A stretch of 64,000 nt of DNA from Akkermansiaceae bacterium (GCA_030725745.1 JANRFH010000016.1:8711-72710); one strand, 5' to 3'; numbered from the stretch's first letter, positions 1 to 64,000 are shown. The notes: generated by a model not told the origin, from the sequence alone. Numbers and translations are program-made.

Positions 1-1
1 C

Positions 2-184
2 GGCGCCATCGGCGGCCTGCTGCTCGCTGCGGTGGCGTTTATCTTTGGTGCGCTAGGCATCGTGCTCGCTCTTTCGCCGAAGACACGCGGTGGCGGGTTG
101 AGTATTCTTGCGGTTCTGCTGAGCTTTATTGGTGTGATTGCCGCCATCATCAAGGCGATCATGTGGCTGATGAGTCTGGGTTAG
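2..184 (+). CDS. 3' end of a small hydrophobic (membrane) protein, 5'-truncated by the window edge
   Basis: The frame is open from the window edge to TAG at 182-184. The translation ...GAIGGLLLAAVAFIFGALGIVLALSPKTRGGGLSILAVLLSFIGVIAAIIKAIMWLMSLG gives two hydrophobic helices. It is absent from the ORF track because there is no in-window start. Confidence 0.35.
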   Translation, partial: GAIGGLLLAAVAFIFGALGIVLALSPKTRGGGLSILAVLLSFIGVIAAIIKAIMWLMSLG

Positions 185-397
185 GGAAGGCTTGGAGGAA
201 GAGTTTTCACCGCAGAGGACACGGAGAACGCAGAGCCGTTTTTTGGATTTGAGGTTGGAGGCCAAGTCCTCTGAGTCTCTGTCTTAAGTTGTATGTGATG
301 AAGTATTGGCTTCGCTGCTACTTCTTCACGGCGGGACGGAGTCTTGCATGCATTTTCCGTCTGGAGGTTTCCGGCGAGGGGTGCAGGATTTCCCGCG

Positions 398-2779
398 ATG
401 AGCATCAACGCCGAAGATTACGAGAAGCTAGGCCAGTTTTATCTGGGGAAAGAATACGATCTGGAGAAGAAGGAGGTCGGCGAAGATCTGGTGATGTATG
501 ACTCGAAGGATCTGGTCACTCACGGGGTGGTGCTGGGGATGACGGGATCGGGGAAGACGGGCTTGTGCATTGCGCTGCTGGAGGAGGCGGCGATGGACAA
601 TATCCCGGCGATCGTGATCGACCCGAAGGGTGATATTTCCAACCTGATGCTGACTTTTCCGGAGCTGGAAGGGAAGAGCTTCGAGCCGTGGGTGAACCCG
701 GATGATGCGGCGAAGAAGGGGATTTCCGTGCCGGAGCATGCGGAAAAGACGGCGGGGATGTGGAAGAAGGGATTGGAGAGCTGGGGGCAGGGTGCGGAGC
801 GGATTGCGCAGTTCCGGGAGAAGGTGGATATCAATATTTTCACGCCGGGGAGCAATGCGGGGGTGCCGGTATCGATCCTGAGCTCGCTGGATGCTCCTCC
901 GCCGGAGGTGATGGAGGATGGTGAAATTTTCGGGGACAGGATAAGCAGTACGGTGGAGAGCTTGCTGTCGCTGGTGGGGATCGCTGCGGATGGGACGCAG
1001 GGAGTTGAGGCGGTGCTGCTTGGAGCGATTTTTCAGAATGAATGGACGCAGGGCAGGGGGCTGGATCTGGAGAAGCTGATCGGCAAGATCCAGAGGCCGG
1101 GCTTCGGCAAGATCGGAGTGATCGATCTGGAGAGTTTCTACCCGGAGAAGAAGCGGCAGGAGCTGGCGCTTAAATTCAACAGCCTGTTGGCGTCACCGGG
1201 CTTTTCCACATGGCTGGAGGGGGCACCGCTGGACATTGCGCGAATGCTGCATCGTGAGGATGGGAAGCCGAGGATCTCGGTGTTTTCTATCGCGCATCTG
1301 AGCGATACGGAGCGGATGTTTTTCGTGAGTCTGTTGCTCAACCAAATGCTCGGCTGGATGCGGACGCAGCGGGGGACGACTTCGCTGCGGGCGATGCTTT
1401 ATATGGATGAGATCTACGGATTTCTCCCACCAACGGCGAATCCGCCTTCGAAGCGGCCTATGATGACGATGCTGAAGCAGGGGCGTGCGTTTGGCCTAGG
1501 CTGCTTGCTGGCTACGCAGAACCCGGTGGATCTAGACTACAAGGCGCTGTCTAATATCGGGACGTGGTTCTTGGGGCGCTTGCAGACGGAGCGTGACAAG
1601 ATGCGGGTGCTGGACGGGCTGGAGGGGGCGGCAGGTTCGCAGAATGCGAAGTTCGACCGGAAGCAGATGGAGGTGTTGCTCTCGGGGCTGGGGAATCGGG
1701 TTTTCCTGATGAACAATGTCCACGAGGACGGGCCGGTGCTTTTCCACGTGCGCTGGGTGATGAGCTACCTGACGGGGCCACTGGCTCGTGGTCAGATCAA
1801 GGGCTTGATGGATCCGAAGCGAGCGGCCTTTGAAACGGAGAAGGAAGAGGAGGCAGCTGCGGATAATCCGATGTCGAAGCCGAAGGGCGGCGAGTCGGCT
1901 GGAGGTAGGCCGGTGCTGGGCTCTGGTGTGGAGGAGGTTTTCGCGGAGGCGGAGGGTGATTGCTACACGCCCTACCTGCTGCGTGAGGCTACGGTGCATT
2001 TTTCCCTGAAAAAGGCGAATGTGGAGGGGAGCCGAAAGGTGGTGAAAGTGAATGCGATCTTGGAGAAGGGCATAGCCTGGGACGAGACTGGATCGGTGGC
2101 TGTGATTTCCCTGCGGGAGAAACCAGAGGAGGGGATAGGCTTCTCAGAGCTTCCTGGCTTCGCGATGAATGCGAAGAACTACAAGCAGGTTGAGGATGAA
2201 TTTGAGGACGAGCTTTACCGTGAGGAGAGGGAGGATATTTTTTCATGCCCAATGCTAAATGCCTATGGAAAGATCGGTGAGAGCGAGGCGGACTTCCGTG
2301 TGCGTGTCTCTCATGAAGCGCGTGAGGAGCGCGATGAGGCGATGGAGAAAATCAAAGATGCGGCGGAGAAGAAACTGAAGACTCTGGAAGGCCGCTTGAG
2401 CACAGCGGAGGCAAAAGTGGCGAAGGAAAAGGCGGAGTCTGGCTCTGCCAAGATGCAGGCGGGGATCTCGATTCTCGGCGGTATTCTTAAAGCCATCTTC
2501 GGTAGGAAGACCGGAATGGGTGGCTTGACTCGTGGCACAAGCAGTAGCTCGGTGACGAAGGCAACCACAGCCTACAAACAGCACCGCGATGTGGCACTTG
2601 CCGAAGAAAAGGTGGAGAGTATTGTGGAAGAGATGGAGGCGATCCGCAAGGAGCTTGAGAAGGAACTGGATGAAGTGAAGGAAAGCCACGATCCCTCGAA
2701 GCTGGTTCTGGAAAAAGAGACGCTCAAACCGACCCGAAGCGATGTGCAAGTGGAGCGGGTGGGGCTGCTGTGGAAGTGA
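398..2779 (+). CDS. HerA/FtsK-like P-loop ATPase (DUF87/DUF853-type) with a long C-terminal coiled-coil region
   Basis: ORF 344-2779; the likely start is the ATG at 398 (MSINAEDYEKLGQFYLGKEY). Walker A is GMTGSGKTG, followed by VIDPKGD, and Walker B-like is LYMDEIYGF. The last ~250 aa are E/K-rich heptad-like sequence containing a hydrophobic patch, AGISILGGILKAIFG. Confidence 0.75.
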   Translation: MSINAEDYEKLGQFYLGKEYDLEKKEVGEDLVMYDSKDLVTHGVVLGMTGSGKTGLCIALLEEAAMDNIPAIVIDPKGDISNLMLTFPELEGKSFEPWVNPDDAAKKGISVPEHAEKTAGMWKKGLESWGQGAERIAQFREKVDINIFTPGSNAGVPVSILSSLDAPPPEVMEDGEIFGDRISSTVESLLSLVGIAADGTQGVEAVLLGAIFQNEWTQGRGLDLEKLIGKIQRPGFGKIGVIDLESFYPEKKRQELALKFNSLLASPGFSTWLEGAPLDIARMLHREDGKPRISVFSIAHLSDTERMFFVSLLLNQMLGWMRTQRGTTSLRAMLYMDEIYGFLPPTANPPSKRPMMTMLKQGRAFGLGCLLATQNPVDLDYKALSNIGTWFLGRLQTERDKMRVLDGLEGAAGSQNAKFDRKQMEVLLSGLGNRVFLMNNVHEDGPVLFHVRWVMSYLTGPLARGQIKGLMDPKRAAFETEKEEEAAADNPMSKPKGGESAGGRPVLGSGVEEVFAEAEGDCYTPYLLREATVHFSLKKANVEGSRKVVKVNAILEKGIAWDETGSVAVISLREKPEEGIGFSELPGFAMNAKNYKQVEDEFEDELYREEREDIFSCPMLNAYGKIGESEADFRVRVSHEAREERDEAMEKIKDAAEKKLKTLEGRLSTAEAKVAKEKAESGSAKMQAGISILGGILKAIFGRKTGMGGLTRGTSSSSVTKATTAYKQHRDVALAEEKVESIVEEMEAIRKELEKELDEVKESHDPSKLVLEKETLKPTRSDVQVERVGLLWK

Positions 2780-2939
2780 CCGGAAAAGTTTTTCGGAAAA
2801 AGTTTCAAATCGATTGAACGTTTCGAGAACCTGAAGGTCTATACCCCCTGAAGACCGGTTCTGCCGGCTTTCATGTAAGGGTGTAACAGCAGTTGTCTCT
2901 CCAATCCCATGGGTGTGGGTGAAGAAGATAACTTTTAGA

Positions 2940-2979
2940 GGCCACCGAGGAAGGGACTCCTCGGTGGCCTTTCCTTTTT
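2940..2979 (+). terminator. Rho-independent terminator between convergent genes
   Basis: A perfect 12-bp inverted repeat GGCCACCGAGGA (2940-2951) / TCCTCGGTGGCC (2958-2969) with a 6-nt loop is followed by TTTCCTTTTT. It lies between the ATPase gene (+) and the DUF2237 gene (-). Confidence 0.6.
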
Positions 2980-2985
2980 ATTGAT

Positions 2986-3342
2986 TTAGGCCTCGTGAGC
3001 TTTGAGAACGTCGAGATCGACGTATTCGAGGACGGAAAGATGGGATGCTTCGAGGACGACGGGCGGGGCTTTTCCCGCAGCGAGTGCTTCTGTCCAGCGG
3101 GTGACGCAGAGACACCATTTGTCACCATCTTTTAGTCCGGGAAAATCAAATTCGGGGCGGGGTGTGGAGAGGTCGTTTCCGGCTGTTTTGGAAAATTTCA
3201 GGAAATCATCGGTGACCATGGCACAGACGGTATGCAGCCCGTGATCGCCATGGCCGGTGCGGCAGTATCCATCGCGGAAATAGCCAGTGAGGGGGGCGTT
3301 GCAGCAGGATTTTAGCTCGGAGCCGAGGACGTTGGTGATCAT
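2986..3342 (-). CDS. DUF2237 family protein
   Basis: The 118-aa ORF carries the characteristic Cys-rich N-terminus (KSCCNAPLTGYFRDGYCRTG ... HTVCA ... WCLCVTRW) recalled from the DUF2237 family. Confidence 0.75.
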   Translation of the reverse strand: MITNVLGSELKSCCNAPLTGYFRDGYCRTGHGDHGLHTVCAMVTDDFLKFSKTAGNDLSTPRPEFDFPGLKDGDKWCLCVTRWTEALAAGKAPPVVLEASHLSVLEYVDLDVLKAHEA

Positions 3343-3351
3343 GTGGTTGGA

Positions 3352-3792
3352 CTATACCTCACCGATGTCTTCATTCCAGAGCTCAGGGCGAGCTTTGATG
3401 AAATCTTCCATCATCGCGATGCAGGAGAGGTCGTTTACCACTTCTAGCTCCACTCCGTTCGAGCGGAGGTGGTCTTCGGCGCCGAGGAAGGTTTTGTTTT
3501 CACCGATGATTACGCGGGGGATCTTGTAGAGGAGGATGGCACCGCTGCACATGGGGCAGGGGGACAGAGTGGTGTAGAGGGTGCACTCGCGGTAAATAGA
3601 GGGAGCTAGGCGGCCCGCGTTTTCGAGGGCATCCATTTCCCCGTGGAGAACGGTGCTACCCTGCTGGATACGCTTGTTGTGCCCTCGGCCGATGATTTCC
3701 CCGTTGCGGACAATGACGCTACCGATGGGGATGCCTCCCTCAGCCAATCCTTTGCGGGCTTCTTCAAGTGCGGCTTGCAGAAAATGATCCAT
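3352..3792 (-). CDS. Cytosine deaminase, CDA-fold (yeast Fcy1-like)
   Basis: Zinc motifs HGEMDALE and SPCPMCSG are present. The C-terminus, KIPRVIIGENKTF...FIKARPELWNEDIGE, closely resembles the yeast Fcy1 tail. The start is trimmed to MDHFLQAALEEA (ATG complement at 3790-3792); the ORF-track start at 3858 adds 22 non-conserved residues. Confidence 0.8.
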   Translation of the reverse strand: MDHFLQAALEEARKGLAEGGIPIGSVIVRNGEIIGRGHNKRIQQGSTVLHGEMDALENAGRLAPSIYRECTLYTTLSPCPMCSGAILLYKIPRVIIGENKTFLGAEDHLRSNGVELEVVNDLSCIAMMEDFIKARPELWNEDIGEV

Positions 3793-3878
3793 GGCAGAGA
3801 ATGTGCTATCCCGAGAGGGGAGCGTCCAGAGAAAGGGGCGCGTATCAAAGAAATTCATACATTAGAAAAACGAGGAAG

Positions 3879-4955
3879 ATGCCAAAGGTAAGATTAGCGG
3901 GGACAGTAAAGGGCGAGAGAGATCCAAACAGGGAGAGCCGCGCGAGGCTGTTGTATCAACTTTTTAGCAAGGGCTGGGATATCTACAACTCCAACGGCGA
4001 CCAGCGCATCTCTCTTGGTAACATCGAGAAGAAGATCATCGAGTCCGATGCCTTTGTTTTTACCCCAGGGGCGACACTGGAGGATCTATTTAAGGCGGTA
4101 TCGATTTTTGTCGGCTACCAGACCCTCGATAAGAATTTGGAGAACAAGCCGACGGTGCTCTTGAACTCTGATAAGTCGTGGGACGGGCTATACGGCCTGC
4201 TTAAGCACCTCAACGGCATGGGGACGGTGAAACAGGATGCGCGTGACTATTTGCTAGAGGCTGAACAAGTGGAAAATGTCATCGATTTGCTGGAAAAAGC
4301 ACGAGAAATAGGCATGCCGGATGCCGGGCGCGAGCGGACAGGCGAGGTGGCCGGGCCATCGTTTGAGACGGATCTCCCCGAAGGTCATCTTGGTAATGTC
4401 TGCGTGTTCTGCTCTGCCTCGATAGAAAAAGAGGATTACCTCAGCGATGGCTATGAGCTCGGAAAAATGCTGGCTGAAAATAAGCTGGGATGTGTTTCTG
4501 GAGCGGGGAACTCGGGGATTATGGGCGAAGTCGTGCGCGGTTCAGTGGAAGCTGGTGGATGGACAGGGGGATCGAACGTTCCCCATATCATCGAGCTTGA
4601 GGGACTGCCGGAGGGGCTTTCCACTTTTTGGCTCAAGCCGGACATTTATACGCGCATGGAGATCATGATCGAGAATTCCGAGGCGTTTGTCATCTTTCCC
4701 GGAGGTGCAGGCACGGTGCAGGAGATGCTAGCACTAATGATCTTCAAGCATCAGGGCAAAAAGGGCATGGCGAACAAGCCGGTGATCGTCTTCGACCGCA
4801 TGGATGCCTCGGGAAATCGGTTCTGGACGCCTCTCATCAAACTGCTCCGGGAGTGGTGCTACGACGGCGAGTTTATTGTCGTGGAGGAGTTGGAGGAAAT
4901 CGTTCCGACCGTCAGGAAGCTTATACCATCTGCTAATCCCGCAAATTTTCCATAG
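3879..4955 (+). CDS. Tandem LOG/TIGR00730-like (Rossmann-fold nucleotide N-ribohydrolase) protein
   Basis: The C-terminal half has the canonical LOG motif FVIFPGGAGTVQEM. The N-terminal half has a degenerate copy, FVFTPGATLEDLF. The start is taken as the ATG at 3879 (MPKVRLAG), preceded by AGGAAG; the track start at 3768 overlaps the divergent deaminase gene. Confidence 0.65.
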   Translation: MPKVRLAGTVKGERDPNRESRARLLYQLFSKGWDIYNSNGDQRISLGNIEKKIIESDAFVFTPGATLEDLFKAVSIFVGYQTLDKNLENKPTVLLNSDKSWDGLYGLLKHLNGMGTVKQDARDYLLEAEQVENVIDLLEKAREIGMPDAGRERTGEVAGPSFETDLPEGHLGNVCVFCSASIEKEDYLSDGYELGKMLAENKLGCVSGAGNSGIMGEVVRGSVEAGGWTGGSNVPHIIELEGLPEGLSTFWLKPDIYTRMEIMIENSEAFVIFPGGAGTVQEMLALMIFKHQGKKGMANKPVIVFDRMDASGNRFWTPLIKLLREWCYDGEFIVVEELEEIVPTVRKLIPSANPANFP

Positions 4956-4995
4956 TTTCTTGTAAAGGCCTCGAATTGCAATCAGGTTTAATAGA

Positions 4996-5850
4996 TTGAA
5001 AGTAGGGATTCTGCTCAACCCGCAAAAAGCCGGGGGTTTAAAAACGATGGCGGCCTTGCGCGACGCCTTGGAGAAGCGTGGCTGCAAGTGTTACCTTGAG
5101 ACGAAGACTGCCAAGCTGGCTGGCGAGAAGGGAGGCATTCCCGCCAAGCGATTCGTGGACAAAGTGGATGTCGCGGCGGTGCTCGGTGGCGACGGCACGA
5201 TGATGCAGGCGGTCTCGCGTTTCGAACATTTCGCGAAACCCGTGGCAGGGGTGAACATCGGGACTCTGGGCTTTCTAACAACCTGCACCGAGGTCGAGAT
5301 CGACCAGCTGGCAGATGCGATTGCTTCTGGGAATTTCAAAACCAGCCCGCGCATGCTCTTGGAGGCGACGGTGATCCGTAAAAAGGAAAAGCCGGAGGTC
5401 TATTACGGGCTTAACGAGGTGGCTATCGCCCGCGGCGAAACAGGCAGGCTTGTCACACTAAATGCGCGAGTCGATGGAGAGTGGCTCAATCGCTACCGCG
5501 CGGACGGGCTCATCATCGCGACGCCGACAGGATCGACGGCATATTCCCTTTCCGCAGGCGGACCGCTCATCGCGCCGCAGTCATCGGTGATGGCGATCAC
5601 ACCGATCTGCCCTCACAGCCTCAGTCAACGTGCGCTTGTCGTATCGGATGATGTGACGATCGAGATTTCACCCGAAAGGGAGGAGGATGGGCCGATGCTT
5701 TTCACTGTGGATGGACGCGATATGACACGGCTGAATCATGGTGATAGGATCATTGTGAAAAAAGCGGATCGATCTTTCCATCTTTTGCAGCTGGAAGGCT
5801 CTTCCTTCTTCGGAGCACTACGTAAAAAGCTCGGTTGGCAGGGGGTTTGA
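4996..5850 (+). CDS. nadK: NAD+ kinase
   Basis: The GGDGTMM motif and the NRYRADGLIIATPTGSTAYSLSAGGP motif are present in a 284-aa ORF with a TTG start. Confidence 0.9.
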   Translation: MKVGILLNPQKAGGLKTMAALRDALEKRGCKCYLETKTAKLAGEKGGIPAKRFVDKVDVAAVLGGDGTMMQAVSRFEHFAKPVAGVNIGTLGFLTTCTEVEIDQLADAIASGNFKTSPRMLLEATVIRKKEKPEVYYGLNEVAIARGETGRLVTLNARVDGEWLNRYRADGLIIATPTGSTAYSLSAGGPLIAPQSSVMAITPICPHSLSQRALVVSDDVTIEISPEREEDGPMLFTVDGRDMTRLNHGDRIIVKKADRSFHLLQLEGSSFFGALRKKLGWQGV

Positions 5851-5855
5851 GTGAA

Positions 5856-6791
5856 CTACCCACGTATAACGCTGCGTAGCGTTTCGATGAGTCGCTCGCG
5901 CAAAAGGCGTGCTTTTTCCGCCAAACGGCGCTGCTCGTCTTCATATTGTTTGCGCCCATCAGGTGTTTCGATTTTCACCGGTGTAACATCCCATGCTGAT
6001 AAGTCATACGGGCTGGCGCGCATGTCCAGATCACGGAGTTCGTTCGCGAGTCGGAAGGTCTCCAATAACAGTTCGGAGCCGATCCAAGGCATGCTTTTCG
6101 CAGCCCACTTGTAGAGATCCATGTTTGCGTGGACGCAGCCGGGTTGCTCGTTGAGGTGGCGGGTTTCGAGGGTCGGCTGCAGGCGGTTCAGGGGACGGGC
6201 TTCCTTGGCAAAAAAGCGGAATGCATCGTGATGGGTGCAGGTGATGGGGCGGGATTCGATGAGTGCGTCGATCTCAGACTGAGGGAGGCGGAGCGGTGCG
6301 AGGGAAGCGTGGCGGATTTCCTCGGCACGATAAACCATCGCCCACTCATGTAGGCCGTGGCAGGCGAAGTTCGGGATGTGGCGTTGGGTGGCTTCGAGCA
6401 GATTTGCGATCCACTCAAGGCGCTCGCGTTGCGCGGGCTTCATGCCATCGGTATCGACGAAACAGATATCGCCCTCGATGCGGTAGCGTGCGGATTTGAA
6501 TCGATCAGGGAGCGTCTCGATGTCAGGAAAACGGAGAGTTATGCCGCAGCCCGGGTGCCACAGCTCGATTAGTACGAGGGGGTAGGGGTAGTAATCGAAA
6601 AGGAAATCCTCCACCGGATGTTTTTCGCCCCGATCACGGCGATAGCGCGGGCCAGTAGTATAGGCGCAGGCTTTGGACAGATGTGCATCCGCCACCTTCG
6701 TCCAATCCTCCCATTCGAGGATTTGTTGTTGTTCCGCCGTCGCCTTCATTGCTTCGGCAGGGATGGCATCAGAAATTTCACGCAATGACAA
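5856..6791 (-). CDS. Conserved hypothetical protein (a family I recall being auto-annotated as a 3-methyladenine DNA glycosylase; function unverified)
   Basis: The 311-aa ORF has coding-like composition and conserved-looking blocks FLFDYYPYP, HGLHEWAMVY and CVHANMDLYKWA. Confidence 0.55.
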   Translation of the reverse strand: MSLREISDAIPAEAMKATAEQQQILEWEDWTKVADAHLSKACAYTTGPRYRRDRGEKHPVEDFLFDYYPYPLVLIELWHPGCGITLRFPDIETLPDRFKSARYRIEGDICFVDTDGMKPAQRERLEWIANLLEATQRHIPNFACHGLHEWAMVYRAEEIRHASLAPLRLPQSEIDALIESRPITCTHHDAFRFFAKEARPLNRLQPTLETRHLNEQPGCVHANMDLYKWAAKSMPWIGSELLLETFRLANELRDLDMRASPYDLSAWDVTPVKIETPDGRKQYEDEQRRLAEKARLLRERLIETLRSVIRG

Positions 6792-6862
6792 ATTTTACCC
6801 TTGCCGAAAACTACATCCGTGGGATAGTTTCTCCGTCCCGCCGAAAGGCGCGGAACATAAAT

Positions 6863-6939
6863 CGCGGGATGGAGAAGTCAGGTATCTCGTCAGGCTCATA
6901 ACCTGAAGATCGTAGGTTCAAATCCTGCTCCCGCAACCA
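6863..6939 (+). tRNA. Initiator tRNA-Met (CAT anticodon)
   Basis: The 77-nt cloverleaf is CGCGGGA-TG-GAGA-AGTCAGGTA-TCTC-G-TCAGG-CTCATAA-CCTGA-AGATC-GTAGG-TTCAAAT-CCTGC-TCCCGCA-A-CCA. The C1xA72 mismatch is typical of bacterial initiator tRNA. It is near-identical in layout to E. coli tRNA-fMet, and the CCA end is encoded. Confidence 0.9.
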
Positions 6940-6945
6940 ATGAAG

Positions 6946-6976
6946 GCCGCTAAGTTACAATTACTTAGCGGCTTTC
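6946..6976 (+). terminator. Hairpin terminator downstream of the tRNA
   Basis: GCCGCTAAGT (6946-6955) pairs with ACTTAGCGGC (6963-6972) across a 7-nt loop, followed by TTTCGCCTTGTTT. Confidence 0.5.
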
Positions 6977-7162
6977 GCCTTGTTTGGGTGGGACGATCAG
7001 AAGTTGTGATTTCTGCTACCGTGAACAAAAACGGTCGGAAACCGTGAACAATCTGCCCCCGTTTTTGGGGGAGGTCATTGTCGCCACCCGACCACACCTC
7101 AAAAGGTGTGAGTTTTCCACAAATTCGCCCGGCTTCGGTTCTTGTAACAACCGAAACCATTC

Positions 7163-8449
7163 ATGGCATCCTACTACAAGCGTCCCGACTCCAAACATTT
7201 CTCTTTGTCCTGCTACCCGCGCCCCGGCTCGAAGTTGATCCGCGCGAGCCTTGGAACCGATGATGCGATCTTGGCTGAAAAGATGACACGTAAAGTCGAG
7301 ATTCTCTGCGAACTCGAAAAACTCGCCGATATCCAAATCCCGAAGAGAATTCTCAGCGCATTCTCGCTGGACGGCATCTCGGGTGAGATCGAGCCGCCTC
7401 TCTCCCTGGAGCAACTGACTGCTCAAGATGGGAAAGAGGAAGTGGCAGAGGTTGAATCTCCCGGATCAGGGGATATCAGTGAAGCGATACGTGCCTATCT
7501 AGTCCGCAGCGTCGCGACCAATGTGCCCGACGCCCAAAGTGACAAAGTATCCCGCCTCCGGCAATTTTTCGGGACAGACTTGGTCAATTCTTTGGATCCC
7601 CGACCACCGGCGGCTTTCAAGCATGCAAGAAAGGGAAAATTTATTCCGCCATTTTTCAAAGGCAAATATCTTTCCGAAATCTCAGATGTCGAAATCCTGA
7701 GATTTCTGGTTGAAAAGAAATATGGTCTCAGCAGCAAGAGGCATTTCCGGGAACTCTTCCATGGTCTCTTTCAAGTGGCTCTCAAGAGCGGAATCTATAA
7801 ACCCTTGAATCCGTATTGCGCCAATCCTGCGGATGAACTGCCTGGCTTTACAGGAAGAGATAAACCAGTGACCGTCCTTTCCGAAATTGAGGAAGCCGCA
7901 CAGTATGCGGCGGTGACGGGTGATCCCGGCGTCCATTTCGGATGTCAATTGATGATAGAGGCTGGTTTCCGCTTGCATGAAATATTGGCACTGCGTCCTT
8001 GCGATCTCACCACGGAGGGCAAAATCCGTCTGATCCTGCCTGAAAATGTCAATGTATCGCAGACTCGATTGAAAACGGGTGAACGAACCGTAACCGTCCG
8101 GCACAATTTGCGCCCAATCATTCGCCAATACCTGGATTCCTACTCTGGCGATCGGGCATCATGGTGTTTCCCTTCAGCCACAGATATGAGCAAACGCATG
8201 ACATCAGATGCATTTGGTGACAGCCTGAGGACATTGAACCGAGCTGCAAATCTGCCTTGGACCACGCAGGATTACAGACACACCTTTGCTACCCGGAGGA
8301 TTGACGAGGGGTGGAATCTCAAAACCCTTGCTCAGGAAATGGGCACCAGTGTTGCGATGCTTACGGAGACTACCTCCAGCTTAAAAAAGGTGATGTCATC
8401 CAAATTGCCATCGCAGAAGTCCCCGGCGGCATGGTCGGAGGAGCACTGA
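7163..8449 (+). pseudogene. Tyrosine-type site-specific integrase, catalytically decayed and C-terminally disrupted
   Basis: The N-terminus MASYYKRPDSKHF is typical of PVC integrases. Box I (GFRLHEILALRPCDL) and KTGERTVTV are present. Box II reads QDYRHTFAT...EMGTSVAML, so the usual His residues are Q and T. Homology stops at about 8364 and no catalytic Tyr (HY/RY) motif follows. The gene lies 224 bp downstream of the tRNA. Confidence 0.7.
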
Positions 8450-8616
8450 AAATTCAGGTCAAAGACAAACACTACAAGGAGGACAATCATGATGATCCGA
8501 TTCTTCACCCCTTCGTAGCCGGAGAACTTTCCCGCGATGAAAAAAAAGCTCTCGAAATCTCAGGCATCGAATTAAAGCTCACCCAGATCCCCGAGTTCAA
8601 ATTCGTAACCAAATAG
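8362..8616 (+). pseudogene. 3' remnant of an unrelated gene (PA14-like C-terminal segment) fused out of frame to the integrase end
   Basis: A different frame opens exactly where integrase homology ends: YGDYLQLKKGDVIQIAIAEVPGGMVGGALKIQVKD...EFKFVTK*. There is no plausible N-terminus or start context. Confidence 0.35.
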
Positions 8617-8763
8617 CAACTGATTTCTCGGCTCCCTGGAAAACACTCCCTTTTTGAAGTATTGCTTATATCGCTAGGCTCAAGCGTCCACGAAGGCGCA
8701 CCATCTGGGTGGGCAGTCGAGATGCTAATGGGGGTAAGTGAGCTCTACTAGTCCGAGGTGAAG

Positions 8764-10356
8764 TCAATTTCCAAACTTGATGCGCAGGCAGCTGGCGTGC
8801 GGGGTGGGAGCTTCTGCGGGGAGCGTGACGACAAGTCCGGTGTCGGTTTGTTTGAAGTCGAGGGCGGAACCACCGAGCAAGTCCACTGACACCACTGCAC
8901 GTTTTTCATTCGGGTTTCCGAGGGCGAGCGATTTGATGGTAATGGATTTTTCCGGCCACTCCATGAGGAAGGCATAGACGGCGTTGTCGCGGGTGGTGAA
9001 GCGGATGTCCTCGGTGGTGTAGCCTTTCTGTTTGTGCTCCTGGTGAGCGCCTTCGGCATTGGTGGTGGATCCTTCACCGAAGGTTTTCCACGGGCGGGAG
9101 GAGTAAATGCCTTCGCCGTTGGTTTCGAGCCAGGTGCCGATTTCACGGAGCATCGCCTGTTCCTCGTCCGGGATGGTGCCGTCTGGCTTGGGGCCGATGT
9201 TGAGCAGCATGACGCCGTTTTTGGAAACGATGTCGATGAGGTCATCGACCATCACGTTGACGGGTTTGTATTTGTGGTTGGTGACATAGCCCCAGCTCGT
9301 GTAGCTGACGGAGGTGTCTGTCTGCCAGAGCTCCGGGCGAATGCCGGCGAGCTTGCCGCGTTCGATATCGAGCATGGCTTCACCGTCCTCGTAGGCGTTC
9401 CATTTGTAGTTGATGGCGATTTCCTGGCCGGTTTTGGCGGCTTGGTTGTAGTAGTAGGCCGCGAACTTCTGGTTGAGCGCGTAGTGGTCGTTGCCTTCGG
9501 TGGTGCCGTTCTTGTCGCGGCCGATTCCGAAGTCGAACCAGATGACATCCGGCTTGTAGCGGTCGACAAGATCGGCGGTGCGGGCGAGCCAGTCGTCGCG
9601 GAATTTCTCGTCGGAGACCCAGGTGTGTCTGTGGTTTCCTTGGAAGATTTCATCGCCTTTGCCGGGGTAGAGGTAGGGTTGATCCGGGCTATAGAGATCG
9701 AAGAACTCCGGGTTGGTGTTGTCTGCACCTTCGGTGCGGAAGAAGTAGGCCCAGTTGAAGGCGCGGTGGCTGGAGACGGCGAATTTCAGGTCTTCGGCTT
9801 TGATGGCTTCTGAGAGTTCGGCGATGATGTCGCGCTTGGGGCCGAGCTGAACGGAGTCCCAGCGGGTGAAAGGGTTGTCATAGAGCGAGAAGCCGTCGTG
9901 GTGTTCAGCGACTGGCATGACGTATTTCGCGCCGGATTCCTTGAAGAGTTTTGCCCAAGCAGTGGCGTCGAAGTTCTCGGCCTTGAACATGGGAATGAAA
10001 TCCTTGTAGCCGAACTCGGAGACAGGGCCGTAGGTTTTCTGGTGGAATTCGTATTCCGGAGTGCCGGGTTTATACATATTGCGAGGATACCATTCGCTGC
10101 CGAAGGCGGGTACGGAGTAGACGCCCCAGTGGATGAAGATCCCGAACTTGGCATCCGCATACCATTCCGGGATGCCGATTTTTCTGAGCGATTCGGCATT
10201 CGGTTTGAAGGGGCCTGCGGCGATGACTTCGTCGACTTCCTTGATTTTGGCAGCGATGAGGGCGTCGTGTTCCTCGGCGGGGATCTGTGGAGGAAACTCG
10301 GCGGCACTTAATGAGGCGGGCAGAGTGGCGAGTAGGAAACAAAGAGCGTTTTTCAT
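8764..10356 (-). CDS. GH29 alpha-L-fucosidase family enzyme (possible alpha-L-galactosidase), secreted
   Basis: A signal peptide MKNALCFLLATLPASLSAAE is followed by the GH29 blocks FGIFIHWGVYSVPAFGSEWY and VAEHHDGFSLYD. Confidence 0.85.
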   Translation of the reverse strand: MKNALCFLLATLPASLSAAEFPPQIPAEEHDALIAAKIKEVDEVIAAGPFKPNAESLRKIGIPEWYADAKFGIFIHWGVYSVPAFGSEWYPRNMYKPGTPEYEFHQKTYGPVSEFGYKDFIPMFKAENFDATAWAKLFKESGAKYVMPVAEHHDGFSLYDNPFTRWDSVQLGPKRDIIAELSEAIKAEDLKFAVSSHRAFNWAYFFRTEGADNTNPEFFDLYSPDQPYLYPGKGDEIFQGNHRHTWVSDEKFRDDWLARTADLVDRYKPDVIWFDFGIGRDKNGTTEGNDHYALNQKFAAYYYNQAAKTGQEIAINYKWNAYEDGEAMLDIERGKLAGIRPELWQTDTSVSYTSWGYVTNHKYKPVNVMVDDLIDIVSKNGVMLLNIGPKPDGTIPDEEQAMLREIGTWLETNGEGIYSSRPWKTFGEGSTTNAEGAHQEHKQKGYTTEDIRFTTRDNAVYAFLMEWPEKSITIKSLALGNPNEKRAVVSVDLLGGSALDFKQTDTGLVVTLPAEAPTPHASCLRIKFGN

Positions 10357-10432
10357 AATATTAAGGTTTGATTGGTTAGACGAAGTTTGTGGGGATGAGA
10401 GTGAGGAAATATGTGGGGTTTCTTGAAGTGAT

Positions 10433-12055
10433 TTAGCGAGGCTTCGCGTTTCGCGGGAGGGGGAGGGTGGCCGGGTGTTGGTCGGCGGGGCCTTTGGCGA
10501 CGGCGACCATGCGGCGGCATTCCTGGCGGAGGATTTCTAGGATTTCGGCGTGTTCGGTTTTTGAGGCGAGATTCACGTTTTCAAATGGATCGCTCTCGAG
10601 GTCGAAGAGTTCCTCGTAGACGGGTTGTTCACCGCGGATGGTGGAGGTGAGCCAATCGTTGTAGCGGTTCGCTTGATCGGGTGAAACCTTGTATTTGTCT
10701 TCGTCCGCGATGTTTTCCCAAGGGGTGTGGTCGTTCTTGAAGTAGCGATTGTACTTCCAGCGGGAGTTTCTAACGGTCTCGATTCGTGGGTTCCCGAAGA
10801 GGGTGGACCAGAGGTTTTCGGCGAAGGCAAAAGTGCGCCAGTCCGGGGCGGGTTCTCCATGGATCAGGCGGAGGTAGGACTCTCCCTGCATGGTGTCGGC
10901 GGGTGGGGCGACTGCCAGATCCAACAAGGTGGGGGCGAGGTCGATGGATTGGACTAGCTCCGAGATCCTCGCACCATGGCGTGCTGCGGGCAGGCGGGGA
11001 TCGAGCACGATCAAGGGAACGTCGAGGCAGGCAGCGTAGTTGAGCGCCTTTCCACCGAGGCCGTGATCGCCATGGAGAAGGCCGTGATCGGAAGTGACGA
11101 TGATGATGGTGTTGTCGTCGAGGTTTGATGCTTTGAGCGAATCGCGGATGTGACCGATCATTTGGTCGATTCCGGTGATGGTTTCGTATTCGCGGACCAT
11201 GAGTTCGCGGAGGTCGGGGTCGTTGTCGCTGTTGTCGTAGATGTCCTGGCGGTACTGGGTGTAGAGGACATCTTCGGGGAGTTTGGGGGTCTCGATGTCG
11301 GCTTTTGCGATGTAGGTTGACGGGAATTTGATCTGATCCATCTCGTCCCGATAGCCGGTGCGATACAGCTCGGGGTCGGTGGGGAGCATCTTCATGCTCA
11401 GGGTGCCGGCACCGTGGGGGACGTTGAGGCAGATGGAGAGGCAGAAGGGTTTGTCTGCTGGGCGGGATTTGAGGAAAGATAGAGCGCCGTCGATGTAGGA
11501 GCCGTCGTTTTTCAGAAATGAAAGCGCGCCTTCGGTGACGACCTCTACCTGCGTGTCGGCGGGGTTGTTATTGAAAATCTCGTGGACATTCTTCGGGTAG
11601 AAACTGAGGTGGCCGTGGCCAGCATACCAGAAGTCGAAGGATTTCTCCATGATACCGCTTTCATATCCTTGCGAGCCGATGGGGACGTGGTTCTTGCCGA
11701 CGTAGCCGGTGTAGTAACCGCTTTCCCGGAGCAGGACAGGGTAGGACTTCTCCCAAGCTTCCGGAGCCATGGTGGTTCCTGAATTGAAGTTGATGCTGTG
11801 GCGACGCTCGTATTGACCGAGGAAATAACAGGCGCGGCTGGGAGTGCAGATGGCGGAGGTGACGGTGGCGTTATCAAAGACGACGCCTTCTGCTGCGAGC
11901 TTGTCGATCTCCGGAGTTTTGACGAAGGTGTCGCCATAACAGGGGAGAGAGTCCTTGCGCTGGTCGTCGGTGAGGATGAAGACGATGTTAGGGCGCGGCG
12001 CGGCGTGGATTGCCATAGACGCCGCTGCAAGGAGGAGAAGAGGGCGGGGGATCAT
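10433..12055 (-). CDS. Sulfatase (S1 family, Cys-type formylglycine)
   Basis: PNIVFILTDDQ and the CTPSRACYFLG (C-x-P-x-R) motif follow a signal peptide. The 4-bp ATGA overlap with the upstream GH2 gene suggests translational coupling. Confidence 0.9.
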   Translation of the reverse strand: MIPRPLLLLAAASMAIHAAPRPNIVFILTDDQRKDSLPCYGDTFVKTPEIDKLAAEGVVFDNATVTSAICTPSRACYFLGQYERRHSINFNSGTTMAPEAWEKSYPVLLRESGYYTGYVGKNHVPIGSQGYESGIMEKSFDFWYAGHGHLSFYPKNVHEIFNNNPADTQVEVVTEGALSFLKNDGSYIDGALSFLKSRPADKPFCLSICLNVPHGAGTLSMKMLPTDPELYRTGYRDEMDQIKFPSTYIAKADIETPKLPEDVLYTQYRQDIYDNSDNDPDLRELMVREYETITGIDQMIGHIRDSLKASNLDDNTIIIVTSDHGLLHGDHGLGGKALNYAACLDVPLIVLDPRLPAARHGARISELVQSIDLAPTLLDLAVAPPADTMQGESYLRLIHGEPAPDWRTFAFAENLWSTLFGNPRIETVRNSRWKYNRYFKNDHTPWENIADEDKYKVSPDQANRYNDWLTSTIRGEQPVYEELFDLESDPFENVNLASKTEHAEILEILRQECRRMVAVAKGPADQHPATLPLPRNAKPR

Positions 12056-14517
12056 TTCGCTTCAATCTCGATCTGGGTTTGGGCGAGACCTTCGGAGTTT
12101 GCTTCGAGAGTAATGGTGCCGGGTTTATCCTCAAGACTGCGGATCACGACGAGGGCCATGCCGCTGAACGCCTTACGTTGGTTTCCTTGGAAGGATTCCA
12201 GACTAGTGGCATCGCCATTGTCGACGGCGACGATTTCGCCGGGGCCGTCGATAGTGAACGTAACGTTGTTGTCTGCGAGCGGGCAGAAGTTGCCGTCTTT
12301 GTCGGTGATTTTTACGGTAACGAAGGAGAGATCCGCGCCATCCGCACCGATGGTGGGTCGGTCTGCGGAGAGGTGGGTGCCGGCGGGGCTGCCTGAGGTG
12401 ACGCGGATGTCCTCGGCGATGGCTTTTCCGTCCTGATAGGCGACGGTTTTCAGCTCGCCTGGAGCGAAGGGCACATCCCAACGCAGGCGGTAGGGGGTGT
12501 TGTAATCGCCCTCTGTCCAGTTGTTGAAGGCGACCTTGATGGGTGTGGTGTCTTTGCCCTTGGCCTTGCGGCCGAGGGATTTCCCGTTGAGGAAAAGTTC
12601 GGCCTCGGCGGCATTGGTGTAGACGTAGACGGGGATGGTTTCGACTTCGTGATCCTGCCAGTTCCAGTGCGGCAGGACGTGAACCATGGGGTTGTCTTTT
12701 ACATCGGTCCATTGCGACTGATAGAGGAAGAAACGGTCTTTTGGGAATCCGCAGAGATCGACGGCACCGAAGTAGGACGAGCGTGACGGCCAGTCGTCAT
12801 TCCAGTAGCCGTTGGTCGAGTTGTCGCGGCCGCCGTAGGGTGTGGGCTCGCCGAGGTAGTCGAAGCCAGTCCAGATGAACTCACCGAGGACGTTCGGGTT
12901 TTCCTCCAGGGAACGAAACTCGATATCCGGCGGATAGGCCCATACGGGGCCGATAAGGTCGTAGGAAGTGACCTGTTTGGACGGGTGTTTTTCGTATTTC
13001 TCGATGGGCAGGTGATAGACGCCGCGTGAGGAGACGCAGGATGAAGTCTCGGAGCCGAGAATGTTCCAATCCGGATGTGCGGCGGTGACTTCCGAGTAGT
13101 TGAGAGGTTTGTAGTTGAAACCTGGGATATCGACTTCTGCTGCGAGGCCGTGGTTTACAGAGGCTGGGTAGTAGTTAAAACCGGCGGAGGTGAGGCGAGT
13201 GGGATCCTCATCTTTGGAGATGCGGTGGAGGTGTTGAGCGAGTTTCCAACCATCCTTTTTCGACTGTTCGAGGATCTCGTTGCCGATGGACCACATGATG
13301 ACTGAAGGATGATTACGGTCGCGGCGGATCATGTCGCGCAGGTCGCGCTCGTGCCAGGCATCGAAGAATTTGTTATAGCCGTTTTCGATTTTTGGCATCT
13401 GCCAGCAATCGAAGGCCTCCACCTGGACGAGTAGACCCATTTTGTCGCAAAATTCAAGCTGTTCGGGTGAGGGCGGGTTGTGGGATGTGCGGATCGCATT
13501 GACGCCCATGGATTTCATGATTTCCAGCTGGCGTTCGGTGGCGCGGCGATTGACGGCAGCTCCTAGAGCTCCGAGGTCATGATGCATGCAAACGCCCTTG
13601 AGTCGGACGTGTCGGCCATTGAGAAGGAGGCCGGTGCCGGGTGTGTATTCGACGGTGCGGATGCCGAAGGGCGTCTCGGTGCGGTCAATTTCCTTTTCCC
13701 CATCAAGAATGCGTGTGACGGCAGTGTAGAGCACCGGAGTGTCGAGATCCCAGCGTTGTGGATTGGCAACTTGTAGGTTGTGGCTAACGGGGAGGGTTTC
13801 TCCCGGATGGATGGCAAGGAGCGAGGATTCTTCGGCGACCTGTTTCCCGGAAGAGTCGAGCAACTGCGTTTGGATTTGAAATTCTGCCTGCGAGCTGCCG
13901 GAGTGGGTGATCTGGTTATCCACATTCACATCGGCCGAGGCTTCGCTGACGACCGGGGTGGTGACGAAGGTGCCCCAGTGGGCGACGTGAGTGAGCGACT
14001 TGGTTTCGAGCCATGTGTTCCGATAGATGCCGGCACCGGGGTACCAGCGTGAGGAGAGATCCTCGGGGGTGAGGCGGACGACGAGGGTGTTTTCAGCGCC
14101 GGGTTTGAGATGTGATGTGAGGTCGAACTGGAACCCAATGTAGCCGAAAGGGCGGGAGCCGAGGTGGTGACCGTTGATCCAGACGTGGGCATTATACATC
14201 GCGCCGTCGAACTCGATGGTGACGAGCTGATCTTTAAGGTCTGCGGGCGCGGTGAAAGTTTTCCGATACCAGCCTGTGCCGTGGAAGGGTAGTCCGCCGC
14301 TGCGGGCGTTGTATTTGATATCGAAGGGGCCTTCGATCGCCCAATCATGCGGCAGATTCAGCGTGCGCCATTCGGAATCGTCGAATTCTACGGATTCGGC
14401 ACCGGGGGCGTCGCCTTTTTGGAAAGTCCATCCCTTGTTGAATGACTCGCGGGTGCGGGCGTTCGCGATGAGAGGTAGTGATACCAGGGCTAGAAAGAGG
14501 GCTTTTTTGATGATCAT
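12052..14517 (-). CDS. GH2 beta-galactosidase-like glycoside hydrolase (paralogue 1)
   Basis: FNKGWTFQKGD...WRTLNLPHDWAIEGPF and the acid/base block NHPSVIMWSIGNEI are present in an 821-aa ORF with a signal peptide. Confidence 0.9.
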   Translation of the reverse strand: MIIKKALFLALVSLPLIANARTRESFNKGWTFQKGDAPGAESVEFDDSEWRTLNLPHDWAIEGPFDIKYNARSGGLPFHGTGWYRKTFTAPADLKDQLVTIEFDGAMYNAHVWINGHHLGSRPFGYIGFQFDLTSHLKPGAENTLVVRLTPEDLSSRWYPGAGIYRNTWLETKSLTHVAHWGTFVTTPVVSEASADVNVDNQITHSGSSQAEFQIQTQLLDSSGKQVAEESSLLAIHPGETLPVSHNLQVANPQRWDLDTPVLYTAVTRILDGEKEIDRTETPFGIRTVEYTPGTGLLLNGRHVRLKGVCMHHDLGALGAAVNRRATERQLEIMKSMGVNAIRTSHNPPSPEQLEFCDKMGLLVQVEAFDCWQMPKIENGYNKFFDAWHERDLRDMIRRDRNHPSVIMWSIGNEILEQSKKDGWKLAQHLHRISKDEDPTRLTSAGFNYYPASVNHGLAAEVDIPGFNYKPLNYSEVTAAHPDWNILGSETSSCVSSRGVYHLPIEKYEKHPSKQVTSYDLIGPVWAYPPDIEFRSLEENPNVLGEFIWTGFDYLGEPTPYGGRDNSTNGYWNDDWPSRSSYFGAVDLCGFPKDRFFLYQSQWTDVKDNPMVHVLPHWNWQDHEVETIPVYVYTNAAEAELFLNGKSLGRKAKGKDTTPIKVAFNNWTEGDYNTPYRLRWDVPFAPGELKTVAYQDGKAIAEDIRVTSGSPAGTHLSADRPTIGADGADLSFVTVKITDKDGNFCPLADNNVTFTIDGPGEIVAVDNGDATSLESFQGNQRKAFSGMALVVIRSLEDKPGTITLEANSEGLAQTQIEIEAK

Positions 14518-14605
14518 GTGGTTGTTTTTGCGCGCGAGGTTTTTGATAATCTGCTAATGTCTTGAAATTCGTTTTTTTGCAGGAATTACGTGGGTTTCCT
14601 GAATT

Positions 14606-15721
14606 TTAGTAGTGGATTAATTCCAGCTTGAACGGGTAGCGGTGACCGGCGTTCCACTCACCTACGTAGATGTCTCCTTCTGAATCCACATAGAGATCGT
14701 GGACGTGTTTGAAGATGGGGTCTCCCTGGTGAATAGGTTGCAGCACGCCGTCCTGATAGGTGGGTTCGGTGCCGCCGGGTGCGGACAGAACCTTGTTGCT
14801 CTCTCGGTCGAGGATCATCACAAATCCTGAGTTTACCAGCCTCTTGCCGACACCATTTTCCTTGGACCAGCAGACTCCGGTGTAGAGCTTGTCGCCATGA
14901 AATAGCGCCTGTCCGGCAAATGCACCGGGAAGTTCGATGGTCTCCAGAAGTTTTCCCTCGATTGTGAAAGCCTTGAGCTTGTTCTCACTTCGCGAGCTCA
15001 CCCAGACCTTCAGCTGCGCAGGATCGCTGGTGTCGATGGAGATGCCGTGGGCGTTTTCTAGATTTTCGGGCTTTCCGGGTTTCTTTCCACCCCATACCCG
15101 AACCAGTGTGCCATCCGGCTTGAAGTGCAGAATGCGGTCGGTGCTGTAGCCGTCTGCCACTAGGATGTCGTTGTCCGGTGTGACCGCGACGTCACATGGC
15201 ATGTAACGGGTTTTCTCATCGATGTGTCCCAAGTCGTGCGGGGACGGGAGAGTGCGTAAAATCGTGCCGTCCTTGGCCATGATACGGATGGCACCGTTGG
15301 TAGGTGATTGATTTCCTTCGCTGTCTACCGGCCATCCGCAATCGACGTGAATCAGATACTCGACGCCATCGAGGCGAATGAGATCCACGCCATGACCTCC
15401 GGGAATCCCTTCGCCGAAGCTACGCACAAAGGTTCCGTCCTTTTCATAAACGAGAAACGCGTTTTTCGGGTGATCCGTCACTAGATAAAGCTGACCTTTT
15501 TCGTCTTCGATCATCGCGTGGGCGTTGTGCACCGGTGCCTTGTCCGGATTAGCCTTGCTCCAGTTCCGGATTACCCGGTAGCGGAGTTCACCGTGGCCGA
15601 TGATGTCTGGAAGCTGGGCAGAGGCTTCAGCCGGAGCGTCAGAGGAGATCAAATGATCGGGATGTGCCTGTAGCCAGGAGGTGGTCAGGGAGAAAAGAAG
15701 GATGGTGATATGAGTTTTCAT
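14606..15721 (-). CDS. Secreted 6-bladed beta-propeller (NHL / peptidyl-hydroxyglycine-lyase-like) protein
   Basis: Repeated beta-strand-rich blades are visible (LYLVTDHPKN, ILVADGYSTDRILHF, DIYVGEWN). The signal peptide is MKTHITILLFSLTTSWLQA, and the start is trimmed to the ATG complement at 15719-15721. The family assignment is from recollection. Confidence 0.55.
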   Translation of the reverse strand: MKTHITILLFSLTTSWLQAHPDHLISSDAPAEASAQLPDIIGHGELRYRVIRNWSKANPDKAPVHNAHAMIEDEKGQLYLVTDHPKNAFLVYEKDGTFVRSFGEGIPGGHGVDLIRLDGVEYLIHVDCGWPVDSEGNQSPTNGAIRIMAKDGTILRTLPSPHDLGHIDEKTRYMPCDVAVTPDNDILVADGYSTDRILHFKPDGTLVRVWGGKKPGKPENLENAHGISIDTSDPAQLKVWVSSRSENKLKAFTIEGKLLETIELPGAFAGQALFHGDKLYTGVCWSKENGVGKRLVNSGFVMILDRESNKVLSAPGGTEPTYQDGVLQPIHQGDPIFKHVHDLYVDSEGDIYVGEWNAGHRYPFKLELIHY

Positions 15722-15837
15722 AGGAGGGGCTGGCGGAAACACTTCATGCATTTCATCAAGCCATGAGAGGCGTTGCGCGACATTCGGTGATGATCTGTTA
15801 ACGTCGCGTGATCGAAGAATATTCCCTAAAGTAAAGA

Positions 15838-15847
15838 TTGTCTACAA
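15838..15847. promoter_or_regulatory. Candidate GntR-type operator TTGTCTACAA in a divergent promoter region
   Basis: ATTGT-CT-ACAAT has palindromic arms. It lies in the 258-bp gap between the propeller-GH2-sulfatase-GH29 operon (-) and the PSCyt gene (+). It has the same TGT-NN-ACA core as four sites near the GntR genes. Confidence 0.4.
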
Positions 15848-15979
15848 TATTGGTTGAATTAGGCGCGTATCCATTGATGCTCTCAGAGTGATTTACGACC
15901 ATCATAAGGATTTGATGCGTAATAGCTCCGAGTGAGACATTTCCACTAATAGTGGTTTTCCCAAAATATTCGAAGTCCG

Positions 15980-18900
15980 ATGAGTTCCAGAGTTTCCGTC
16001 ATAATCTCCAGTTTTGTAATATTGGCTCCCATGCTCGTGGCCGAAGAGGAGATCTCATTCAACCGGGATATCCGACCAATCCTTTCCGACCGATGTTTCA
16101 AGTGTCACGGGCCGGATGCGGAGAACCAGAAATCCGATTTTCGTCTCGATACCGAGAAGCACGCCCACGCGGATCTGGGTGGTTATTTCGGCATCGTGCC
16201 GGGGAATCTTGAGAAAAGCGAAGTTCACCACCTCATCCACACTGACGATGAGGATGAAGTGATGCCGCCGAAGGATTCAAATTTGAGCCTTAGTGCGCAC
16301 GAGAAGAAGTTGTTGGATTCGTGGATCAAGCAGGGTGCCAAGTTTGAAAAACACTGGTCGCTCAAGCCGCTGCCTCAGAATGTCCCGGTTCCGGAGAAGA
16401 TATCGGATTGGTCGAGAAATGAGATCGACCGCTTCGTGGAGGCCGGATTTGTGAAGCACGATGTGAAAGCTGCGGACGAAATTTCGCCGGAGAAGTGGTT
16501 GCGCCGGGTGAGCTTCGACCTCACCGGACTGCCACCCACTACTGAGGAAATATCCGCATATCTCGCTGACACCTCGCCGGAGGCCAGTGAGAAGGTCGTG
16601 AACCGTCTGCTGGATTCCACCCAATATGCGGAACGAATGACAAGCGAGTGGCTCGATGTCGCCCGCTATTCGGACTCCTATGGCTACCAGCGGGATCGCG
16701 AGCGCTTCGTCTGGCCGTGGCGCGACTGGGTGATCAAGGCGTTTCGCGAAAACATGCCCTATGATCAGTTCGCCACACTTCAGATCGCCGGTGATCTGCT
16801 GCCGGACGCTACCACCGAGACGATTTTACCTACGGCCTTCAACCGCCTTCACGGCCACGAGATGGAAGGTGGTATTGTGCTCGAGGAATACCGCATGGAA
16901 TACATCGCGGATCGTGCCCAAACCTTCAGTTCCGCGTTTCTCGGTCTAACCATGGAGTGCTGCCGTTGCCACGATCACAAATACGATCCGTTGCCGACCC
17001 GTGACTACTACTCGCTGGGCGCGTTCTTCGCGAACATCGAGGAATCCGGCCTTATTTCTTATTTTACTGACGCCACTCCCACACCGGCCATGCCGATTTC
17101 CACACCCGAGGCGGATGCGGAAATGACTGCCGCAGAACCGCAGATCGCTGCGGGTGAAGCCAAGCTCACCGCCCTCCGCAACGCACCGGAAACCCGTATG
17201 GTGTTCGAAAATTGGTTGGGCAAGCGCCCTTCGCTCGACTGGCCGGGTCTGGTGGCCGATCTGTCGTTCGATGTGATTGAGGACGGCAAGTTATTGAACT
17301 CCGTCGCTCCGAATTCACCGGCCACCACTCCACCGGCGAATACCTTGGTTCCTGGGAAAAACGGACAAGCTATCCACTTCACGGGTGACGACCCTTTAAT
17401 ACTCCCGAAAGTCGGTCACTTTTCCCGCGAGCATCCCTACTCGGCATCATTCTGGGCGAGGCCGCACGCGATCACTGCCCGTGAGAATTTTTTTAGCCGC
17501 TCCCACGGTGGGGATGATGCCGCGAGCATCGGCTACGAGTTTTTGCTGCTCGATGGGAAGCCCACCGCCTCGGTGATTCATTTCTGGCCTGGCAACGCCA
17601 TCCGCGTACAGGCAAAGCAGGCGCTCAAGCCCGGCGAATGGCAGCATCTCGCCATGAGCTACGATGGCTCTAGTAAAGCGGCAGGTCTGAGCATCTATTT
17701 GAATGGGGAACCACTTGAATTGGAAATCATCGTCGACCACCTGACTGGCCAGACCACCGAATGGACTATGGACATGAAGGATATTGTGCTCGGCGAGCGC
17801 TACCGCGACCGCGGCTTTATCAATGGGGAAATGGACGACTTCCGATTCTTTGACCGCCGCATCGTGGATGCCGAGGCTCGCCAGCTTTTCGACCAGACCT
17901 ATCTTGCCGATCTGCTTGCCAAAAATGCAGCCGAACTGAGCGAATCAGATCGCGGAGAGTTATATGATTACTTCCTCGCTACCGCGTATGATCCGTATCG
18001 ACTCGCTGCTGGGGAGCTTGCCGCTGCACGCAAGCGTTGGAACGATGCGATGGATCCTCTGCCATCAATCACAATCATGCGCGAGTTGCCCGAGCCGAAG
18101 CCCTCCTTCGTTCTGACACGGGGTGCCTACGACAGCCACGGCGAGCCCGTTACTGCGGACACGCCCACAGCGCTCCCTCCGTTTCCTACTGACCAGCCGA
18201 ACAACCGTCTCGGACTCGCCCGCTGGCTGACACAGCCGGATCATCCGCTTACCGCACGCGTTACGGTGAACCGCTATTGGCAGATGATTTTCGGAAACGG
18301 TATCGTAAGCACGCCGGAAGACTTCGGTAGCCAAGGCAGCCTGCCGACCCACCCTGAGTTGCTCGATTGGCTCGCCCGCGACTTCGTGGAGCACGATTGG
18401 GATCTTCATCACCTGCTTGGCCAGATGGTGCTCTCCTCCACCTACCGCCAGAGTACGGTGACGGATGCCGCTACACGGGAAATGGATCCGGAAAATGCCT
18501 TCCTCTGCCGCGGAAATAACCGTCGTCTCACCGGAGAAATGATCCGTGACAACGCGCTCGCCGTCAGCGGACTACTCGTTGACAAGATCGGCGGCCCACC
18601 GGTAAAGCCCTACGAACTCGCCGTTTCATTCGAGCCACAGGTGCCCGACAAGGGAGACGGCCTTTACCGCCGCAGCCTCTACACGCTCTGGAAGCGCAAT
18701 GCCCCGGCTCCCATGCTCGTCACCTTCGATGCGCCGAAACGCGACGTTTGTAGCCTACGCCGTGCCACCACCACCTCGCCGCTCCAGTCACTCGTCACCC
18801 TCAATGGCCCACAGTTCATCGAAGCCTCGCGAGTGCTCGCCGCGAAGCTCATGCGAACCCATGGAGGCGATCATGAAGCCTTGATCAAGGAAGCGTTTCT

Positions 18901-19123
18901 TATTCTAACAAGCCGCGAGATCCAGGCCGAAGAGGCGACTATCCTTAATGGACTCCACGCCACCCAGCTCGCGGACTTCTCCGCCAACCCCGAACAAGCT
19001 GCCAGTTTGCTTGAAACCGGAGAGGCTCCTGTCCCATCCGATCTACCCTTGGCGGAACTCGCCACTAACACCGTCCTCATCAATACTATGATGAACTTCG
19101 ACGAATCCCTAAACCAGCGATGA
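15980..19123 (+). CDS. PSCyt1 / DUF1549 (PSCyt2) / LamG / DUF1553 (PSD1) multidomain protein
   Basis: The N-terminal planctomycete-type cytochrome c motif is FNRDIRPILSDRCFKCHGPD. The DUF1549-like block is RRVSFDLTGLPPT. A central concanavalin/LamG-like insert (GEWQHLAMSYDG...LYLNGE-type) is present. The DUF1553-like C-terminus is FDAPKRDVCSLRRATTTSPLQSL. Confidence 0.85.
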   Translation: MSSRVSVIISSFVILAPMLVAEEEISFNRDIRPILSDRCFKCHGPDAENQKSDFRLDTEKHAHADLGGYFGIVPGNLEKSEVHHLIHTDDEDEVMPPKDSNLSLSAHEKKLLDSWIKQGAKFEKHWSLKPLPQNVPVPEKISDWSRNEIDRFVEAGFVKHDVKAADEISPEKWLRRVSFDLTGLPPTTEEISAYLADTSPEASEKVVNRLLDSTQYAERMTSEWLDVARYSDSYGYQRDRERFVWPWRDWVIKAFRENMPYDQFATLQIAGDLLPDATTETILPTAFNRLHGHEMEGGIVLEEYRMEYIADRAQTFSSAFLGLTMECCRCHDHKYDPLPTRDYYSLGAFFANIEESGLISYFTDATPTPAMPISTPEADAEMTAAEPQIAAGEAKLTALRNAPETRMVFENWLGKRPSLDWPGLVADLSFDVIEDGKLLNSVAPNSPATTPPANTLVPGKNGQAIHFTGDDPLILPKVGHFSREHPYSASFWARPHAITARENFFSRSHGGDDAASIGYEFLLLDGKPTASVIHFWPGNAIRVQAKQALKPGEWQHLAMSYDGSSKAAGLSIYLNGEPLELEIIVDHLTGQTTEWTMDMKDIVLGERYRDRGFINGEMDDFRFFDRRIVDAEARQLFDQTYLADLLAKNAAELSESDRGELYDYFLATAYDPYRLAAGELAAARKRWNDAMDPLPSITIMRELPEPKPSFVLTRGAYDSHGEPVTADTPTALPPFPTDQPNNRLGLARWLTQPDHPLTARVTVNRYWQMIFGNGIVSTPEDFGSQGSLPTHPELLDWLARDFVEHDWDLHHLLGQMVLSSTYRQSTVTDAATREMDPENAFLCRGNNRRLTGEMIRDNALAVSGLLVDKIGGPPVKPYELAVSFEPQVPDKGDGLYRRSLYTLWKRNAPAPMLVTFDAPKRDVCSLRRATTTSPLQSLVTLNGPQFIEASRVLAAKLMRTHGGDHEALIKEAFLILTSREIQAEEATILNGLHATQLADFSANPEQAASLLETGEAPVPSDLPLAELATNTVLINTMMNFDESLNQR

Positions 19124-20571
19124 AAAATCCACTCTGCACCGGCTTCGAAAATCCTGTAGGCGTCAGCCGCCGTAGCTTCCTCAACTCCTTCGGCATGGGC
19201 CTCGGCGGTATCGCCCTCGGCAGCATGATGAATAAGGCTGGAGCCTCTAACGTTTCGCTGGGTGGCCAGCAAATGTTCCCCAACTTCGCGCCCAAGGCGA
19301 AACGTGTGATTTATTTGTTCCAGTCCGGCGCGCCTTCCCAGATGGATCTTTTCGATCACAAACCGCGCCTCAATGCCGAGCATGGACAGGAGCTTCCGGA
19401 ATCAGTTCGCGACGGTCAGCGCCTCACCGGTATGTCCACCAATCAGGCCAGCTTCCCGCTCGCCGGTTCGCCTTTCAAGTTTAAGCAGCACGGCGAGAGC
19501 GGAGCCACCCTCAGTGAACTCCTGCCTTACACCGCCGGCGTTGCCGACGAGTTGTGCTTTATCAAAACCATGTATACCGAGGCGATCAACCATGGCCCCG
19601 GTGTGACCATGATGCAGACCGGTTCTCAGTTTCCGGGTCGTCCTACCATCGGTGCGTGGGGATCTTACGGGCTTGGCTCGCTCAATGAAAATCTCCCCTC
19701 CTATGTGGTGCTCGTCACCAAGGAAGGCGGCGGCCAGCCCATCACCTCTCGTTACTGGGACAGTGGATTCCTCCCGGGAAAACATGACGGCGTGCTCTTC
19801 ACTCCCAGTAAGGATGCTGTTCTCTATCTAAATAGCCCGGAAGGCATCAGCAAAGGCAGCCGCCGCGAGGTGATTGATGCGCTGCAGAAGCTCCACGAAA
19901 TCCAACTCGCGAAGACTAGCGACCCCGCGCTCGAAACGCAGATCGCCCAATACGAAATGGCCTACCGCATGCAAAGCTCTGTGCCGGATGTCACCGACTT
20001 CAGTGATGAATCCGAATCCACGCTCAAGCTCTACGGCGACGACGTCCGAACGCCCGGAACCTATGCCTACAACTGCCTCATGGCCCGCCGCCTCGCGGAA
20101 AAGGGAGTGCGCCATATCCAACTCTTCCACCGTGACTGGGACGCCCACGCCGGCTTGCCCAAGGCTATACAAGGTCAGTGTAAACTTACCGACCAACCGT
20201 CAGCCGCGCTGGTTAAGGATCTAAAAATGCGCGGACTGCTGGAAGATACGCTTGTCATCTGGGGTGGTGAATTCGGCCGCACGAATTACTGTCAGGGAAA
20301 AATGACCAAGGACGACTTCGGTCGCGATCACCATCCGCGCTGCTTTACCCAATGGATGGCTGGCGGTGGCGTGAAGCCCGGATACACCCACGGCAGCACC
20401 GATGAGTATGGCTACAGCATCGAGAAAGACCCGGTTCACGTCCACGACTTCCACGCAACGCTGCAACACCTGCTAGGTGTTGATCACGAGAAACTCACGT
20501 TCAAGTATCAAGGCCGCCACTTCCGCCTCACCGATGTGCACGGCAAGGTGGTTAAGCAGATCTTGGCCTAG
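19120..20571 (+). CDS. DUF1501 (sulfatase/alkaline-phosphatase-like) protein with a Tat signal
   Basis: The Tat-like N-terminus is SRRSFLNSFGMGLGGIALGS. An ATGA overlap joins it to the preceding DUF1553 gene, which is the classical PVC gene pair. Confidence 0.85.
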   Translation: MKNPLCTGFENPVGVSRRSFLNSFGMGLGGIALGSMMNKAGASNVSLGGQQMFPNFAPKAKRVIYLFQSGAPSQMDLFDHKPRLNAEHGQELPESVRDGQRLTGMSTNQASFPLAGSPFKFKQHGESGATLSELLPYTAGVADELCFIKTMYTEAINHGPGVTMMQTGSQFPGRPTIGAWGSYGLGSLNENLPSYVVLVTKEGGGQPITSRYWDSGFLPGKHDGVLFTPSKDAVLYLNSPEGISKGSRREVIDALQKLHEIQLAKTSDPALETQIAQYEMAYRMQSSVPDVTDFSDESESTLKLYGDDVRTPGTYAYNCLMARRLAEKGVRHIQLFHRDWDAHAGLPKAIQGQCKLTDQPSAALVKDLKMRGLLEDTLVIWGGEFGRTNYCQGKMTKDDFGRDHHPRCFTQWMAGGGVKPGYTHGSTDEYGYSIEKDPVHVHDFHATLQHLLGVDHEKLTFKYQGRHFRLTDVHGKVVKQILA

Positions 20572-20577
20572 AAATGA

Positions 20578-21597
20578 TCAGATTTGTGCGTGGATCTTGG
20601 TGACCTTCGAAGGGTCTGCTGACCACCCGGCGAGGGCGGTGCCGGCTTCGGAGAATGGCACGCAGCTGGTGAGGGTTTCCTTCACTGGGTAGCGGCCGGA
20701 CTCGAGCACTTGGATGACATCTGCGAAATTTTTCAAGGTCGCGTTTCTCGATCCCCTAATATCGAGCTCCTTCATGACGAAGTATTTCGTCTCGTAACTG
20801 ACAGGTTCCTTGGCATAGCCGATGTAAACGACCCGTCCAGCGAAACACACCTCGTCCACTGCAGAGCGGAAGGTGGCTGGTAGGCCGACGGCTTCGATGA
20901 CGACGTTCGGGCCGTCGCCGTTGGTGAGTTCTTGGAGCCTCTGGTGGAGGTCTTCGGTCATCGAGTTGATCGTTTCCGAGGCACCGGCTTTTTTTGCGAG
21001 AGTCAGTTTCACATCATCTACATCCACGGCGATGACGCGTGCTCCGGCGAGCAGGGCTGCGCCGCTGATGGCTCCGAGGCCGATCATGCCGCAGCCGAAG
21101 ACGAGCACTGTATCATCACTCGTGACATGGCCACGCTCGACGGCGTGAAACCCGACGCTGAGTGGCTCGACGAGAGTGTGCTCGGAGATATCGAGCTTAT
21201 CCGAGCGGACGAGTTTTTCCCACGGTGTGGTGATGTATTCGGTGAAGGCACCTTCGCGCTGCACGCCGAGCGTCTGGTTGTTGCGGCAGGCGTTCACGCG
21301 GCCGCTGCGGCAGGATGAGCATTTTCCGCAGGTGGTGTAGGGCAGGACAGTGGTGATCATGCCGGGCTTGAACTCTGCAGGCACGCCTTCGGTGACTTCG
21401 GCAATCACTGCGCCGATTTCATGACCCGGGATGCGCGGGTAGGTGACAAGCGGGTTGCCGCCGCGGAAGGTGTTTAGATCCGTGCCGCAGAAACCGATGC
21501 GCTTTACTTCAAGCAGCACTTCCCCGGGGGTGGGCACGGGTTTGTCGATTTCGGTATACGCGGTTTTTCCGGCTTCGGTAATGACGAGGGCTTTCAT
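20578..21597 (-). CDS. Zn-dependent MDR alcohol dehydrogenase, candidate L-galactonate 5-dehydrogenase
   Basis: [10 protein letters not shown]...[11 protein letters not shown] and the structural-Zn Cys cluster [15 protein letters not shown] are present in a 339-aa ORF. It is the last gene of the AKR-uxaA-uxaB operon. Confidence 0.7.
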
Positions 21598-21620
21598 GAT
21601 TTTTAAATTGGAGATGGTCT

Positions 21621-22715
21621 TCAGGCGAAGAGGGAGGAGAGGATTTTTGGATCGCTGCCAAAGATGCGGCGGTAATCTTTCAGGCTCGGGGCGAGGCGGG
21701 TTTGCATCTTGGTCTCGTGATGCAATGCGATCGCGCTGAGTTGGTGGTCGAGAAACGGATTGAGGAAACGATCGATCGTTGTGCGGGCGAAATCGGAAGG
21801 TTTCTCGACGCGGCCTGCTAGCACGGGGACGATTTCATCGAAAAGCAATTCTTCCAGCCAAGCCCGGATTTCAGGGTGCTCGACGCATTCGCGGGGAGTT
21901 TTTAGCCCCATTGGCATGGCGTGTGCAACCAGCGCGGTGTGCGCGCCATTGAGTATGCGGACTTTGCGGAGATAGTAGGGTGTGATGTCCTGTGTGATGA
22001 CCACGGCAGGGTGCTCTAACAAAAATGGTCGGTCGGTTTCGATGGCCCAGAAGGCAAAGGGCTCAGCTCCTAACAGCAGGGGATCCGTTTCCAAGAGCGG
22101 ATGTTCCGGAGGTCTTCCCGGCACGATGCGATCCACGAGGTTGTTGACCCACTGGCATTCGGTTTTCAGCCATTCGGTAGCTTCCGGAGAGACTTTCCAG
22201 CGAAGCGCTTGATCGAGCACGAGTTGCAGGAGGCGCTTGCCGTTGTTTTCGATGAGCTCGCAGGGGATGATGGAAATTCCCGGGAGTCCGGCACTGTGGC
22301 GGGCTAATAGGACATCGAGAAGTTTTGCCGGAAACGAATGCGGCGTGCCGTCTCGCTGTTCGTCAGCGTCGTCGAGAGCGAAGCCGGCCTCGGTGGTGTT
22401 GGAAACGACCCACTGCAGATCGGGCGAGCAGCCGACAGCGCGGATTTCCACCCATTCGGTAGCGGCGTAGAGGGCACGCGTGATGGAGTCTACTTTTTCG
22501 ACTTCATCGACGACGCTTCCGTCACTGAAGCCTTGGATGGCGACATGATAATTTCCTCCCGCAGCGTTCAGTGCATCCGCACGTTCACGACCGGTGGATT
22601 GCACAACGACCACGCCGCCCATAGGTTTTTCCGAGCGGTTCGCTTGAGCTACGAAGAAATCGACGAAAGCCCTGAGGAAATTTCCGGCACCGAATTGTAA
22701 GATGGTTTCTTTCAT
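21621..22715 (-). CDS. uxaB: Mannitol-dehydrogenase-family tagaturonate reductase (short UxaB-like)
   Basis: [39 protein letters not shown] and [10 protein letters not shown] parallel E. coli UxaB. The start is trimmed to MKETILQ (ATG complement at 22713-22715). The protein lacks roughly the last 100 aa of E. coli UxaB. Confidence 0.75.
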
Positions 22716-22719
22716 AATA

Positions 22720-24213
22720 TTAGAGAGTGACGCCTTGTTTCCAGATGGTGATTTCGCGGAAGCAGTTGATCTCGTTGCGGGCGGGTTCGCCGCTGGCGAC
22801 TGCGAGGACTTTTTCCATGAGGGCGGATGTTGTGGACTCTGTGTCGTTTCCTGATTCCAACAGGACGCCTGCGTTGAAATCGATCCAGCCGGGCTTGCGT
22901 TCTGCGAGTGAGGAATTCGAAGCAATCTTCATCGTGGGGACTGGAACTCCGAGTGGTGTGCCGCGTCCGGTTGTGAAGAGGATGCAGTGCACGCCTGCTG
23001 CTGCGAGTGCGGTGCAAGAAACGCCATCGTTGCCAGGTGCTTCGATAAGACAGAGTCCACCGAGTGCGGGTTTTGCCGTTCCTCCGTATGGCTCGATTTG
23101 TTTTACCGCTGCGCGACCACCCTTTTGGATGCAGCCGAGCGATTTCTCCTCAAGGGTGGTGATTCCGCCGTCCTTGTTACCAGGAGATGGGTTTTCATAA
23201 ATCGGCTCGTCGTGGCGGCGGAAGTAGTCCTTGAAATTATTTACCATAGCCACTGCACCGTCGAAAGTCTCTTGGCTGTCGCAGCGTGAGAAGAGCGGAG
23301 CCTCGGCGCCGAACATCTCGGGAACTTCGGTGAGCACTGCCGTGCCGCCCCAGTTTGTCAGGCGCTCGGCCACCCGGCCGACCAGCGGATTTGCGGTGAT
23401 GCCGCTGAATCCATCGCTGCCGCCGCATTTCATACCGAGCACGAGTTCGGATGCTGGGATGGGCTCGCGTTTGAAGTCGGCCGCATATGTCACGAGTTCG
23501 CGAACCATTTCTAGGCCGTGTTCGATCTCGTCGCCGACTTGCTGTGCATTGAAAAATTTGACCCGGTTCGAGTCTAGGGCACCGACCTCCTCGAGGAATG
23601 ACTTGAGGGTGTTGTTCTCGCAGCCGAGACCGATGATGAGGACGCCGGCGGCATTCGGATGGCGAACCAGTGCACTGAGAACCTTACGGGTGAGACCGAG
23701 GTCGTCTCCGAGCTGGGAGCAGCCATAGGGGTGGGTGAAGGCGTGGATGCCATCGATACCGCATACTTCCGGATTGAACTCACGCTGTGCTCTAAAAGCG
23801 ATCTGCTGGCTTGCTACGTTGACGCATGCCACGGTGTTGATGACCCAGATCTCGTTGCGAGTGGCAGCTCGTCCGTCGGGGCGACGGTAGCCCATGAAAG
23901 TGGGGACGCTCCCTGTTTGCTCGGGGCTTTCAGAAGCGGGTGGCGTCCACGTGAGTTCGGTGTCGCTACCAAGACCTGTGGCCATATTGTGCGCGTGGAT
24001 GTGTGCTCCCGGCGGGATGTCCGCCGTTGCCACGCCGATGGGGAATCCATATTTGACGATTTTTTCTCCGACCGTGATTCCGGTGAGCGCTGCCTTGTGG
24101 CCCATCGGTATTTCCTCAAAGACTTGGCCGGAATCTTCAGTGCCGGAGGGAACGTCGCGGATGGCGACAGCTACGTTGTCGTCCGGATGAATTTGAATGA
24201 AAGGGGAACTCAT
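22720..24213 (-). CDS. uxaA: Altronate dehydratase (UxaA family, SAF + dehydratase domains)
   Basis: The N-terminal SAF domain block is IQIHPDDNVAVAIRDV. At 497 aa, the length and layout are typical of UxaA/GarD-type dehydratases. Confidence 0.85.
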   Translation of the reverse strand: MSSPFIQIHPDDNVAVAIRDVPSGTEDSGQVFEEIPMGHKAALTGITVGEKIVKYGFPIGVATADIPPGAHIHAHNMATGLGSDTELTWTPPASESPEQTGSVPTFMGYRRPDGRAATRNEIWVINTVACVNVASQQIAFRAQREFNPEVCGIDGIHAFTHPYGCSQLGDDLGLTRKVLSALVRHPNAAGVLIIGLGCENNTLKSFLEEVGALDSNRVKFFNAQQVGDEIEHGLEMVRELVTYAADFKREPIPASELVLGMKCGGSDGFSGITANPLVGRVAERLTNWGGTAVLTEVPEMFGAEAPLFSRCDSQETFDGAVAMVNNFKDYFRRHDEPIYENPSPGNKDGGITTLEEKSLGCIQKGGRAAVKQIEPYGGTAKPALGGLCLIEAPGNDGVSCTALAAAGVHCILFTTGRGTPLGVPVPTMKIASNSSLAERKPGWIDFNAGVLLESGNDTESTTSALMEKVLAVASGEPARNEINCFREITIWKQGVTL

Positions 24214-24244
24214 GGGGATAGGTTTTTTGTTGAGAAAAGAGGCT

Positions 24245-25204
24245 TCAAGCTAGCAGCGGGTCGTGGTGTTCTGGCAGACCTCGGGTAAAGTTGTGGTTGT
24301 GGATCGGTTCGAGGATTTCCAAGACCTCGGCGAGTAGCGTTTCGTCCAGCGGCTCATTCGCATAGTCGATATTGTCGCGGATGTTCTTGGGATTTGCCGT
24401 GCCGACGAGGGTGGTGGCGATGTCGGGATTTGCGCAGCAGAACTGGACGGCGAGTTTGACGATATCCACGCCGCGGGACTCGCAGTGTTGTACGGCCTTG
24501 CTGCAGCCCTCTTGGATAGCCTTGGAGGAAGGATGCCAGTCCGGTGCGCCTCGGGAAGTCAGCAATCCCATGCCGGTGGGCGAGGCGTTGATGATGCCGA
24601 CGCCGTGTTCCTTGAAATACGGGATGAGATCCTCCAGCGAGGTGTCATTGAGTTCGTAGTGGCAGAATGAAAGGATCGTTTCCACAATGCCGGGCGCAAC
24701 GCGATCGATGATCGAGGGAAACACGTTCAGAGGCAGGCCGGTGATTCCGACATGGCGGACGAGTCCCTGTTCCTTGAGACGGTGCAGGGTGGGGAGGGTT
24801 TCATTGACGATCTGGTCGTGGTCCGCGAACTCGATGTCGTGGCACTGAATGAGATCGATGCAGTCGACGCCGAGGCGCTTTAGGCTGTGCTCCACGCTGC
24901 GCTCAGTGCTGGCACGCGAGAAGTCGTAGTCGCCGCGTTCCTCGCTGTAGCTGCCAATCTTGGTAGCGAGGATGTAACGATCCCGCTGGATGCCTTCCAA
25001 TGCGCGACCGAGGTTGAGTTCAGCAAGCGTTTCGCCGTAAGATGGCGAGACGTCGATTAGATTGATACCGCCGTCGAGAGCTGCGTGAACGGTTTCGATA
25101 CATTGGTCTACGGAGACCGGGCGAAACACCGCGCCCAGTGATGAGGCGCCAAAGCTGAGGGCGGAAACGGTGAGGCCAGTATTGCCAAGTGGGCGGTAGT
25201 CCAT
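24245..25204 (-). CDS. Aldo/keto reductase, candidate L-galactose (or L-fucose) 1-dehydrogenase
   Basis: The 319-aa AKR has LGNTGLTVSALSFGASSLG, CHDIEF, GITGLPL and SFCHYEL. By recollection these blocks and the length match the plant-type L-galactose dehydrogenase AKR subfamily. Confidence 0.65.
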   Translation of the reverse strand: MDYRPLGNTGLTVSALSFGASSLGAVFRPVSVDQCIETVHAALDGGINLIDVSPSYGETLAELNLGRALEGIQRDRYILATKIGSYSEERGDYDFSRASTERSVEHSLKRLGVDCIDLIQCHDIEFADHDQIVNETLPTLHRLKEQGLVRHVGITGLPLNVFPSIIDRVAPGIVETILSFCHYELNDTSLEDLIPYFKEHGVGIINASPTGMGLLTSRGAPDWHPSSKAIQEGCSKAVQHCESRGVDIVKLAVQFCCANPDIATTLVGTANPKNIRDNIDYANEPLDETLLAEVLEILEPIHNHNFTRGLPEHHDPLLA

Positions 25205-25349
25205 GGTGGTTGGGATTGTTTTTTCGATATCCGGACTTTGGCCGGAAGTGAGGACAATATCGCAGGAATGTGCAGCCTTGGGAATGGATGATGTTGCCTC
25301 AAAGATGAAGATAATTGACTTCCTTATTCCGGTGAGATATTGTCTTTTT

Positions 25350-26216
25350 ATGAGTGAAATCGGGGATCCTGCATATTTCTCCGCGCAAATCTCTCAGGCA
25401 AAGAGGTTTCATCTTGATCTGAATCCTCAGCGGGATTCGGCGCTAACAGTGGTTTCCGGGGGATTGGAAAATTGCTCGCCGGAATATCAGGTCGAGCGCA
25501 GCGGATTTCCTTTTTTCGGACTCGAATTCGTGGCGCAGGGGCGGGGTGAGGTGAAATTCGGTGAGGATACCGTAGGAATCCAGGCGGGCTCGCTTTTTAG
25601 CTACGGGCCGGACACGAGGCATGCCATACGCAACGATCCGGGCGATCCTATGGTGAAGTATTTTGTAGATTTTACCGGCTTGAGGGCGGGGGATTTGTTG
25701 AAAACTCTTGGCCCAGCTCCCGGGACAGTGGTGCAGACTTCGACGCCGGGCGAAGTGCTGGCAGTGTTTGAGGATTTGATCCGCAATGGTATGGAATACA
25801 CGCCGTTTGGTGGTCGCATCGCGATAGTGATGCTTGAACTTCTCTTGCTTCGCATCGCTGAGTCATCGATTCCTAACGAGTCGGCTGGGTCTCCAGCCTT
25901 TGGAACCTACCGCCGGTGTCGCCAGTATATTCAGGAGCATTGGCAGGAATTACGCTCGCTGGGGGAGGTCGCTACCGCTTGTCATGTAGATCCTGCCTAT
26001 TTGTGCCGATTGTTTAAGAAATTCGACCGACAGAGTCCCTATCAGATGTTGCTGCGGCTGAAGGTGAACCATGGAGCCGTGATGCTACAGGCGGGGCTGA
26101 GCGTCGCGCGGGTTTCGGAAGAATTGCTTTTTGCCGACCCCTTCCATTTCTCCCGAACCTTCAAGAGTCTGATGGGGATCGCTCCGTCTCATTTTGCGCG
26201 GCTTCAGGATCGATAA
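25350..26216 (+). CDS. AraC-family transcriptional regulator (cupin sensor + HTH)
   Basis: The C-terminal AraC HTH is YLCRLFKKFDRQSPYQMLLRLKVNHG...FADPFHFSRTFK. The start is trimmed to the ATG at 25350 (MSEIGDPAYF). Confidence 0.85.
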   Translation: MSEIGDPAYFSAQISQAKRFHLDLNPQRDSALTVVSGGLENCSPEYQVERSGFPFFGLEFVAQGRGEVKFGEDTVGIQAGSLFSYGPDTRHAIRNDPGDPMVKYFVDFTGLRAGDLLKTLGPAPGTVVQTSTPGEVLAVFEDLIRNGMEYTPFGGRIAIVMLELLLLRIAESSIPNESAGSPAFGTYRRCRQYIQEHWQELRSLGEVATACHVDPAYLCRLFKKFDRQSPYQMLLRLKVNHGAVMLQAGLSVARVSEELLFADPFHFSRTFKSLMGIAPSHFARLQDR

Positions 26217-26287
26217 TGGCTGTCTGTTTTAGCTGCAAATAGTGGCGGGTTCATATTCCTGTTAAGAGGAAATCGAAAACACTTGCC

Positions 26288-27628
26288 ATGAACTGGATAT
26301 TGTCGACAATCCCGGCGAAGCCAAATATTCCCATGCTAGTTCCATGTCCCCATTGCAAAACCGACCTTGATGCCTCGCCGGATCACTACGGTCAGACCGT
26401 CCAGTGCCCCGCTTGTAACGGTCGTCTACAGATCCCAGCCGCAGCAGACGAGCCATCAACAACCGATCCCTCCGGCACCCCGCGCCCAGAACGCTCCGGC
26501 TGGGAGGAAACTGATCACGCCAACGTCGATTTCGGAAAAAGCCTCCTCATCGGCGGTGCCATCACTGTCGTTTTCCTCGTGGCGCTCATTCCCTTCAAGG
26601 ACAGCTTTGGGGCTATTTTCATTGATCGCGGATGGGTCAACTGGGCGGAAACTTTCCTTTTCATCTGGGGCATGACCATCCTCTTCATGAAACTGAAGAA
26701 AAACCAACATCAGGAACGCGCCACTCTCCTTGAGCTTTTCCCCGCTCGTATCGGGAAGGAGATTCACCGCGAAAACGTCGGTGAGTTCATCGACAACGTC
26801 TACCGCACCCCACTCACCCTGCGAGACAGCCTATTCGTCAACCGCATACGTAAAGCCCTCGAACTCTTCGAAAAACGCGGCGACAATACCGAGGTCGCGT
26901 CCTTCCTTTCCACCCAGTCAGACATCGATGCTAACCGCTCCACTGGCTCCTACTCGCTCCTGAAAGTCTTCCTCTGGGCCATCCCCATCCTCGGCTTCAT
27001 CGGCACGGTCATGGGACTCTCCACCGCCGTCGGCTCGCTCGCCATGGGTGACAATGCCGACCCGGAAGCACTGAAACAATCCATCAACAGCCTCACCGGC
27101 GGCCTCGGCGTCGCTTTCGACACTACCTTGCTCGGCCTCATCCTCTCCATGCTGATGAGCTTCCCGATGGCTGCTGTGCAGAAAAAGGAAGACGAGACGC
27201 TCACCCTCATCGATGCTTTCACCACCGAGAAACTCCTACCCAAGCTCAACGATAGCCGCAACCCGGTCTCCGACAGCCTCTTGCAGCAGGCCGATAGCAT
27301 TCCTCAGCTTGTCGCCTCACTCGCCCGAGCCCACGAGACATTCCTCGTGAACCTCAACGAATCCACCATCCAGCTCAAGGAAAGCGGGAAGTCCATGGAA
27401 GATCGGCTCAACAGGCATCAGGAAGTCGTGCAAACCAACTTCACCAACGCCGTGGAAAAACTAACCGATACCAGCGGCGAAGTCTTCATCAAATCCCACA
27501 TCGAGCTGGCTAAGACCTTCGACAAGATCGCCAACGGCATCGACCTCATCAACCACGCCCTCCGCGATCTCGGCCAGAACAAGATCCCGGACAGCGCGAA
27601 GAGGAAGAAAGGCTTCTTCAGTAGATAA
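26288..27628 (+). CDS. MotA/TolQ/ExbB-family proton channel with an N-terminal zinc ribbon and a C-terminal helical tail
   Basis: The zinc ribbon is CPHCKT...CPACNG. There are four hydrophobic segments and the channel signature IPILGFIGTVMGL...GGLGVAFDTTLLGLILSM. A helical C-terminal extension of about 130 aa follows. An alternative start at 26333 (MLVPCPHC) is possible. Confidence 0.75.
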   Translation: MNWILSTIPAKPNIPMLVPCPHCKTDLDASPDHYGQTVQCPACNGRLQIPAAADEPSTTDPSGTPRPERSGWEETDHANVDFGKSLLIGGAITVVFLVALIPFKDSFGAIFIDRGWVNWAETFLFIWGMTILFMKLKKNQHQERATLLELFPARIGKEIHRENVGEFIDNVYRTPLTLRDSLFVNRIRKALELFEKRGDNTEVASFLSTQSDIDANRSTGSYSLLKVFLWAIPILGFIGTVMGLSTAVGSLAMGDNADPEALKQSINSLTGGLGVAFDTTLLGLILSMLMSFPMAAVQKKEDETLTLIDAFTTEKLLPKLNDSRNPVSDSLLQQADSIPQLVASLARAHETFLVNLNESTIQLKESGKSMEDRLNRHQEVVQTNFTNAVEKLTDTSGEVFIKSHIELAKTFDKIANGIDLINHALRDLGQNKIPDSAKRKKGFFSR

Positions 27629-27643
27629 CCTCCTTTTCGACCC

Positions 27644-28456
27644 ATGCCCAAGCGCAGAACCAGTAATGACGAGGGAGTTTCCCTCTTCTCGTTCATGAGT
27701 ATCCTGGCATGCCTCATTGGCATCCTCACGCTCATGATCAGCGTGACGATGCAAGTCAATCAGATGAACCAGGAAGGCAAGACCGAGGAGGAACTCGCGC
27801 GCGCCATCGAAAACCGCGATACCAAGAAAAAAACCGAGGCCACGAAGAAGGAAGTCGCAAAACTCGAAGAAAAGCTACAGAAGGAAAAATCCACCTCCGC
27901 CGAGATGGCCAAGCTCGAAGACCGGACAATCGTTCTCCGTTCGAAACTCGACGAAATCCAAAAAGCAACCGATCCGAACGAGACCGACGCTTCCCTGCAA
28001 AAAATCGTTGAGAACCTGAAGCAGGAAATCACCCGGCTGAAAGGGGAGCGCCCGCCGTTGCAGAATCGACTCTCCGAGCTTCAGGAAGAACTTAAGAAAC
28101 GTAAGGAGCCCCCTAAGGCCGTCGAGTCAGTGATCATCCGCCCCGGCGGGGTGGGCTCGCGCCATGCTCGCAACCTCTTCTTCGTCGAGTGCAACTCGAC
28201 AGGTATCGTGATCATCGATGAGAACGGTCAGTCAAAACCCGTTTCCAAAGCTGCCATCCCGACCAACGAGGATTTCAGTTCGCTGCTCGAAAAAGTGAAG
28301 AGCACGGATGATTCGATGGTTCTTTTCCTGATCCGCAAGTCCGGCAACGAAGCCTATCTGTGGGCCGCCGGCATTGCCGAAACAAAATACGAGATCAGCA
28401 CCGGTAAACTGCCGATCCCCAACGAGGGCAAAATCGATCTCTCCCTTTTCAATTAG
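27644..28456 (+). CDS. Single-pass membrane protein, ExbD/TolR-like anchor + coiled coil + ExbD-like C-terminal domain
   Basis: The N-terminal anchor is GVSLFSFMSILACLIGILTLMISV. An E/K-rich heptad region of about 110 aa follows, then a globular end (NLFFVECNSTGIVIIDENG...MVLFLIRKSG). The gene starts 15 bp after the MotA-like gene. Confidence 0.6.
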   Translation: MPKRRTSNDEGVSLFSFMSILACLIGILTLMISVTMQVNQMNQEGKTEEELARAIENRDTKKKTEATKKEVAKLEEKLQKEKSTSAEMAKLEDRTIVLRSKLDEIQKATDPNETDASLQKIVENLKQEITRLKGERPPLQNRLSELQEELKKRKEPPKAVESVIIRPGGVGSRHARNLFFVECNSTGIVIIDENGQSKPVSKAAIPTNEDFSSLLEKVKSTDDSMVLFLIRKSGNEAYLWAAGIAETKYEISTGKLPIPNEGKIDLSLFN

Positions 28457-28460
28457 ACCC

Positions 28461-29570
28461 GTGGCGCGCAAACGAAAAAACAGCTCAGATGGAGGGATCA
28501 ATCTTGATTCCCTGATGGACGCGCTCACCAACGTGGTGGCCGTGCTCATCCTCGTGCTTGTTCTTGTTCAGGCAGATGTCACCCAGAAGGTGGTGAAGTT
28601 CCTCGAAGACCTACAGCCCGCCACTCCGGAGGAAGTCAAAGCATCGAAAGATTTGCTCGAAGAAATCGAGAAGAAGAAGGAGTCCGTAGTGGAGAAGCTC
28701 AAGGAAGATGCGCCGACTCTCGCCGAAATCGAAGAGGAAAAGCGGCGCATAGCCCTACTGGAAAAAAGCATCGTAGAAAGCGACGAACTGCTCGCCGATG
28801 TCAAGGAACTCAAAGAGCTAGAAGAAAAGATTCGTAAGGAGCGCGACGCCGAGAATGAGCAGACCGTTAGCATTCAGGAAGAGATCGCCAAGCTAGAAGC
28901 TCAACTCGACCAGACGCCGGTGATCCAAGCCCCGCCGCCGGCCGAGGTCACCATTCCCAACAGCCGACCAATTCCGCCCAAGGCGGTTGTTTACCATGCA
29001 CTCGCCATCAAGGATAGGGTTCACATCATCGATCCCAACGGTCTGCTGGAGGTCTTCGAAGAAGAGTTCAAAAAGCACAAGCGCGACTGGCTCATCGAGC
29101 GCATCAAACAGCAGGGTTTTGATCGGTATATCTATGATCAGGAGAAGATCACCGCACACTTCAAGAATTTCGATTTCAGGAACACCCAGGGACAGAAGGT
29201 TGAAATAATCGCCTACCCTGCGGGTAGCCGTCTTCACATCGAAGTCAGTCCGGATCTTGAGAAAGGCGGCACGCCGATGGAGGAACTTGAAAAACCGGGT
29301 TCGGCGTATTCAAAAGCCGCCCTAAAAATGAAAAGCGACAGTCGCTCAGTGGTTCTATTCCACGTAAATCCGGATTCCTTCAACACCTACCTCAAGGGTA
29401 GGGGACTGCTGGATCGCGCGAACATTCCGGCAGGATGGGAGGTTTCGGGTGCAAAATCTTGGCGTTTTCCAATCCCGGACATCGAAGTAAACAGGTTAGA
29501 GGATCCGCCGCCTGCTCCCGACAAGCCGAAGCCGCCAGGGCCGCCCGTAATAGGGCCGAAATTGGATTGA
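28461..29570 (+). CDS. Single-pass membrane protein, ExbD/TolR-like anchor + coiled coil + Pro-rich spacers + globular domain
   Basis: A GTG start at 28461 gives MARKRKNSSDGGINLDSLMDALTNVVAVLILVLVL, an ExbD-like N-terminus. A coiled coil of about 130 aa follows. The Pro-rich segments are QAPPPAEVTIPNSRPIPPK and EDPPPAPDKPKPPGPPVIGP. The track start at 28374 would overlap the previous gene by 83 bp. Confidence 0.6.
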   Translation: MARKRKNSSDGGINLDSLMDALTNVVAVLILVLVLVQADVTQKVVKFLEDLQPATPEEVKASKDLLEEIEKKKESVVEKLKEDAPTLAEIEEEKRRIALLEKSIVESDELLADVKELKELEEKIRKERDAENEQTVSIQEEIAKLEAQLDQTPVIQAPPPAEVTIPNSRPIPPKAVVYHALAIKDRVHIIDPNGLLEVFEEEFKKHKRDWLIERIKQQGFDRYIYDQEKITAHFKNFDFRNTQGQKVEIIAYPAGSRLHIEVSPDLEKGGTPMEELEKPGSAYSKAALKMKSDSRSVVLFHVNPDSFNTYLKGRGLLDRANIPAGWEVSGAKSWRFPIPDIEVNRLEDPPPAPDKPKPPGPPVIGPKLD

Positions 29571-29677
29571 TCTTCTGCTGTCGCTGATGAGACAGCGAGC
29601 TTCGTCTATCTTGATCATTTTGAAATACACTCCCGATACCGCATTTTACTTTTCCGTTTCTCTGTTGAGCCTATTCG

Positions 29678-30499
29678 ATGTTATCGATGCAAATGTTTAA
29701 ATCCTCCATCACCATTTCGCAGGTTGAAGAAGCTGTTAACGGCCCATTCGTTTTGCGTTCGCCGCTCCCGGATGCGTTTGCTACTGCGGCAGCAACCGGC
29801 TTTAATGCGGTGGAGCTTTTCTTGCCAAGTCCAGACTATGTATCGACGAAGGAGGTGGCTTCACTGGCTCTATACCACGGCTTGGAGATCGCCGCCGTAG
29901 GCACCGGAGCAGGTCTGTTGCGGCATGGTTTGACGATCACGGATACTGATGTTGATCGTCGCTGCGAGGCTCTTGATTTCGTATTTGCGATGATCGATTT
30001 CGGCGGCCGACTGGGTGCTCCAGCGATTCTGGGTTCGATGCAGGGAAGCGGTGATCATGAAGAGGCGCGTGACCTGCTAGCTGCGGGACTGCGCGAATGT
30101 GGTGCTCGCGCCGATCGTTACGGCGTGCCGTTTATCTACGAACCGCTGAACCGCTACGAGACCCGCCTGTTCAATCGCCTCGGCGATGCGGCACGATTCC
30201 TCGAACAGCATGAACTGACGAACGTCCAGTTGCTCGCAGATCTTTTCCATATGAATATCGAGGAACAGGATCCGGCATCGGCCATCCGCGATGCCGGAAG
30301 CCACATCGGCCACGTTCACTACGCGGACTCCAATCGGCAGGCAATGGGGTTCGGACATACGGACGCCGGGAGGATGATAGCGGCGCTGCGGGATATCGGC
30401 TACGAGGGCTACCTATCAGCGGAAATATTGGCACTGCCCGATCCTGAAACCGCTGCCCGCCAGACCATATCGTCGATTCATTCATTCATATTGCCATGA
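29678..30499 (+). CDS. Sugar phosphate isomerase/epimerase (xylose-isomerase-like TIM barrel)
   Basis: The 273-aa ORF has the typical blocks GFNAVELF, YEPLNRYET, HVHYADSNR and GYLSAE. Confidence 0.7.
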   Translation: MLSMQMFKSSITISQVEEAVNGPFVLRSPLPDAFATAAATGFNAVELFLPSPDYVSTKEVASLALYHGLEIAAVGTGAGLLRHGLTITDTDVDRRCEALDFVFAMIDFGGRLGAPAILGSMQGSGDHEEARDLLAAGLRECGARADRYGVPFIYEPLNRYETRLFNRLGDAARFLEQHELTNVQLLADLFHMNIEEQDPASAIRDAGSHIGHVHYADSNRQAMGFGHTDAGRMIAALRDIGYEGYLSAEILALPDPETAARQTISSIHSFILP

Positions 30500-31344
30500 A
30501 CGCAGCCCAATCCACCATGATCGATTCCCACCACCACCTTTGGAATTACTCCGCAACGGAATACGATTGGATTCCACCCGGTTCACCACTGGCTCAAGAT
30601 CAGCTTTTGAATCAATTGGATGCTGCCGCCAATGCTGCGGCGGTAGATGCCACGGTGGTGGTCCAGGCACGGCAGATCCTCGAAGAATCCGACTGGTTGC
30701 TATCTCTGGCAGACCAATCGACAACCATCGCCGGCGTTGTCGGATGGGTGCCTTTGATCGATTCCTCAGTCGGCGAGCCACTCGCTCGCCTCGCCGCTCA
30801 ACCCAAGTTCAAGGGCGTCCGCCACGTCCTACAGGGTGAGCCGGATTCTTATTTCCTTCGCGATGATTTCCATCGCGGACTCTCGCTTCTTCCCGATCTC
30901 GATCTGCGCTACGACCTGTTGTTGTTTCAACGGCAGCTTCCGGTCGCGATCCAGCTCGTCGATCGCCAACCGGAGCTCGGCATTGTCATCGACCACATCG
31001 CCAAACCTGAAATCCGGAAGGGCAAAATCGATCCCGCTTGGAAAGCAGGGATGGCCGAACTGGCGAAACGCGAAAATATTCTCGGCGTGAAAATTTCCGG
31101 GATGGTCAATGAAGTAGTGGACGAGGAAATCGACGAACCCACGCTTCGAGCTTATTTTGAGGAAACCCTCGCCCTCTTCGGCGCGGATCGCGTGATGTTC
31201 GGCAGCGACTGGCCGGTCTGCCTGCTTCGGATCGACTCCTATCAGGCGTGGGCGGAAATGTTCCGCGGATTCGTCGAAGGTCTTTCAGCGGATGAGTCCA
31301 AGGCGATCCTAGGCGGGAACGCGATTCGCAGCTACGGTCTCTGA
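30496..31344 (+). CDS. Amidohydrolase-2 family lactonase (L-fucono/L-galactono-1,5-lactonase-like)
   Basis: IDSHHHLW at the N-terminus, VIDHIAKP and MFGSDWPV are the metal ligand blocks of the fuconolactonase-type amidohydrolases. An ATGA overlap joins it to the upstream gene. Confidence 0.7.
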   Translation: MNAAQSTMIDSHHHLWNYSATEYDWIPPGSPLAQDQLLNQLDAAANAAAVDATVVVQARQILEESDWLLSLADQSTTIAGVVGWVPLIDSSVGEPLARLAAQPKFKGVRHVLQGEPDSYFLRDDFHRGLSLLPDLDLRYDLLLFQRQLPVAIQLVDRQPELGIVIDHIAKPEIRKGKIDPAWKAGMAELAKRENILGVKISGMVNEVVDEEIDEPTLRAYFEETLALFGADRVMFGSDWPVCLLRIDSYQAWAEMFRGFVEGLSADESKAILGGNAIRSYGL

Positions 31345-31349
31345 GTCGA

Positions 31350-33884
31350 TCAAGGCTGGATTTTCACAACAAGCTTGTCGGAGACGAAGTCACCGCAGCG
31401 GGCGGTCACCGTCACCACCCTTGGTTTGTCTTCGGACTGAATCAAAAGAAGGGCGCGACCCTGCCATGTGGTGAGATGGTTCGTCTGATAGGGTTGCACG
31501 CTTTTTTCCCAGCCGTTGTCCACTCCTAACAGCCGCGCCGGGCCGTCCACCTCGAAGGTGATTTCCTGGTCATCTTTGACGACGGGCACACCGTCCTTGT
31601 CCGTAAGTTGGAGTTCCACGCGGGTCACATCGTATTGATTTGCAGCCATCGTTTTCCGGTCTGCTTTGAGTTCGATTTTTGCCGGTGAACCGTGAGTGAG
31701 GAGGGTGTCGCTGGTGACGGGTTGACCTCCATCAAGTCCTACCAGCTTGAGTTCGCCCGCTTCGAAGGGCACCAGCCATTTGGCGATTCGGTCTTCCAGA
31801 TCGGCCATTTTCCGGGTGCCAAGTGAATTTCCGTTGAGGAAAAGTTCCACCTCGTCGGTGTTTCCGTAAGCTTGGACGATAGTGGATTCTCCGGGTTGGT
31901 AGTTCCAGTTGGCGGAAACGAAATCCCATTCCCAGGGGCGAAGCCATTTCATTTTGGGATATTCATAGATGCGCTCGGTGAACTTCCATCCGTCTTCTTT
32001 GGTGTAGCTGTATTCGGATTCCGTAGCGGCGGTGCTGCCGACCCAGACTTTCGGTTTGTCGACCCACATGGCTTCAAAAAAGTGGCCACGCGGGGTTTTG
32101 AATCCGGCGTAATCGAATAGGGAAATCTCAAGTCCTTTGCGTGGCCATGGGCCGGCCTCGCCAAGATAAGCATAGCCTGTCCAGATGAAGATCCCGGCGA
32201 CGAAATCACGGTCGAGCGCAGCTTTCCATTCTGCCCAAGTGCCCCAGTTCTCAGAACCCACGATGCGAGCTTCGGGATACATTTTGTGGGCGGTGTCATA
32301 TTCCCCGGCACGGTAGTTGAATCCGACGACGTCGAGCGCATCGGTGTAGCCGGTGACGAAGCCGACGGACGGTTTCACGAGGCCGGAGGTAACCGGGCGG
32401 GTGGGATCAGTTTCTTTGACCCAACCGGAAAGTTTAACGGCTGTTTCGGCGAGCTCGTCGGGGCCATCGAGGAGCCTTGCCATGCGTTCGCGGATTTTTA
32501 CCGGATCGTAGTCGACGGGGTGAGAGTGGACGTTTTCGGCGGCGCCTTCTGGCACGGGGTTGGCGGACTGGGGATAATAGGGGTAGGTCCACTCGATTTC
32601 GTTGCCGATGCTCCACATGATAACGGACGGATGGTTGCGATCCCTGCGAATAGTGGCTTTGACATCGCGCTCGGCCCACTCGTCAAACAGTTCGAAATAA
32701 CCATGGGTAACGTCTTTGGGGGCGATGTTGTCGCTGAGATAGACCAGCGACTTTTCCTTGGGGACTTTCCATTCATCGAAAAACTCGTCCATGACAAGTA
32801 GACCCATTTCATCGCATAGATCCAGTAGATCGGTTGCGTGCGGATTGTGGGCAGTGCGGATGGCGTTTACACCGATGTCTTGTAACTTTGTGAGACGGTC
32901 GCGCCAGACGTCTTTCGGCACGGCCACGCCGAGGAGTCCTGCATCGTGGTGGAGGTTCACGCCTTTGAGTTTTACCTGACGGTCGTTGAGGAGAAATCCG
33001 CGTTCGGAATCGAACACCGCAGTGCGAATGCCGAAGTTCACCCTACGCTTGTCGAGTGATTTTCCGTCACGTTCGAGACGGATGTGTGCCTGATAGGTTT
33101 TCGGCGATGTGACGTCCCAGCGTTGTGGTTCGGCGATGTCGAGAGGGATGTCGACCTTGCTGTCTTCGGTGGGTTGATAGGTCTGTGTGTGGCTTGCGAC
33201 GGTTTTCCCATCCGGATCCAGCAGGTCAACGGTGACTTGGATCGCTTCGTCGGTTGGTGAGGAAATTTCCGTAGTGACGGTGACGGAAGATTTCTCGTCA
33301 GTGATTTCAGGAGTCTGAACCCAGACGCCCCATTCGGGTATGTGGGTGGGAGCGGTTTTGATGAGATGGACGTCGCGATAGATGCCGGAGCCGCAATACC
33401 AACGGGTGTCGAGATAGGATGAGTGATCCGCCCGGACGATCAGTTCGTTGGATTCTTCTCCGAAGTTCGCGTGCTTGGTCAGATCCAGATCGAAGGAAAC
33501 GAATCCACTTGGGCGACCGCCGATTTCGTGGCCGTTGAGCCAGACTGTGGAGCGCTTGTAAATGCCCTCGAAGACGATGGCCACACGTTCGCCGCGCCAG
33601 TCCTCCGGGAGTTTGAATTCCTTCCGATACCAGCCGATGCCGCCTGGCAGGAAGCCGGTGCTGCATCCGGTCTTCTCCTGTGTGAATCCGTCGGCGATGG
33701 ACCAATCATGGGGTAGACGAACCGCTTGCCATTTCGCCTCGTCTTTTTCTTCACCGAGTTGGAATTTCCAGTCGAAATTGAAGTCCTGCACGATGCGTCC
33801 GGGATCGGCATGACAGATGCCGATCAGCGAAATCAGGAGTGCGAGAGTCAATTGGCGTAGGTAGGCATAATTGAAGAGATACAT
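31350..33884 (-). CDS. GH2 beta-galactosidase-like glycoside hydrolase (paralogue 2)
   Basis: FNFDWKFQLGE...VRLPHDWSIADGF and [21 protein letters not shown] are present in an 844-aa ORF with a signal peptide. Confidence 0.9.
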   Translation of the reverse strand: MYLFNYAYLRQLTLALLISLIGICHADPGRIVQDFNFDWKFQLGEEKDEAKWQAVRLPHDWSIADGFTQEKTGCSTGFLPGGIGWYRKEFKLPEDWRGERVAIVFEGIYKRSTVWLNGHEIGGRPSGFVSFDLDLTKHANFGEESNELIVRADHSSYLDTRWYCGSGIYRDVHLIKTAPTHIPEWGVWVQTPEITDEKSSVTVTTEISSPTDEAIQVTVDLLDPDGKTVASHTQTYQPTEDSKVDIPLDIAEPQRWDVTSPKTYQAHIRLERDGKSLDKRRVNFGIRTAVFDSERGFLLNDRQVKLKGVNLHHDAGLLGVAVPKDVWRDRLTKLQDIGVNAIRTAHNPHATDLLDLCDEMGLLVMDEFFDEWKVPKEKSLVYLSDNIAPKDVTHGYFELFDEWAERDVKATIRRDRNHPSVIMWSIGNEIEWTYPYYPQSANPVPEGAAENVHSHPVDYDPVKIRERMARLLDGPDELAETAVKLSGWVKETDPTRPVTSGLVKPSVGFVTGYTDALDVVGFNYRAGEYDTAHKMYPEARIVGSENWGTWAEWKAALDRDFVAGIFIWTGYAYLGEAGPWPRKGLEISLFDYAGFKTPRGHFFEAMWVDKPKVWVGSTAATESEYSYTKEDGWKFTERIYEYPKMKWLRPWEWDFVSANWNYQPGESTIVQAYGNTDEVELFLNGNSLGTRKMADLEDRIAKWLVPFEAGELKLVGLDGGQPVTSDTLLTHGSPAKIELKADRKTMAANQYDVTRVELQLTDKDGVPVVKDDQEITFEVDGPARLLGVDNGWEKSVQPYQTNHLTTWQGRALLLIQSEDKPRVVTVTARCGDFVSDKLVVKIQP

Positions 33885-33933
33885 GGTCTGGATGGGCTTG
33901 TTGTAGTAAATTTGGAACGGTGAATCGAGTCAC

Positions 33934-34848
33934 TCAGTCGGGTGGGTTTTGTGTTTTGACAGGCTTGTAGACGCGAATCCAATCTACTCTGAAGGTGTGG
34001 TTTTCTTTGTTGGCGAGTTCTTCGTCAGTTGGGGTGATGCCCTGCATGGAGCGCCAATCCTGATCTTCGGCGTTGATGATGATATCCATTTCCTTGTGAA
34101 GTCCTTTGCCCTTCGCGATATCATGCGGATCGATTTTTTTCGCACCTGAAACGGTTCTTACGAGTTTCCCGTTCAAATAGTATTCCAGGTGTAACGGATC
34201 TTTCCAGTAGACCCCGATCCGCAGGAAGTTGTCGCGCCATAGAGTGCCGTCGGTATACCAACTTCCAGCGTCCGTGGGTTGATAGTCTTGGAAAGGACTA
34301 CGAATAAACATGTGATGGCTCAGGTGTAACCTTTCGGCGAACCATGTCTGATCTTTTTTTGCTCCGGCGGAATAGCTCGTTCCATACGCTTCCAGGATGT
34401 CGATTTCCTGGGTGTCATCCGGGCTCAAAAGCCAGACGTCGGAGGCCAGCGTGCTGTTGCTGATCTTAACCCGTGCTTCGATGAATACAGGATAAACCAC
34501 CCTTTGCTTCGATGTGATGCAGCCGGTGAAAACTTGATTGGCATTGGCCCGGCTCGCGATGATTTGTAACTGTCCGTCAGCAACCAGTGAATGCTTTCGA
34601 TCCCAAATGGTTTTCCCTGGACCCGTCCATTGATTGTGAAATGTATCGATCCACTTGGCATCGAACCGGGCACCCTTTTCAGCGGCCGGGGCATCATAGT
34701 TGAAGTCGTCCGAAGGAGCTTGGATTTTCCATGTTTTACCGGCACCGGGATCGGCGGGGACGGGTAAGCCTTTCCATTCCTGTCCGTCGGCGGCATCGGC
34801 ACAGATAACTATGAGCGACGCAGTGAAAACGGATTTGGTGAAAGCCAT
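33934..34848 (-). CDS. GH16 beta-agarase-like endo-galactanase
   Basis: The catalytic motif is DDTQEIDILEAYG (ExDxxE). SDVWLLS, the 304-aa length and a signal peptide also fit, and the overall pattern resembles flavobacterial GH16 agarases. Confidence 0.8.
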   Translation of the reverse strand: MAFTKSVFTASLIVICADAADGQEWKGLPVPADPGAGKTWKIQAPSDDFNYDAPAAEKGARFDAKWIDTFHNQWTGPGKTIWDRKHSLVADGQLQIIASRANANQVFTGCITSKQRVVYPVFIEARVKISNSTLASDVWLLSPDDTQEIDILEAYGTSYSAGAKKDQTWFAERLHLSHHMFIRSPFQDYQPTDAGSWYTDGTLWRDNFLRIGVYWKDPLHLEYYLNGKLVRTVSGAKKIDPHDIAKGKGLHKEMDIIINAEDQDWRSMQGITPTDEELANKENHTFRVDWIRVYKPVKTQNPPD

Positions 34849-34963
34849 GATTCGGAATTTTGGTTGCTCAAGGTGCGAAGGGTAAGATGCCTCTGTCTGA
34901 AAAACGTCTTGTTCCTTCCGATTGTAGTTCGATGGGGGTTAGGGACGTATCCTAGGAATAAGT

Positions 34964-36808
34964 TCACCAGAAGACGATGTAGAGGGTGATGGTTAGGAGG
35001 ATCACGACGACGCCGAGCGCCTTGGCTCCTTTCGATGGGGTGAGATCGATGGTCGAGGTGGTAGCCAGTTGAACGGGTTTTGCCAGTGGCTTGATGGCGG
35101 TGATTGCCAGCAACACGACGAGTACGATTCCGAAAGCAAGCGAGGCGCGATCCACGAAGGAAATGCCGGGCGCGAACTGCTTGATCGTCCAGAATGATGC
35201 AGGGCCTAACAAGAGTCCCACGGTGCCGGTGATTGGCGGCGCGCGGCGGACGAGCATGCCTACGAGGAAGACGGCGAGGATACCGGAGTAAATATAGGCC
35301 TGACCTTCCTGGATGATGGCGAAAATGCTGTTTCCGATACGTGGGTCACCGAGTTTCGGAGCCAACCAACATCCGAGCACTGCAAAGACTCCCACCAAGA
35401 TCCTGCCGATGCCTACGAGACGTTTCTGTGATGCGTCGGGCGAGATGTGCAGGCGGTAAATGTCCATGGTCACGATGGTGGAAGCTGCGTTCAGCATGGA
35501 GGCCAGCGTGCTGACTACCGCTCCCAGCAGGGCTGCGAGGACGAAGCCCTGCCAACCGGAACCTTCAGGAAGCACCTTGCTGATGAGAAAGCCGAATGCG
35601 GTGTCGTATTTGTAGCCCACGAGCTTTTCCTCGGTCGGAGTGAAGCCTTCGGATTTCGCGCGGTTGGTTACAGCTTCATTGAAGGTGGAGATTTCCTCAG
35701 AGATTTCCGGATGAGTTGATTGCCATGCTTCGTCCGCGATGAAGATGCCGGTGGTCGCGGAGGGGGCAGCTTTTGCCTCTTCGAACAATTGCAGCACGCG
35801 GTCGTTGTTCGGTTCGGCGGCGTCCCGCATCTCTCCGCTGAAGAGGTTGAACGCAATCATGCCGGGCATCACGATAATGAACGGAACGAACAGTTTCATC
35901 AATGCGGCGAACACGATGCCTTTTTGGCCTTCCGCGAGTGATTTCGAACCTAGCGTGCGCTGCATGATATATTGGTTGAGTCCCCAGTAGTAAAAGTTGG
36001 GAATCCATAGTCCGAGAATCAGGGTGGTCCATGGCAGGAATGGATCGGTGCGCGGGAGAACCATGTGGAACTTGTGTGAATTCAGTGCGGTGAACTTAGC
36101 CATGCCGCTATCCGCATCGGTCAGGCCGTCCGGAACGGGTGCGCTGGATGCGAGATCTGTCAGCGGTGTGATTCCAAGTTTTTGCAGGGCAAAATACATA
36201 ATCACGCCGCCTCCGATGATCAGGGCACTGCCCTGGATGAGATCCGCCCACGCGCAGGCTTTAAGTCCGCCAGTCGCCACGTAGGCCGCGGCCATAATGC
36301 CGATGAACCATGCACCGGTGGTCACGGTGATTGGCAGGAATCCAAAAAGCACCTTGCCATGAAACGCCGTCTCGATGGTCAGCGCGCCCGAATACGTCAC
36401 GGCACCCACCAGCAGGATGTAAATCAACACCATACAGAACGCCATGATCGACCGGGTGGTTCGATTGAACCTCCGTTCCAGAAATTCGGGGATGGTGTAG
36501 ATGCCGGTGCGTAGGAAATACGGAAGGAAGAAAAACGCGACCACCACCAGAGTGACCGCCGCCAGCCATTCGTAACTCGCGATGGCCATCCCGAGTCGAT
36601 CCGCCGCGCTGCCGGACATGCCGACGAATTGCTCGGTGGAAATGTTTGCCGCGATGAGCGAAAAGCCAATGAGCCACCACGGGAGTCCGCGCCCGGCGAG
36701 GAAATACGACTCGCTGTCTTTCTCATGCCGACTGCCAAGAATGCCGATGGCGACGACGGCGACGATGAATACCGCGAAAATGGAATAATCGATGAAATGG
36801 AGCTGCAT
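34964..36808 (-). CDS. Sodium:solute symporter (SSS/SGLT family) sugar transporter
   Basis: The 614-aa polytopic protein has FLAGRGLPWW and STEQFVGMSG blocks typical of SSS transporters. Confidence 0.85.
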   Translation of the reverse strand: MQLHFIDYSIFAVFIVAVVAIGILGSRHEKDSESYFLAGRGLPWWLIGFSLIAANISTEQFVGMSGSAADRLGMAIASYEWLAAVTLVVVAFFFLPYFLRTGIYTIPEFLERRFNRTTRSIMAFCMVLIYILLVGAVTYSGALTIETAFHGKVLFGFLPITVTTGAWFIGIMAAAYVATGGLKACAWADLIQGSALIIGGGVIMYFALQKLGITPLTDLASSAPVPDGLTDADSGMAKFTALNSHKFHMVLPRTDPFLPWTTLILGLWIPNFYYWGLNQYIMQRTLGSKSLAEGQKGIVFAALMKLFVPFIIVMPGMIAFNLFSGEMRDAAEPNNDRVLQLFEEAKAAPSATTGIFIADEAWQSTHPEISEEISTFNEAVTNRAKSEGFTPTEEKLVGYKYDTAFGFLISKVLPEGSGWQGFVLAALLGAVVSTLASMLNAASTIVTMDIYRLHISPDASQKRLVGIGRILVGVFAVLGCWLAPKLGDPRIGNSIFAIIQEGQAYIYSGILAVFLVGMLVRRAPPITGTVGLLLGPASFWTIKQFAPGISFVDRASLAFGIVLVVLLAITAIKPLAKPVQLATTSTIDLTPSKGAKALGVVVILLTITLYIVFW

Positions 36809-36995
36809 GGGGATTTGGGTTTTAGATCCGGATGGATTCGGACATCAGCGAGATTGCAGGGAGAACGGCTAATATTCTACTCTCAGAATGCCGAAAACCA
36901 GCACCCTATTGACATCAGTCGCGGACAGTTGGTCATCTCCGGGGACGACTCTACTTGCTGCCACCGCAGGATTAGCTAGTCTTTTCGATAATCCG

Positions 36996-37871
36996 ATGCC
37001 CCGACCTCCGACAGCAAAGTTTGAACTGGTTCCCAAGTGTGATCAGTGTTCCTTCAATCTCCGTGAGTTCAAGCTGCCGGAGTTTTCCAGTCCATGGCAC
37101 TTCCACCCGGAAATCGAACTGACCTATATCGAACACGGCAGCGGCAGACGCTTTGTCGGTGACAACATCGCGCCGTTCGGCCCGGGCGACCTCGTGTTGA
37201 TCGGTGCCAATCTGCCACACGTTTGGCGAAATGATGCTCCTGCCAGGACGCGGGCGGAGTATGCGCACTCACTGGTCGTGCATTTCGGTGAGGCGCTCGG
37301 CACGGATTTCCTCGACTGCCCGGAGCTACAGCAGGTGCACAAGCTCTTGGCTAGCGCCCGCCGCGGTGTCTCATTTGATGCGCGGACTGCGGCTGCGGCG
37401 AAGCCGATCTTGATGGGTATGAAAGAGTTGTCGGGATTGCCACGATTGATCCGTCTGCTCGAGTTGTTCCAGCTTCTGGCAAGCGCTGGAAATACCAAGT
37501 TGCTATCAAGCGCGGGATTTTCGCCGCAGCTCGACCAGTTCGCGTGCGAGCGCATCAACTCCGCGCATCAGTATGTTTTCCAGAATTTCACCGAGCAGAT
37601 CGATCACGAGGAAATGGCGCGCAACGCGGGGATGAGTGCGTCCGCCTTCAGCCGCTATTTCAAACGATTCACCGGCCGGACGGTCTCGGGATTTGTCAAT
37701 GAAGTGCGCATTGGCCATGCACACCGGATGTTGATCGAGACGAAGCAAACCATCTCCGAGGTGGCGTTTGCCAGTGGTTTTGAAAGCCTTTCAAACTTTA
37801 ACCGGCGCTTCCGTGAAATCTCCGGTATCAGCCCGCGGGAGTTCCGGCAGCGGCACCAATGTGCGCAATAG
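36996..37871 (+). CDS. AraC-family transcriptional regulator (cupin + HTH)
   Basis: The cupin block is WHFHPEIELTYIEHGSG. The C-terminal HTH is SAFSRYFKRFTG...FASGFESLSNFNRRFRE. The start is trimmed to the ATG at 36996. Confidence 0.85.
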   Translation: MPRPPTAKFELVPKCDQCSFNLREFKLPEFSSPWHFHPEIELTYIEHGSGRRFVGDNIAPFGPGDLVLIGANLPHVWRNDAPARTRAEYAHSLVVHFGEALGTDFLDCPELQQVHKLLASARRGVSFDARTAAAAKPILMGMKELSGLPRLIRLLELFQLLASAGNTKLLSSAGFSPQLDQFACERINSAHQYVFQNFTEQIDHEEMARNAGMSASAFSRYFKRFTGRTVSGFVNEVRIGHAHRMLIETKQTISEVAFASGFESLSNFNRRFREISGISPREFRQRHQCAQ

Positions 37872-37957
37872 AGTGCTACTTTTCAGCCGCAGAGGCGTGG
37901 AATGAAAGTGGCCACGGGACTAGGTTTGGTCATAACCCAAATGAAAAACCAAACGTA

Positions 37958-38272
37958 ATGCCAAAAGTCACATTCATCACACAAGAAGGAAAATCCGTCG
38001 AAATTGAAAACGCCGACGGATGTCTTGTGGAAGTAGCCGTTGAAGAGGAAGTAGAAGGTATCGCCGGAGATTGCGGTGGAGCCTGTTCATGCTCGACCTG
38101 CCATGTCTATGTGCCGAAGGAATGGATGGATCGCGTGGGGCCTGCGAACGAAACGGAGAAGGATACATTGAGCTTCAACTCCCACTGCCAGCCGAATAGC
38201 CGGCTCACCTGCCAGATCGAGATGACTGACGAACTCGATGGCCTAGTGCTACAAGTTGCCCCGAACGATTGA
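37958..38272 (+). CDS. [2Fe-2S] ferredoxin, adrenodoxin/putidaredoxin type
   Basis: The cluster ligands CGGACSCSTCHV ... LTCQI are present in a 104-aa ORF starting MPKVTFITQEG (ATG at 37958). Confidence 0.85.
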   Translation: MPKVTFITQEGKSVEIENADGCLVEVAVEEEVEGIAGDCGGACSCSTCHVYVPKEWMDRVGPANETEKDTLSFNSHCQPNSRLTCQIEMTDELDGLVLQVAPND

Positions 38273-38291
38273 AGTTTAAACGACGGCCATT

Positions 38292-39437
38292 ATGAGCGAT
38301 TACAACGATCCATTTCAAGAAGCACGTGGCAAGTGCCCGATTCATGTCGGCACTTTTGACGGAGAGAAAGTACCGATGATTCTTCGCCTCAAAGATGTGC
38401 GAACAGCGGCGAAGGACTCCACGACTTTCAGTTCCGATGCGCCACTGCGGGTGCCGATACCTTCGGAAAAAGATGTGCGGACGGTGCGGCAGTATCCGTT
38501 GGAAGTAGATCCTCCGGTGCATGCGGAGTATCGAAAAATCGTCGAGCCGTTTTTCCTTCGCCCGAAGCAGCCGGATGTGCTTGCAAAAATCCATGGCTTG
38601 ATCGATTCGCTTTTGAACAAGGCTCTGGAGGCGGGCTCGATTGATGCGGTGAAGGATTTCGCGATTCCACTTCAGTCCTATGCATTGACCTACCTGCTCA
38701 ATGTTTCGGAAAAGGAAGCGGAGCTATGGGTGAGTTGGGGAATTCATGTGTTCAAGGATGGCGACGGGAAATCCAAAGGGCCATTCATGGAAAAATACTG
38801 CCAGCAGATGTTCGAGGCTGCGGCGGAGAATCCGGGTGATGATTTTTTCTCTGCGCTTAATCAAGCGGAGTTCCAGGGGCGCCTCCTCACCATGGAGGAA
38901 AAGCTTGGTTATGCGAATATCGCCTTCGCGGGTGGACGCGATACCATCATCCATACGGCCACGCGGATCATTGCCTACTTTGCAGAACATCCCGAGGCCT
39001 TAGATTGGATTCGTGAGAACCCGGCTCGGATCAATCTGGCCTCCGAAGAGTTCTTCCGCCTGTTCATACCACTCACGCATATCGGTAGGGTTTGTCCGGT
39101 GAAGACGGATGTGCATGGATTCGAGGTGCAGGCTGAGGGGCGTGTTTCCCTGTGCTGGTCTTCCGCGAACCGTGATCCCGAGGTGTTTGACGAACCGAAC
39201 GAAGTGAAGCTCGACCGGAAACCAAACCCGCACGTGGCATTCGGATTCGGAGCGCACAACTGCCTCGGTGCACATCATGCGCGAGCCATCATGCGTGGCT
39301 TGATCAAGGCGCTCTCAGAGAAGGTTTCCGACATAGAGGTTCTTGAAACTACGGAACTTGTTGAGAGGGAACCTGATTACACCCGGATGGTCGGCTACGA
39401 ACTGCTGAGGACGAAATTCACCAAGCTTTCATCATGA
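38292..39437 (+). CDS. Cytochrome P450 monooxygenase (compact, 381 aa); candidate 6-O-methyl-D-galactose demethylase
   Basis: The heme loop is FGFGAHNCLGAHHA, the I-helix is AFAGGRDTI and the ExxR motif is EEFFRL. It lies immediately downstream of the ferredoxin gene. Confidence 0.85.
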   Translation: MSDYNDPFQEARGKCPIHVGTFDGEKVPMILRLKDVRTAAKDSTTFSSDAPLRVPIPSEKDVRTVRQYPLEVDPPVHAEYRKIVEPFFLRPKQPDVLAKIHGLIDSLLNKALEAGSIDAVKDFAIPLQSYALTYLLNVSEKEAELWVSWGIHVFKDGDGKSKGPFMEKYCQQMFEAAAENPGDDFFSALNQAEFQGRLLTMEEKLGYANIAFAGGRDTIIHTATRIIAYFAEHPEALDWIRENPARINLASEEFFRLFIPLTHIGRVCPVKTDVHGFEVQAEGRVSLCWSSANRDPEVFDEPNEVKLDRKPNPHVAFGFGAHNCLGAHHARAIMRGLIKALSEKVSDIEVLETTELVEREPDYTRMVGYELLRTKFTKLSS

Positions 39438-40543
39438 TTTTTCAAGCGAAGGCGGCAGTCGCCGACAACAAGGGATCTTTCACCATTGAAGAGATCGAGG
39501 TTCATCCGCCCGGGGCGGGGGAGGTACGCGTGGCGCTCAAGGCGTCCGGCATCTGCCACACCGATTACGATTCACTGAACTGGGGCTACCACCACGTGCT
39601 TGGCCACGAGGGTGCTGGTATCGTGGAGTCGGTGGGCGAGGGAGTGACTCATGTGAAGGCCGGCGACAAGGTGCTGCTCAACTGGGCGATTCCGTGCCGC
39701 TGCTGCTATCAATGCCAGACCGGGCATCAGAATATCTGTGAGAAGAATTCGCCCGTCACCGGCTCAAATCCCGATGACGGCGCAGCTCAGGCGGGAACGA
39801 CGCGATGGAGGGGCGAGGCTCTGAAACGTTCGTTCAACATTGGAACGCTTAGCAATTACACCGTGGTGAAACAAGAGGCGGTGATTCCCTACAATGTGGA
39901 AATTCCTTTTGAATCCGCCTGCATCATCGGTTGCGGCGTGATGACCGGCTACGGATCGGTGGTAAATGCGGCCAAGCTCGCGGCCGGTAGCAGTGCCGTG
40001 ATCCTTGGCACGGGAGGTGTTGGGCTCAATGTCATTCAAGGCGCTCGCATTTCGGGTGCTGCGAAAATCATCGCAGTCGACGTGAATCAACAACGTCTCG
40101 ACATGGCCAAGCAGTTTGGTGCGACGCATCTGATCTTGGCTGACAGGGACGATGTGGGACTCATGAAAGCATCAGAAAAAGTCAAAGAACTCTGTGGCGG
40201 AAGAGGCGCTGATTATGGGTTCGAATGCACGGGTATTCCTGCGCTCGGTGCGGCTCCGTTGGCGATGGTTCGCAATGCGGGAACGGCAGTGCAGGTTTCC
40301 GGAATCGAGCAGACCATAGAGATCGATATGAACCTGTTCGAGTGGGACAAAATTTACATGAACCCGCTCTATGGCATGGCGATGCCCGAGTTTGATTTCC
40401 CGAAACTTTTGGATCTCTACAGTCAGGGTGCTCTGATGCTGGATGAATTGATCACCCGAACCTATGCGCTCGAAAACTTGCAACAGGCGATCGACGATAT
40501 GATGGCTGGCCGCAATGCCAAGGGAGTCGTGGTATTTCCATAA
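39434..40543 (+). CDS. Zn-dependent alcohol dehydrogenase (class III-like MDR)
   Basis: GICHTDY, GHEGAGIVESVGEGV and the Cys cluster CRCCYQCQTGHQNIC are present. An ATGA overlap joins it to the P450 stop. Confidence 0.85.
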   Translation: MIFQAKAAVADNKGSFTIEEIEVHPPGAGEVRVALKASGICHTDYDSLNWGYHHVLGHEGAGIVESVGEGVTHVKAGDKVLLNWAIPCRCCYQCQTGHQNICEKNSPVTGSNPDDGAAQAGTTRWRGEALKRSFNIGTLSNYTVVKQEAVIPYNVEIPFESACIIGCGVMTGYGSVVNAAKLAAGSSAVILGTGGVGLNVIQGARISGAAKIIAVDVNQQRLDMAKQFGATHLILADRDDVGLMKASEKVKELCGGRGADYGFECTGIPALGAAPLAMVRNAGTAVQVSGIEQTIEIDMNLFEWDKIYMNPLYGMAMPEFDFPKLLDLYSQGALMLDELITRTYALENLQQAIDDMMAGRNAKGVVVFP

Positions 40544-40544
40544 T

Positions 40545-41354
40545 ATGACTGACCAAGCATCCTATTTCCGAACCACCGAGACCGGAGATTTTCCCTGTCC
40601 GGGTGGTATCTTGAAACATATGACCGTGAAGAGCCCGGCGCTGGGTGCGCGGGTAGACGCCTCGGTTTATGTGCCGGAGCAGGCAAAGGGTCTTGAAAAC
40701 GTGCCGGTGGTGATCCTCCTGCACGGCGTCTACGGTAGTCACTGGATTTGGGCGGGGATGGGCAAGGCACATACGTCGCTGCAATCGCTGATCGATGCGG
40801 GCGAAATTGAGCCGATGATTTTAGTGATGCCATCCGACGGTTTGTGGGGCGATGGCAGCGCCTACCTGAAGCACAACAGCAAGGATTTCGAGAAATGGGT
40901 TGTCGATGAGGTGCCGCGACTCGTGAGTGAGGTCACAGGCAACTCACCGGATGCGCCGCTTTTCATAGCCGGGCTTTCGATGGGTGGGTACGGCGCTCTG
41001 CGCATCGGCGCGACCTATCCGGATCGTTTCACGGCCTTCGCAGGGCATTCATCGATCACGCGTTTCAGTGAGATGAGCCAGTTTGTCGAAGAGCCGCTGG
41101 ATGCTTACGGGGAAATCGATGAAGAGGAGAACACCGTGATCAACACGATACTGCGAAACAAGGATAGCCTGCCACCGTTTCACTTCGATTGCGGAGTGGA
41201 TGATGAGTTGATCGAGGGGAATCGCCGGCTTTACGCGGAGTTGCGTGAAGCGGGGATCAGTTGTTCCTATCAGGAGTTCCCAGGCGGCCACGAATGGCCA
41301 TACTGGGTAGAGCATATCCGGGATACGTTTCTGTTCTTTGGTCGCTGCAGGTAG
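40545..41354 (+). CDS. Esterase-D/putative-esterase family serine hydrolase
   Basis: The nucleophile elbow is GLSMGGYGAL, and VVILLHG and FPGGHEW are also present. The start is trimmed to the ATG at 40545, 1 nt after the ADH stop. Confidence 0.7.
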   Translation: MTDQASYFRTTETGDFPCPGGILKHMTVKSPALGARVDASVYVPEQAKGLENVPVVILLHGVYGSHWIWAGMGKAHTSLQSLIDAGEIEPMILVMPSDGLWGDGSAYLKHNSKDFEKWVVDEVPRLVSEVTGNSPDAPLFIAGLSMGGYGALRIGATYPDRFTAFAGHSSITRFSEMSQFVEEPLDAYGEIDEEENTVINTILRNKDSLPPFHFDCGVDDELIEGNRRLYAELREAGISCSYQEFPGGHEWPYWVEHIRDTFLFFGRCR

Positions 41355-41379
41355 TGCGGGATGGGTGCCGGAGAGTCGC

Positions 41380-42816
41380 TTAGTTGGGGATTTCGTTGAG
41401 CGTGTAGTAGGCGTCTTGGTGCAAGAGCGGTTCGCCTTTGGCGGATCGGACTCCGATTGACTCAAGGTGGTGAACGTGTCCTCGGACGAGGCCTTCGATC
41501 TTGAGTTGGACGGATTTATTATCGGGGGAGATGGTGGCGGAAGTGATTTTGGGTGTGGCCTGATCGACTTCCGGGCTGCCGTAAGTGTGCTGGAGGATGT
41601 AGGTCCAGGCTTCCATCGAATAGCTGGCGGGATTTCCGGCGGATGTGGGATCGACGGGTTCAGTGAAATTGAGGGTGAAGCCGTCGTGATTGGCGGTCAT
41701 GGTGAGGATTTCAAAGGGAGTTTTCCCCGTCCATCTGACACGCTCGAAGGTGAACGGCTTCTTGCCGCGCGAACCCCATCCGCGGTTGGAACCGCCAGCG
41801 AAAATGATGCCGGCTTCATCGTCGAAGCGGATCGGGATGAGGCCGGCCTCAAAGCCTTCGAGGAAATGAAAGACGGCTCCCTGATAGATGCCGTTGACCA
41901 TTTCGAGGCAGACGCGCTGGACTTGTGAATGGGTTTGCTCGCCGACGTAGAGTTGCTTTTCCCACGGGCCGAACTTTCCACCGCTCTGGTCGCAGGCGAT
42001 ACCGGTGGGTGACTGTCCGACTTTCCCATGAGGGAAAATGACGGCGGGCGGGATGAATCTCGGATCCTTGAGGCGCTCGGCGAGGATTCTAGATGGGTCG
42101 GCGGGTTGCGGTGGGGCGGGGAGGTCGGCGAGTTTGTGGTATTTGTTGCCGGTGGGGTTTCCTTGAAACGATCCGGGCTTGAGCCACTTGAGAGAGGATG
42201 AGCCGTTCCAGAGGCCTTGGTTATCGGTGTAGAAGGCGTCTCCTTGGGCGTTGAATCCGATGCCTCCCGGGGAGCGGATGCCAGAGCAGGTGGGAATCAT
42301 TTTTCCGTCCGGGGTGATGCGGACGCACCAGCCGCGCCAATCGGATCTGGCGGAGGCGGAGCCGGTAAGGCAAAGGGCGATCCAGACATCGCCGTTCTTG
42401 TCCGGTGTGCTGCCGAAAGCATACTCGTGGTAGTCGCCATTGATTCCCCAGTCGGCGTTGATGGTTTCGAAGGTGTCGGCGATGCCATTGCCGGAGGAGT
42501 CCTTGATGCGTGAAAACTCGGGACGTTGGGATAGAAAGAGCCAGCCGTCTTTGTAGAACATGCCGAGCGGTTCGTGGAGGCCTGCGGTGAGTTTTTTCCA
42601 CGAAACTTTGGAAAGATCGTCATCATAGGCACCCGAGCAAATCCAGACATCGCCGCGGCGGGTGGCGACGGCGATTTGTTTCTCGGGCATCAGCGCGATG
42701 GAGCTGATTTCCATGACTTCACCTTTGGGTAGAGGGATTTCCTCGCGGTTGTAATAGTCCGAGTGGGTAGCGGCGTGTGCCAGGTTAAGGGTTAGAAATA
42801 GTGTAAGTAGACGCAT
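41380..42816 (-). CDS. Secreted beta-propeller protein of the PVC 'membrane-bound dehydrogenase domain' type
   Basis: A signal peptide is followed by EEIPLPKGEVMEISSIALMPEKQIAVATRRGDVWI, which resembles the N-terminal region of large PVC heme-binding dehydrogenase-like proteins. A C-terminal Ig-like segment is present. Confidence 0.6.
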   Translation of the reverse strand: MRLLTLFLTLNLAHAATHSDYYNREEIPLPKGEVMEISSIALMPEKQIAVATRRGDVWICSGAYDDDLSKVSWKKLTAGLHEPLGMFYKDGWLFLSQRPEFSRIKDSSGNGIADTFETINADWGINGDYHEYAFGSTPDKNGDVWIALCLTGSASARSDWRGWCVRITPDGKMIPTCSGIRSPGGIGFNAQGDAFYTDNQGLWNGSSSLKWLKPGSFQGNPTGNKYHKLADLPAPPQPADPSRILAERLKDPRFIPPAVIFPHGKVGQSPTGIACDQSGGKFGPWEKQLYVGEQTHSQVQRVCLEMVNGIYQGAVFHFLEGFEAGLIPIRFDDEAGIIFAGGSNRGWGSRGKKPFTFERVRWTGKTPFEILTMTANHDGFTLNFTEPVDPTSAGNPASYSMEAWTYILQHTYGSPEVDQATPKITSATISPDNKSVQLKIEGLVRGHVHHLESIGVRSAKGEPLLHQDAYYTLNEIPN

Positions 42817-42867
42817 GTAAAGAATGAGGTTCTGGATTGGACTTGGAATTAGGAGATTGTGGGAGGG

Positions 42868-44382
42868 TTATTTCTTCCAAGTGTAGGTCAGGGTGGCGGA
42901 CTGTCCCGGGGTGAGACTGATGAACGACTTACTGTTCTTGGTCTGGAGGTTCACACCCTCGAGCTGGAGTAGGAGGTTGTTAGCTAGGTCATATAGGTTG
43001 GTTCCGGCGGGTTGGGGGTGGAGCAGGTCGGTGATGAGAATATCAACCGGGTCAGAACCTTGCCCGCTGAGTGAGAATTTGCGGGTGAGCCCGTTAGGAG
43101 CGGGCAGCCATGCGTCTGTCAGCAGACTGTCGCCGATCATTGCGCTGAAGGATGGATTTCCTGCGTCGTCGAGTTTGTAGCCCTTGAATTGTGCGCCTGC
43201 GGGTAGTGCGGGTGAATTGGAGAGTTTGATAACGTTTTTTCCTGCCGGGGGCTCGTTGCCTTGGCCGCGCTGGTACCAATGATGTCCACCGTCCATAAAT
43301 GGGCCAGTCCAGATGAGCTCGGTGGTGAGGCGGTCTGCCGAGTATGCGAGGTTCACGCCGCCGGGGAAACCGAAACCAATCGCCCGCGGAGTGGTGCCGG
43401 CAATGAAGTTCCGATACATGGCTGTGTGTTCAGCGGTGGGCTTGATGGGTATCGAAGGCCAGATGGGGCCGGAGTCACCCTTGATTTCAGAGAGCCAGTT
43501 CCAAGTCTTGTTTTGGTTCTTTCTGCCGGATTTCCAGCCAAGGGAGATGCCCTTTTTTCCGTTCACCTGAAGGTATTCGATGCGGATGGGGTAGGAGCCT
43601 TGGGTGAGCCAGATCTCTTCGGTCTTGGCACGCTTGGATCCCATGGGGCCGATTCCGGTGACTTCGACGAGGAGTTCCCCGTCAATGAAAACGCGGGCGC
43701 TATCGTCAGCATCAAGTGCGAACGTGTAGGGTGCTCCAGCTTTTTTTGTACTAGCGGGGGGGGCATTGGCGATGAACTGACCCTCCCATACAATGGCGAA
43801 GTGGACCTCCTTCGGGGACTGCTCCGCACTAATGATGCCGAACTGCTCCTCTTCTACGCTGTCTGGCTTGAGGGTGCTGAAGTCCGGGAGCTCGGTCCAG
43901 GAGCCTGAAAAGACCGAGGAAGTGATGTTTTTGAGAGCGGTCACTTCGAGAGGCAGTGGGTGTTCCATCAGAATTTCCTCGGGCGTCCATGGTTTGGTGC
44001 GATCTGTGCTGGCGGCACGAACGGATTTCACCAAGTTCGGAGTGATGGCACTTTCGTTGTTTCCCCATGCGCTGCGGACATATGTGAGAATGGCGGCCAG
44101 TTGATCGTCAGGGAGCAGTGCGCCTTGCGGTGGCATCGCAAGATTGTAGTCTTTGCCGAGCACTTGAATGGGGCCCTCGAGGCCGTTGAGCACGACCTTG
44201 ATTGCGCGCTGGCCATCGCCCTTCAACCATGGGCTCTTCGCCAATGGGGGAAATGCTCCTCCTGTTGCGCCCTTGCCATCGGCACCGTGACACGCGGAGC
44301 AATAGAGTGTGTAAAGTTGCTCACCATCCTGGGCGGATAGCGGAGAGGCGACTGCAAGCAGAAGAAAGAGGCGGTGGATCAT
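42868..44382 (-). CDS. Secreted c-type cytochrome fused to a PA14 domain
   Basis: The heme motif is LYCSACHGADGKG, with the downstream Met ligand region LAMPPQ. The PA14-like segment is YTFALDADDSARVFIDGELLVEV...GSYPIRIEYLQ. Confidence 0.75.
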   Translation of the reverse strand: MIHRLFLLLAVASPLSAQDGEQLYTLYCSACHGADGKGATGGAFPPLAKSPWLKGDGQRAIKVVLNGLEGPIQVLGKDYNLAMPPQGALLPDDQLAAILTYVRSAWGNNESAITPNLVKSVRAASTDRTKPWTPEEILMEHPLPLEVTALKNITSSVFSGSWTELPDFSTLKPDSVEEEQFGIISAEQSPKEVHFAIVWEGQFIANAPPASTKKAGAPYTFALDADDSARVFIDGELLVEVTGIGPMGSKRAKTEEIWLTQGSYPIRIEYLQVNGKKGISLGWKSGRKNQNKTWNWLSEIKGDSGPIWPSIPIKPTAEHTAMYRNFIAGTTPRAIGFGFPGGVNLAYSADRLTTELIWTGPFMDGGHHWYQRGQGNEPPAGKNVIKLSNSPALPAGAQFKGYKLDDAGNPSFSAMIGDSLLTDAWLPAPNGLTRKFSLSGQGSDPVDILITDLLHPQPAGTNLYDLANNLLLQLEGVNLQTKNSKSFISLTPGQSATLTYTWKK

Positions 44383-44502
44383 GATTAGGATATGTATGGG
44401 ATTGTTGCCGGAGTGATAGCCGAGTGTCTAATTCGCCTATATCGGAGAATGCTTTTGGTTTTGGTGAGGTTCAAGAGGACGAGTCAGGGTCGATTTACCA
44501 TT

Positions 44503-45576
44503 TCACTCGTAGGTTTCCCGTTTCATGAAATATTCCTTGAGGGATTCATCGATCTCGAAGCGATTTATGTAGCCGGTTCCGGTCTCGTCGTCCACGACGT
44601 GGCAGAGTCCCCAGCGCAGGCCTTCGAGCGGGCCTATATCGTGATCCGACGTTCGGAAGAGTCCGTTGGCATGTGGCGCGCCCTTGATGACCGCCTGAAT
44701 TTCGAAGTTAATGCCGTCCGGTGCCCATTGCAGGGTGTTCTTCTCGGGGCCGTCGGTGGTGAGCATGGCGGCGATTCCGCCGTTATAGTGCCAGACGCAG
44801 ACTTCGTGGCCGGAATTGGTGACAGGGTTGTATTCGCTGCGGATGTATGGGCCTTCGATCTTGTCGGCGATGGCTACTCCCCACTTGGTCTCTCGCCCGC
44901 CGAAGAACATCTCTTCACCCATAGGCTCGCCCTTGTAGTAGAGGCAAAATTTCCCCTGATAGAACATGAGGGTGGGATCGTGCACCTTGTGACTGTCGAA
45001 GCTGCCTTTTTTCTTTACGAGGAAACGGTTGTCCTCTTCGCCCTCCCATTCGCCATCGGCGGATGCCTCGAGTATGGGGCCGGGGAGTTTTGTCCATGGG
45101 CCGGAGGGGGAGTCCGCGACGGCGAGGGAGATGTTTTCAAACGAACGCCGGAGGTAGGGAGATATGACGACTTGATAGACGAGATAGTATTTCCCCTCGT
45201 GGGCGAGGATTTCCGGAGTAAAGACGCTGCGATCGTCATAAGATCCCTTTGAACCGCGGGCGACAGCGAGGGACTGTTCCTCCCAATGCCAGCCGTCCGT
45301 GCTGGTGGCGTACCAGATATCGCAGTGATCCCATGGGAATGTCTTGGCGTCGAGGTCGCCCGATCCGAAACCATGGCTCCTGCCCTTAGATTTGCTGTAC
45401 CATACGTGAAAGAGTCCGTCGGCGTGGATCACGGCGCTGGGGTCTCGGCGGGTTACTTCGGGATCGTTTTCGGCGAGGTCGCCTGTGATGGGTTTGGTGA
45501 CGATTTCACAGAACCACTCCGGGCCTTTAGTGTAATTGAGGGCACGAAGGGAGGCGGCGCTGAGTTTTTTTTCCAT
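44503..45576 (-). CDS. GH117 alpha-1,3-(3,6-anhydro)-L-galactosidase (alpha-neoagarobiose hydrolase-like)
   Basis: The five-bladed propeller blocks [55 protein letters not shown] and [18 protein letters not shown] match the recalled GH117 pattern. The start is trimmed to [10 protein letters not shown] (ATG complement at 45574-45576). Confidence 0.8.
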
Positions 45577-45592
45577 GATGGTGAAGGGGGGA

Positions 45593-47182
45593 TCAGGTCT
45601 TTTGCTTCTTGATGTGCAACTCCTCGAAGACGAGTTCGACTTCCTCGATGGTCTTGTTCTTTGTTTCCGGGAGCCAGCGGTAGAGGGCGACAAGGCCGAC
45701 TGAGCACATCGCCGCATAACTCAGCAGGGTCGAGGAGGCTCCGAGGGTGGCGAGTTGCCATGGGAAAAACTGGGTGACCAGGTAACTGACGATGCTGGTG
45801 ATGAAGGCGAAGATGGGAATAGCGACCCCGCGCAGCGCGATCGGGAAAATTTCCGAAAAGAGAACCCACATAATTGGACCCACGGAGAATTGAAAGGCGG
45901 CGATAAAGCTCAATATACCAAGCAGGATGAGGGTGGCATTGATGACGGCTGCCTTCTGGATCAGGACACTGCCGTGCTCGCGGGTTTTCGTTTCACCGAT
46001 GGCTACATTCAGCGCGGTCTTGAACTCAGCATCGCTTGCATAGGTCTTTCCGACCATGGGCTGCAGGGAACCGGTGTCCACCAATTCGATAAGATCGGCC
46101 AGGGATTCATCGGTCAGTTGATAGCGGGCTTGGTGGAATCCATAGGAACAGATGGCGAGGCTCGCGATCACCCAGACCAAGCCGCCGATTACCATGGGGC
46201 GGCGACCGAAGCGGTCGATGAAGAATAGCGAGGACACCGTGGCGACGATGCTGACGAGTCCGACCCAAACCGTCTGCATGAAGGCGGAATCGGTGCCGAT
46301 GCCGAGTTGTTCGAAAACGGTGGGGGCGTAGTAGAGAACGGCGTTGATTCCTGTGGTTTGTTGGGCGATGGCGATGGCCGCTCCGACCAGAAGTGCCAGC
46401 CGCATGCGGGGGCTGAAAAGTTCTCGGAGCTGGGCGCCGATCGAACGGCTGTCATGCGCGTGGTGCATGCTTTTCTCGATATCGGCGACCTGTTCATCGA
46501 TCTCGTTTTCCGGAAGAACCTTGGCCAATACTTTGCGTGCCTGATCGGAGCGGTTGTTGAATACCAGCCAGCGGGGGCTTTCCGGGACGAAGAACAACAG
46601 GATGAGCCATAGGAGTGCAGGCAGGATTTCAGATCCTAACATCCATCTCCACGCAGCGTCCTGAAATCCAAGCGACTGCGCCCATGACGCGTCGGATTGT
46701 GAGGCTTTGAGGATGGCGTAGTTGATGAAATACGCGGCCGTCAAGCCGACGACGATGTTGATCTGGTTCATCGAGACGAGCTTGCCCCGCCACTTCGGCG
46801 GAGCGATTTCTCCGATGTACATCGCCGCCAGTGTGAGAGAGGTGAAGGCGAGGCCACCCAAGAAGCGAGCCGCCACCAGCATCATGTAACTCGTGGCCAA
46901 CGCGGACCAGACCGCCGAAGTGAGGTAGAGGGCAGCAATGACGATGAGAGCCTTTTTTCTCCCGAACTTGTCACAACAATATCCGGCGATCATCAGCGCG
47001 AACAAGACTCCCAGGCCTGGAGCGCTGACCACGGTGCCCACCTGCATGTCGGTGAGGTTCCACTCAGTGGTGATGAATCTCACGGTGCCCGAGATGAGCG
47101 CGGCATCGAGGCCGAAGACAAAGCCGCCGAGCGCGACAACGATGGCGTAGAAGAACGCGTTTCGAATTGTGGGTGTGATCAT
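45593..47182 (-). CDS. MFS sugar porter (XylE/GalP-like) with a ~60-aa loop insertion
   Basis: [29 protein letters not shown] and [10 protein letters not shown] are present. The start is trimmed to MITPTIRN (47180-47182), which overlaps the GH16 stop (ATGA). Confidence 0.85.
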
Positions 47183-48150
47183 GGGTTGGCGGGTTTGGCC
47201 GATGATTCGGAAAGCTTCCAGCAGCGCACGTAGTCGACTGCCATTTCGGTAGGAAAGCCTTCTGCGGTGGAGGCCTCGGGCACGGGTTCGCGTCCGTCCA
47301 CTCCCGACCATGAGATCAACGGGGGGCGGGGTTCCAGCGTCAGAGTGACGCTCATTGGTAGGTGCCAATAGAGATTCTCCGACTCGGCGACTTTTTTGCC
47401 GTCGATGAACCAAGTGATCTTTTCCGGAGTATTTTCGACAGCGTAGACATGGTAGTCGTCGCGGGGATCCCATGGTGCCTCCCAGCCATTGCGGCAGATT
47501 TCTGGAAAGCTGTTCGGTCGACGCCAGATTTCCTTGCCCTCCTCGTTGATAATACGAGTGTGGAGATTGCAGTCGATGTAGTTGGGTCCCATCACGCGCT
47601 TGTGGCCGGGGTCGTAGACACCTTGCAGCATTTCTACGACGTCGATTTCGCTGTAGGTTACTTTGGGATAGTCTGGATTGAGATCTTCGGGATTATTGCC
47701 ATAACTGTAGAGCCAGAACGCTGGGCAAAGGCCGGGAAACTTGCTGCACCCCTTGATGCGAGCCTCGAAATAGCCGTAGGTGGTTTTTTCGAATGACCGG
47801 AGAATGCCGACTTTATAGTAGTAGTCTTCGCCGCGATTCTTGTGCGGTTCATGGGTGGCGCGGATGATAAGTGAACCATCCTTCTGATTTACATTTTCCG
47901 GTGTCCATGCTCGGTCTCCCCATGGTGCGAGATTTTTGTCCCACTTGGTGGCGTTGAGTTCCGCAGAGTCGAATTCATCGGAAAATCGTTCGTCGAGAAC
48001 CCATTTTTTTTCCGGATCTGCGATCTCCAACAGGGGCTGCGGAGTAGAATCATCGGTAATTTTCTTATCAGGTGATTCGCACCCCGTGATCGCCAGTGCG
48101 AGAAGTATGAGGTGACACGTTTTGGAATGTATGAAGATGGAGGATTTCAT
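47179..48150 (-). CDS. GH16 beta-porphyranase/agarase-like lipoprotein
   Basis: The lipobox is LALAITGC, the catalytic motif is YSEIDVVEM and CPAFWLYS is present. The ORF is 323 aa. Confidence 0.8.
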   Translation of the reverse strand: MKSSIFIHSKTCHLILLALAITGCESPDKKITDDSTPQPLLEIADPEKKWVLDERFSDEFDSAELNATKWDKNLAPWGDRAWTPENVNQKDGSLIIRATHEPHKNRGEDYYYKVGILRSFEKTTYGYFEARIKGCSKFPGLCPAFWLYSYGNNPEDLNPDYPKVTYSEIDVVEMLQGVYDPGHKRVMGPNYIDCNLHTRIINEEGKEIWRRPNSFPEICRNGWEAPWDPRDDYHVYAVENTPEKITWFIDGKKVAESENLYWHLPMSVTLTLEPRPPLISWSGVDGREPVPEASTAEGFPTEMAVDYVRCWKLSESSAKPANP

Positions 48151-48167
48151 AGTATGGGCAGGTGCTG

Positions 48168-50723
<2,556 letters not shown>

Positions 50724-50742
50724 GGGTATGGTTTTTTATGTT

Positions 50743-52518
50743 TTATTGGCGGTCGTCCAGCCAACGGGCGTTCACAAAGTAGGCTCCGCGCTCCTTGCTG
50801 GTCTTCTCATCCTTGAGGCCGGTTCTGAGGAGGGTGGGGCTGGCTGGGAGTTCAAGTTCGAAGGTGACGGAGGAGGCGTCGGCGGAAATAATTTTGGTGA
50901 GGTTTTGCTCGCCGATCGAAAGCCGTGCCTCAGAGGCAAGCATGGGTTTCTCCTTATCTTTTGGATGGCGGGAAAGCCGGATTTCATAGCGTCCGGAACG
51001 TGTCACATCGATTGCCCAGAAGCCATTGATGAAGAGATTGTCATCTGAGAGCTGTGATGGATGCCAAATGACGCTGCCTTGTTCCGGGTGCCAATCACGG
51101 ATGGTGAATTGAGTTGGGTTTTCTTCGGGAGCGCCGATGACAAAACGGGTGTAGTCCTTATGATCGGTGATGACTTCGTCATACCACGTGCCATGCGCGA
51201 CGATCAGGCTCTTGACCACTTCGGGGTGTAGGTCTGCGATGTTTTGCGTCTGCTCAGGATCCGCCTTGATGTCATAAAGCTCGCCATTCACGAGCCGCCA
51301 GCGGTCAGTTAGAACCGCCATTTGTGGGAGGAAGTTGGGGTTGGTGGACGGGGCATTCCACTTCTTCAGCTCGTCAGCCTGCCGCTCGACGAAGATCGTG
51401 CGATCTGTCCATGTGGGCGAATCTCCCTCCAGCAGTGGTTTGATACTGCGACCGTCGAGTTTGACGTTTTCCGGCGCCTTCAATCCGCAAAGATCAATTA
51501 GGGTGGGGAGCCAGTCGATGTGGGCGGTGAGTCCATTCACTTGCTTGCCTGCCTCGAAATGCTGCGGCCAGCGGACGAAGCAGGCGACTCGGTGACCACC
51601 GTCGTAGATCGAGCCTTTGTTTCCACGCATCTCGGCATTGAAGCCGGGTTTGTAGTCCGGTTCTCTGGGGACTCCCTCGGCGGTGCCATTGTCACTCATG
51701 AAGATGAGGATGGTGTTGTATTCCTGTTTCGAGTCATGGAGGACGGACATCAGGCGACCTAGGTTTTCATCGAAGTTCGTGATCATGCCAAAGAATTTGG
51801 CGCGGTTTTCCGGGTGACCCATGGCGCGGAAGGGCGCTGAGTAACGCTCTGCCACGGTGAAGGGGCTGTGCATCGCGTTGGTGGGGAGATAGATGAAAAA
51901 TGGTTTAGCGTCTGCCGTCTGGTCGTATTTTCGAATGTAGTTCAGTGTTTCATCGAACCACACATCGGTGCAGTAACCTTTGAACTTCTCTGGCTTGCCG
52001 TTGCGGAAATACGTGTCGTCGAAGTAGTCGTTTCCGGTGGGGTTTCCGATTTCGTCCACACCGCCAGCGAGGTGGCATACAGTTTCTTGAAAACCACGAT
52101 ATTGCGGTGCGTAGGGCCATGGGTCGCCCAAATGCCATTTGCCGAACATAGCGGTCTGATAGCCGGAGGCGGCGAAAACATCGGCCATAGTCACTTCATC
52201 GCGATGAAGCAGTTGTCTTCCCTGAGTCACTGACCATGCGCCGGTGCGGAGGCTGTAGTGTCCTGTTAGTAGTGCTGCGCGTGTGGGGGTGCAGAACGGG
52301 TCGACATGATAGTTCTCCAGGCAAACGCTTTGTGAGTGGAGCTTGTCGAGATTGGGAGTTTTGAGCCACGGGTTTCCATGGCATGCCATGTCGCCATAGC
52401 CCTGGTCATCCGTGACAATAAGGATGACGTTGGGTCGGCTGCCGCTTTCAGCCGCCATGCAATTCCCGTTTTTGGCAATGATCGCTGCTGCAAGTAGCGG
52501 TATGAGTAAGCGGTTCAT
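50743..52518 (-). CDS. Sulfatase (S1 family, Cys-type formylglycine) with a C-terminal extra domain
   Basis: PNVILIVTDDQGYGD and CTPTRAALLTG are present in a 591-aa ORF with a signal peptide. Confidence 0.9.
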   Translation of the reverse strand: MNRLLIPLLAAAIIAKNGNCMAAESGSRPNVILIVTDDQGYGDMACHGNPWLKTPNLDKLHSQSVCLENYHVDPFCTPTRAALLTGHYSLRTGAWSVTQGRQLLHRDEVTMADVFAASGYQTAMFGKWHLGDPWPYAPQYRGFQETVCHLAGGVDEIGNPTGNDYFDDTYFRNGKPEKFKGYCTDVWFDETLNYIRKYDQTADAKPFFIYLPTNAMHSPFTVAERYSAPFRAMGHPENRAKFFGMITNFDENLGRLMSVLHDSKQEYNTILIFMSDNGTAEGVPREPDYKPGFNAEMRGNKGSIYDGGHRVACFVRWPQHFEAGKQVNGLTAHIDWLPTLIDLCGLKAPENVKLDGRSIKPLLEGDSPTWTDRTIFVERQADELKKWNAPSTNPNFLPQMAVLTDRWRLVNGELYDIKADPEQTQNIADLHPEVVKSLIVAHGTWYDEVITDHKDYTRFVIGAPEENPTQFTIRDWHPEQGSVIWHPSQLSDDNLFINGFWAIDVTRSGRYEIRLSRHPKDKEKPMLASEARLSIGEQNLTKIISADASSVTFELELPASPTLLRTGLKDEKTSKERGAYFVNARWLDDRQ

Positions 52519-52592
52519 TCCAAAGTTGGGTTTTGCGTGATTCGAAATATCGCCGGAGCGATGCGCGCGATTGCGATACCTGAAACCGATGT

Positions 52593-53747
52593 TCAGATAG
52601 CCTGCGCCACCGAAACACCGTCATCCTCGTATTGCGAGAGTTCGACTGGAGGCATGTGTTTTATCTGATACGGGCGTAGCTTTTCCCAATCGAACTCGAC
52701 ACCGATTCCGGGCGTGTCGGGAGCGACGGCGAGGCCGTTCTCGATCACGAGAGGCCGCGTGGTGTAGCGGTCGATGGGGAAACTGTGGATCTCCAGCCAA
52801 CCACCGTGTTCCTGTGAGGAAACCAGGCTGACATGGAGTTCCTGCATGCCGTGGGAGCAAACCGGAACGTTGTGCTGCTTGGCTAGTTCTGCGACCTTGA
52901 GCCAGCCGCTGATGCCGCAACAGTTCGAGGCATCTGGCTGGATAAACGAGAGTTTCGATTGATCGAATGCATAGCCGAACTCATGGATGGTATGCAGGTT
53001 TTCGCCCATGGCGACAGGGACTCCGGTGGCCTCGGTGATGCGGGCATAACCCTGATAGTCGTCCGGGAGGGTGGGCTCTTCGAACCACAGGATGTCATAC
53101 TTCTTGAACGCGTTCGCGAGTTCGATGGCCTGCTCGACGGTGAGAGAGTAGTTAGCATCAACCATGAAGGTGGCGTCTAGGCCGATGAGTTCACGCACGG
53201 CGCGGATGCGCTCGATGTCTTCCGCTGGATTCGGCCTACCTATCTTAATTTTTACCGCGTTGACGCCAGTGGCGAGGTAGCCGCGGATGTTGTTGAGCAG
53301 TTTTTCTAAAGGAAACAGTAAGTCGATACCGCCGTGGTAGGCTTTGCAGGTGTTACTGGCACCGCCAGCGAGTTTCCAGAGTGGTTTTCCGGCGCGTTTG
53401 CAGCGTATATCCCAGAGGGCGATGTCGATGGCGGATGCGGCGAAGGAGGCGATGCCGCCACGACCGACGTAGTGGACATGCCATTCGAGTTCGTCCGCGA
53501 TTTCCGCTACGCGTGTGCCGTCTTTTCCTATCAGGACGGGAGCCATGTCATGCTCGATCATGGCGAGAATGGAATGCCCGCCCTTGCCGCCGGTGTAGGT
53601 ATATCCGGTGCCCTGGCTGCCATCAGAGAGCGTGATGGTGACGGTGACGAGTTGGAAATGGGTGTGGTCGCCGTGTTTGGCGTCGGCCATTACTTCGGGC
53701 AGTGGGACGGCAAAGAGTCGCGTGTCGATGCTGGTGATTTGGTTCAT
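52593..53747 (-). CDS. Enolase-superfamily (MR/MLE) enzyme, candidate 3,6-anhydro-L-galactonate cycloisomerase
   Basis: The enolase-superfamily metal-ligand blocks are [13 protein letters not shown] and MGENL. It is translationally coupled (ATGA) to the upstream aldehyde dehydrogenase gene. Confidence 0.75.
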
Positions 53748-55216
53748 GAAAAATTGACGTAAAAGGTTTTCTTCTCGAGGTAGTTATCCATTCCGTATTT
53801 GCCGTCCTCTCCGCCAGTGCCGCTGAGTTTGTGGCCGTTGTGGAAACCTTGGCGCTGCTCGCCCATGGGGCGGTTCACGTAGATCTCGCCGAACTCGAGT
53901 TCGAGCACGGCGCGCTGGATGAGGCGCATGTCGTTGGTGAAAAGGAATGCGGCGAGGCCGTAGTCGCTATCATTGGCAAGCTCAAGAGCCTGCTCGAAGC
54001 TGGAGACTTTCATGATCGGGCTGACCACGCCGAAGACTTCATCGCGCATGATGGCCATGTCATTGGTGCACTCAGTTAGGATGGTTGGCTCATACCAATG
54101 GCCTTTTTCAAACTCAGAGCCAGTCGGGCGTTTTCCGCCGATTACGAGATTCGCGCCTTGGGCTACGGCGTTGTTGACCATTTTTTCCAACTGTTCGGTT
54201 TCGTAGGCGTTGACCTTGGGGCCGATGTGGGTGTCGGGCAGCATAGGGTCGCCAATTTTCAGTTTAGAAACTGCGTCGGTATATTTACTGAGGAACTCGT
54301 CATAGACCTGTTCGTGTATGTAGAAACGCTCCGGGCAGGTGCAGACTTGGCCGCTGTTAAGGTGGCGTGAGTCGACGGCGGCCTGCACGGCTTTATCAAC
54401 GTTGCCGTCTTCGAGCAGTATGAATGGTGCTTTGCCACCGAGTTCGAGACGAACGGCGGTGAGGTTTGCAGCGGCCTTGCGGAAAATTTCCTGACCGGTG
54501 GCGGTGCTGCCGGTCATGGTTACGAGGCGGGTAAGTTTGTTGGTCACAAGCTCTTCACCCATGGTGGAACCACCGCCGGTGACGAGGTTGAGCACACCTT
54601 TCGGGATGCCGGCTTCTGCGGCGAGGCGACCGAGTTCCATGACGGCGACGGGTGTGACGGATGGTGGCTTGACGACCATCACGTTGCCTGTTGTTAGGCA
54701 GGGGCCGATTTTCCGGCAGGAGAGGGCGAGAGGGAAATTCCACGCGGCGATGCCGACGCAGACACCGTAGGGCACCTTGTGGATCCAGATGTGTTCGTTG
54801 GGAGTATCGGAGGGCAGGAGGTCGCCTTCGATTCGGCGCGCTGCCTGGGCGGGGAAGTTGATGAAATCTGCGGAGACATCGACTTCACCGAGGGCGAGCG
54901 CGTAAGTCTTGCCCATTTCCATGGTGAGGATGCGGGCGAGGTGCTCGCGGTTTTCTCGGATCTTGTCAGCGAAGCGGGCGAGGATGGTGCCGCGCTCGAC
55001 GGCGGGCATGGCGGCCCATGCAGGCTGGGCGGCTTTGGCGGACTGGAGGGCGAGATTTGCATCCTCAATATTTCCGTTAGGCACGGTGTAGAGAAGCTCC
55101 TCGTTGGTGGGGCTGTGGACGTCGATGGTTTTTCCGGAGACGGATTCCACATATTCGCCGTTGATGAACATGCGGTGGTGATCCACGCCGTTTTTGGTTT
55201 CCTTGCTAGGGGTCAT
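53744..55216 (-). CDS. NAD(P)+ aldehyde dehydrogenase, candidate 3,6-anhydro-L-galactose dehydrogenase
   Basis: The ALDH motifs are ELGGKAP and catalytic Cys [10 protein letters not shown], with FTGSTATG-like MTGSTATG. The ORF is 490 aa. Confidence 0.8.
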
Positions 55217-55237
55217 GATAATTTTTTGGGTAATGGT

Positions 55238-56008
55238 TTAACGCCCCATCCAGCCGCCATCGACGAGGAGAACTGCGCCGTGGACGTAGTTTGATGCTTG
55301 GGAGGCGAGGAAAACGATAGGGCCTTTGAAGTCCTCGGGTTCACCCCAACGACCGGCGGGTATGCGGGAGAGGATAGAGGTGGCGCGGTCAGGATCGTTG
55401 CGGAGAGCCTCGGTGTTATCGGTGGAGATATAACCGGGTGCGATGGCGTTGACGTTCACGCCTTTGCCTGCCCACTCGTTGGAGAGAGCCATGGTGAGTT
55501 GGCCGATGCCGCCTTTGCTGGCTGCGTAGCCGGGGACGGTGATGCCGCCTTGGAACGTTAGAAGTGAGGCGGTGAAGATGATTTTTCCGCTGCCGCGTGC
55601 GATCATTTCCTTTCCGAACTCGCGGGAGAGGATGAACTGCGAGTTGAGGTTTACTTCCATGACCTTGTCCCAGTATTCGTCCGTGTGTTCGGCGGCTGGG
55701 GCTCGGAGGATGGTGCCTGCGTTGTTGACGAGGATGTCGATGACAGGGTGGTCGGCTTTCGCTTGCTTGATGAATGTGTGGAGAGCTTCGCGATCGGCGA
55801 AGTCGCATTGATAGGCTTGGAACGAACGGCCTAAAGCGGTGACTTCCTTTTCGACGGCGCTGTCCTTGAGTTCAAGCGAGGCAGAGACACCGATGATATC
55901 AGCGCCGGCTTCGGCGAGGGCGACGGCCATGGCTTTGCCGATGCCGCGTTTGCAACCGGTGACCAGGGCTGTTTTTCCAGCGAGATTAAATGAATTGAGA
56001 ATGCTCAT
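55238..56008 (-). CDS. SDR oxidoreductase, KduD-like (2-dehydro-3-deoxy-D-gluconate 5-dehydrogenase type)
   Basis: The N-terminus, FNLAGKTALVTGCKRGIGKAMAVALAEAGADIIGVS, parallels E. coli KduD. NNAG and YAASKGG are also present. Confidence 0.8.
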   Translation of the reverse strand: MSILNSFNLAGKTALVTGCKRGIGKAMAVALAEAGADIIGVSASLELKDSAVEKEVTALGRSFQAYQCDFADREALHTFIKQAKADHPVIDILVNNAGTILRAPAAEHTDEYWDKVMEVNLNSQFILSREFGKEMIARGSGKIIFTASLLTFQGGITVPGYAASKGGIGQLTMALSNEWAGKGVNVNAIAPGYISTDNTEALRNDPDRATSILSRIPAGRWGEPEDFKGPIVFLASQASNYVHGAVLLVDGGWMGR

Positions 56009-56009
56009 G

Positions 56010-57035
56010 CTAGGCTGGGGTGGGGGAGCACTGAAGGATGTATTTCATGCCTTCGGGGTTGGCATCTATGGTTTCGAAAACGTTTTGGATTTCATCCAAC
56101 GGGGAAACCTTGGTGATGAGTGGCTCGGCGGGAACGCGTCCGGTGGCGAGCAGTTCGATGGCCTCATCGTAATCGCAGGGTTCGTAGAGGCGGGTGCCGA
56201 TGAGCTGGAGTTCGCGCCAGAAAAATTTAAAGAGGTTGATGGGCTGTGGCTGCGGGTGGATAGCCACCATGACGATGCGGCCACGGGCACGGGGTAGGTC
56301 GGTCATGGTTTCCACTGCTTTGGCAGCTCCGGAGACCTCGAAAACAACATCAGCCATTGCGCCGCCTGACCATTTGGTAACAAATTCCAGAAGGTCTTCC
56401 TTGGCGGGGTTCACGGCGTCGATACCGAGTTTTTTTGTGAACTCGACGCGGTTGGTGTTGACCTCAGAGACGAGGACTTTGGCTCCCTTGTCCTTGGCGA
56501 CGAGGGCGATGAGCGTGCCGATGGGGCCGCCGCCGATGACGATGACATGCTCGCCAGCTTTGACTTCTCCGAGGCGGACGTCGTGACAAGCAACGGCGGT
56601 AGGTTCCACGAGCGCACCGTGAAGCAGTGACATGTCTGCGGGAAGCTTGTGCAGGGCGTAGGCGGGAACTGTCCAGGATTCCTGCATGCCGCCGGGGCTA
56701 TCGAGGCCGATGAACTTGAGGTTTTTCCCAACGTGAGCCCATTCCTTGTCCGATGGATCGACCTCGCCGAAACGCAGCGGTCTAACAGCGACCGCATCGC
56801 CAAGGGCAAGGCCGGTAACGCCTTCTCCAATTTCCGCGACGGTGGCGGAGACTTCGTGGCCGATGGTGACCGGCGGTTTCACACGGGCATCCATGCTGCC
56901 GTGATAAACGTGGAGATCGGTGCCGCAGACGCCGCAGTAGGCGACGTCGAGGCGGACTTCTCCGGAGCCGGGTTTCAGGGACTGACCCTGACCGATGGTG
57001 AACTGTTTGTTTCCTTGATAGATGGCGGTCTTCAT
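56010..57035 (-). CDS. Zn-dependent MDR dehydrogenase, candidate 2-keto-3-deoxy-L-galactonate 5-dehydrogenase
   Basis: CGVCGTDLHVYHG...GHEVSATVAEIGEGV and the GGGPIG Rossmann motif are present. The gene starts 1 nt from the SDR gene. Confidence 0.7.
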   Translation of the reverse strand: MKTAIYQGNKQFTIGQGQSLKPGSGEVRLDVAYCGVCGTDLHVYHGSMDARVKPPVTIGHEVSATVAEIGEGVTGLALGDAVAVRPLRFGEVDPSDKEWAHVGKNLKFIGLDSPGGMQESWTVPAYALHKLPADMSLLHGALVEPTAVACHDVRLGEVKAGEHVIVIGGGPIGTLIALVAKDKGAKVLVSEVNTNRVEFTKKLGIDAVNPAKEDLLEFVTKWSGGAMADVVFEVSGAAKAVETMTDLPRARGRIVMVAIHPQPQPINLFKFFWRELQLIGTRLYEPCDYDEAIELLATGRVPAEPLITKVSPLDEIQNVFETIDANPEGMKYILQCSPTPA

Positions 57036-58090
57036 ACGGTTTTGGAATTCCAGCTGAGGCGGTAAACGGTGGTATCGTCGTAGGCTTGGCCTGCGTCGAT
57101 GGTGCTGTTGGGAGAGCCGGGGATGTTGGGGCCGTTCGGGTATTTCGAGGTTTCCACGCAGAGGCCGCGGAACTGGCCGAAGCGGTCGCCGTTTTCACGG
57201 TGGAGGGAGTCGGAGGTGTAGCGTCCGGTGTAAAACAGGGTGCCGGGCTCGGTGGTGAGAACCTCCAGACGGCGTCCGCTGGCGGGGTGGTTGATTTCAC
57301 AGACTTTTTCCAGGCTGCCGTCCTGTTTGGTGAAGGCGTAGTAATGCTCGAAGCCAAGGGGCATTTCATCGAAAGCACCGGCCAAAAGCTTGGGTTGGTT
57401 GAAATCGCAGACGGTTCCGGCGATCGGGGACTCCTTGCCGACGGGAACATTGGTTTCGTCCGGATCGAGCACGCGGTCAGCGGAAAGCTGGACGACGTGG
57501 TCTAACACGGTGTCTTGGAATCCGTTGAGATTGAAATAGGTGTGATTGGTGAGAGAGACCGGGGTGGAGTGGTCGGACTCGGAGCGGTAGCGGATCCTGA
57601 GCTCGTTATCGTTGTTGAGCCGGTATTCCACGGTCACGGCGAGGGTGCCAGGGTAGCCTTCGTCACCGGCGGGGCTGACGAGTTTCAGGAGCAGGATGCA
57701 ATCCTTGTGATCCACGACGGCAGCGTCCCAGATGCATTTGTCAAAGCCCTTGATGCCACCATGCAGGTGGTTCGGGCCGTCATTGGTGGCGAGCTGATAG
57801 GTTTTTCCGTCAATTGCGAAGCGACCGTCCTTGATTCGTGCGGCGTAGCGGCCGACGAGGCAGCCGAAGTAAGGCGAGTTCGCCTTGTATTCATCGCTGA
57901 AGTAGCCGTCTAGCGTGTCGAATCCACAGACGATGTCGGATTTGTTTCCATGGGCGTCGGGGATCACGATGGAGGTGACGATGCCACCGTAGTTGGTGAT
58001 TTTTACGGTCATGCCGTTGTCGTTCTCCATGGTGAAGAGCGAGACGTCACGACCTTCGTGGGTGCCGAAAGGGGTTTGAGTTGTTTTCAT
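57032..58090 (-). CDS. galM: Aldose 1-epimerase (galactose mutarotase)
   Basis: NHLHGGIKGFD and typical mutarotase blocks are present in a 352-aa ORF. ATGA overlaps occur at both ends. Confidence 0.85.
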   Translation of the reverse strand: MKTTQTPFGTHEGRDVSLFTMENDNGMTVKITNYGGIVTSIVIPDAHGNKSDIVCGFDTLDGYFSDEYKANSPYFGCLVGRYAARIKDGRFAIDGKTYQLATNDGPNHLHGGIKGFDKCIWDAAVVDHKDCILLLKLVSPAGDEGYPGTLAVTVEYRLNNDNELRIRYRSESDHSTPVSLTNHTYFNLNGFQDTVLDHVVQLSADRVLDPDETNVPVGKESPIAGTVCDFNQPKLLAGAFDEMPLGFEHYYAFTKQDGSLEKVCEINHPASGRRLEVLTTEPGTLFYTGRYTSDSLHRENGDRFGQFRGLCVETSKYPNGPNIPGSPNSTIDAGQAYDDTTVYRLSWNSKTV

Positions 58091-59175
58091 GGGTTTGTCG
58101 GATTGGAGGTGACGGCTGGGGCGCTAGCGTCTTTTTTGAACTGGATGTATTGGGAGGTGGTGAGGATTCCCACGCCGATGACCATGGAGGCGAGGCCTGC
58201 GTAGAGCGCCTGTTTCGCTTTGGGCGAGGCATCGATCCATTCCTTGGTGACGATGCCGCTGACTACGGCGACGACGAGGCAGGTGGTGTTGAAGATGGCG
58301 TAGACGACGACGGGGCCTAGCTCGAACAGGCTGGCTCCATATCCATATCCGACGGACGCAGCGTAGTGGAAAAACGCCATGATGAAGATGAGGATGAAGT
58401 TTACCCCGAAGCTGGGAGTCTTGAACGAGCCCCACGCCTTTTTCGAAGTGATCTGCCAGCCGAAATAGCCGGCCATGATGACTCCGCCGCTGAGAAATAC
58501 GACGAGCATGACCGCTAGGGAAACCATCCATGCGGGATTCCCAGCAGCTGCGGTGGCCGCCCCGAGTGGTGCGCCACCGACGGTGAATGCGACGTTGAAT
58601 CCGGTGGCAAGTAGGCCGCCAACGATGGCGATGAGGATGCCCGCCGCCATCGACTTGCCGCCTGATGGAGTATCGGTTTCCTTGCGTTTCCCTGCCTCGT
58701 CGCGTTCGCGGATCAGTCCGGCCTTGCCGTTGAATATGACACCGCCGAGCACGACGACGATGCCCAATAGAATGAGGGCGAGAACCGCGGTTTCAGGTAG
58801 TCCTTTTCCCTGATAGAGACCTATCCCGATTGGAAGGACAGAGCCTACGAAGATTACCGTTCCGATGAAGAGGGAGAATCCGAGCGAGAGTCCGATGTGA
58901 TGGATGGCCTTGCCCCACATCATGACACCGATGCCCCAGAGGACGGAGGAAACGATCATTACGGGAAGGACAGCTTTGACCGCCGGATCCGAATAGATCT
59001 GGCCGGTTCCCTTGAGTAGAGTCACCGTGGCGAGCAATGGCACAGCGAACATGGTGAGCATGAAAAACAGTCCCCAGGTGTTTTCCTCCTTGAAGTCCTT
59101 GGTGAATTTGCCGGGGAGGGCGTAGAGGCCGAGCATGAGGCCGGCGACGAGCGCCCAGATGATTCCGATAGTCAT
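58087..59175 (-). CDS. RhaT-like (L-rhamnose/H+ symporter family, DMT superfamily) sugar transporter
   Basis: The 362-aa protein has about 10 TM segments with a central charged loop (RERDEAGKRKETD). The two-halves architecture is like RhaT. The family assignment is from recollection. Confidence 0.6.
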   Translation of the reverse strand: MTIGIIWALVAGLMLGLYALPGKFTKDFKEENTWGLFFMLTMFAVPLLATVTLLKGTGQIYSDPAVKAVLPVMIVSSVLWGIGVMMWGKAIHHIGLSLGFSLFIGTVIFVGSVLPIGIGLYQGKGLPETAVLALILLGIVVVLGGVIFNGKAGLIRERDEAGKRKETDTPSGGKSMAAGILIAIVGGLLATGFNVAFTVGGAPLGAATAAAGNPAWMVSLAVMLVVFLSGGVIMAGYFGWQITSKKAWGSFKTPSFGVNFILIFIMAFFHYAASVGYGYGASLFELGPVVVYAIFNTTCLVVAVVSGIVTKEWIDASPKAKQALYAGLASMVIGVGILTTSQYIQFKKDASAPAVTSNPTNP

Positions 59176-59196
59176 GGGTTTTGGTGGTTGTGTGGT

Positions 59197-59796
59197 TTAG
59201 CTGATGTTTTTTGTGAGAAGTCTTGAGGCGAGGTTGTGGTCTTTGATCTGGATCGCGTTGGCGATCGCCTCGTGCTCGCGGAAACTATCCATCCATTTGT
59301 CGTGACGGCTGTAGTGGATCATCATTCTGGAAATGACAGGCAGCCAAAGCGTGGGGAGCTCGTTTTCGCCCGTGGCGGATATGATGAAACGGTGAAAGGC
59401 CATGTCGCACTGAGCAACGGAGCTTGCCACCTCCGTGGAGCAAGCGTGCCGCAGGTCATCCAGGATTCCCTGAAGTGGCGAGAGGTCGACGTCATCAATC
59501 CGGTCGAACAGCCGATCGAGGGCGGTTATCTCAATCTCGCGGCGAAGCCGGACGATGAGCGGTTGGATTGTTTGATCCGGTAGGGGAGCGACTTTTACCC
59601 CGCAGTTTGGTTTGGCAACGAGCAGTCCTTCGTTGGTTAACTGAAGAAGCGCGTCGCGAACCGGCGCACGGCTCACGCCATAGCGTTTTGCCAGAGTGAC
59701 CTCACGGAGGTTTTCTCCGGCTGCCAAATGCTGCGAAAGCACCTCGGAACGGAGTCGTTCTGTGATTTGCTCTCGGATGGTGCGGTAGATCGGCAT
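59197..59796 (-). CDS. GntR-family regulator (FadR/FCD subfamily), paralogue 1
   Basis: The wHTH is LREVTLAKRYGVSRAPVRDALLQLTNEGLLV and the effector domain is all-helical. The start is trimmed to MPIYRTIREQ (59794-59796). The gene lies 21 bp upstream of the RhaT-like gene, on the same strand. Confidence 0.85.
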   Translation of the reverse strand: MPIYRTIREQITERLRSEVLSQHLAAGENLREVTLAKRYGVSRAPVRDALLQLTNEGLLVAKPNCGVKVAPLPDQTIQPLIVRLRREIEITALDRLFDRIDDVDLSPLQGILDDLRHACSTEVASSVAQCDMAFHRFIISATGENELPTLWLPVISRMMIHYSRHDKWMDSFREHEAIANAIQIKDHNLASRLLTKNIS

Positions 59797-59830
59797 GGTA
59801 GACGGAGATTGGGAAATGGCCGGGTCATAG

Positions 59831-59840
59831 TTGTCGACAA
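59831..59840. promoter_or_regulatory. Candidate GntR operator TTGTCGACAA (perfect 10-bp palindrome)
   Basis: It lies about 35 bp upstream of the GntR paralogue 1 start, at the head of the ~18-kb minus-strand operon. It fits the GntR-family T-GT-N-AC-A half-site logic. Confidence 0.5.
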
Positions 59841-60141
59841 AAAACAAAAAGATCAATGGGAAAATTCGTTTGAGTGGAATTGGATGATGATCCTAGGGAG
59901 TTTGGAACCGCGTATGGACACGAATTTTCCATGCGGATAGTTGCTCGCGGGGGAGCTATTCTCTAGAACGGAAACTGAATGAATCCCTAGTAATTCGGGG
60001 AATACGGCCTATTTGGATATACGAGCGTTGAATGAATCGAATTCACAACATGCGGTGTCTTCTGTTTGTTCGTCGTTCGAAATTCTCTTGAAATTTCTGC
60101 TTGCGGTGAAATATATTTTGTTGTTAATTGCTGATCCGATC

Positions 60142-60149
60142 TGTATACA
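60142..60149. promoter_or_regulatory. Candidate GntR operator TGTATACA
   Basis: This perfect 8-bp palindrome ends 12 bp upstream of the prepilin-like gene start (60162). Confidence 0.4.
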
Positions 60150-60161
60150 ATCATCAATTCT

Positions 60162-60962
60162 ATGAAAAACCCAAATAAACTATCCGGAATGACACTTCTG
60201 GAACTCCTCATTGTAGTGGTAATTATCGCCGTATTGGCGTCGCTAGGCTTCCTTGGTATAAGCAAGGGAATTCAGAGTGCGAAAGCGGCGCGAACAACGG
60301 ACAACCTGCGACAACTCGGCAACGGGATCCGGGGAGTCATGACGGAAGGAGTTTCCACAGGACATACCCCGCCTGGGATGTTTCCTCCTTACGGAGGGCG
60401 CTTTTCTGGAGAAGGCAACGGATCCGGGGAGTTCACATGGATCAGCTTGGTTGCGGAATACCTGGGTGTGGGAAATAACAATCCCAGTGATTTCAATGAC
60501 AAGCCGGTATTCACTACCGATCCTTCCACTACGGTGTTTCAGAATCCACTCTCGAACAACAAGATGGGAGAGGGTCAATCACTACCGATGGCGATCAAAG
60601 CAAATCAACCTGAGATGAGTGGCAGCTTTCTCTACAATGCTTATATCGGTTCCTATGAGACCTCCGGCAACGCGAATTCCGCGACAGGCGACGGACGTAA
60701 GCCCCGTCTGCGCAACGATGGCAACATTCCAAGACCCGATATCACGATACTACTAACGGAGGCAAATGACGAGAATCTTTCCGCATCCGTGTGGACTGGA
60801 TGGGCGGGAACCAGAAGCAAAGGGAATTACCGTGATTCGTGCCACTGTCTGATGGTGGACGGGCATGTGGAATTGATTCCAAACAGTATTTTTTCAGACA
60901 GTGCCGGAGCGGCCTATTATTTTCAAATCACCAAGCCGAACAAGCCCTCAAGCGTCCGTTGA
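60162..60962 (+). CDS. Prepilin-type N-terminal cleavage/methylation domain protein (pseudopilin-like, PVC DUF1559-like tail)
   Basis: The N-terminus, KLSGMTLLELLIVVVIIAVLASL, matches the G/FTLxE pilin signal. The C-terminal CLMVDGHVELIP resembles the conserved DG-S/H-V tail of PVC pseudopilin-like proteins. Confidence 0.8.
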   Translation: MKNPNKLSGMTLLELLIVVVIIAVLASLGFLGISKGIQSAKAARTTDNLRQLGNGIRGVMTEGVSTGHTPPGMFPPYGGRFSGEGNGSGEFTWISLVAEYLGVGNNNPSDFNDKPVFTTDPSTTVFQNPLSNNKMGEGQSLPMAIKANQPEMSGSFLYNAYIGSYETSGNANSATGDGRKPRLRNDGNIPRPDITILLTEANDENLSASVWTGWAGTRSKGNYRDSCHCLMVDGHVELIPNSIFSDSAGAAYYFQITKPNKPSSVR

Positions 60963-61051
60963 TAGTGACGGGCGGCCAAGATTCTTGACCAGGAACCGTA
61001 AGGAAAATTCGATGTCAGCAACATCCGGTAGATGCATCCGGATCGGAGCTG

Positions 61052-61651
61052 TCAACTGATGTTCTTGGTCAGGAGTCTGGAAGCGAGGATGTGGTCTTTC
61101 TTCTGGATCGACTCGGAGATGGCTACGTGCTCACGATGGCTTTCCATCCAGTTCTCGTGGCGACTGTAATGAAGCATCATCCGGGAAACGACGGGCAGCC
61201 ATAGGGTGAGGAGTTCCGGCACGCCGCTCGAGGTGATGATAAAGCGGTGGAATGCCATGTCGCACTGTGCCACAGAACTCGATTGTCCTGTTGAGCAGGC
61301 ATCCCGCAGTTCATCAAGGATGACTTGAAGGAGGGCGAAGTCCACCTCGTCAATTCTATCGAAAAGCCGTTCAAGGGCTACTTGCTCGATCTCGCGGCGG
61401 AGCCGGATGATGAGCGGTTGCAGGGATCCATCCGGCAGGGGTGCGACCTTGACTCCGCAGTTTGGTTTAGCAACGAGCAGTCCCTCGTTGGTCAACTGGA
61501 GCAGGGCATCACGAACCGGAGCGCGGCTCACTCCATAGCGTTTGGCCAGAGCGACTTCGCGCAGGCTTTCCCCGGCAGTCAGGTGTTGGGAAAGCACCTC
61601 TGAGCGGAGCCGTTCGGTGATTTGCTCGCGGATGGTGTGGTAAATAGGCAT
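61052..61651 (-). CDS. GntR-family regulator (FadR/FCD subfamily), paralogue 2
   Basis: It is 199 aa, the same length as paralogue 1. By manual count it is about 80% identical (39 differences), with only 4 of those in the first 74 residues (wHTH). The start is trimmed to MPIYHTIREQ (61649-61651). Confidence 0.85.
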   Translation of the reverse strand: MPIYHTIREQITERLRSEVLSQHLTAGESLREVALAKRYGVSRAPVRDALLQLTNEGLLVAKPNCGVKVAPLPDGSLQPLIIRLRREIEQVALERLFDRIDEVDFALLQVILDELRDACSTGQSSSVAQCDMAFHRFIITSSGVPELLTLWLPVVSRMMLHYSRHENWMESHREHVAISESIQKKDHILASRLLTKNIS

Positions 61652-61672
61652 GGCAGTGAAAGCGGTTGAACC

Positions 61673-61682
61673 TTGTATACAA
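61673..61682. promoter_or_regulatory. Candidate GntR operator TTGTATACAA (perfect 10-bp palindrome)
   Basis: It lies 22 bp upstream of the GntR paralogue 2 start codon. Confidence 0.5.
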
Positions 61683-61914
61683 ACAGGGTGGGAATCAATT
61701 GGAATGTGGGAAATTTTACCCATCTCCCGCCTCAAACCTAGAATCCGCAGTTGGGGTTCTATTTTCACTACATATATGTCGGTCATGATCGAGCTGCGGG
61801 CTACCGAGTAGACCATTTTCAATCCGCAGTTTTTACCCTCGTATAACTAGGTAAGTCTCTATGATTTTTAGGGATTACCTTTTCTTATTGCCAATCATCT
61901 AATTAGTTGTCGAA

Positions 61915-61922
61915 TGTATACA
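61915..61922. promoter_or_regulatory. Candidate GntR operator TGTATACA
   Basis: It sits in the context GTTGTCGAATGTATACAAAA, about 155 bp upstream of the secreted beta-propeller gene. A half-site-like TTGTCGA lies immediately 5' of it. Confidence 0.4.
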
Positions 61923-62077
61923 AAAACCAGCAAGCTGACTGTTTTGGGCTTTTCGCAGCGATCAACTGGCCGGGCACTATCGTTGAAAAATCGATCAGCC
62001 GGGCAGTTCCGACGTGACCGCCTATCCTCTATTTACGCGAATAGCGGCCTCCAGACTTTTTGCCTGATACACCTCCA

Positions 62078-63340
62078 ATGAACCCGAAACCCTTCTCTCA
62101 TTATACCCAATGGATCCTCGAATGGAAGCTCGCTGGAGCTTCCCTTCTCTGTGCTTCCATATTCTCCGCAGCGATGGCCAAGGCGGAATCCCAAGCCTCC
62201 GTATCCATCAAGCAGATAGGCGAGGCACCTACCTCAGGCGGTCTCGTCACGGCTGTTGTATACGAGAAAAACGGCAGGCATTTCCTCTACACCGGAGGGG
62301 AAAAAAGCGAACTGGAATCCTTCACGGTAGGCGACGATGGCACGCTGAACCCACTAAAGTCTTACGCCCTCTGGAATAACAAGGGCCCGGCGCGAGGATT
62401 GGTGACCGTGACACTTGATGGCACGGACTACCTTTACGCTGGTAACAAGTTCGGCAATGCCATTGAGGTCTACCGCATCGATGAGGATGGTATGCTCGAC
62501 CGAATCCATCTCATCGAAGATACGGATCAAACCCATCTCGGGGTTGTTATCACCCTACAGGTTGTCGAAATGAAATCGGCGACCTACCTGCTGGCCGGAG
62601 GACTGGAGAAGACCCCGGGGCTGAGCTGCTTCAGGGTGAACAAGGACGGTTCGCTGACCCATGTTCAGTCGATGAAGGACACGGAGGAGATCTATACCGA
62701 CGGAATCATCGGAATGGTTCTCCACCGGATCGCCGGAAAAACCTATGTCGTAACCGGCGGGTTTCAGGACAGCGGAGTGAGCAGCTTCTGTATCGATGAG
62801 GACGGCAGATTTGAGAATGTCAGCAATGTGGGCGACGACCTGGAGTTGTTCTTGAATGGAACCTATCCGGTCGATGGTGTCACTCTGGGCGATCAGGCCT
62901 ACGTCCTGGTCGGACACCGTCACCACAACTACTACAAGCGCGGAGGGTTCATCAAGAACCCGGACTTCGTCTATCATGGAGACGGGGTGACGGTTCTGAA
63001 AATGGATCAGACCGGAAGCCTGACCGTGCATCACGTTTTGAAAAACACGCCGGAACTGCGGCTCCGTGGGCAGACACGGCTCGCTGTGCGAAAACTTAGC
63101 GAAGAGCAGGCGCTGGTGGTGGTCGGCACTCGTGAAGATCAGAGCCTGCAGGCCTGTCTCCTCGGTCAGGATGGGCGACTGGTTCCTTTGGGGCATTCTC
63201 CCACCGGCTTCGAGATCTACAATGGCATGACCTCGGCGGAAATCGCGGGCCGCTTCTATGTCTTCGCCGGCCCCGTCCCCGGCCTTGGGAGCGGCGTTCG
63301 TTCCTTCCGCATCGACCTTCCGCACGCTCCGTCTCCCTAA
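62078..63340 (+). CDS. Secreted 7-bladed beta-propeller protein of unknown function (lactonase-like repeat pattern)
   Basis: Seven ~50-60-aa repeats are each built on ...hYLhhGG...h.hFxIdxDGxLxxh... (for example FLYTGGEKSELESFTVGDDGTLNPL, YLLAGGLEKTPGLSCFRVNKDGSLTHV, YVVTGGFQDSGVSSFCIDEDGRFENV). The N-terminus is hydrophobic. The ATG at 62078 is preferred over the TTG at 62060. Confidence 0.7.
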   Translation: MNPKPFSHYTQWILEWKLAGASLLCASIFSAAMAKAESQASVSIKQIGEAPTSGGLVTAVVYEKNGRHFLYTGGEKSELESFTVGDDGTLNPLKSYALWNNKGPARGLVTVTLDGTDYLYAGNKFGNAIEVYRIDEDGMLDRIHLIEDTDQTHLGVVITLQVVEMKSATYLLAGGLEKTPGLSCFRVNKDGSLTHVQSMKDTEEIYTDGIIGMVLHRIAGKTYVVTGGFQDSGVSSFCIDEDGRFENVSNVGDDLELFLNGTYPVDGVTLGDQAYVLVGHRHHNYYKRGGFIKNPDFVYHGDGVTVLKMDQTGSLTVHHVLKNTPELRLRGQTRLAVRKLSEEQALVVVGTREDQSLQACLLGQDGRLVPLGHSPTGFEIYNGMTSAEIAGRFYVFAGPVPGLGSGVRSFRIDLPHAPSP

Positions 63341-63434
63341 TCGCCAAGTAAACACCAATATGTGCATCGCCTTGGCCGGAGCCGAATCCCTCTCGAAATA
63401 GAACCCACAAACCAACACCTAAACTACGATCAAC

Positions 63435-63833
63435 ATGAAGCACCACTTACAGATCCTCTTCACCCTTCTGACCATCGCCCTCCTTCTTCCTCTATCAAGC
63501 GCTCACGCTGAGGAGTCCGAAGCGTCCCAGGGCAAGCTCAGGCACGTTGTCTGCCTGAAGTTCAGCGAGGACATCACCGAAGCCCAGATACAGGAGATCG
63601 TCGATATAATCGCCGAACTTCCCAACAATATCCCTGAAGTGAAGATGGTTGAAGGTGGCAAAAACGTAAGTATCGAAGACAAAGACAAGGGATTCACCCA
63701 TTGTTTCACGATGACCTTCGACAGCATGGAGGATCTCAAGGTCTACCTTCCTCACGAAGATCACCTCGCCCTGGTCGAGAAGGTCAAGCCGCTGCTCTCC
63801 GACGTCTTCGTCGTCGACTACTGGGTGAAATAG
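63435..63833 (+). CDS. Dabb (stress-responsive alpha/beta-barrel) domain protein with a signal peptide
   Basis: The signal peptide is MKHHLQILFTLLTIALLLPLSSAHA. The Dabb pattern follows: LRHVVCLKF...GFTHCFTMTFDSMEDLKVYLPHEDHLA. Confidence 0.75.
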   Translation: MKHHLQILFTLLTIALLLPLSSAHAEESEASQGKLRHVVCLKFSEDITEAQIQEIVDIIAELPNNIPEVKMVEGGKNVSIEDKDKGFTHCFTMTFDSMEDLKVYLPHEDHLALVEKVKPLLSDVFVVDYWVK

Positions 63834-64000
63834 TTCGATTCCTGAATTCGCTCGGGCCCTTCGTAAACTAGCACTTCATCTGTCGCATGGCGCACTTCGC
63901 TCAAGGCTGTGTGGAATCCCTATTCGTCTCTTTTGAGATGCCGACGTTTACTGACTCATCTATTCGCATCGCCTATTGAACCTGTGATCAGCCTACAAAC

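Follow-up and report, generated by a model that had tools for sequence, protein, structure and literature searches.

A three-gene cassette of Verrucomicrobia and Planctomycetes most likely encodes a proton-driven membrane motor

Within a sugar-degradation locus of an Akkermansiaceae genome, three packed, co-directional genes (g1, g2 and g3 at positions 26288-29570; Table 1) encode a MotA/ExbB-type channel protein followed by two ExbD-like proteins, raising the question of whether this cassette serves the surrounding glycan genes or represents a machine of its own. In the window, i.e., the whole stretch of 64,000 nucleotides analyzed, the three ORFs and the gaps of 15 bp (g1/g2) and 4 bp (g2/g3) of the initial annotation were reproduced, and all motifs quoted there were found again (CPHC...CPAC, IPILGFIGTVMGL, GGLGVAFDTTLLGLILSM, (V/M)ARKRK..GINLDSLMDALTNVVAVLILVLVL and both proline-rich stretches). 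The sugar-catabolic setting is likewise real, as genes for an AraC regulator, located 71 bp upstream of the cassette, an aldo-keto reductase, an altronate dehydratase, a xylose-isomerase-like TIM barrel protein, an amidohydrolase, a GH2 enzyme, an SSF transporter and sulfatases are present in the window. In agreement with the previously stated absence of such functions, Pfam searches with the genes called over about 1-60.7 kb of the window did not reveal any TonB_C, TonB-dependent receptor, OmpA/MotB, flagellar or Tol-Pal domain, and the genes in the last 3 kb are limited to one for a prepilin-like protein, one for a GntR regulator and one ORF without assigned function.

Table 1. Features of the g1-g2-g3 cassette; positions are counted from the first nucleotide of the window.
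Feature	Position	Strand	Remark or basis
g1	26288..27628	+	MotA/TolQ/ExbB-family A subunit; longest ORF 446 aa
g1 putative zinc ribbon, C20-P-H-C23 ... C40-P-A-C43, cytoplasmic, N-terminal	26345..26416	+	A5 conservation
g1 predicted TM1-TM2 hairpin, ~residues 84-135	26537..26692	+	Hydrophobic segments read from sequence
g1 putative cytoplasmic TM2-TM3 loop, ~93 aa, MotA-like position	26693..26971	+	Inferred topology
g1 predicted TM3-TM4 channel core, WAIPILGFIGTVMG ... GGLGVAFDTTLLGL	26972..27187	+	Within PF01618-matching region
g1 putative cytoplasmic helical tail, ~145 aa	27188..27625	+	Apolipoprotein-like and ZorA-like profile matches
g2	27644..28456	+	ExbD-like B subunit, 270 aa; Ser at canonical Asp position
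g2 predicted transpore helix, VSLF(S/P)FMSILACLIGILTLMISV; Ser19 codon 27698-27700	27677..27751	+	A2 alignment
g2 predicted helical stalk, ~residues 37-160	27752..28123	+	Matches limited to coiled-coil and prefoldin-like profiles
g2 periplasmic head, predicted TolR/ExbD-like fold	28124..28453	+	AF2 + Foldseek
g3	28461..29570	+	ExbD-like B subunit of 369 aa starting with GTG; conserved Asp kept
g3 predicted transpore helix, INLDSLMDALTNVVAVLILVLVLVQ; Asp20 codon 28518-28520	28497..28571	+	A1 alignment
g3 putative heptad-periodic stalk, ~residues 38-160	28572..28940	+	Hydrophobic periodicity
g3 predicted periplasmic globular region: extra N-terminal subdomain + ExbD-like core (~29193-29495)	28941..29495	+	AF2
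g3 Pro-rich C-terminal tail, ending ..PKLD-COOH	29496..29567	+	A1 conservation

It had been proposed that the motor energizes uptake or secretion of oligosaccharides across the outer membrane on behalf of the glycan locus, thereby substituting for TonB. The position behind the AraC gene amid GH2, sulfatase and other sugar-catabolic genes and the proline-rich tail of g3 would fit this proposal, as would CAZyme or sulfatase genes flanking the cassette in some relatives (e.g., L005 and L006), although genomes of this type are rich in such genes everywhere and not only near the cassette. However, g1-g2-g3 are found together in more than 80 loci, i.e., in every locus with enough contig sequence, spanning Akkermansiaceae, Verrucomicrobiaceae, Chthoniobacterales, Pirellulales and Planctomycetaceae (Verrucomicrobiota and Planctomycetota), while the sugar genes flanking the cassette in the window are common to none of the 80+ other loci and a fourth gene is not conserved beside it. 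Among the genes next to the cassette in Haloferula and Luteolibacter algae are carB and genes for a Na+/H+ exchanger and for amino-acid or nucleotide metabolism. Besides, a TonB_C domain is not detected in g1-g3 with Pfam, and Verrucomicrobia possess TonB systems anyway (PMC3422733, 2012). Since the cassette recurs in so many loci of two phyla without shared flanks or a fourth gene, the glycan-uptake reading is unsupported and has to be regarded as highly improbable, and the place of the cassette inside a sugar-degradation locus is fortuitous and peculiar to this single genome. According to the initial annotation, the proposal would be refuted by a housekeeping Tol/Exb system conserved at this position in all relatives irrespective of glycan genes; conservation irrespective of glycan genes was indeed found, which satisfies this condition in spirit, but the cassette is neither a canonical Tol/Exb system nor bound to a fixed position. 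In the loci, g2 and g3 always co-occur as adjacent genes, and g1 identity drops broadly as taxonomic distance grows, with values of ~60-81% within Akkermansiaceae and ~37-57% for the remaining groups of Verrucomicrobia; for the two planctomycete-labelled loci, it amounts to 41-49%. The reading we favor, at a probability of roughly 0.6, is that g1-g3 form a self-contained, vertically inherited and PVC-specific ion-driven motor of the 5:2 class that is functionally unconnected to glycan genes.

From its match to Pfam PF01618 (MotA_ExbB; 43.6 bits versus a cutoff of 22.9, E=3.1e-11, residues 187-300), g1 is a channel protein of the MotA/TolQ/ExbB family, corroborating the previous assignment, which had also included the zinc ribbon and the tail. 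The length of 446 aa given before applies to the longest ORF; as g1 homologues comprise 429-432 aa and begin with MLVxCPxC, the true start is probably ATG 26333, resulting in 431 aa. In an alignment of 23 g1 sequences reaching down to 30% identity (A5), the cysteines C5, C8, C25 and C28 (431-aa numbering) of the zinc ribbon are invariant or nearly so. Pfam Zn_ribbon_4 is present in some homologues, and weak profile matches of the ribbon were obtained with the zinc finger of GltJ/AgmX (7zok, E=0.029) and with 2nb9 (E=0.061). The same alignment shows conservation of RGWVxYAETFLFxW in the TM1-TM2 hairpin and invariance of R171, L176, F179, R182, S196 and D199 in the TM2-TM3 loop, whose topology is deduced from the cytoplasmic ribbon and the four TM segments. 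In TM3/TM4, the alignment shows no variation at P218, G221, G224, T225, G257, T265 and L269 and next to none at T264; the channel-lining Pro, Gly and Thr residues of the last two TM helices are hence conserved in g1, their equivalence to ExbB/MotA residues being one of motif register, not of structure. The tail has a hydrophobic period of 3.65 and therefore consists of amphipathic helices, not heptads, and in relatives, tails result in total protein lengths of 776-1094 aa.

Outside Pfam, the best profiles for g1 are ZorA models (PADLOC ZorA2 at E=6.8e-14, NCBIfam ZorA_2 and PDB 8vvn_C, which we take to be ZorA-like), and tail length varies as in ZorA, with total protein lengths between 429 and 1094 aa. 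This could point to a Zorya-like envelope sensor or defense system, in which the tailed ring would sense perturbations of the envelope via the periplasmic heads and signal via the cytoplasmic tail and zinc ribbon to effectors whose genes lie elsewhere. However, the NCBIfam ZorA, PomA and MotA matches all stay below their cutoffs, with ZorA_2 reaching 32.4 bits against 100 and the other ZorA models scoring lower, and neither a ZorB-type OmpA/peptidoglycan-binding domain nor ZorC/D/E/F/G-like neighbours accompany the cassette. Moreover, with identities of 65-81% between genera, its distribution looks like that of a vertically inherited core trait, unlike that of defense islands, so that such a role is unlikely. 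Zorya types I-III were rejected on the basis of the ZorA_2 score and the lack of conserved neighbour genes. Searches of Pfam, NCBIfam and PADLOC gave no match to the OmpA or MotB family, the sole trace being ZorB1 (E=0.086) with anchor and stalk of g2, and MotB/ZorB was rejected, as a C-terminal OmpA-like peptidoglycan-binding domain was not found.

The products of g2 and g3 are single-pass proteins in which, as had been annotated, an anchor of the ExbD type is followed by a long helical stalk. They are paralogous: TM anchor plus stalk of both align with an hhalign probability of 96.7%, and the transpore motifs are of the ExbD type. In the g3 alignment (A1), D20, T23 and N24 are invariant, the Asp being carried by an LMD motif and kept in all lineages examined, including planctomycetes and relatives with g1 only 30% identical. 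Judged from these sequences, g3 shares with ExbD/TolR the one transpore helix at the N-terminus in which a protonatable Asp is conserved. In the g2 alignment (A2), S19 is invariant and the ExbD-type protonatable Asp is thus missing from g2 in this genome, while g2 orthologues in L080, L084 and L085 bear Asp at this position (VPFLDIL or FPFLDIL), a Ser/Asp toggle with Ser in most lineages and Asp in some. The helix of g2 contains the ExbD-type motif PF[ML](S/D)IL, and its register fits TPFIDVML of E. coli ExbD, as checked with the ExbD sequence. Stalk lengths are matched and conserved, with a distance from TM motif to head of 146-151 aa for g2 (62 of 66 loci) and a stalk of 145-151 aa for g3 (63 of 66). 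Hydrophobic residues recur with a period of exactly 3.50 in g3 (residues 38-150; equalled by 1/1000 shuffles) and of 3.55 in g2 (residues 116-155; 8/1000). The g2 stalk is interrupted by conserved prolines at positions 111, 137 and 138, and the Pro breaks of the two stalks are out of register with each other. Because of the conserved Pro breaks and the prefoldin-like hairpin matches of g2, the stalks may turn back on themselves instead of crossing the periplasm. The offset Pro breaks and the lack of Asp from g2 in most lineages would also be compatible with a g3 homodimer as the true Asp axle, g2 being bound at the periphery or serving, like TolA/TonB, as a regulator or plug, or with separate homodimeric motors of g2 and g3. 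However, the ExbD-type PF-x-(S/D)-IL helix is preserved in g2 over its whole length, in some lineages even including the Asp, both stalks share the same conserved length, the two genes are always neighbours, and an SHLS-type His is visible in neither anchor, making these subunit arrangements conceivable but doubtful.

Pfam domains were not found in any of the 409 homologues of g2 and 443 of g3. The AF2 model of the g2 head (pLDDT 81.6) is predicted to fold like TolR/ExbD, the best geometric match: Foldseek relates it to TolR 5by4 (probability 0.99, TM 0.50/0.56, rmsd 3.1 Å) and ExbD 8p9r (probability 0.91, target-normalised TM 0.63), with weak E-values of 0.03-0.09. The globular region of g3 was modeled with a pLDDT of 89.4 and a core ordered beta-beta-alpha-beta-alpha-beta-beta; Foldseek found no significant match for the g3 head (TolR 5by4 at rank 4, probability 0.28), and local hhalign between the g2 head and g3 residues 247-339 is weak (E=4.9e-4, probability 32%). 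An ExbD-like fold is thus a prediction for the g2 head, whereas membership of the family is not supported by sequence. In the Pfam profile search, neither g2 nor g3 matches PF02472 (ExbD/TolR), their orthologues attaining at best 14.0 and 9.5 bits (cutoff 25.4), and ExbD was not found in PDB profile searches or in hhalign comparison with the E. coli protein. The ExbD family was consequently rejected for both at the sequence level. Asp-bearing g2 orthologues show faint PF02472 matches in the correct register.

The TonB resemblance ascribed to g3 turned out to be one of composition. TonB identity was rejected, as HMM search gave no TonB_C, the proline-rich tail comprises only ~20 aa and, read from the sequence, no His is seen in the anchors of g2 or g3, so that the His-containing SHLS anchor motif of the TonB type (PMC12204202) is absent. 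The first proline-rich stretch of g3, VTIPNSRPIP, formerly taken as a TonB-like spacer, is instead a conserved motif that marks the entry into the globular domain and, in our reading, is similar to the V-x-V-x-LP strand found in E. coli ExbD. In the tail, P361 is invariant and P362, P366 and D369 are nearly so (A1), and all lineages end with [LIV]D (PKLD, KRSLD, KLRLD, DILD and SVVD).

As g1 is of the MotA/ExbB family, g2 and g3 are paralogous with ExbD-type anchors and stalks, and the g2 head is predicted to be TolR/ExbD-like, the 5:2-type motor with extended periplasmic stalks proposed initially is kept as the best reading; its 5:2 stoichiometry, g2:g3 heterodimer, rotation and periplasm-spanning geometry are what we infer from these features. 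Most likely, the cassette encodes a proton-driven membrane motor that is fixed across Verrucomicrobia and Planctomycetes. In this motor, g1 would form a pentameric membrane ring, in line with its MotA-like 4-TM topology and the intact Pro-Gly-Thr signature of TM3/TM4, with the cytoplasmic zinc ribbon as docking module and a helical tail of lineage-dependent length. The transpore helices of g2 and g3 inside the ring would constitute a heterodimeric axle with the protonatable Asp (D20) on g3 only and Ser on g2 in most lineages, and ions flowing via this Asp of g3 would make ring and axle rotate against each other. The axle would extend into the periplasm with two helical stalks of ~147 residues from TM-helix motif to head (estimated at 15-18 nm in extended form) that carry the ExbD/TolR-like heads, and the end of g3, with its proline-rich spacer and invariant [LIV]-Asp C-terminus, would contact peptidoglycan or else an outer-membrane partner whose gene lies elsewhere in the genome. 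We know of no characterised precedent for a single-Asp motor axle, and an earlier description of the cassette was not found in the literature. Its role is probably that of a housekeeping envelope machine for Tol-like tethering or transmission of force or torque. More tentatively, it may be a PVC-wide, undescribed 5:2 motor with two outputs and a core function in atypical envelopes: a single-Asp heterodimeric axle with length-calibrated periplasmic stalk and conserved C-terminal docking peptide, and a pentameric ring whose zinc ribbon and tail provide a cytoplasmic platform. Such a device would, for example, couple the inner membrane to peptidoglycan or outer membrane, replacing or complementing Tol-Pal, or would sense periplasmic width.

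Compared with known systems, the cassette shares with ExbB-ExbD and TolQ-TolR an A subunit in PF01618, N-in single-pass B subunits with basic N-terminus and PF-x-D-type transpore helix, a V-x-V-x-(L/I)P-like strand ahead of a predicted beta-alpha head and, for g2, a head superposing best on TolR 5by4 and ExbD 8p9r. In contrast to ExbB/TolQ, g1 has four TM segments as in MotA and carries in addition a zinc ribbon and a tail of 145 aa. In contrast to ExbD/TolR, the B subunits are of two kinds, of which one lacks the Asp, with a helical stalk of ~110 aa inserted between helix and head. Also unlike in Ton and Tol motors, TonB/TolA, Pal and TolB are not adjacent, and PF02472 is not reached. The same superphylum harbors 'force transducer' clusters of tolQ, two heterologous tolR and vWA, also with TPR genes (PMC12204202). 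These likewise combine a TolQ-like gene with a heterologous TolR-like pair, but in the present cassette nothing is conserved beyond g1-g3 and the B subunits themselves bear the long periplasmic extension. In GldL-GldM, a 5:2 motor of type IX secretion and gliding, the dimeric B subunit reaches through the periplasm in the direction of the outer membrane as a long shaft, which consists of globular domains, not helical stalks. The cassette thus resembles it only in the concept of an extended B-subunit shaft, having helical stalks and no T9SS genes nearby. In the gliding motor of Myxococcus, a TolQ-like gene (AglR) is combined with two non-identical TolR-like genes (AglQ and AglS), and GltJ contributes a zinc finger for cytoplasmic docking within the Agl/Glt machine, such domains being protein-docking modules (PMC11135422). 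By this 1+2 gene logic and by the weak GltJ/AgmX likeness of its zinc ribbon, the cassette might be an Agl-like motor for surface motility or transport that drives an envelope-spanning track, with the ribbon recruiting a cytoplasmic polarity or GTPase platform as in GltJ/ZitP. However, the ribbon is here fused to the motor subunit g1, the B subunits have long stalks and large heads, and Glt-like or adhesin genes are not conserved nearby. The host lineages are, to our knowledge, generally not gliders, so that this function has little likelihood. With ZorA-ZorB, g1 has the long, variable C-terminal helical tail in the cytoplasm and its best non-Pfam profiles in common, while the peptidoglycan-binding ZorB domain and effector genes are missing, the distribution is core-like and vertical, and curated ZorA cutoffs are not attained. 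AglRQS, with one TolQ-like and two distinct TolR-like genes, and ZorA, with its tailed A subunit, are the closest analogues, and the cassette fits best into the 5:2 motor class as a variant of its own.

The three ORFs forming the cassette (genes 1 to 3) were recovered with the coordinates, lengths and intergenic gaps of 15 bp (genes 1/2) and 4 bp (genes 2/3) listed in the initial annotation, and the window sequence has a match to contig JANQZE010000021.1 of assembly GCA_030728605.1. For gene 1, ATG 26333 is a more likely start than that of the longest ORF, judging from its homologues of 429-432 aa which begin with MLVxCPxC. The gene 1 product scores above the threshold of the MotA/TolQ/ExbB family PF01618 (43.6 versus 22.9 bits) and matches ZorA profiles about equally well or better (PADLOC ZorA2, 6.8e-14), with scores far under every cutoff of the curated NCBIfam models, including ZorA_1-4, PomA and MotA. 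Alignment with 23 relatives at identities down to 30% reveals that all four zinc-ribbon cysteines are invariant or nearly so, that TM1 and TM2 are conserved, and that the TM2-TM3 loop of about 93 aa is strongly conserved. Within the channel signature WAIPILGFIGTVxG ... GGLGVAFDTT, the proline, the glycine residues and Thr225/Thr265 are invariant, and also the segment IDxYCNENLLKRL past TM4 is conserved. The helical tail that follows is variable and has LNxxLxxLG...RGxF at its end. Since the zinc ribbon is cytoplasmic and four TM segments are present, the topology would be MotA-like and not of the three-TM ExbB type. The zinc ribbon itself weakly matches the GltJ/AgmX zinc-finger 7zok (E=0.029) and the entry 2nb9 (E=0.061), and GltJ/ZitP-type zinc fingers are protein-docking modules (PMC11135422). 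The tail has a hydrophobic period of 3.65, in line with amphipathic helices and not with a heptad coiled coil. In the relatives of 776-1094 aa scanned with Pfam, which are still encoded within three-gene cassettes, a much longer apolipoprotein-like helical tail is the sole difference.

Genes 2 and 3 each have about 400 homologues, all annotated as hypothetical and none bearing a Pfam domain. Profile-profile alignment of their N-terminal halves, comprising anchor and stalk, gives a probability of 96.7% (E=3.2e-10), and the two are therefore paralogues. In the family alignments, Asp20, Thr23 and Asn24 of the gene 3 anchor, (I/V)NLDSLMDALTNVVAVL, are invariant, as is Ser19 of the gene 2 anchor, VSLFPFMSILACLIG. 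The register agrees with INVTPFIDVMLVLL of E. coli ExbD (sequence verified against PDB 6tyi), hence Ser19 of gene 2 is at the place of the essential Asp25 of ExbD. While most lineages have serine, orthologues from Prosthecobacter fluviatilis (L080), Brevifollis (L084) and a Planctomycetaceae MAG (L085) carry Asp at this position (VPFLDIL or FPFLDIL), which suggests from sequence that Asp is probably ancestral in gene 2 and that its loss is tolerated there. The Asp of gene 3 is never lost, even where gene 1 identity is down to 30%. Searches of genes 2 and 3 for ExbD, TolR, MotB and TonB with Pfam, NCBIfam, PADLOC, PDB profiles and hhalign against E. coli ExbD gave only coiled-coil noise, and faint PF02472 matches (14.0 and 9.5 bits, cutoff 25.4) are confined to Asp-bearing gene 2 orthologues.

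The gene 3 stalk (residues 38-150) has a hydrophobic period of exactly 3.50, a regularity reached by 1 in 1000 shuffles. The gene 2 stalk is less regular, with a period of 3.55 between residues 116 and 155 (8 in 1000 shuffles) and no clear period from 48 to 108. Both stalks contain conserved proline breaks at differing positions. In 62 of 66 loci, across phylum-level divergence, the first head motif (VxVxxRPGG in gene 2, VTIPNSRPIP in gene 3) follows the anchor motif at a distance of 146-151 residues for both genes alike. Covariation of the two stalk lengths gave r = -0.04, there being too little length variation for a correlation, and this constancy is itself the informative result. To the eye, the head-entry motifs resemble the V-x-V-x-LP strand of ExbD/TolR. 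AlphaFold2 models of the heads are confident (pLDDT 81.6 for gene 2, 89.4 for gene 3). In structure comparison, the lowest-rmsd matches of the gene 2 head are E. coli TolR 5by4 (probability 0.99, TM 0.50/0.56, rmsd 3.1 Å) and ExbD 8p9r (probability 0.91, target-normalised TM 0.63), with weak E-values of only 0.03-0.09. For the gene 3 head, Foldseek found nothing significant, TolR being at rank 4 with a probability of 0.28; the top matches, retroviral integrase and Argonaute, were dismissed as meaningless (rmsd >15 Å). The C-terminal half of this head shows the same beta-beta-alpha-beta-alpha-beta-beta order as gene 2 and aligns to the gene 2 head at E=4.9e-4, albeit with a probability of only 32%, so that in the models the gene 3 head seems to consist of an extra subdomain followed by an ExbD-like core. 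Gene 3 of Verrucomicrobiaceae is about 150 aa longer, apparently due to an insertion in the globular region. In every lineage, the protein ends with a variable proline-rich stretch and a terminal [LIV]-Asp (PKLD, KRSLD, KLRLD, DILD, SVVD).

In a pattern scan with one genome per species, encoding loci numbered at least 590. The best 80 of these belong to Akkermansiaceae/Luteolibacter/Haloferula/Roseibacillus, Verrucomicrobiaceae (Prosthecobacter, Brevifollis), Chthoniobacterales/Terrimicrobiaceae, Pirellulales and Planctomycetaceae. Identity of gene 1 to the window protein drops broadly with taxonomic distance, from about 60-81% in Akkermansiaceae and close relatives to about 37-57% in other verrucomicrobial groups and 41-49% in two planctomycete-labelled loci. 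The same trio is present in more distant representatives, whose proteins are 429-1094 aa long at 30-37% identity. Gene 1 precedes genes 2 and 3 in all loci with enough sequence, the one exception being L082, where the gene 2-gene 3 pair is inverted, still adjacent and converging on gene 1, and where about 45 aa are inserted in the gene 2 head. One cassette, 65% identical to the verrucomicrobial one of the window, is on a contig labelled Cryomorphaceae (Bacteroidota; L017), and those of several environmental MAGs labelled 'Akkermansia muciniphila' (L035, L041, L052, L077) are only 43-55% identical; these labels are probable taxonomic mislabels of public MAGs.

Features of the window and of cassette loci in other genomes (positions in nucleotides)
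Feature	Location	Position	Remark
tRNA-Met gene	window	6863-6939	
Phage-type integrase	window	7163-8449	
GH2-family paralogue	window	12052-14517	
PSCyt1/PSCyt2/Laminin_G_3/PSD1 protein and DUF1501 protein	window	15980-20571	first protein 1047 aa; translationally coupled
Gene 1	window	26288-27628	446 aa
Gene 2	window	27644-28456	270 aa
Gene 3	window	28461-29570	369 aa; GTG start
GH2-family paralogue	window	31350-33884	
Cytochrome P450, zinc-dependent alcohol dehydrogenase	window	38292-41354	adjoin esterase
GH2-family paralogue	window	48168-50723	
Paralogous ORF	window	59197-59856	GntR and FCD Pfam matches
Prepilin-type gene	window	60162-60962	weak Pfam N_methyl match
Paralogous ORF	window	61052-61822	GntR-like by sequence similarity only
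Gene 2 orthologue with Asp	L080	9488-10417	
Gene 2 orthologue with Asp	L084	9502-10425	
Gene 2 orthologue with Asp	L085	1775-2605	
Cassette with inverted pair	L082	222-3113	
Gene 1 orthologue	L077	6388-9222	about 944 aa; in three-gene cassette
Gene 1 orthologue	L091	2725-6009	about 1094 aa; in three-gene cassette; Pfam-scanned

In the window, the cassette is surrounded by sugar-catabolic genes, as had been described, within a dense CAZyme region of sulfatases, GH16, GH43 and fucosidase genes beside three large GH2-family glycosidase paralogues having short conserved DNA segments in common (repeat families D2, D4 and D10). The tRNA-Met and integrase genes lie directly upstream of a fucosidase/sulfatase/GH2 block, suggesting an integrated genomic island with glycan genes; to test whether the cassette is part of such an island, the window was searched for an attR copy of the 3' end of tRNA-Met, which does not occur there. 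The region also contains an oxidative module of P450, alcohol dehydrogenase and esterase genes, with a ferredoxin gene called next to the P450 in the source contig. The PSCyt1/PSD1-type protein and its DUF1501 partner form a pair typical of Planctomycetes and Verrucomicrobia, for which we know of no function. Pfam analysis of the called genes (window about 1-60.7 kb) bore out the absence of TonB, TonB-dependent receptor, OmpA/MotB, flagellar and Tol-Pal domains. Of the ORFs in the final 3 kb, one encodes a prepilin-like protein and another a GntR regulator, and a third is of no assigned kind. A prepilin-type gene at 60162-60962 is located between two paralogous ORFs with about 73% DNA identity across 300 nt.

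The oligosaccharide role considered in the initial annotation was not supported; its structural reading was largely right. Clustering of all flanking ORFs from 84 loci gave no fourth conserved gene, only shadow ORFs and lineage-local synteny, and the window's flanking genes are not found beside the cassette in any other locus. Neighbors include release factor, MFS transporter and carB genes in Haloferula helveola, are Na+/H+ exchanger, sulfatase and acetyl-CoA synthetase genes in Luteolibacter algae, and rhamnosidase and prepilin-like genes in another MAG. Hence, the glycan setting is an accident of the window's genome, and for genome mining, CAZyme adjacency in a single genome is no evidence of glycan function. 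TonB and its receptors are reported for all Verrucomicrobia examined but for few Planctomycetes (PMC3422733), and occurrence of the cassette in both phyla argues against a simple Ton role. Inheritance of the cassette is vertical and core-like and its sequences are highly conserved, which favors a housekeeping role in the envelope over a function in defence or for one particular substrate.

The simplest model that we infer is a 5:2-type motor, in which a gene 1 pentamer would surround two ExbD-type helices, one each from genes 2 and 3, and ion flow via Asp20 of gene 3 would drive relative rotation. The matched stalks could then form a paired shaft topped by the ExbD/TolR-like heads, with the conserved carboxy-terminal peptide of gene 3 directed towards peptidoglycan or the outer membrane, and zinc ribbon, conserved loop and tail of gene 1 as putative cytoplasmic interface. 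The proposed stoichiometry, heterodimer and extended stalk are the key structural claims of this model. Gene 3 may instead form a homodimer with gene 2 as accessory; strict co-occurrence of genes 2 and 3 and their equal stalk length favor the heterodimer. The stalks may be extended or folded back; gene 2 gives prefoldin-like profile matches.

Conservation of the cassette across two phyla with B subunits annotated merely as hypothetical marks a gap in the knowledge of 5:2 motors, of note for those who study envelope motors or the cell biology of the PVC group. The envelopes of both phyla are unusual and poorly understood. The cassette offers natural experiments: an axle with one of the two canonical, proton-binding Asp residues replaced by Ser in most lineages and retained in others, a stalk of length fixed within few residues while its sequence drifts, and a ring with a cytoplasmic tail in proteins of 429 to 1094 aa. 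Ion-driven 5:2 motors (MotAB, ExbBD, TolQR, GldLM, ZorAB) are a small set carrying inner-membrane energy elsewhere, and to our knowledge every newly characterized one has revealed a new cell-biological process. A literature search found no published account of the cassette, which is a real, conserved and apparently undescribed variant of this class; in the tests run, it could not be assigned to the ExbD, MotB/ZorB, TonB or Zorya families. More 5:2-driven systems are said to await discovery, and other PVC clusters combine tolQ, two heterologous tolR and vWA/TPR genes (PMC12204202), a gene content unlike that of the cassette. In its working, the cassette may be likened to ExbBD, TolQR and MotAB; the nearest gene logic is that of AglRQS, with one TolQ-like and two distinct TolR-like genes, and the nearest A-subunit architecture is the tailed ring of ZorA.
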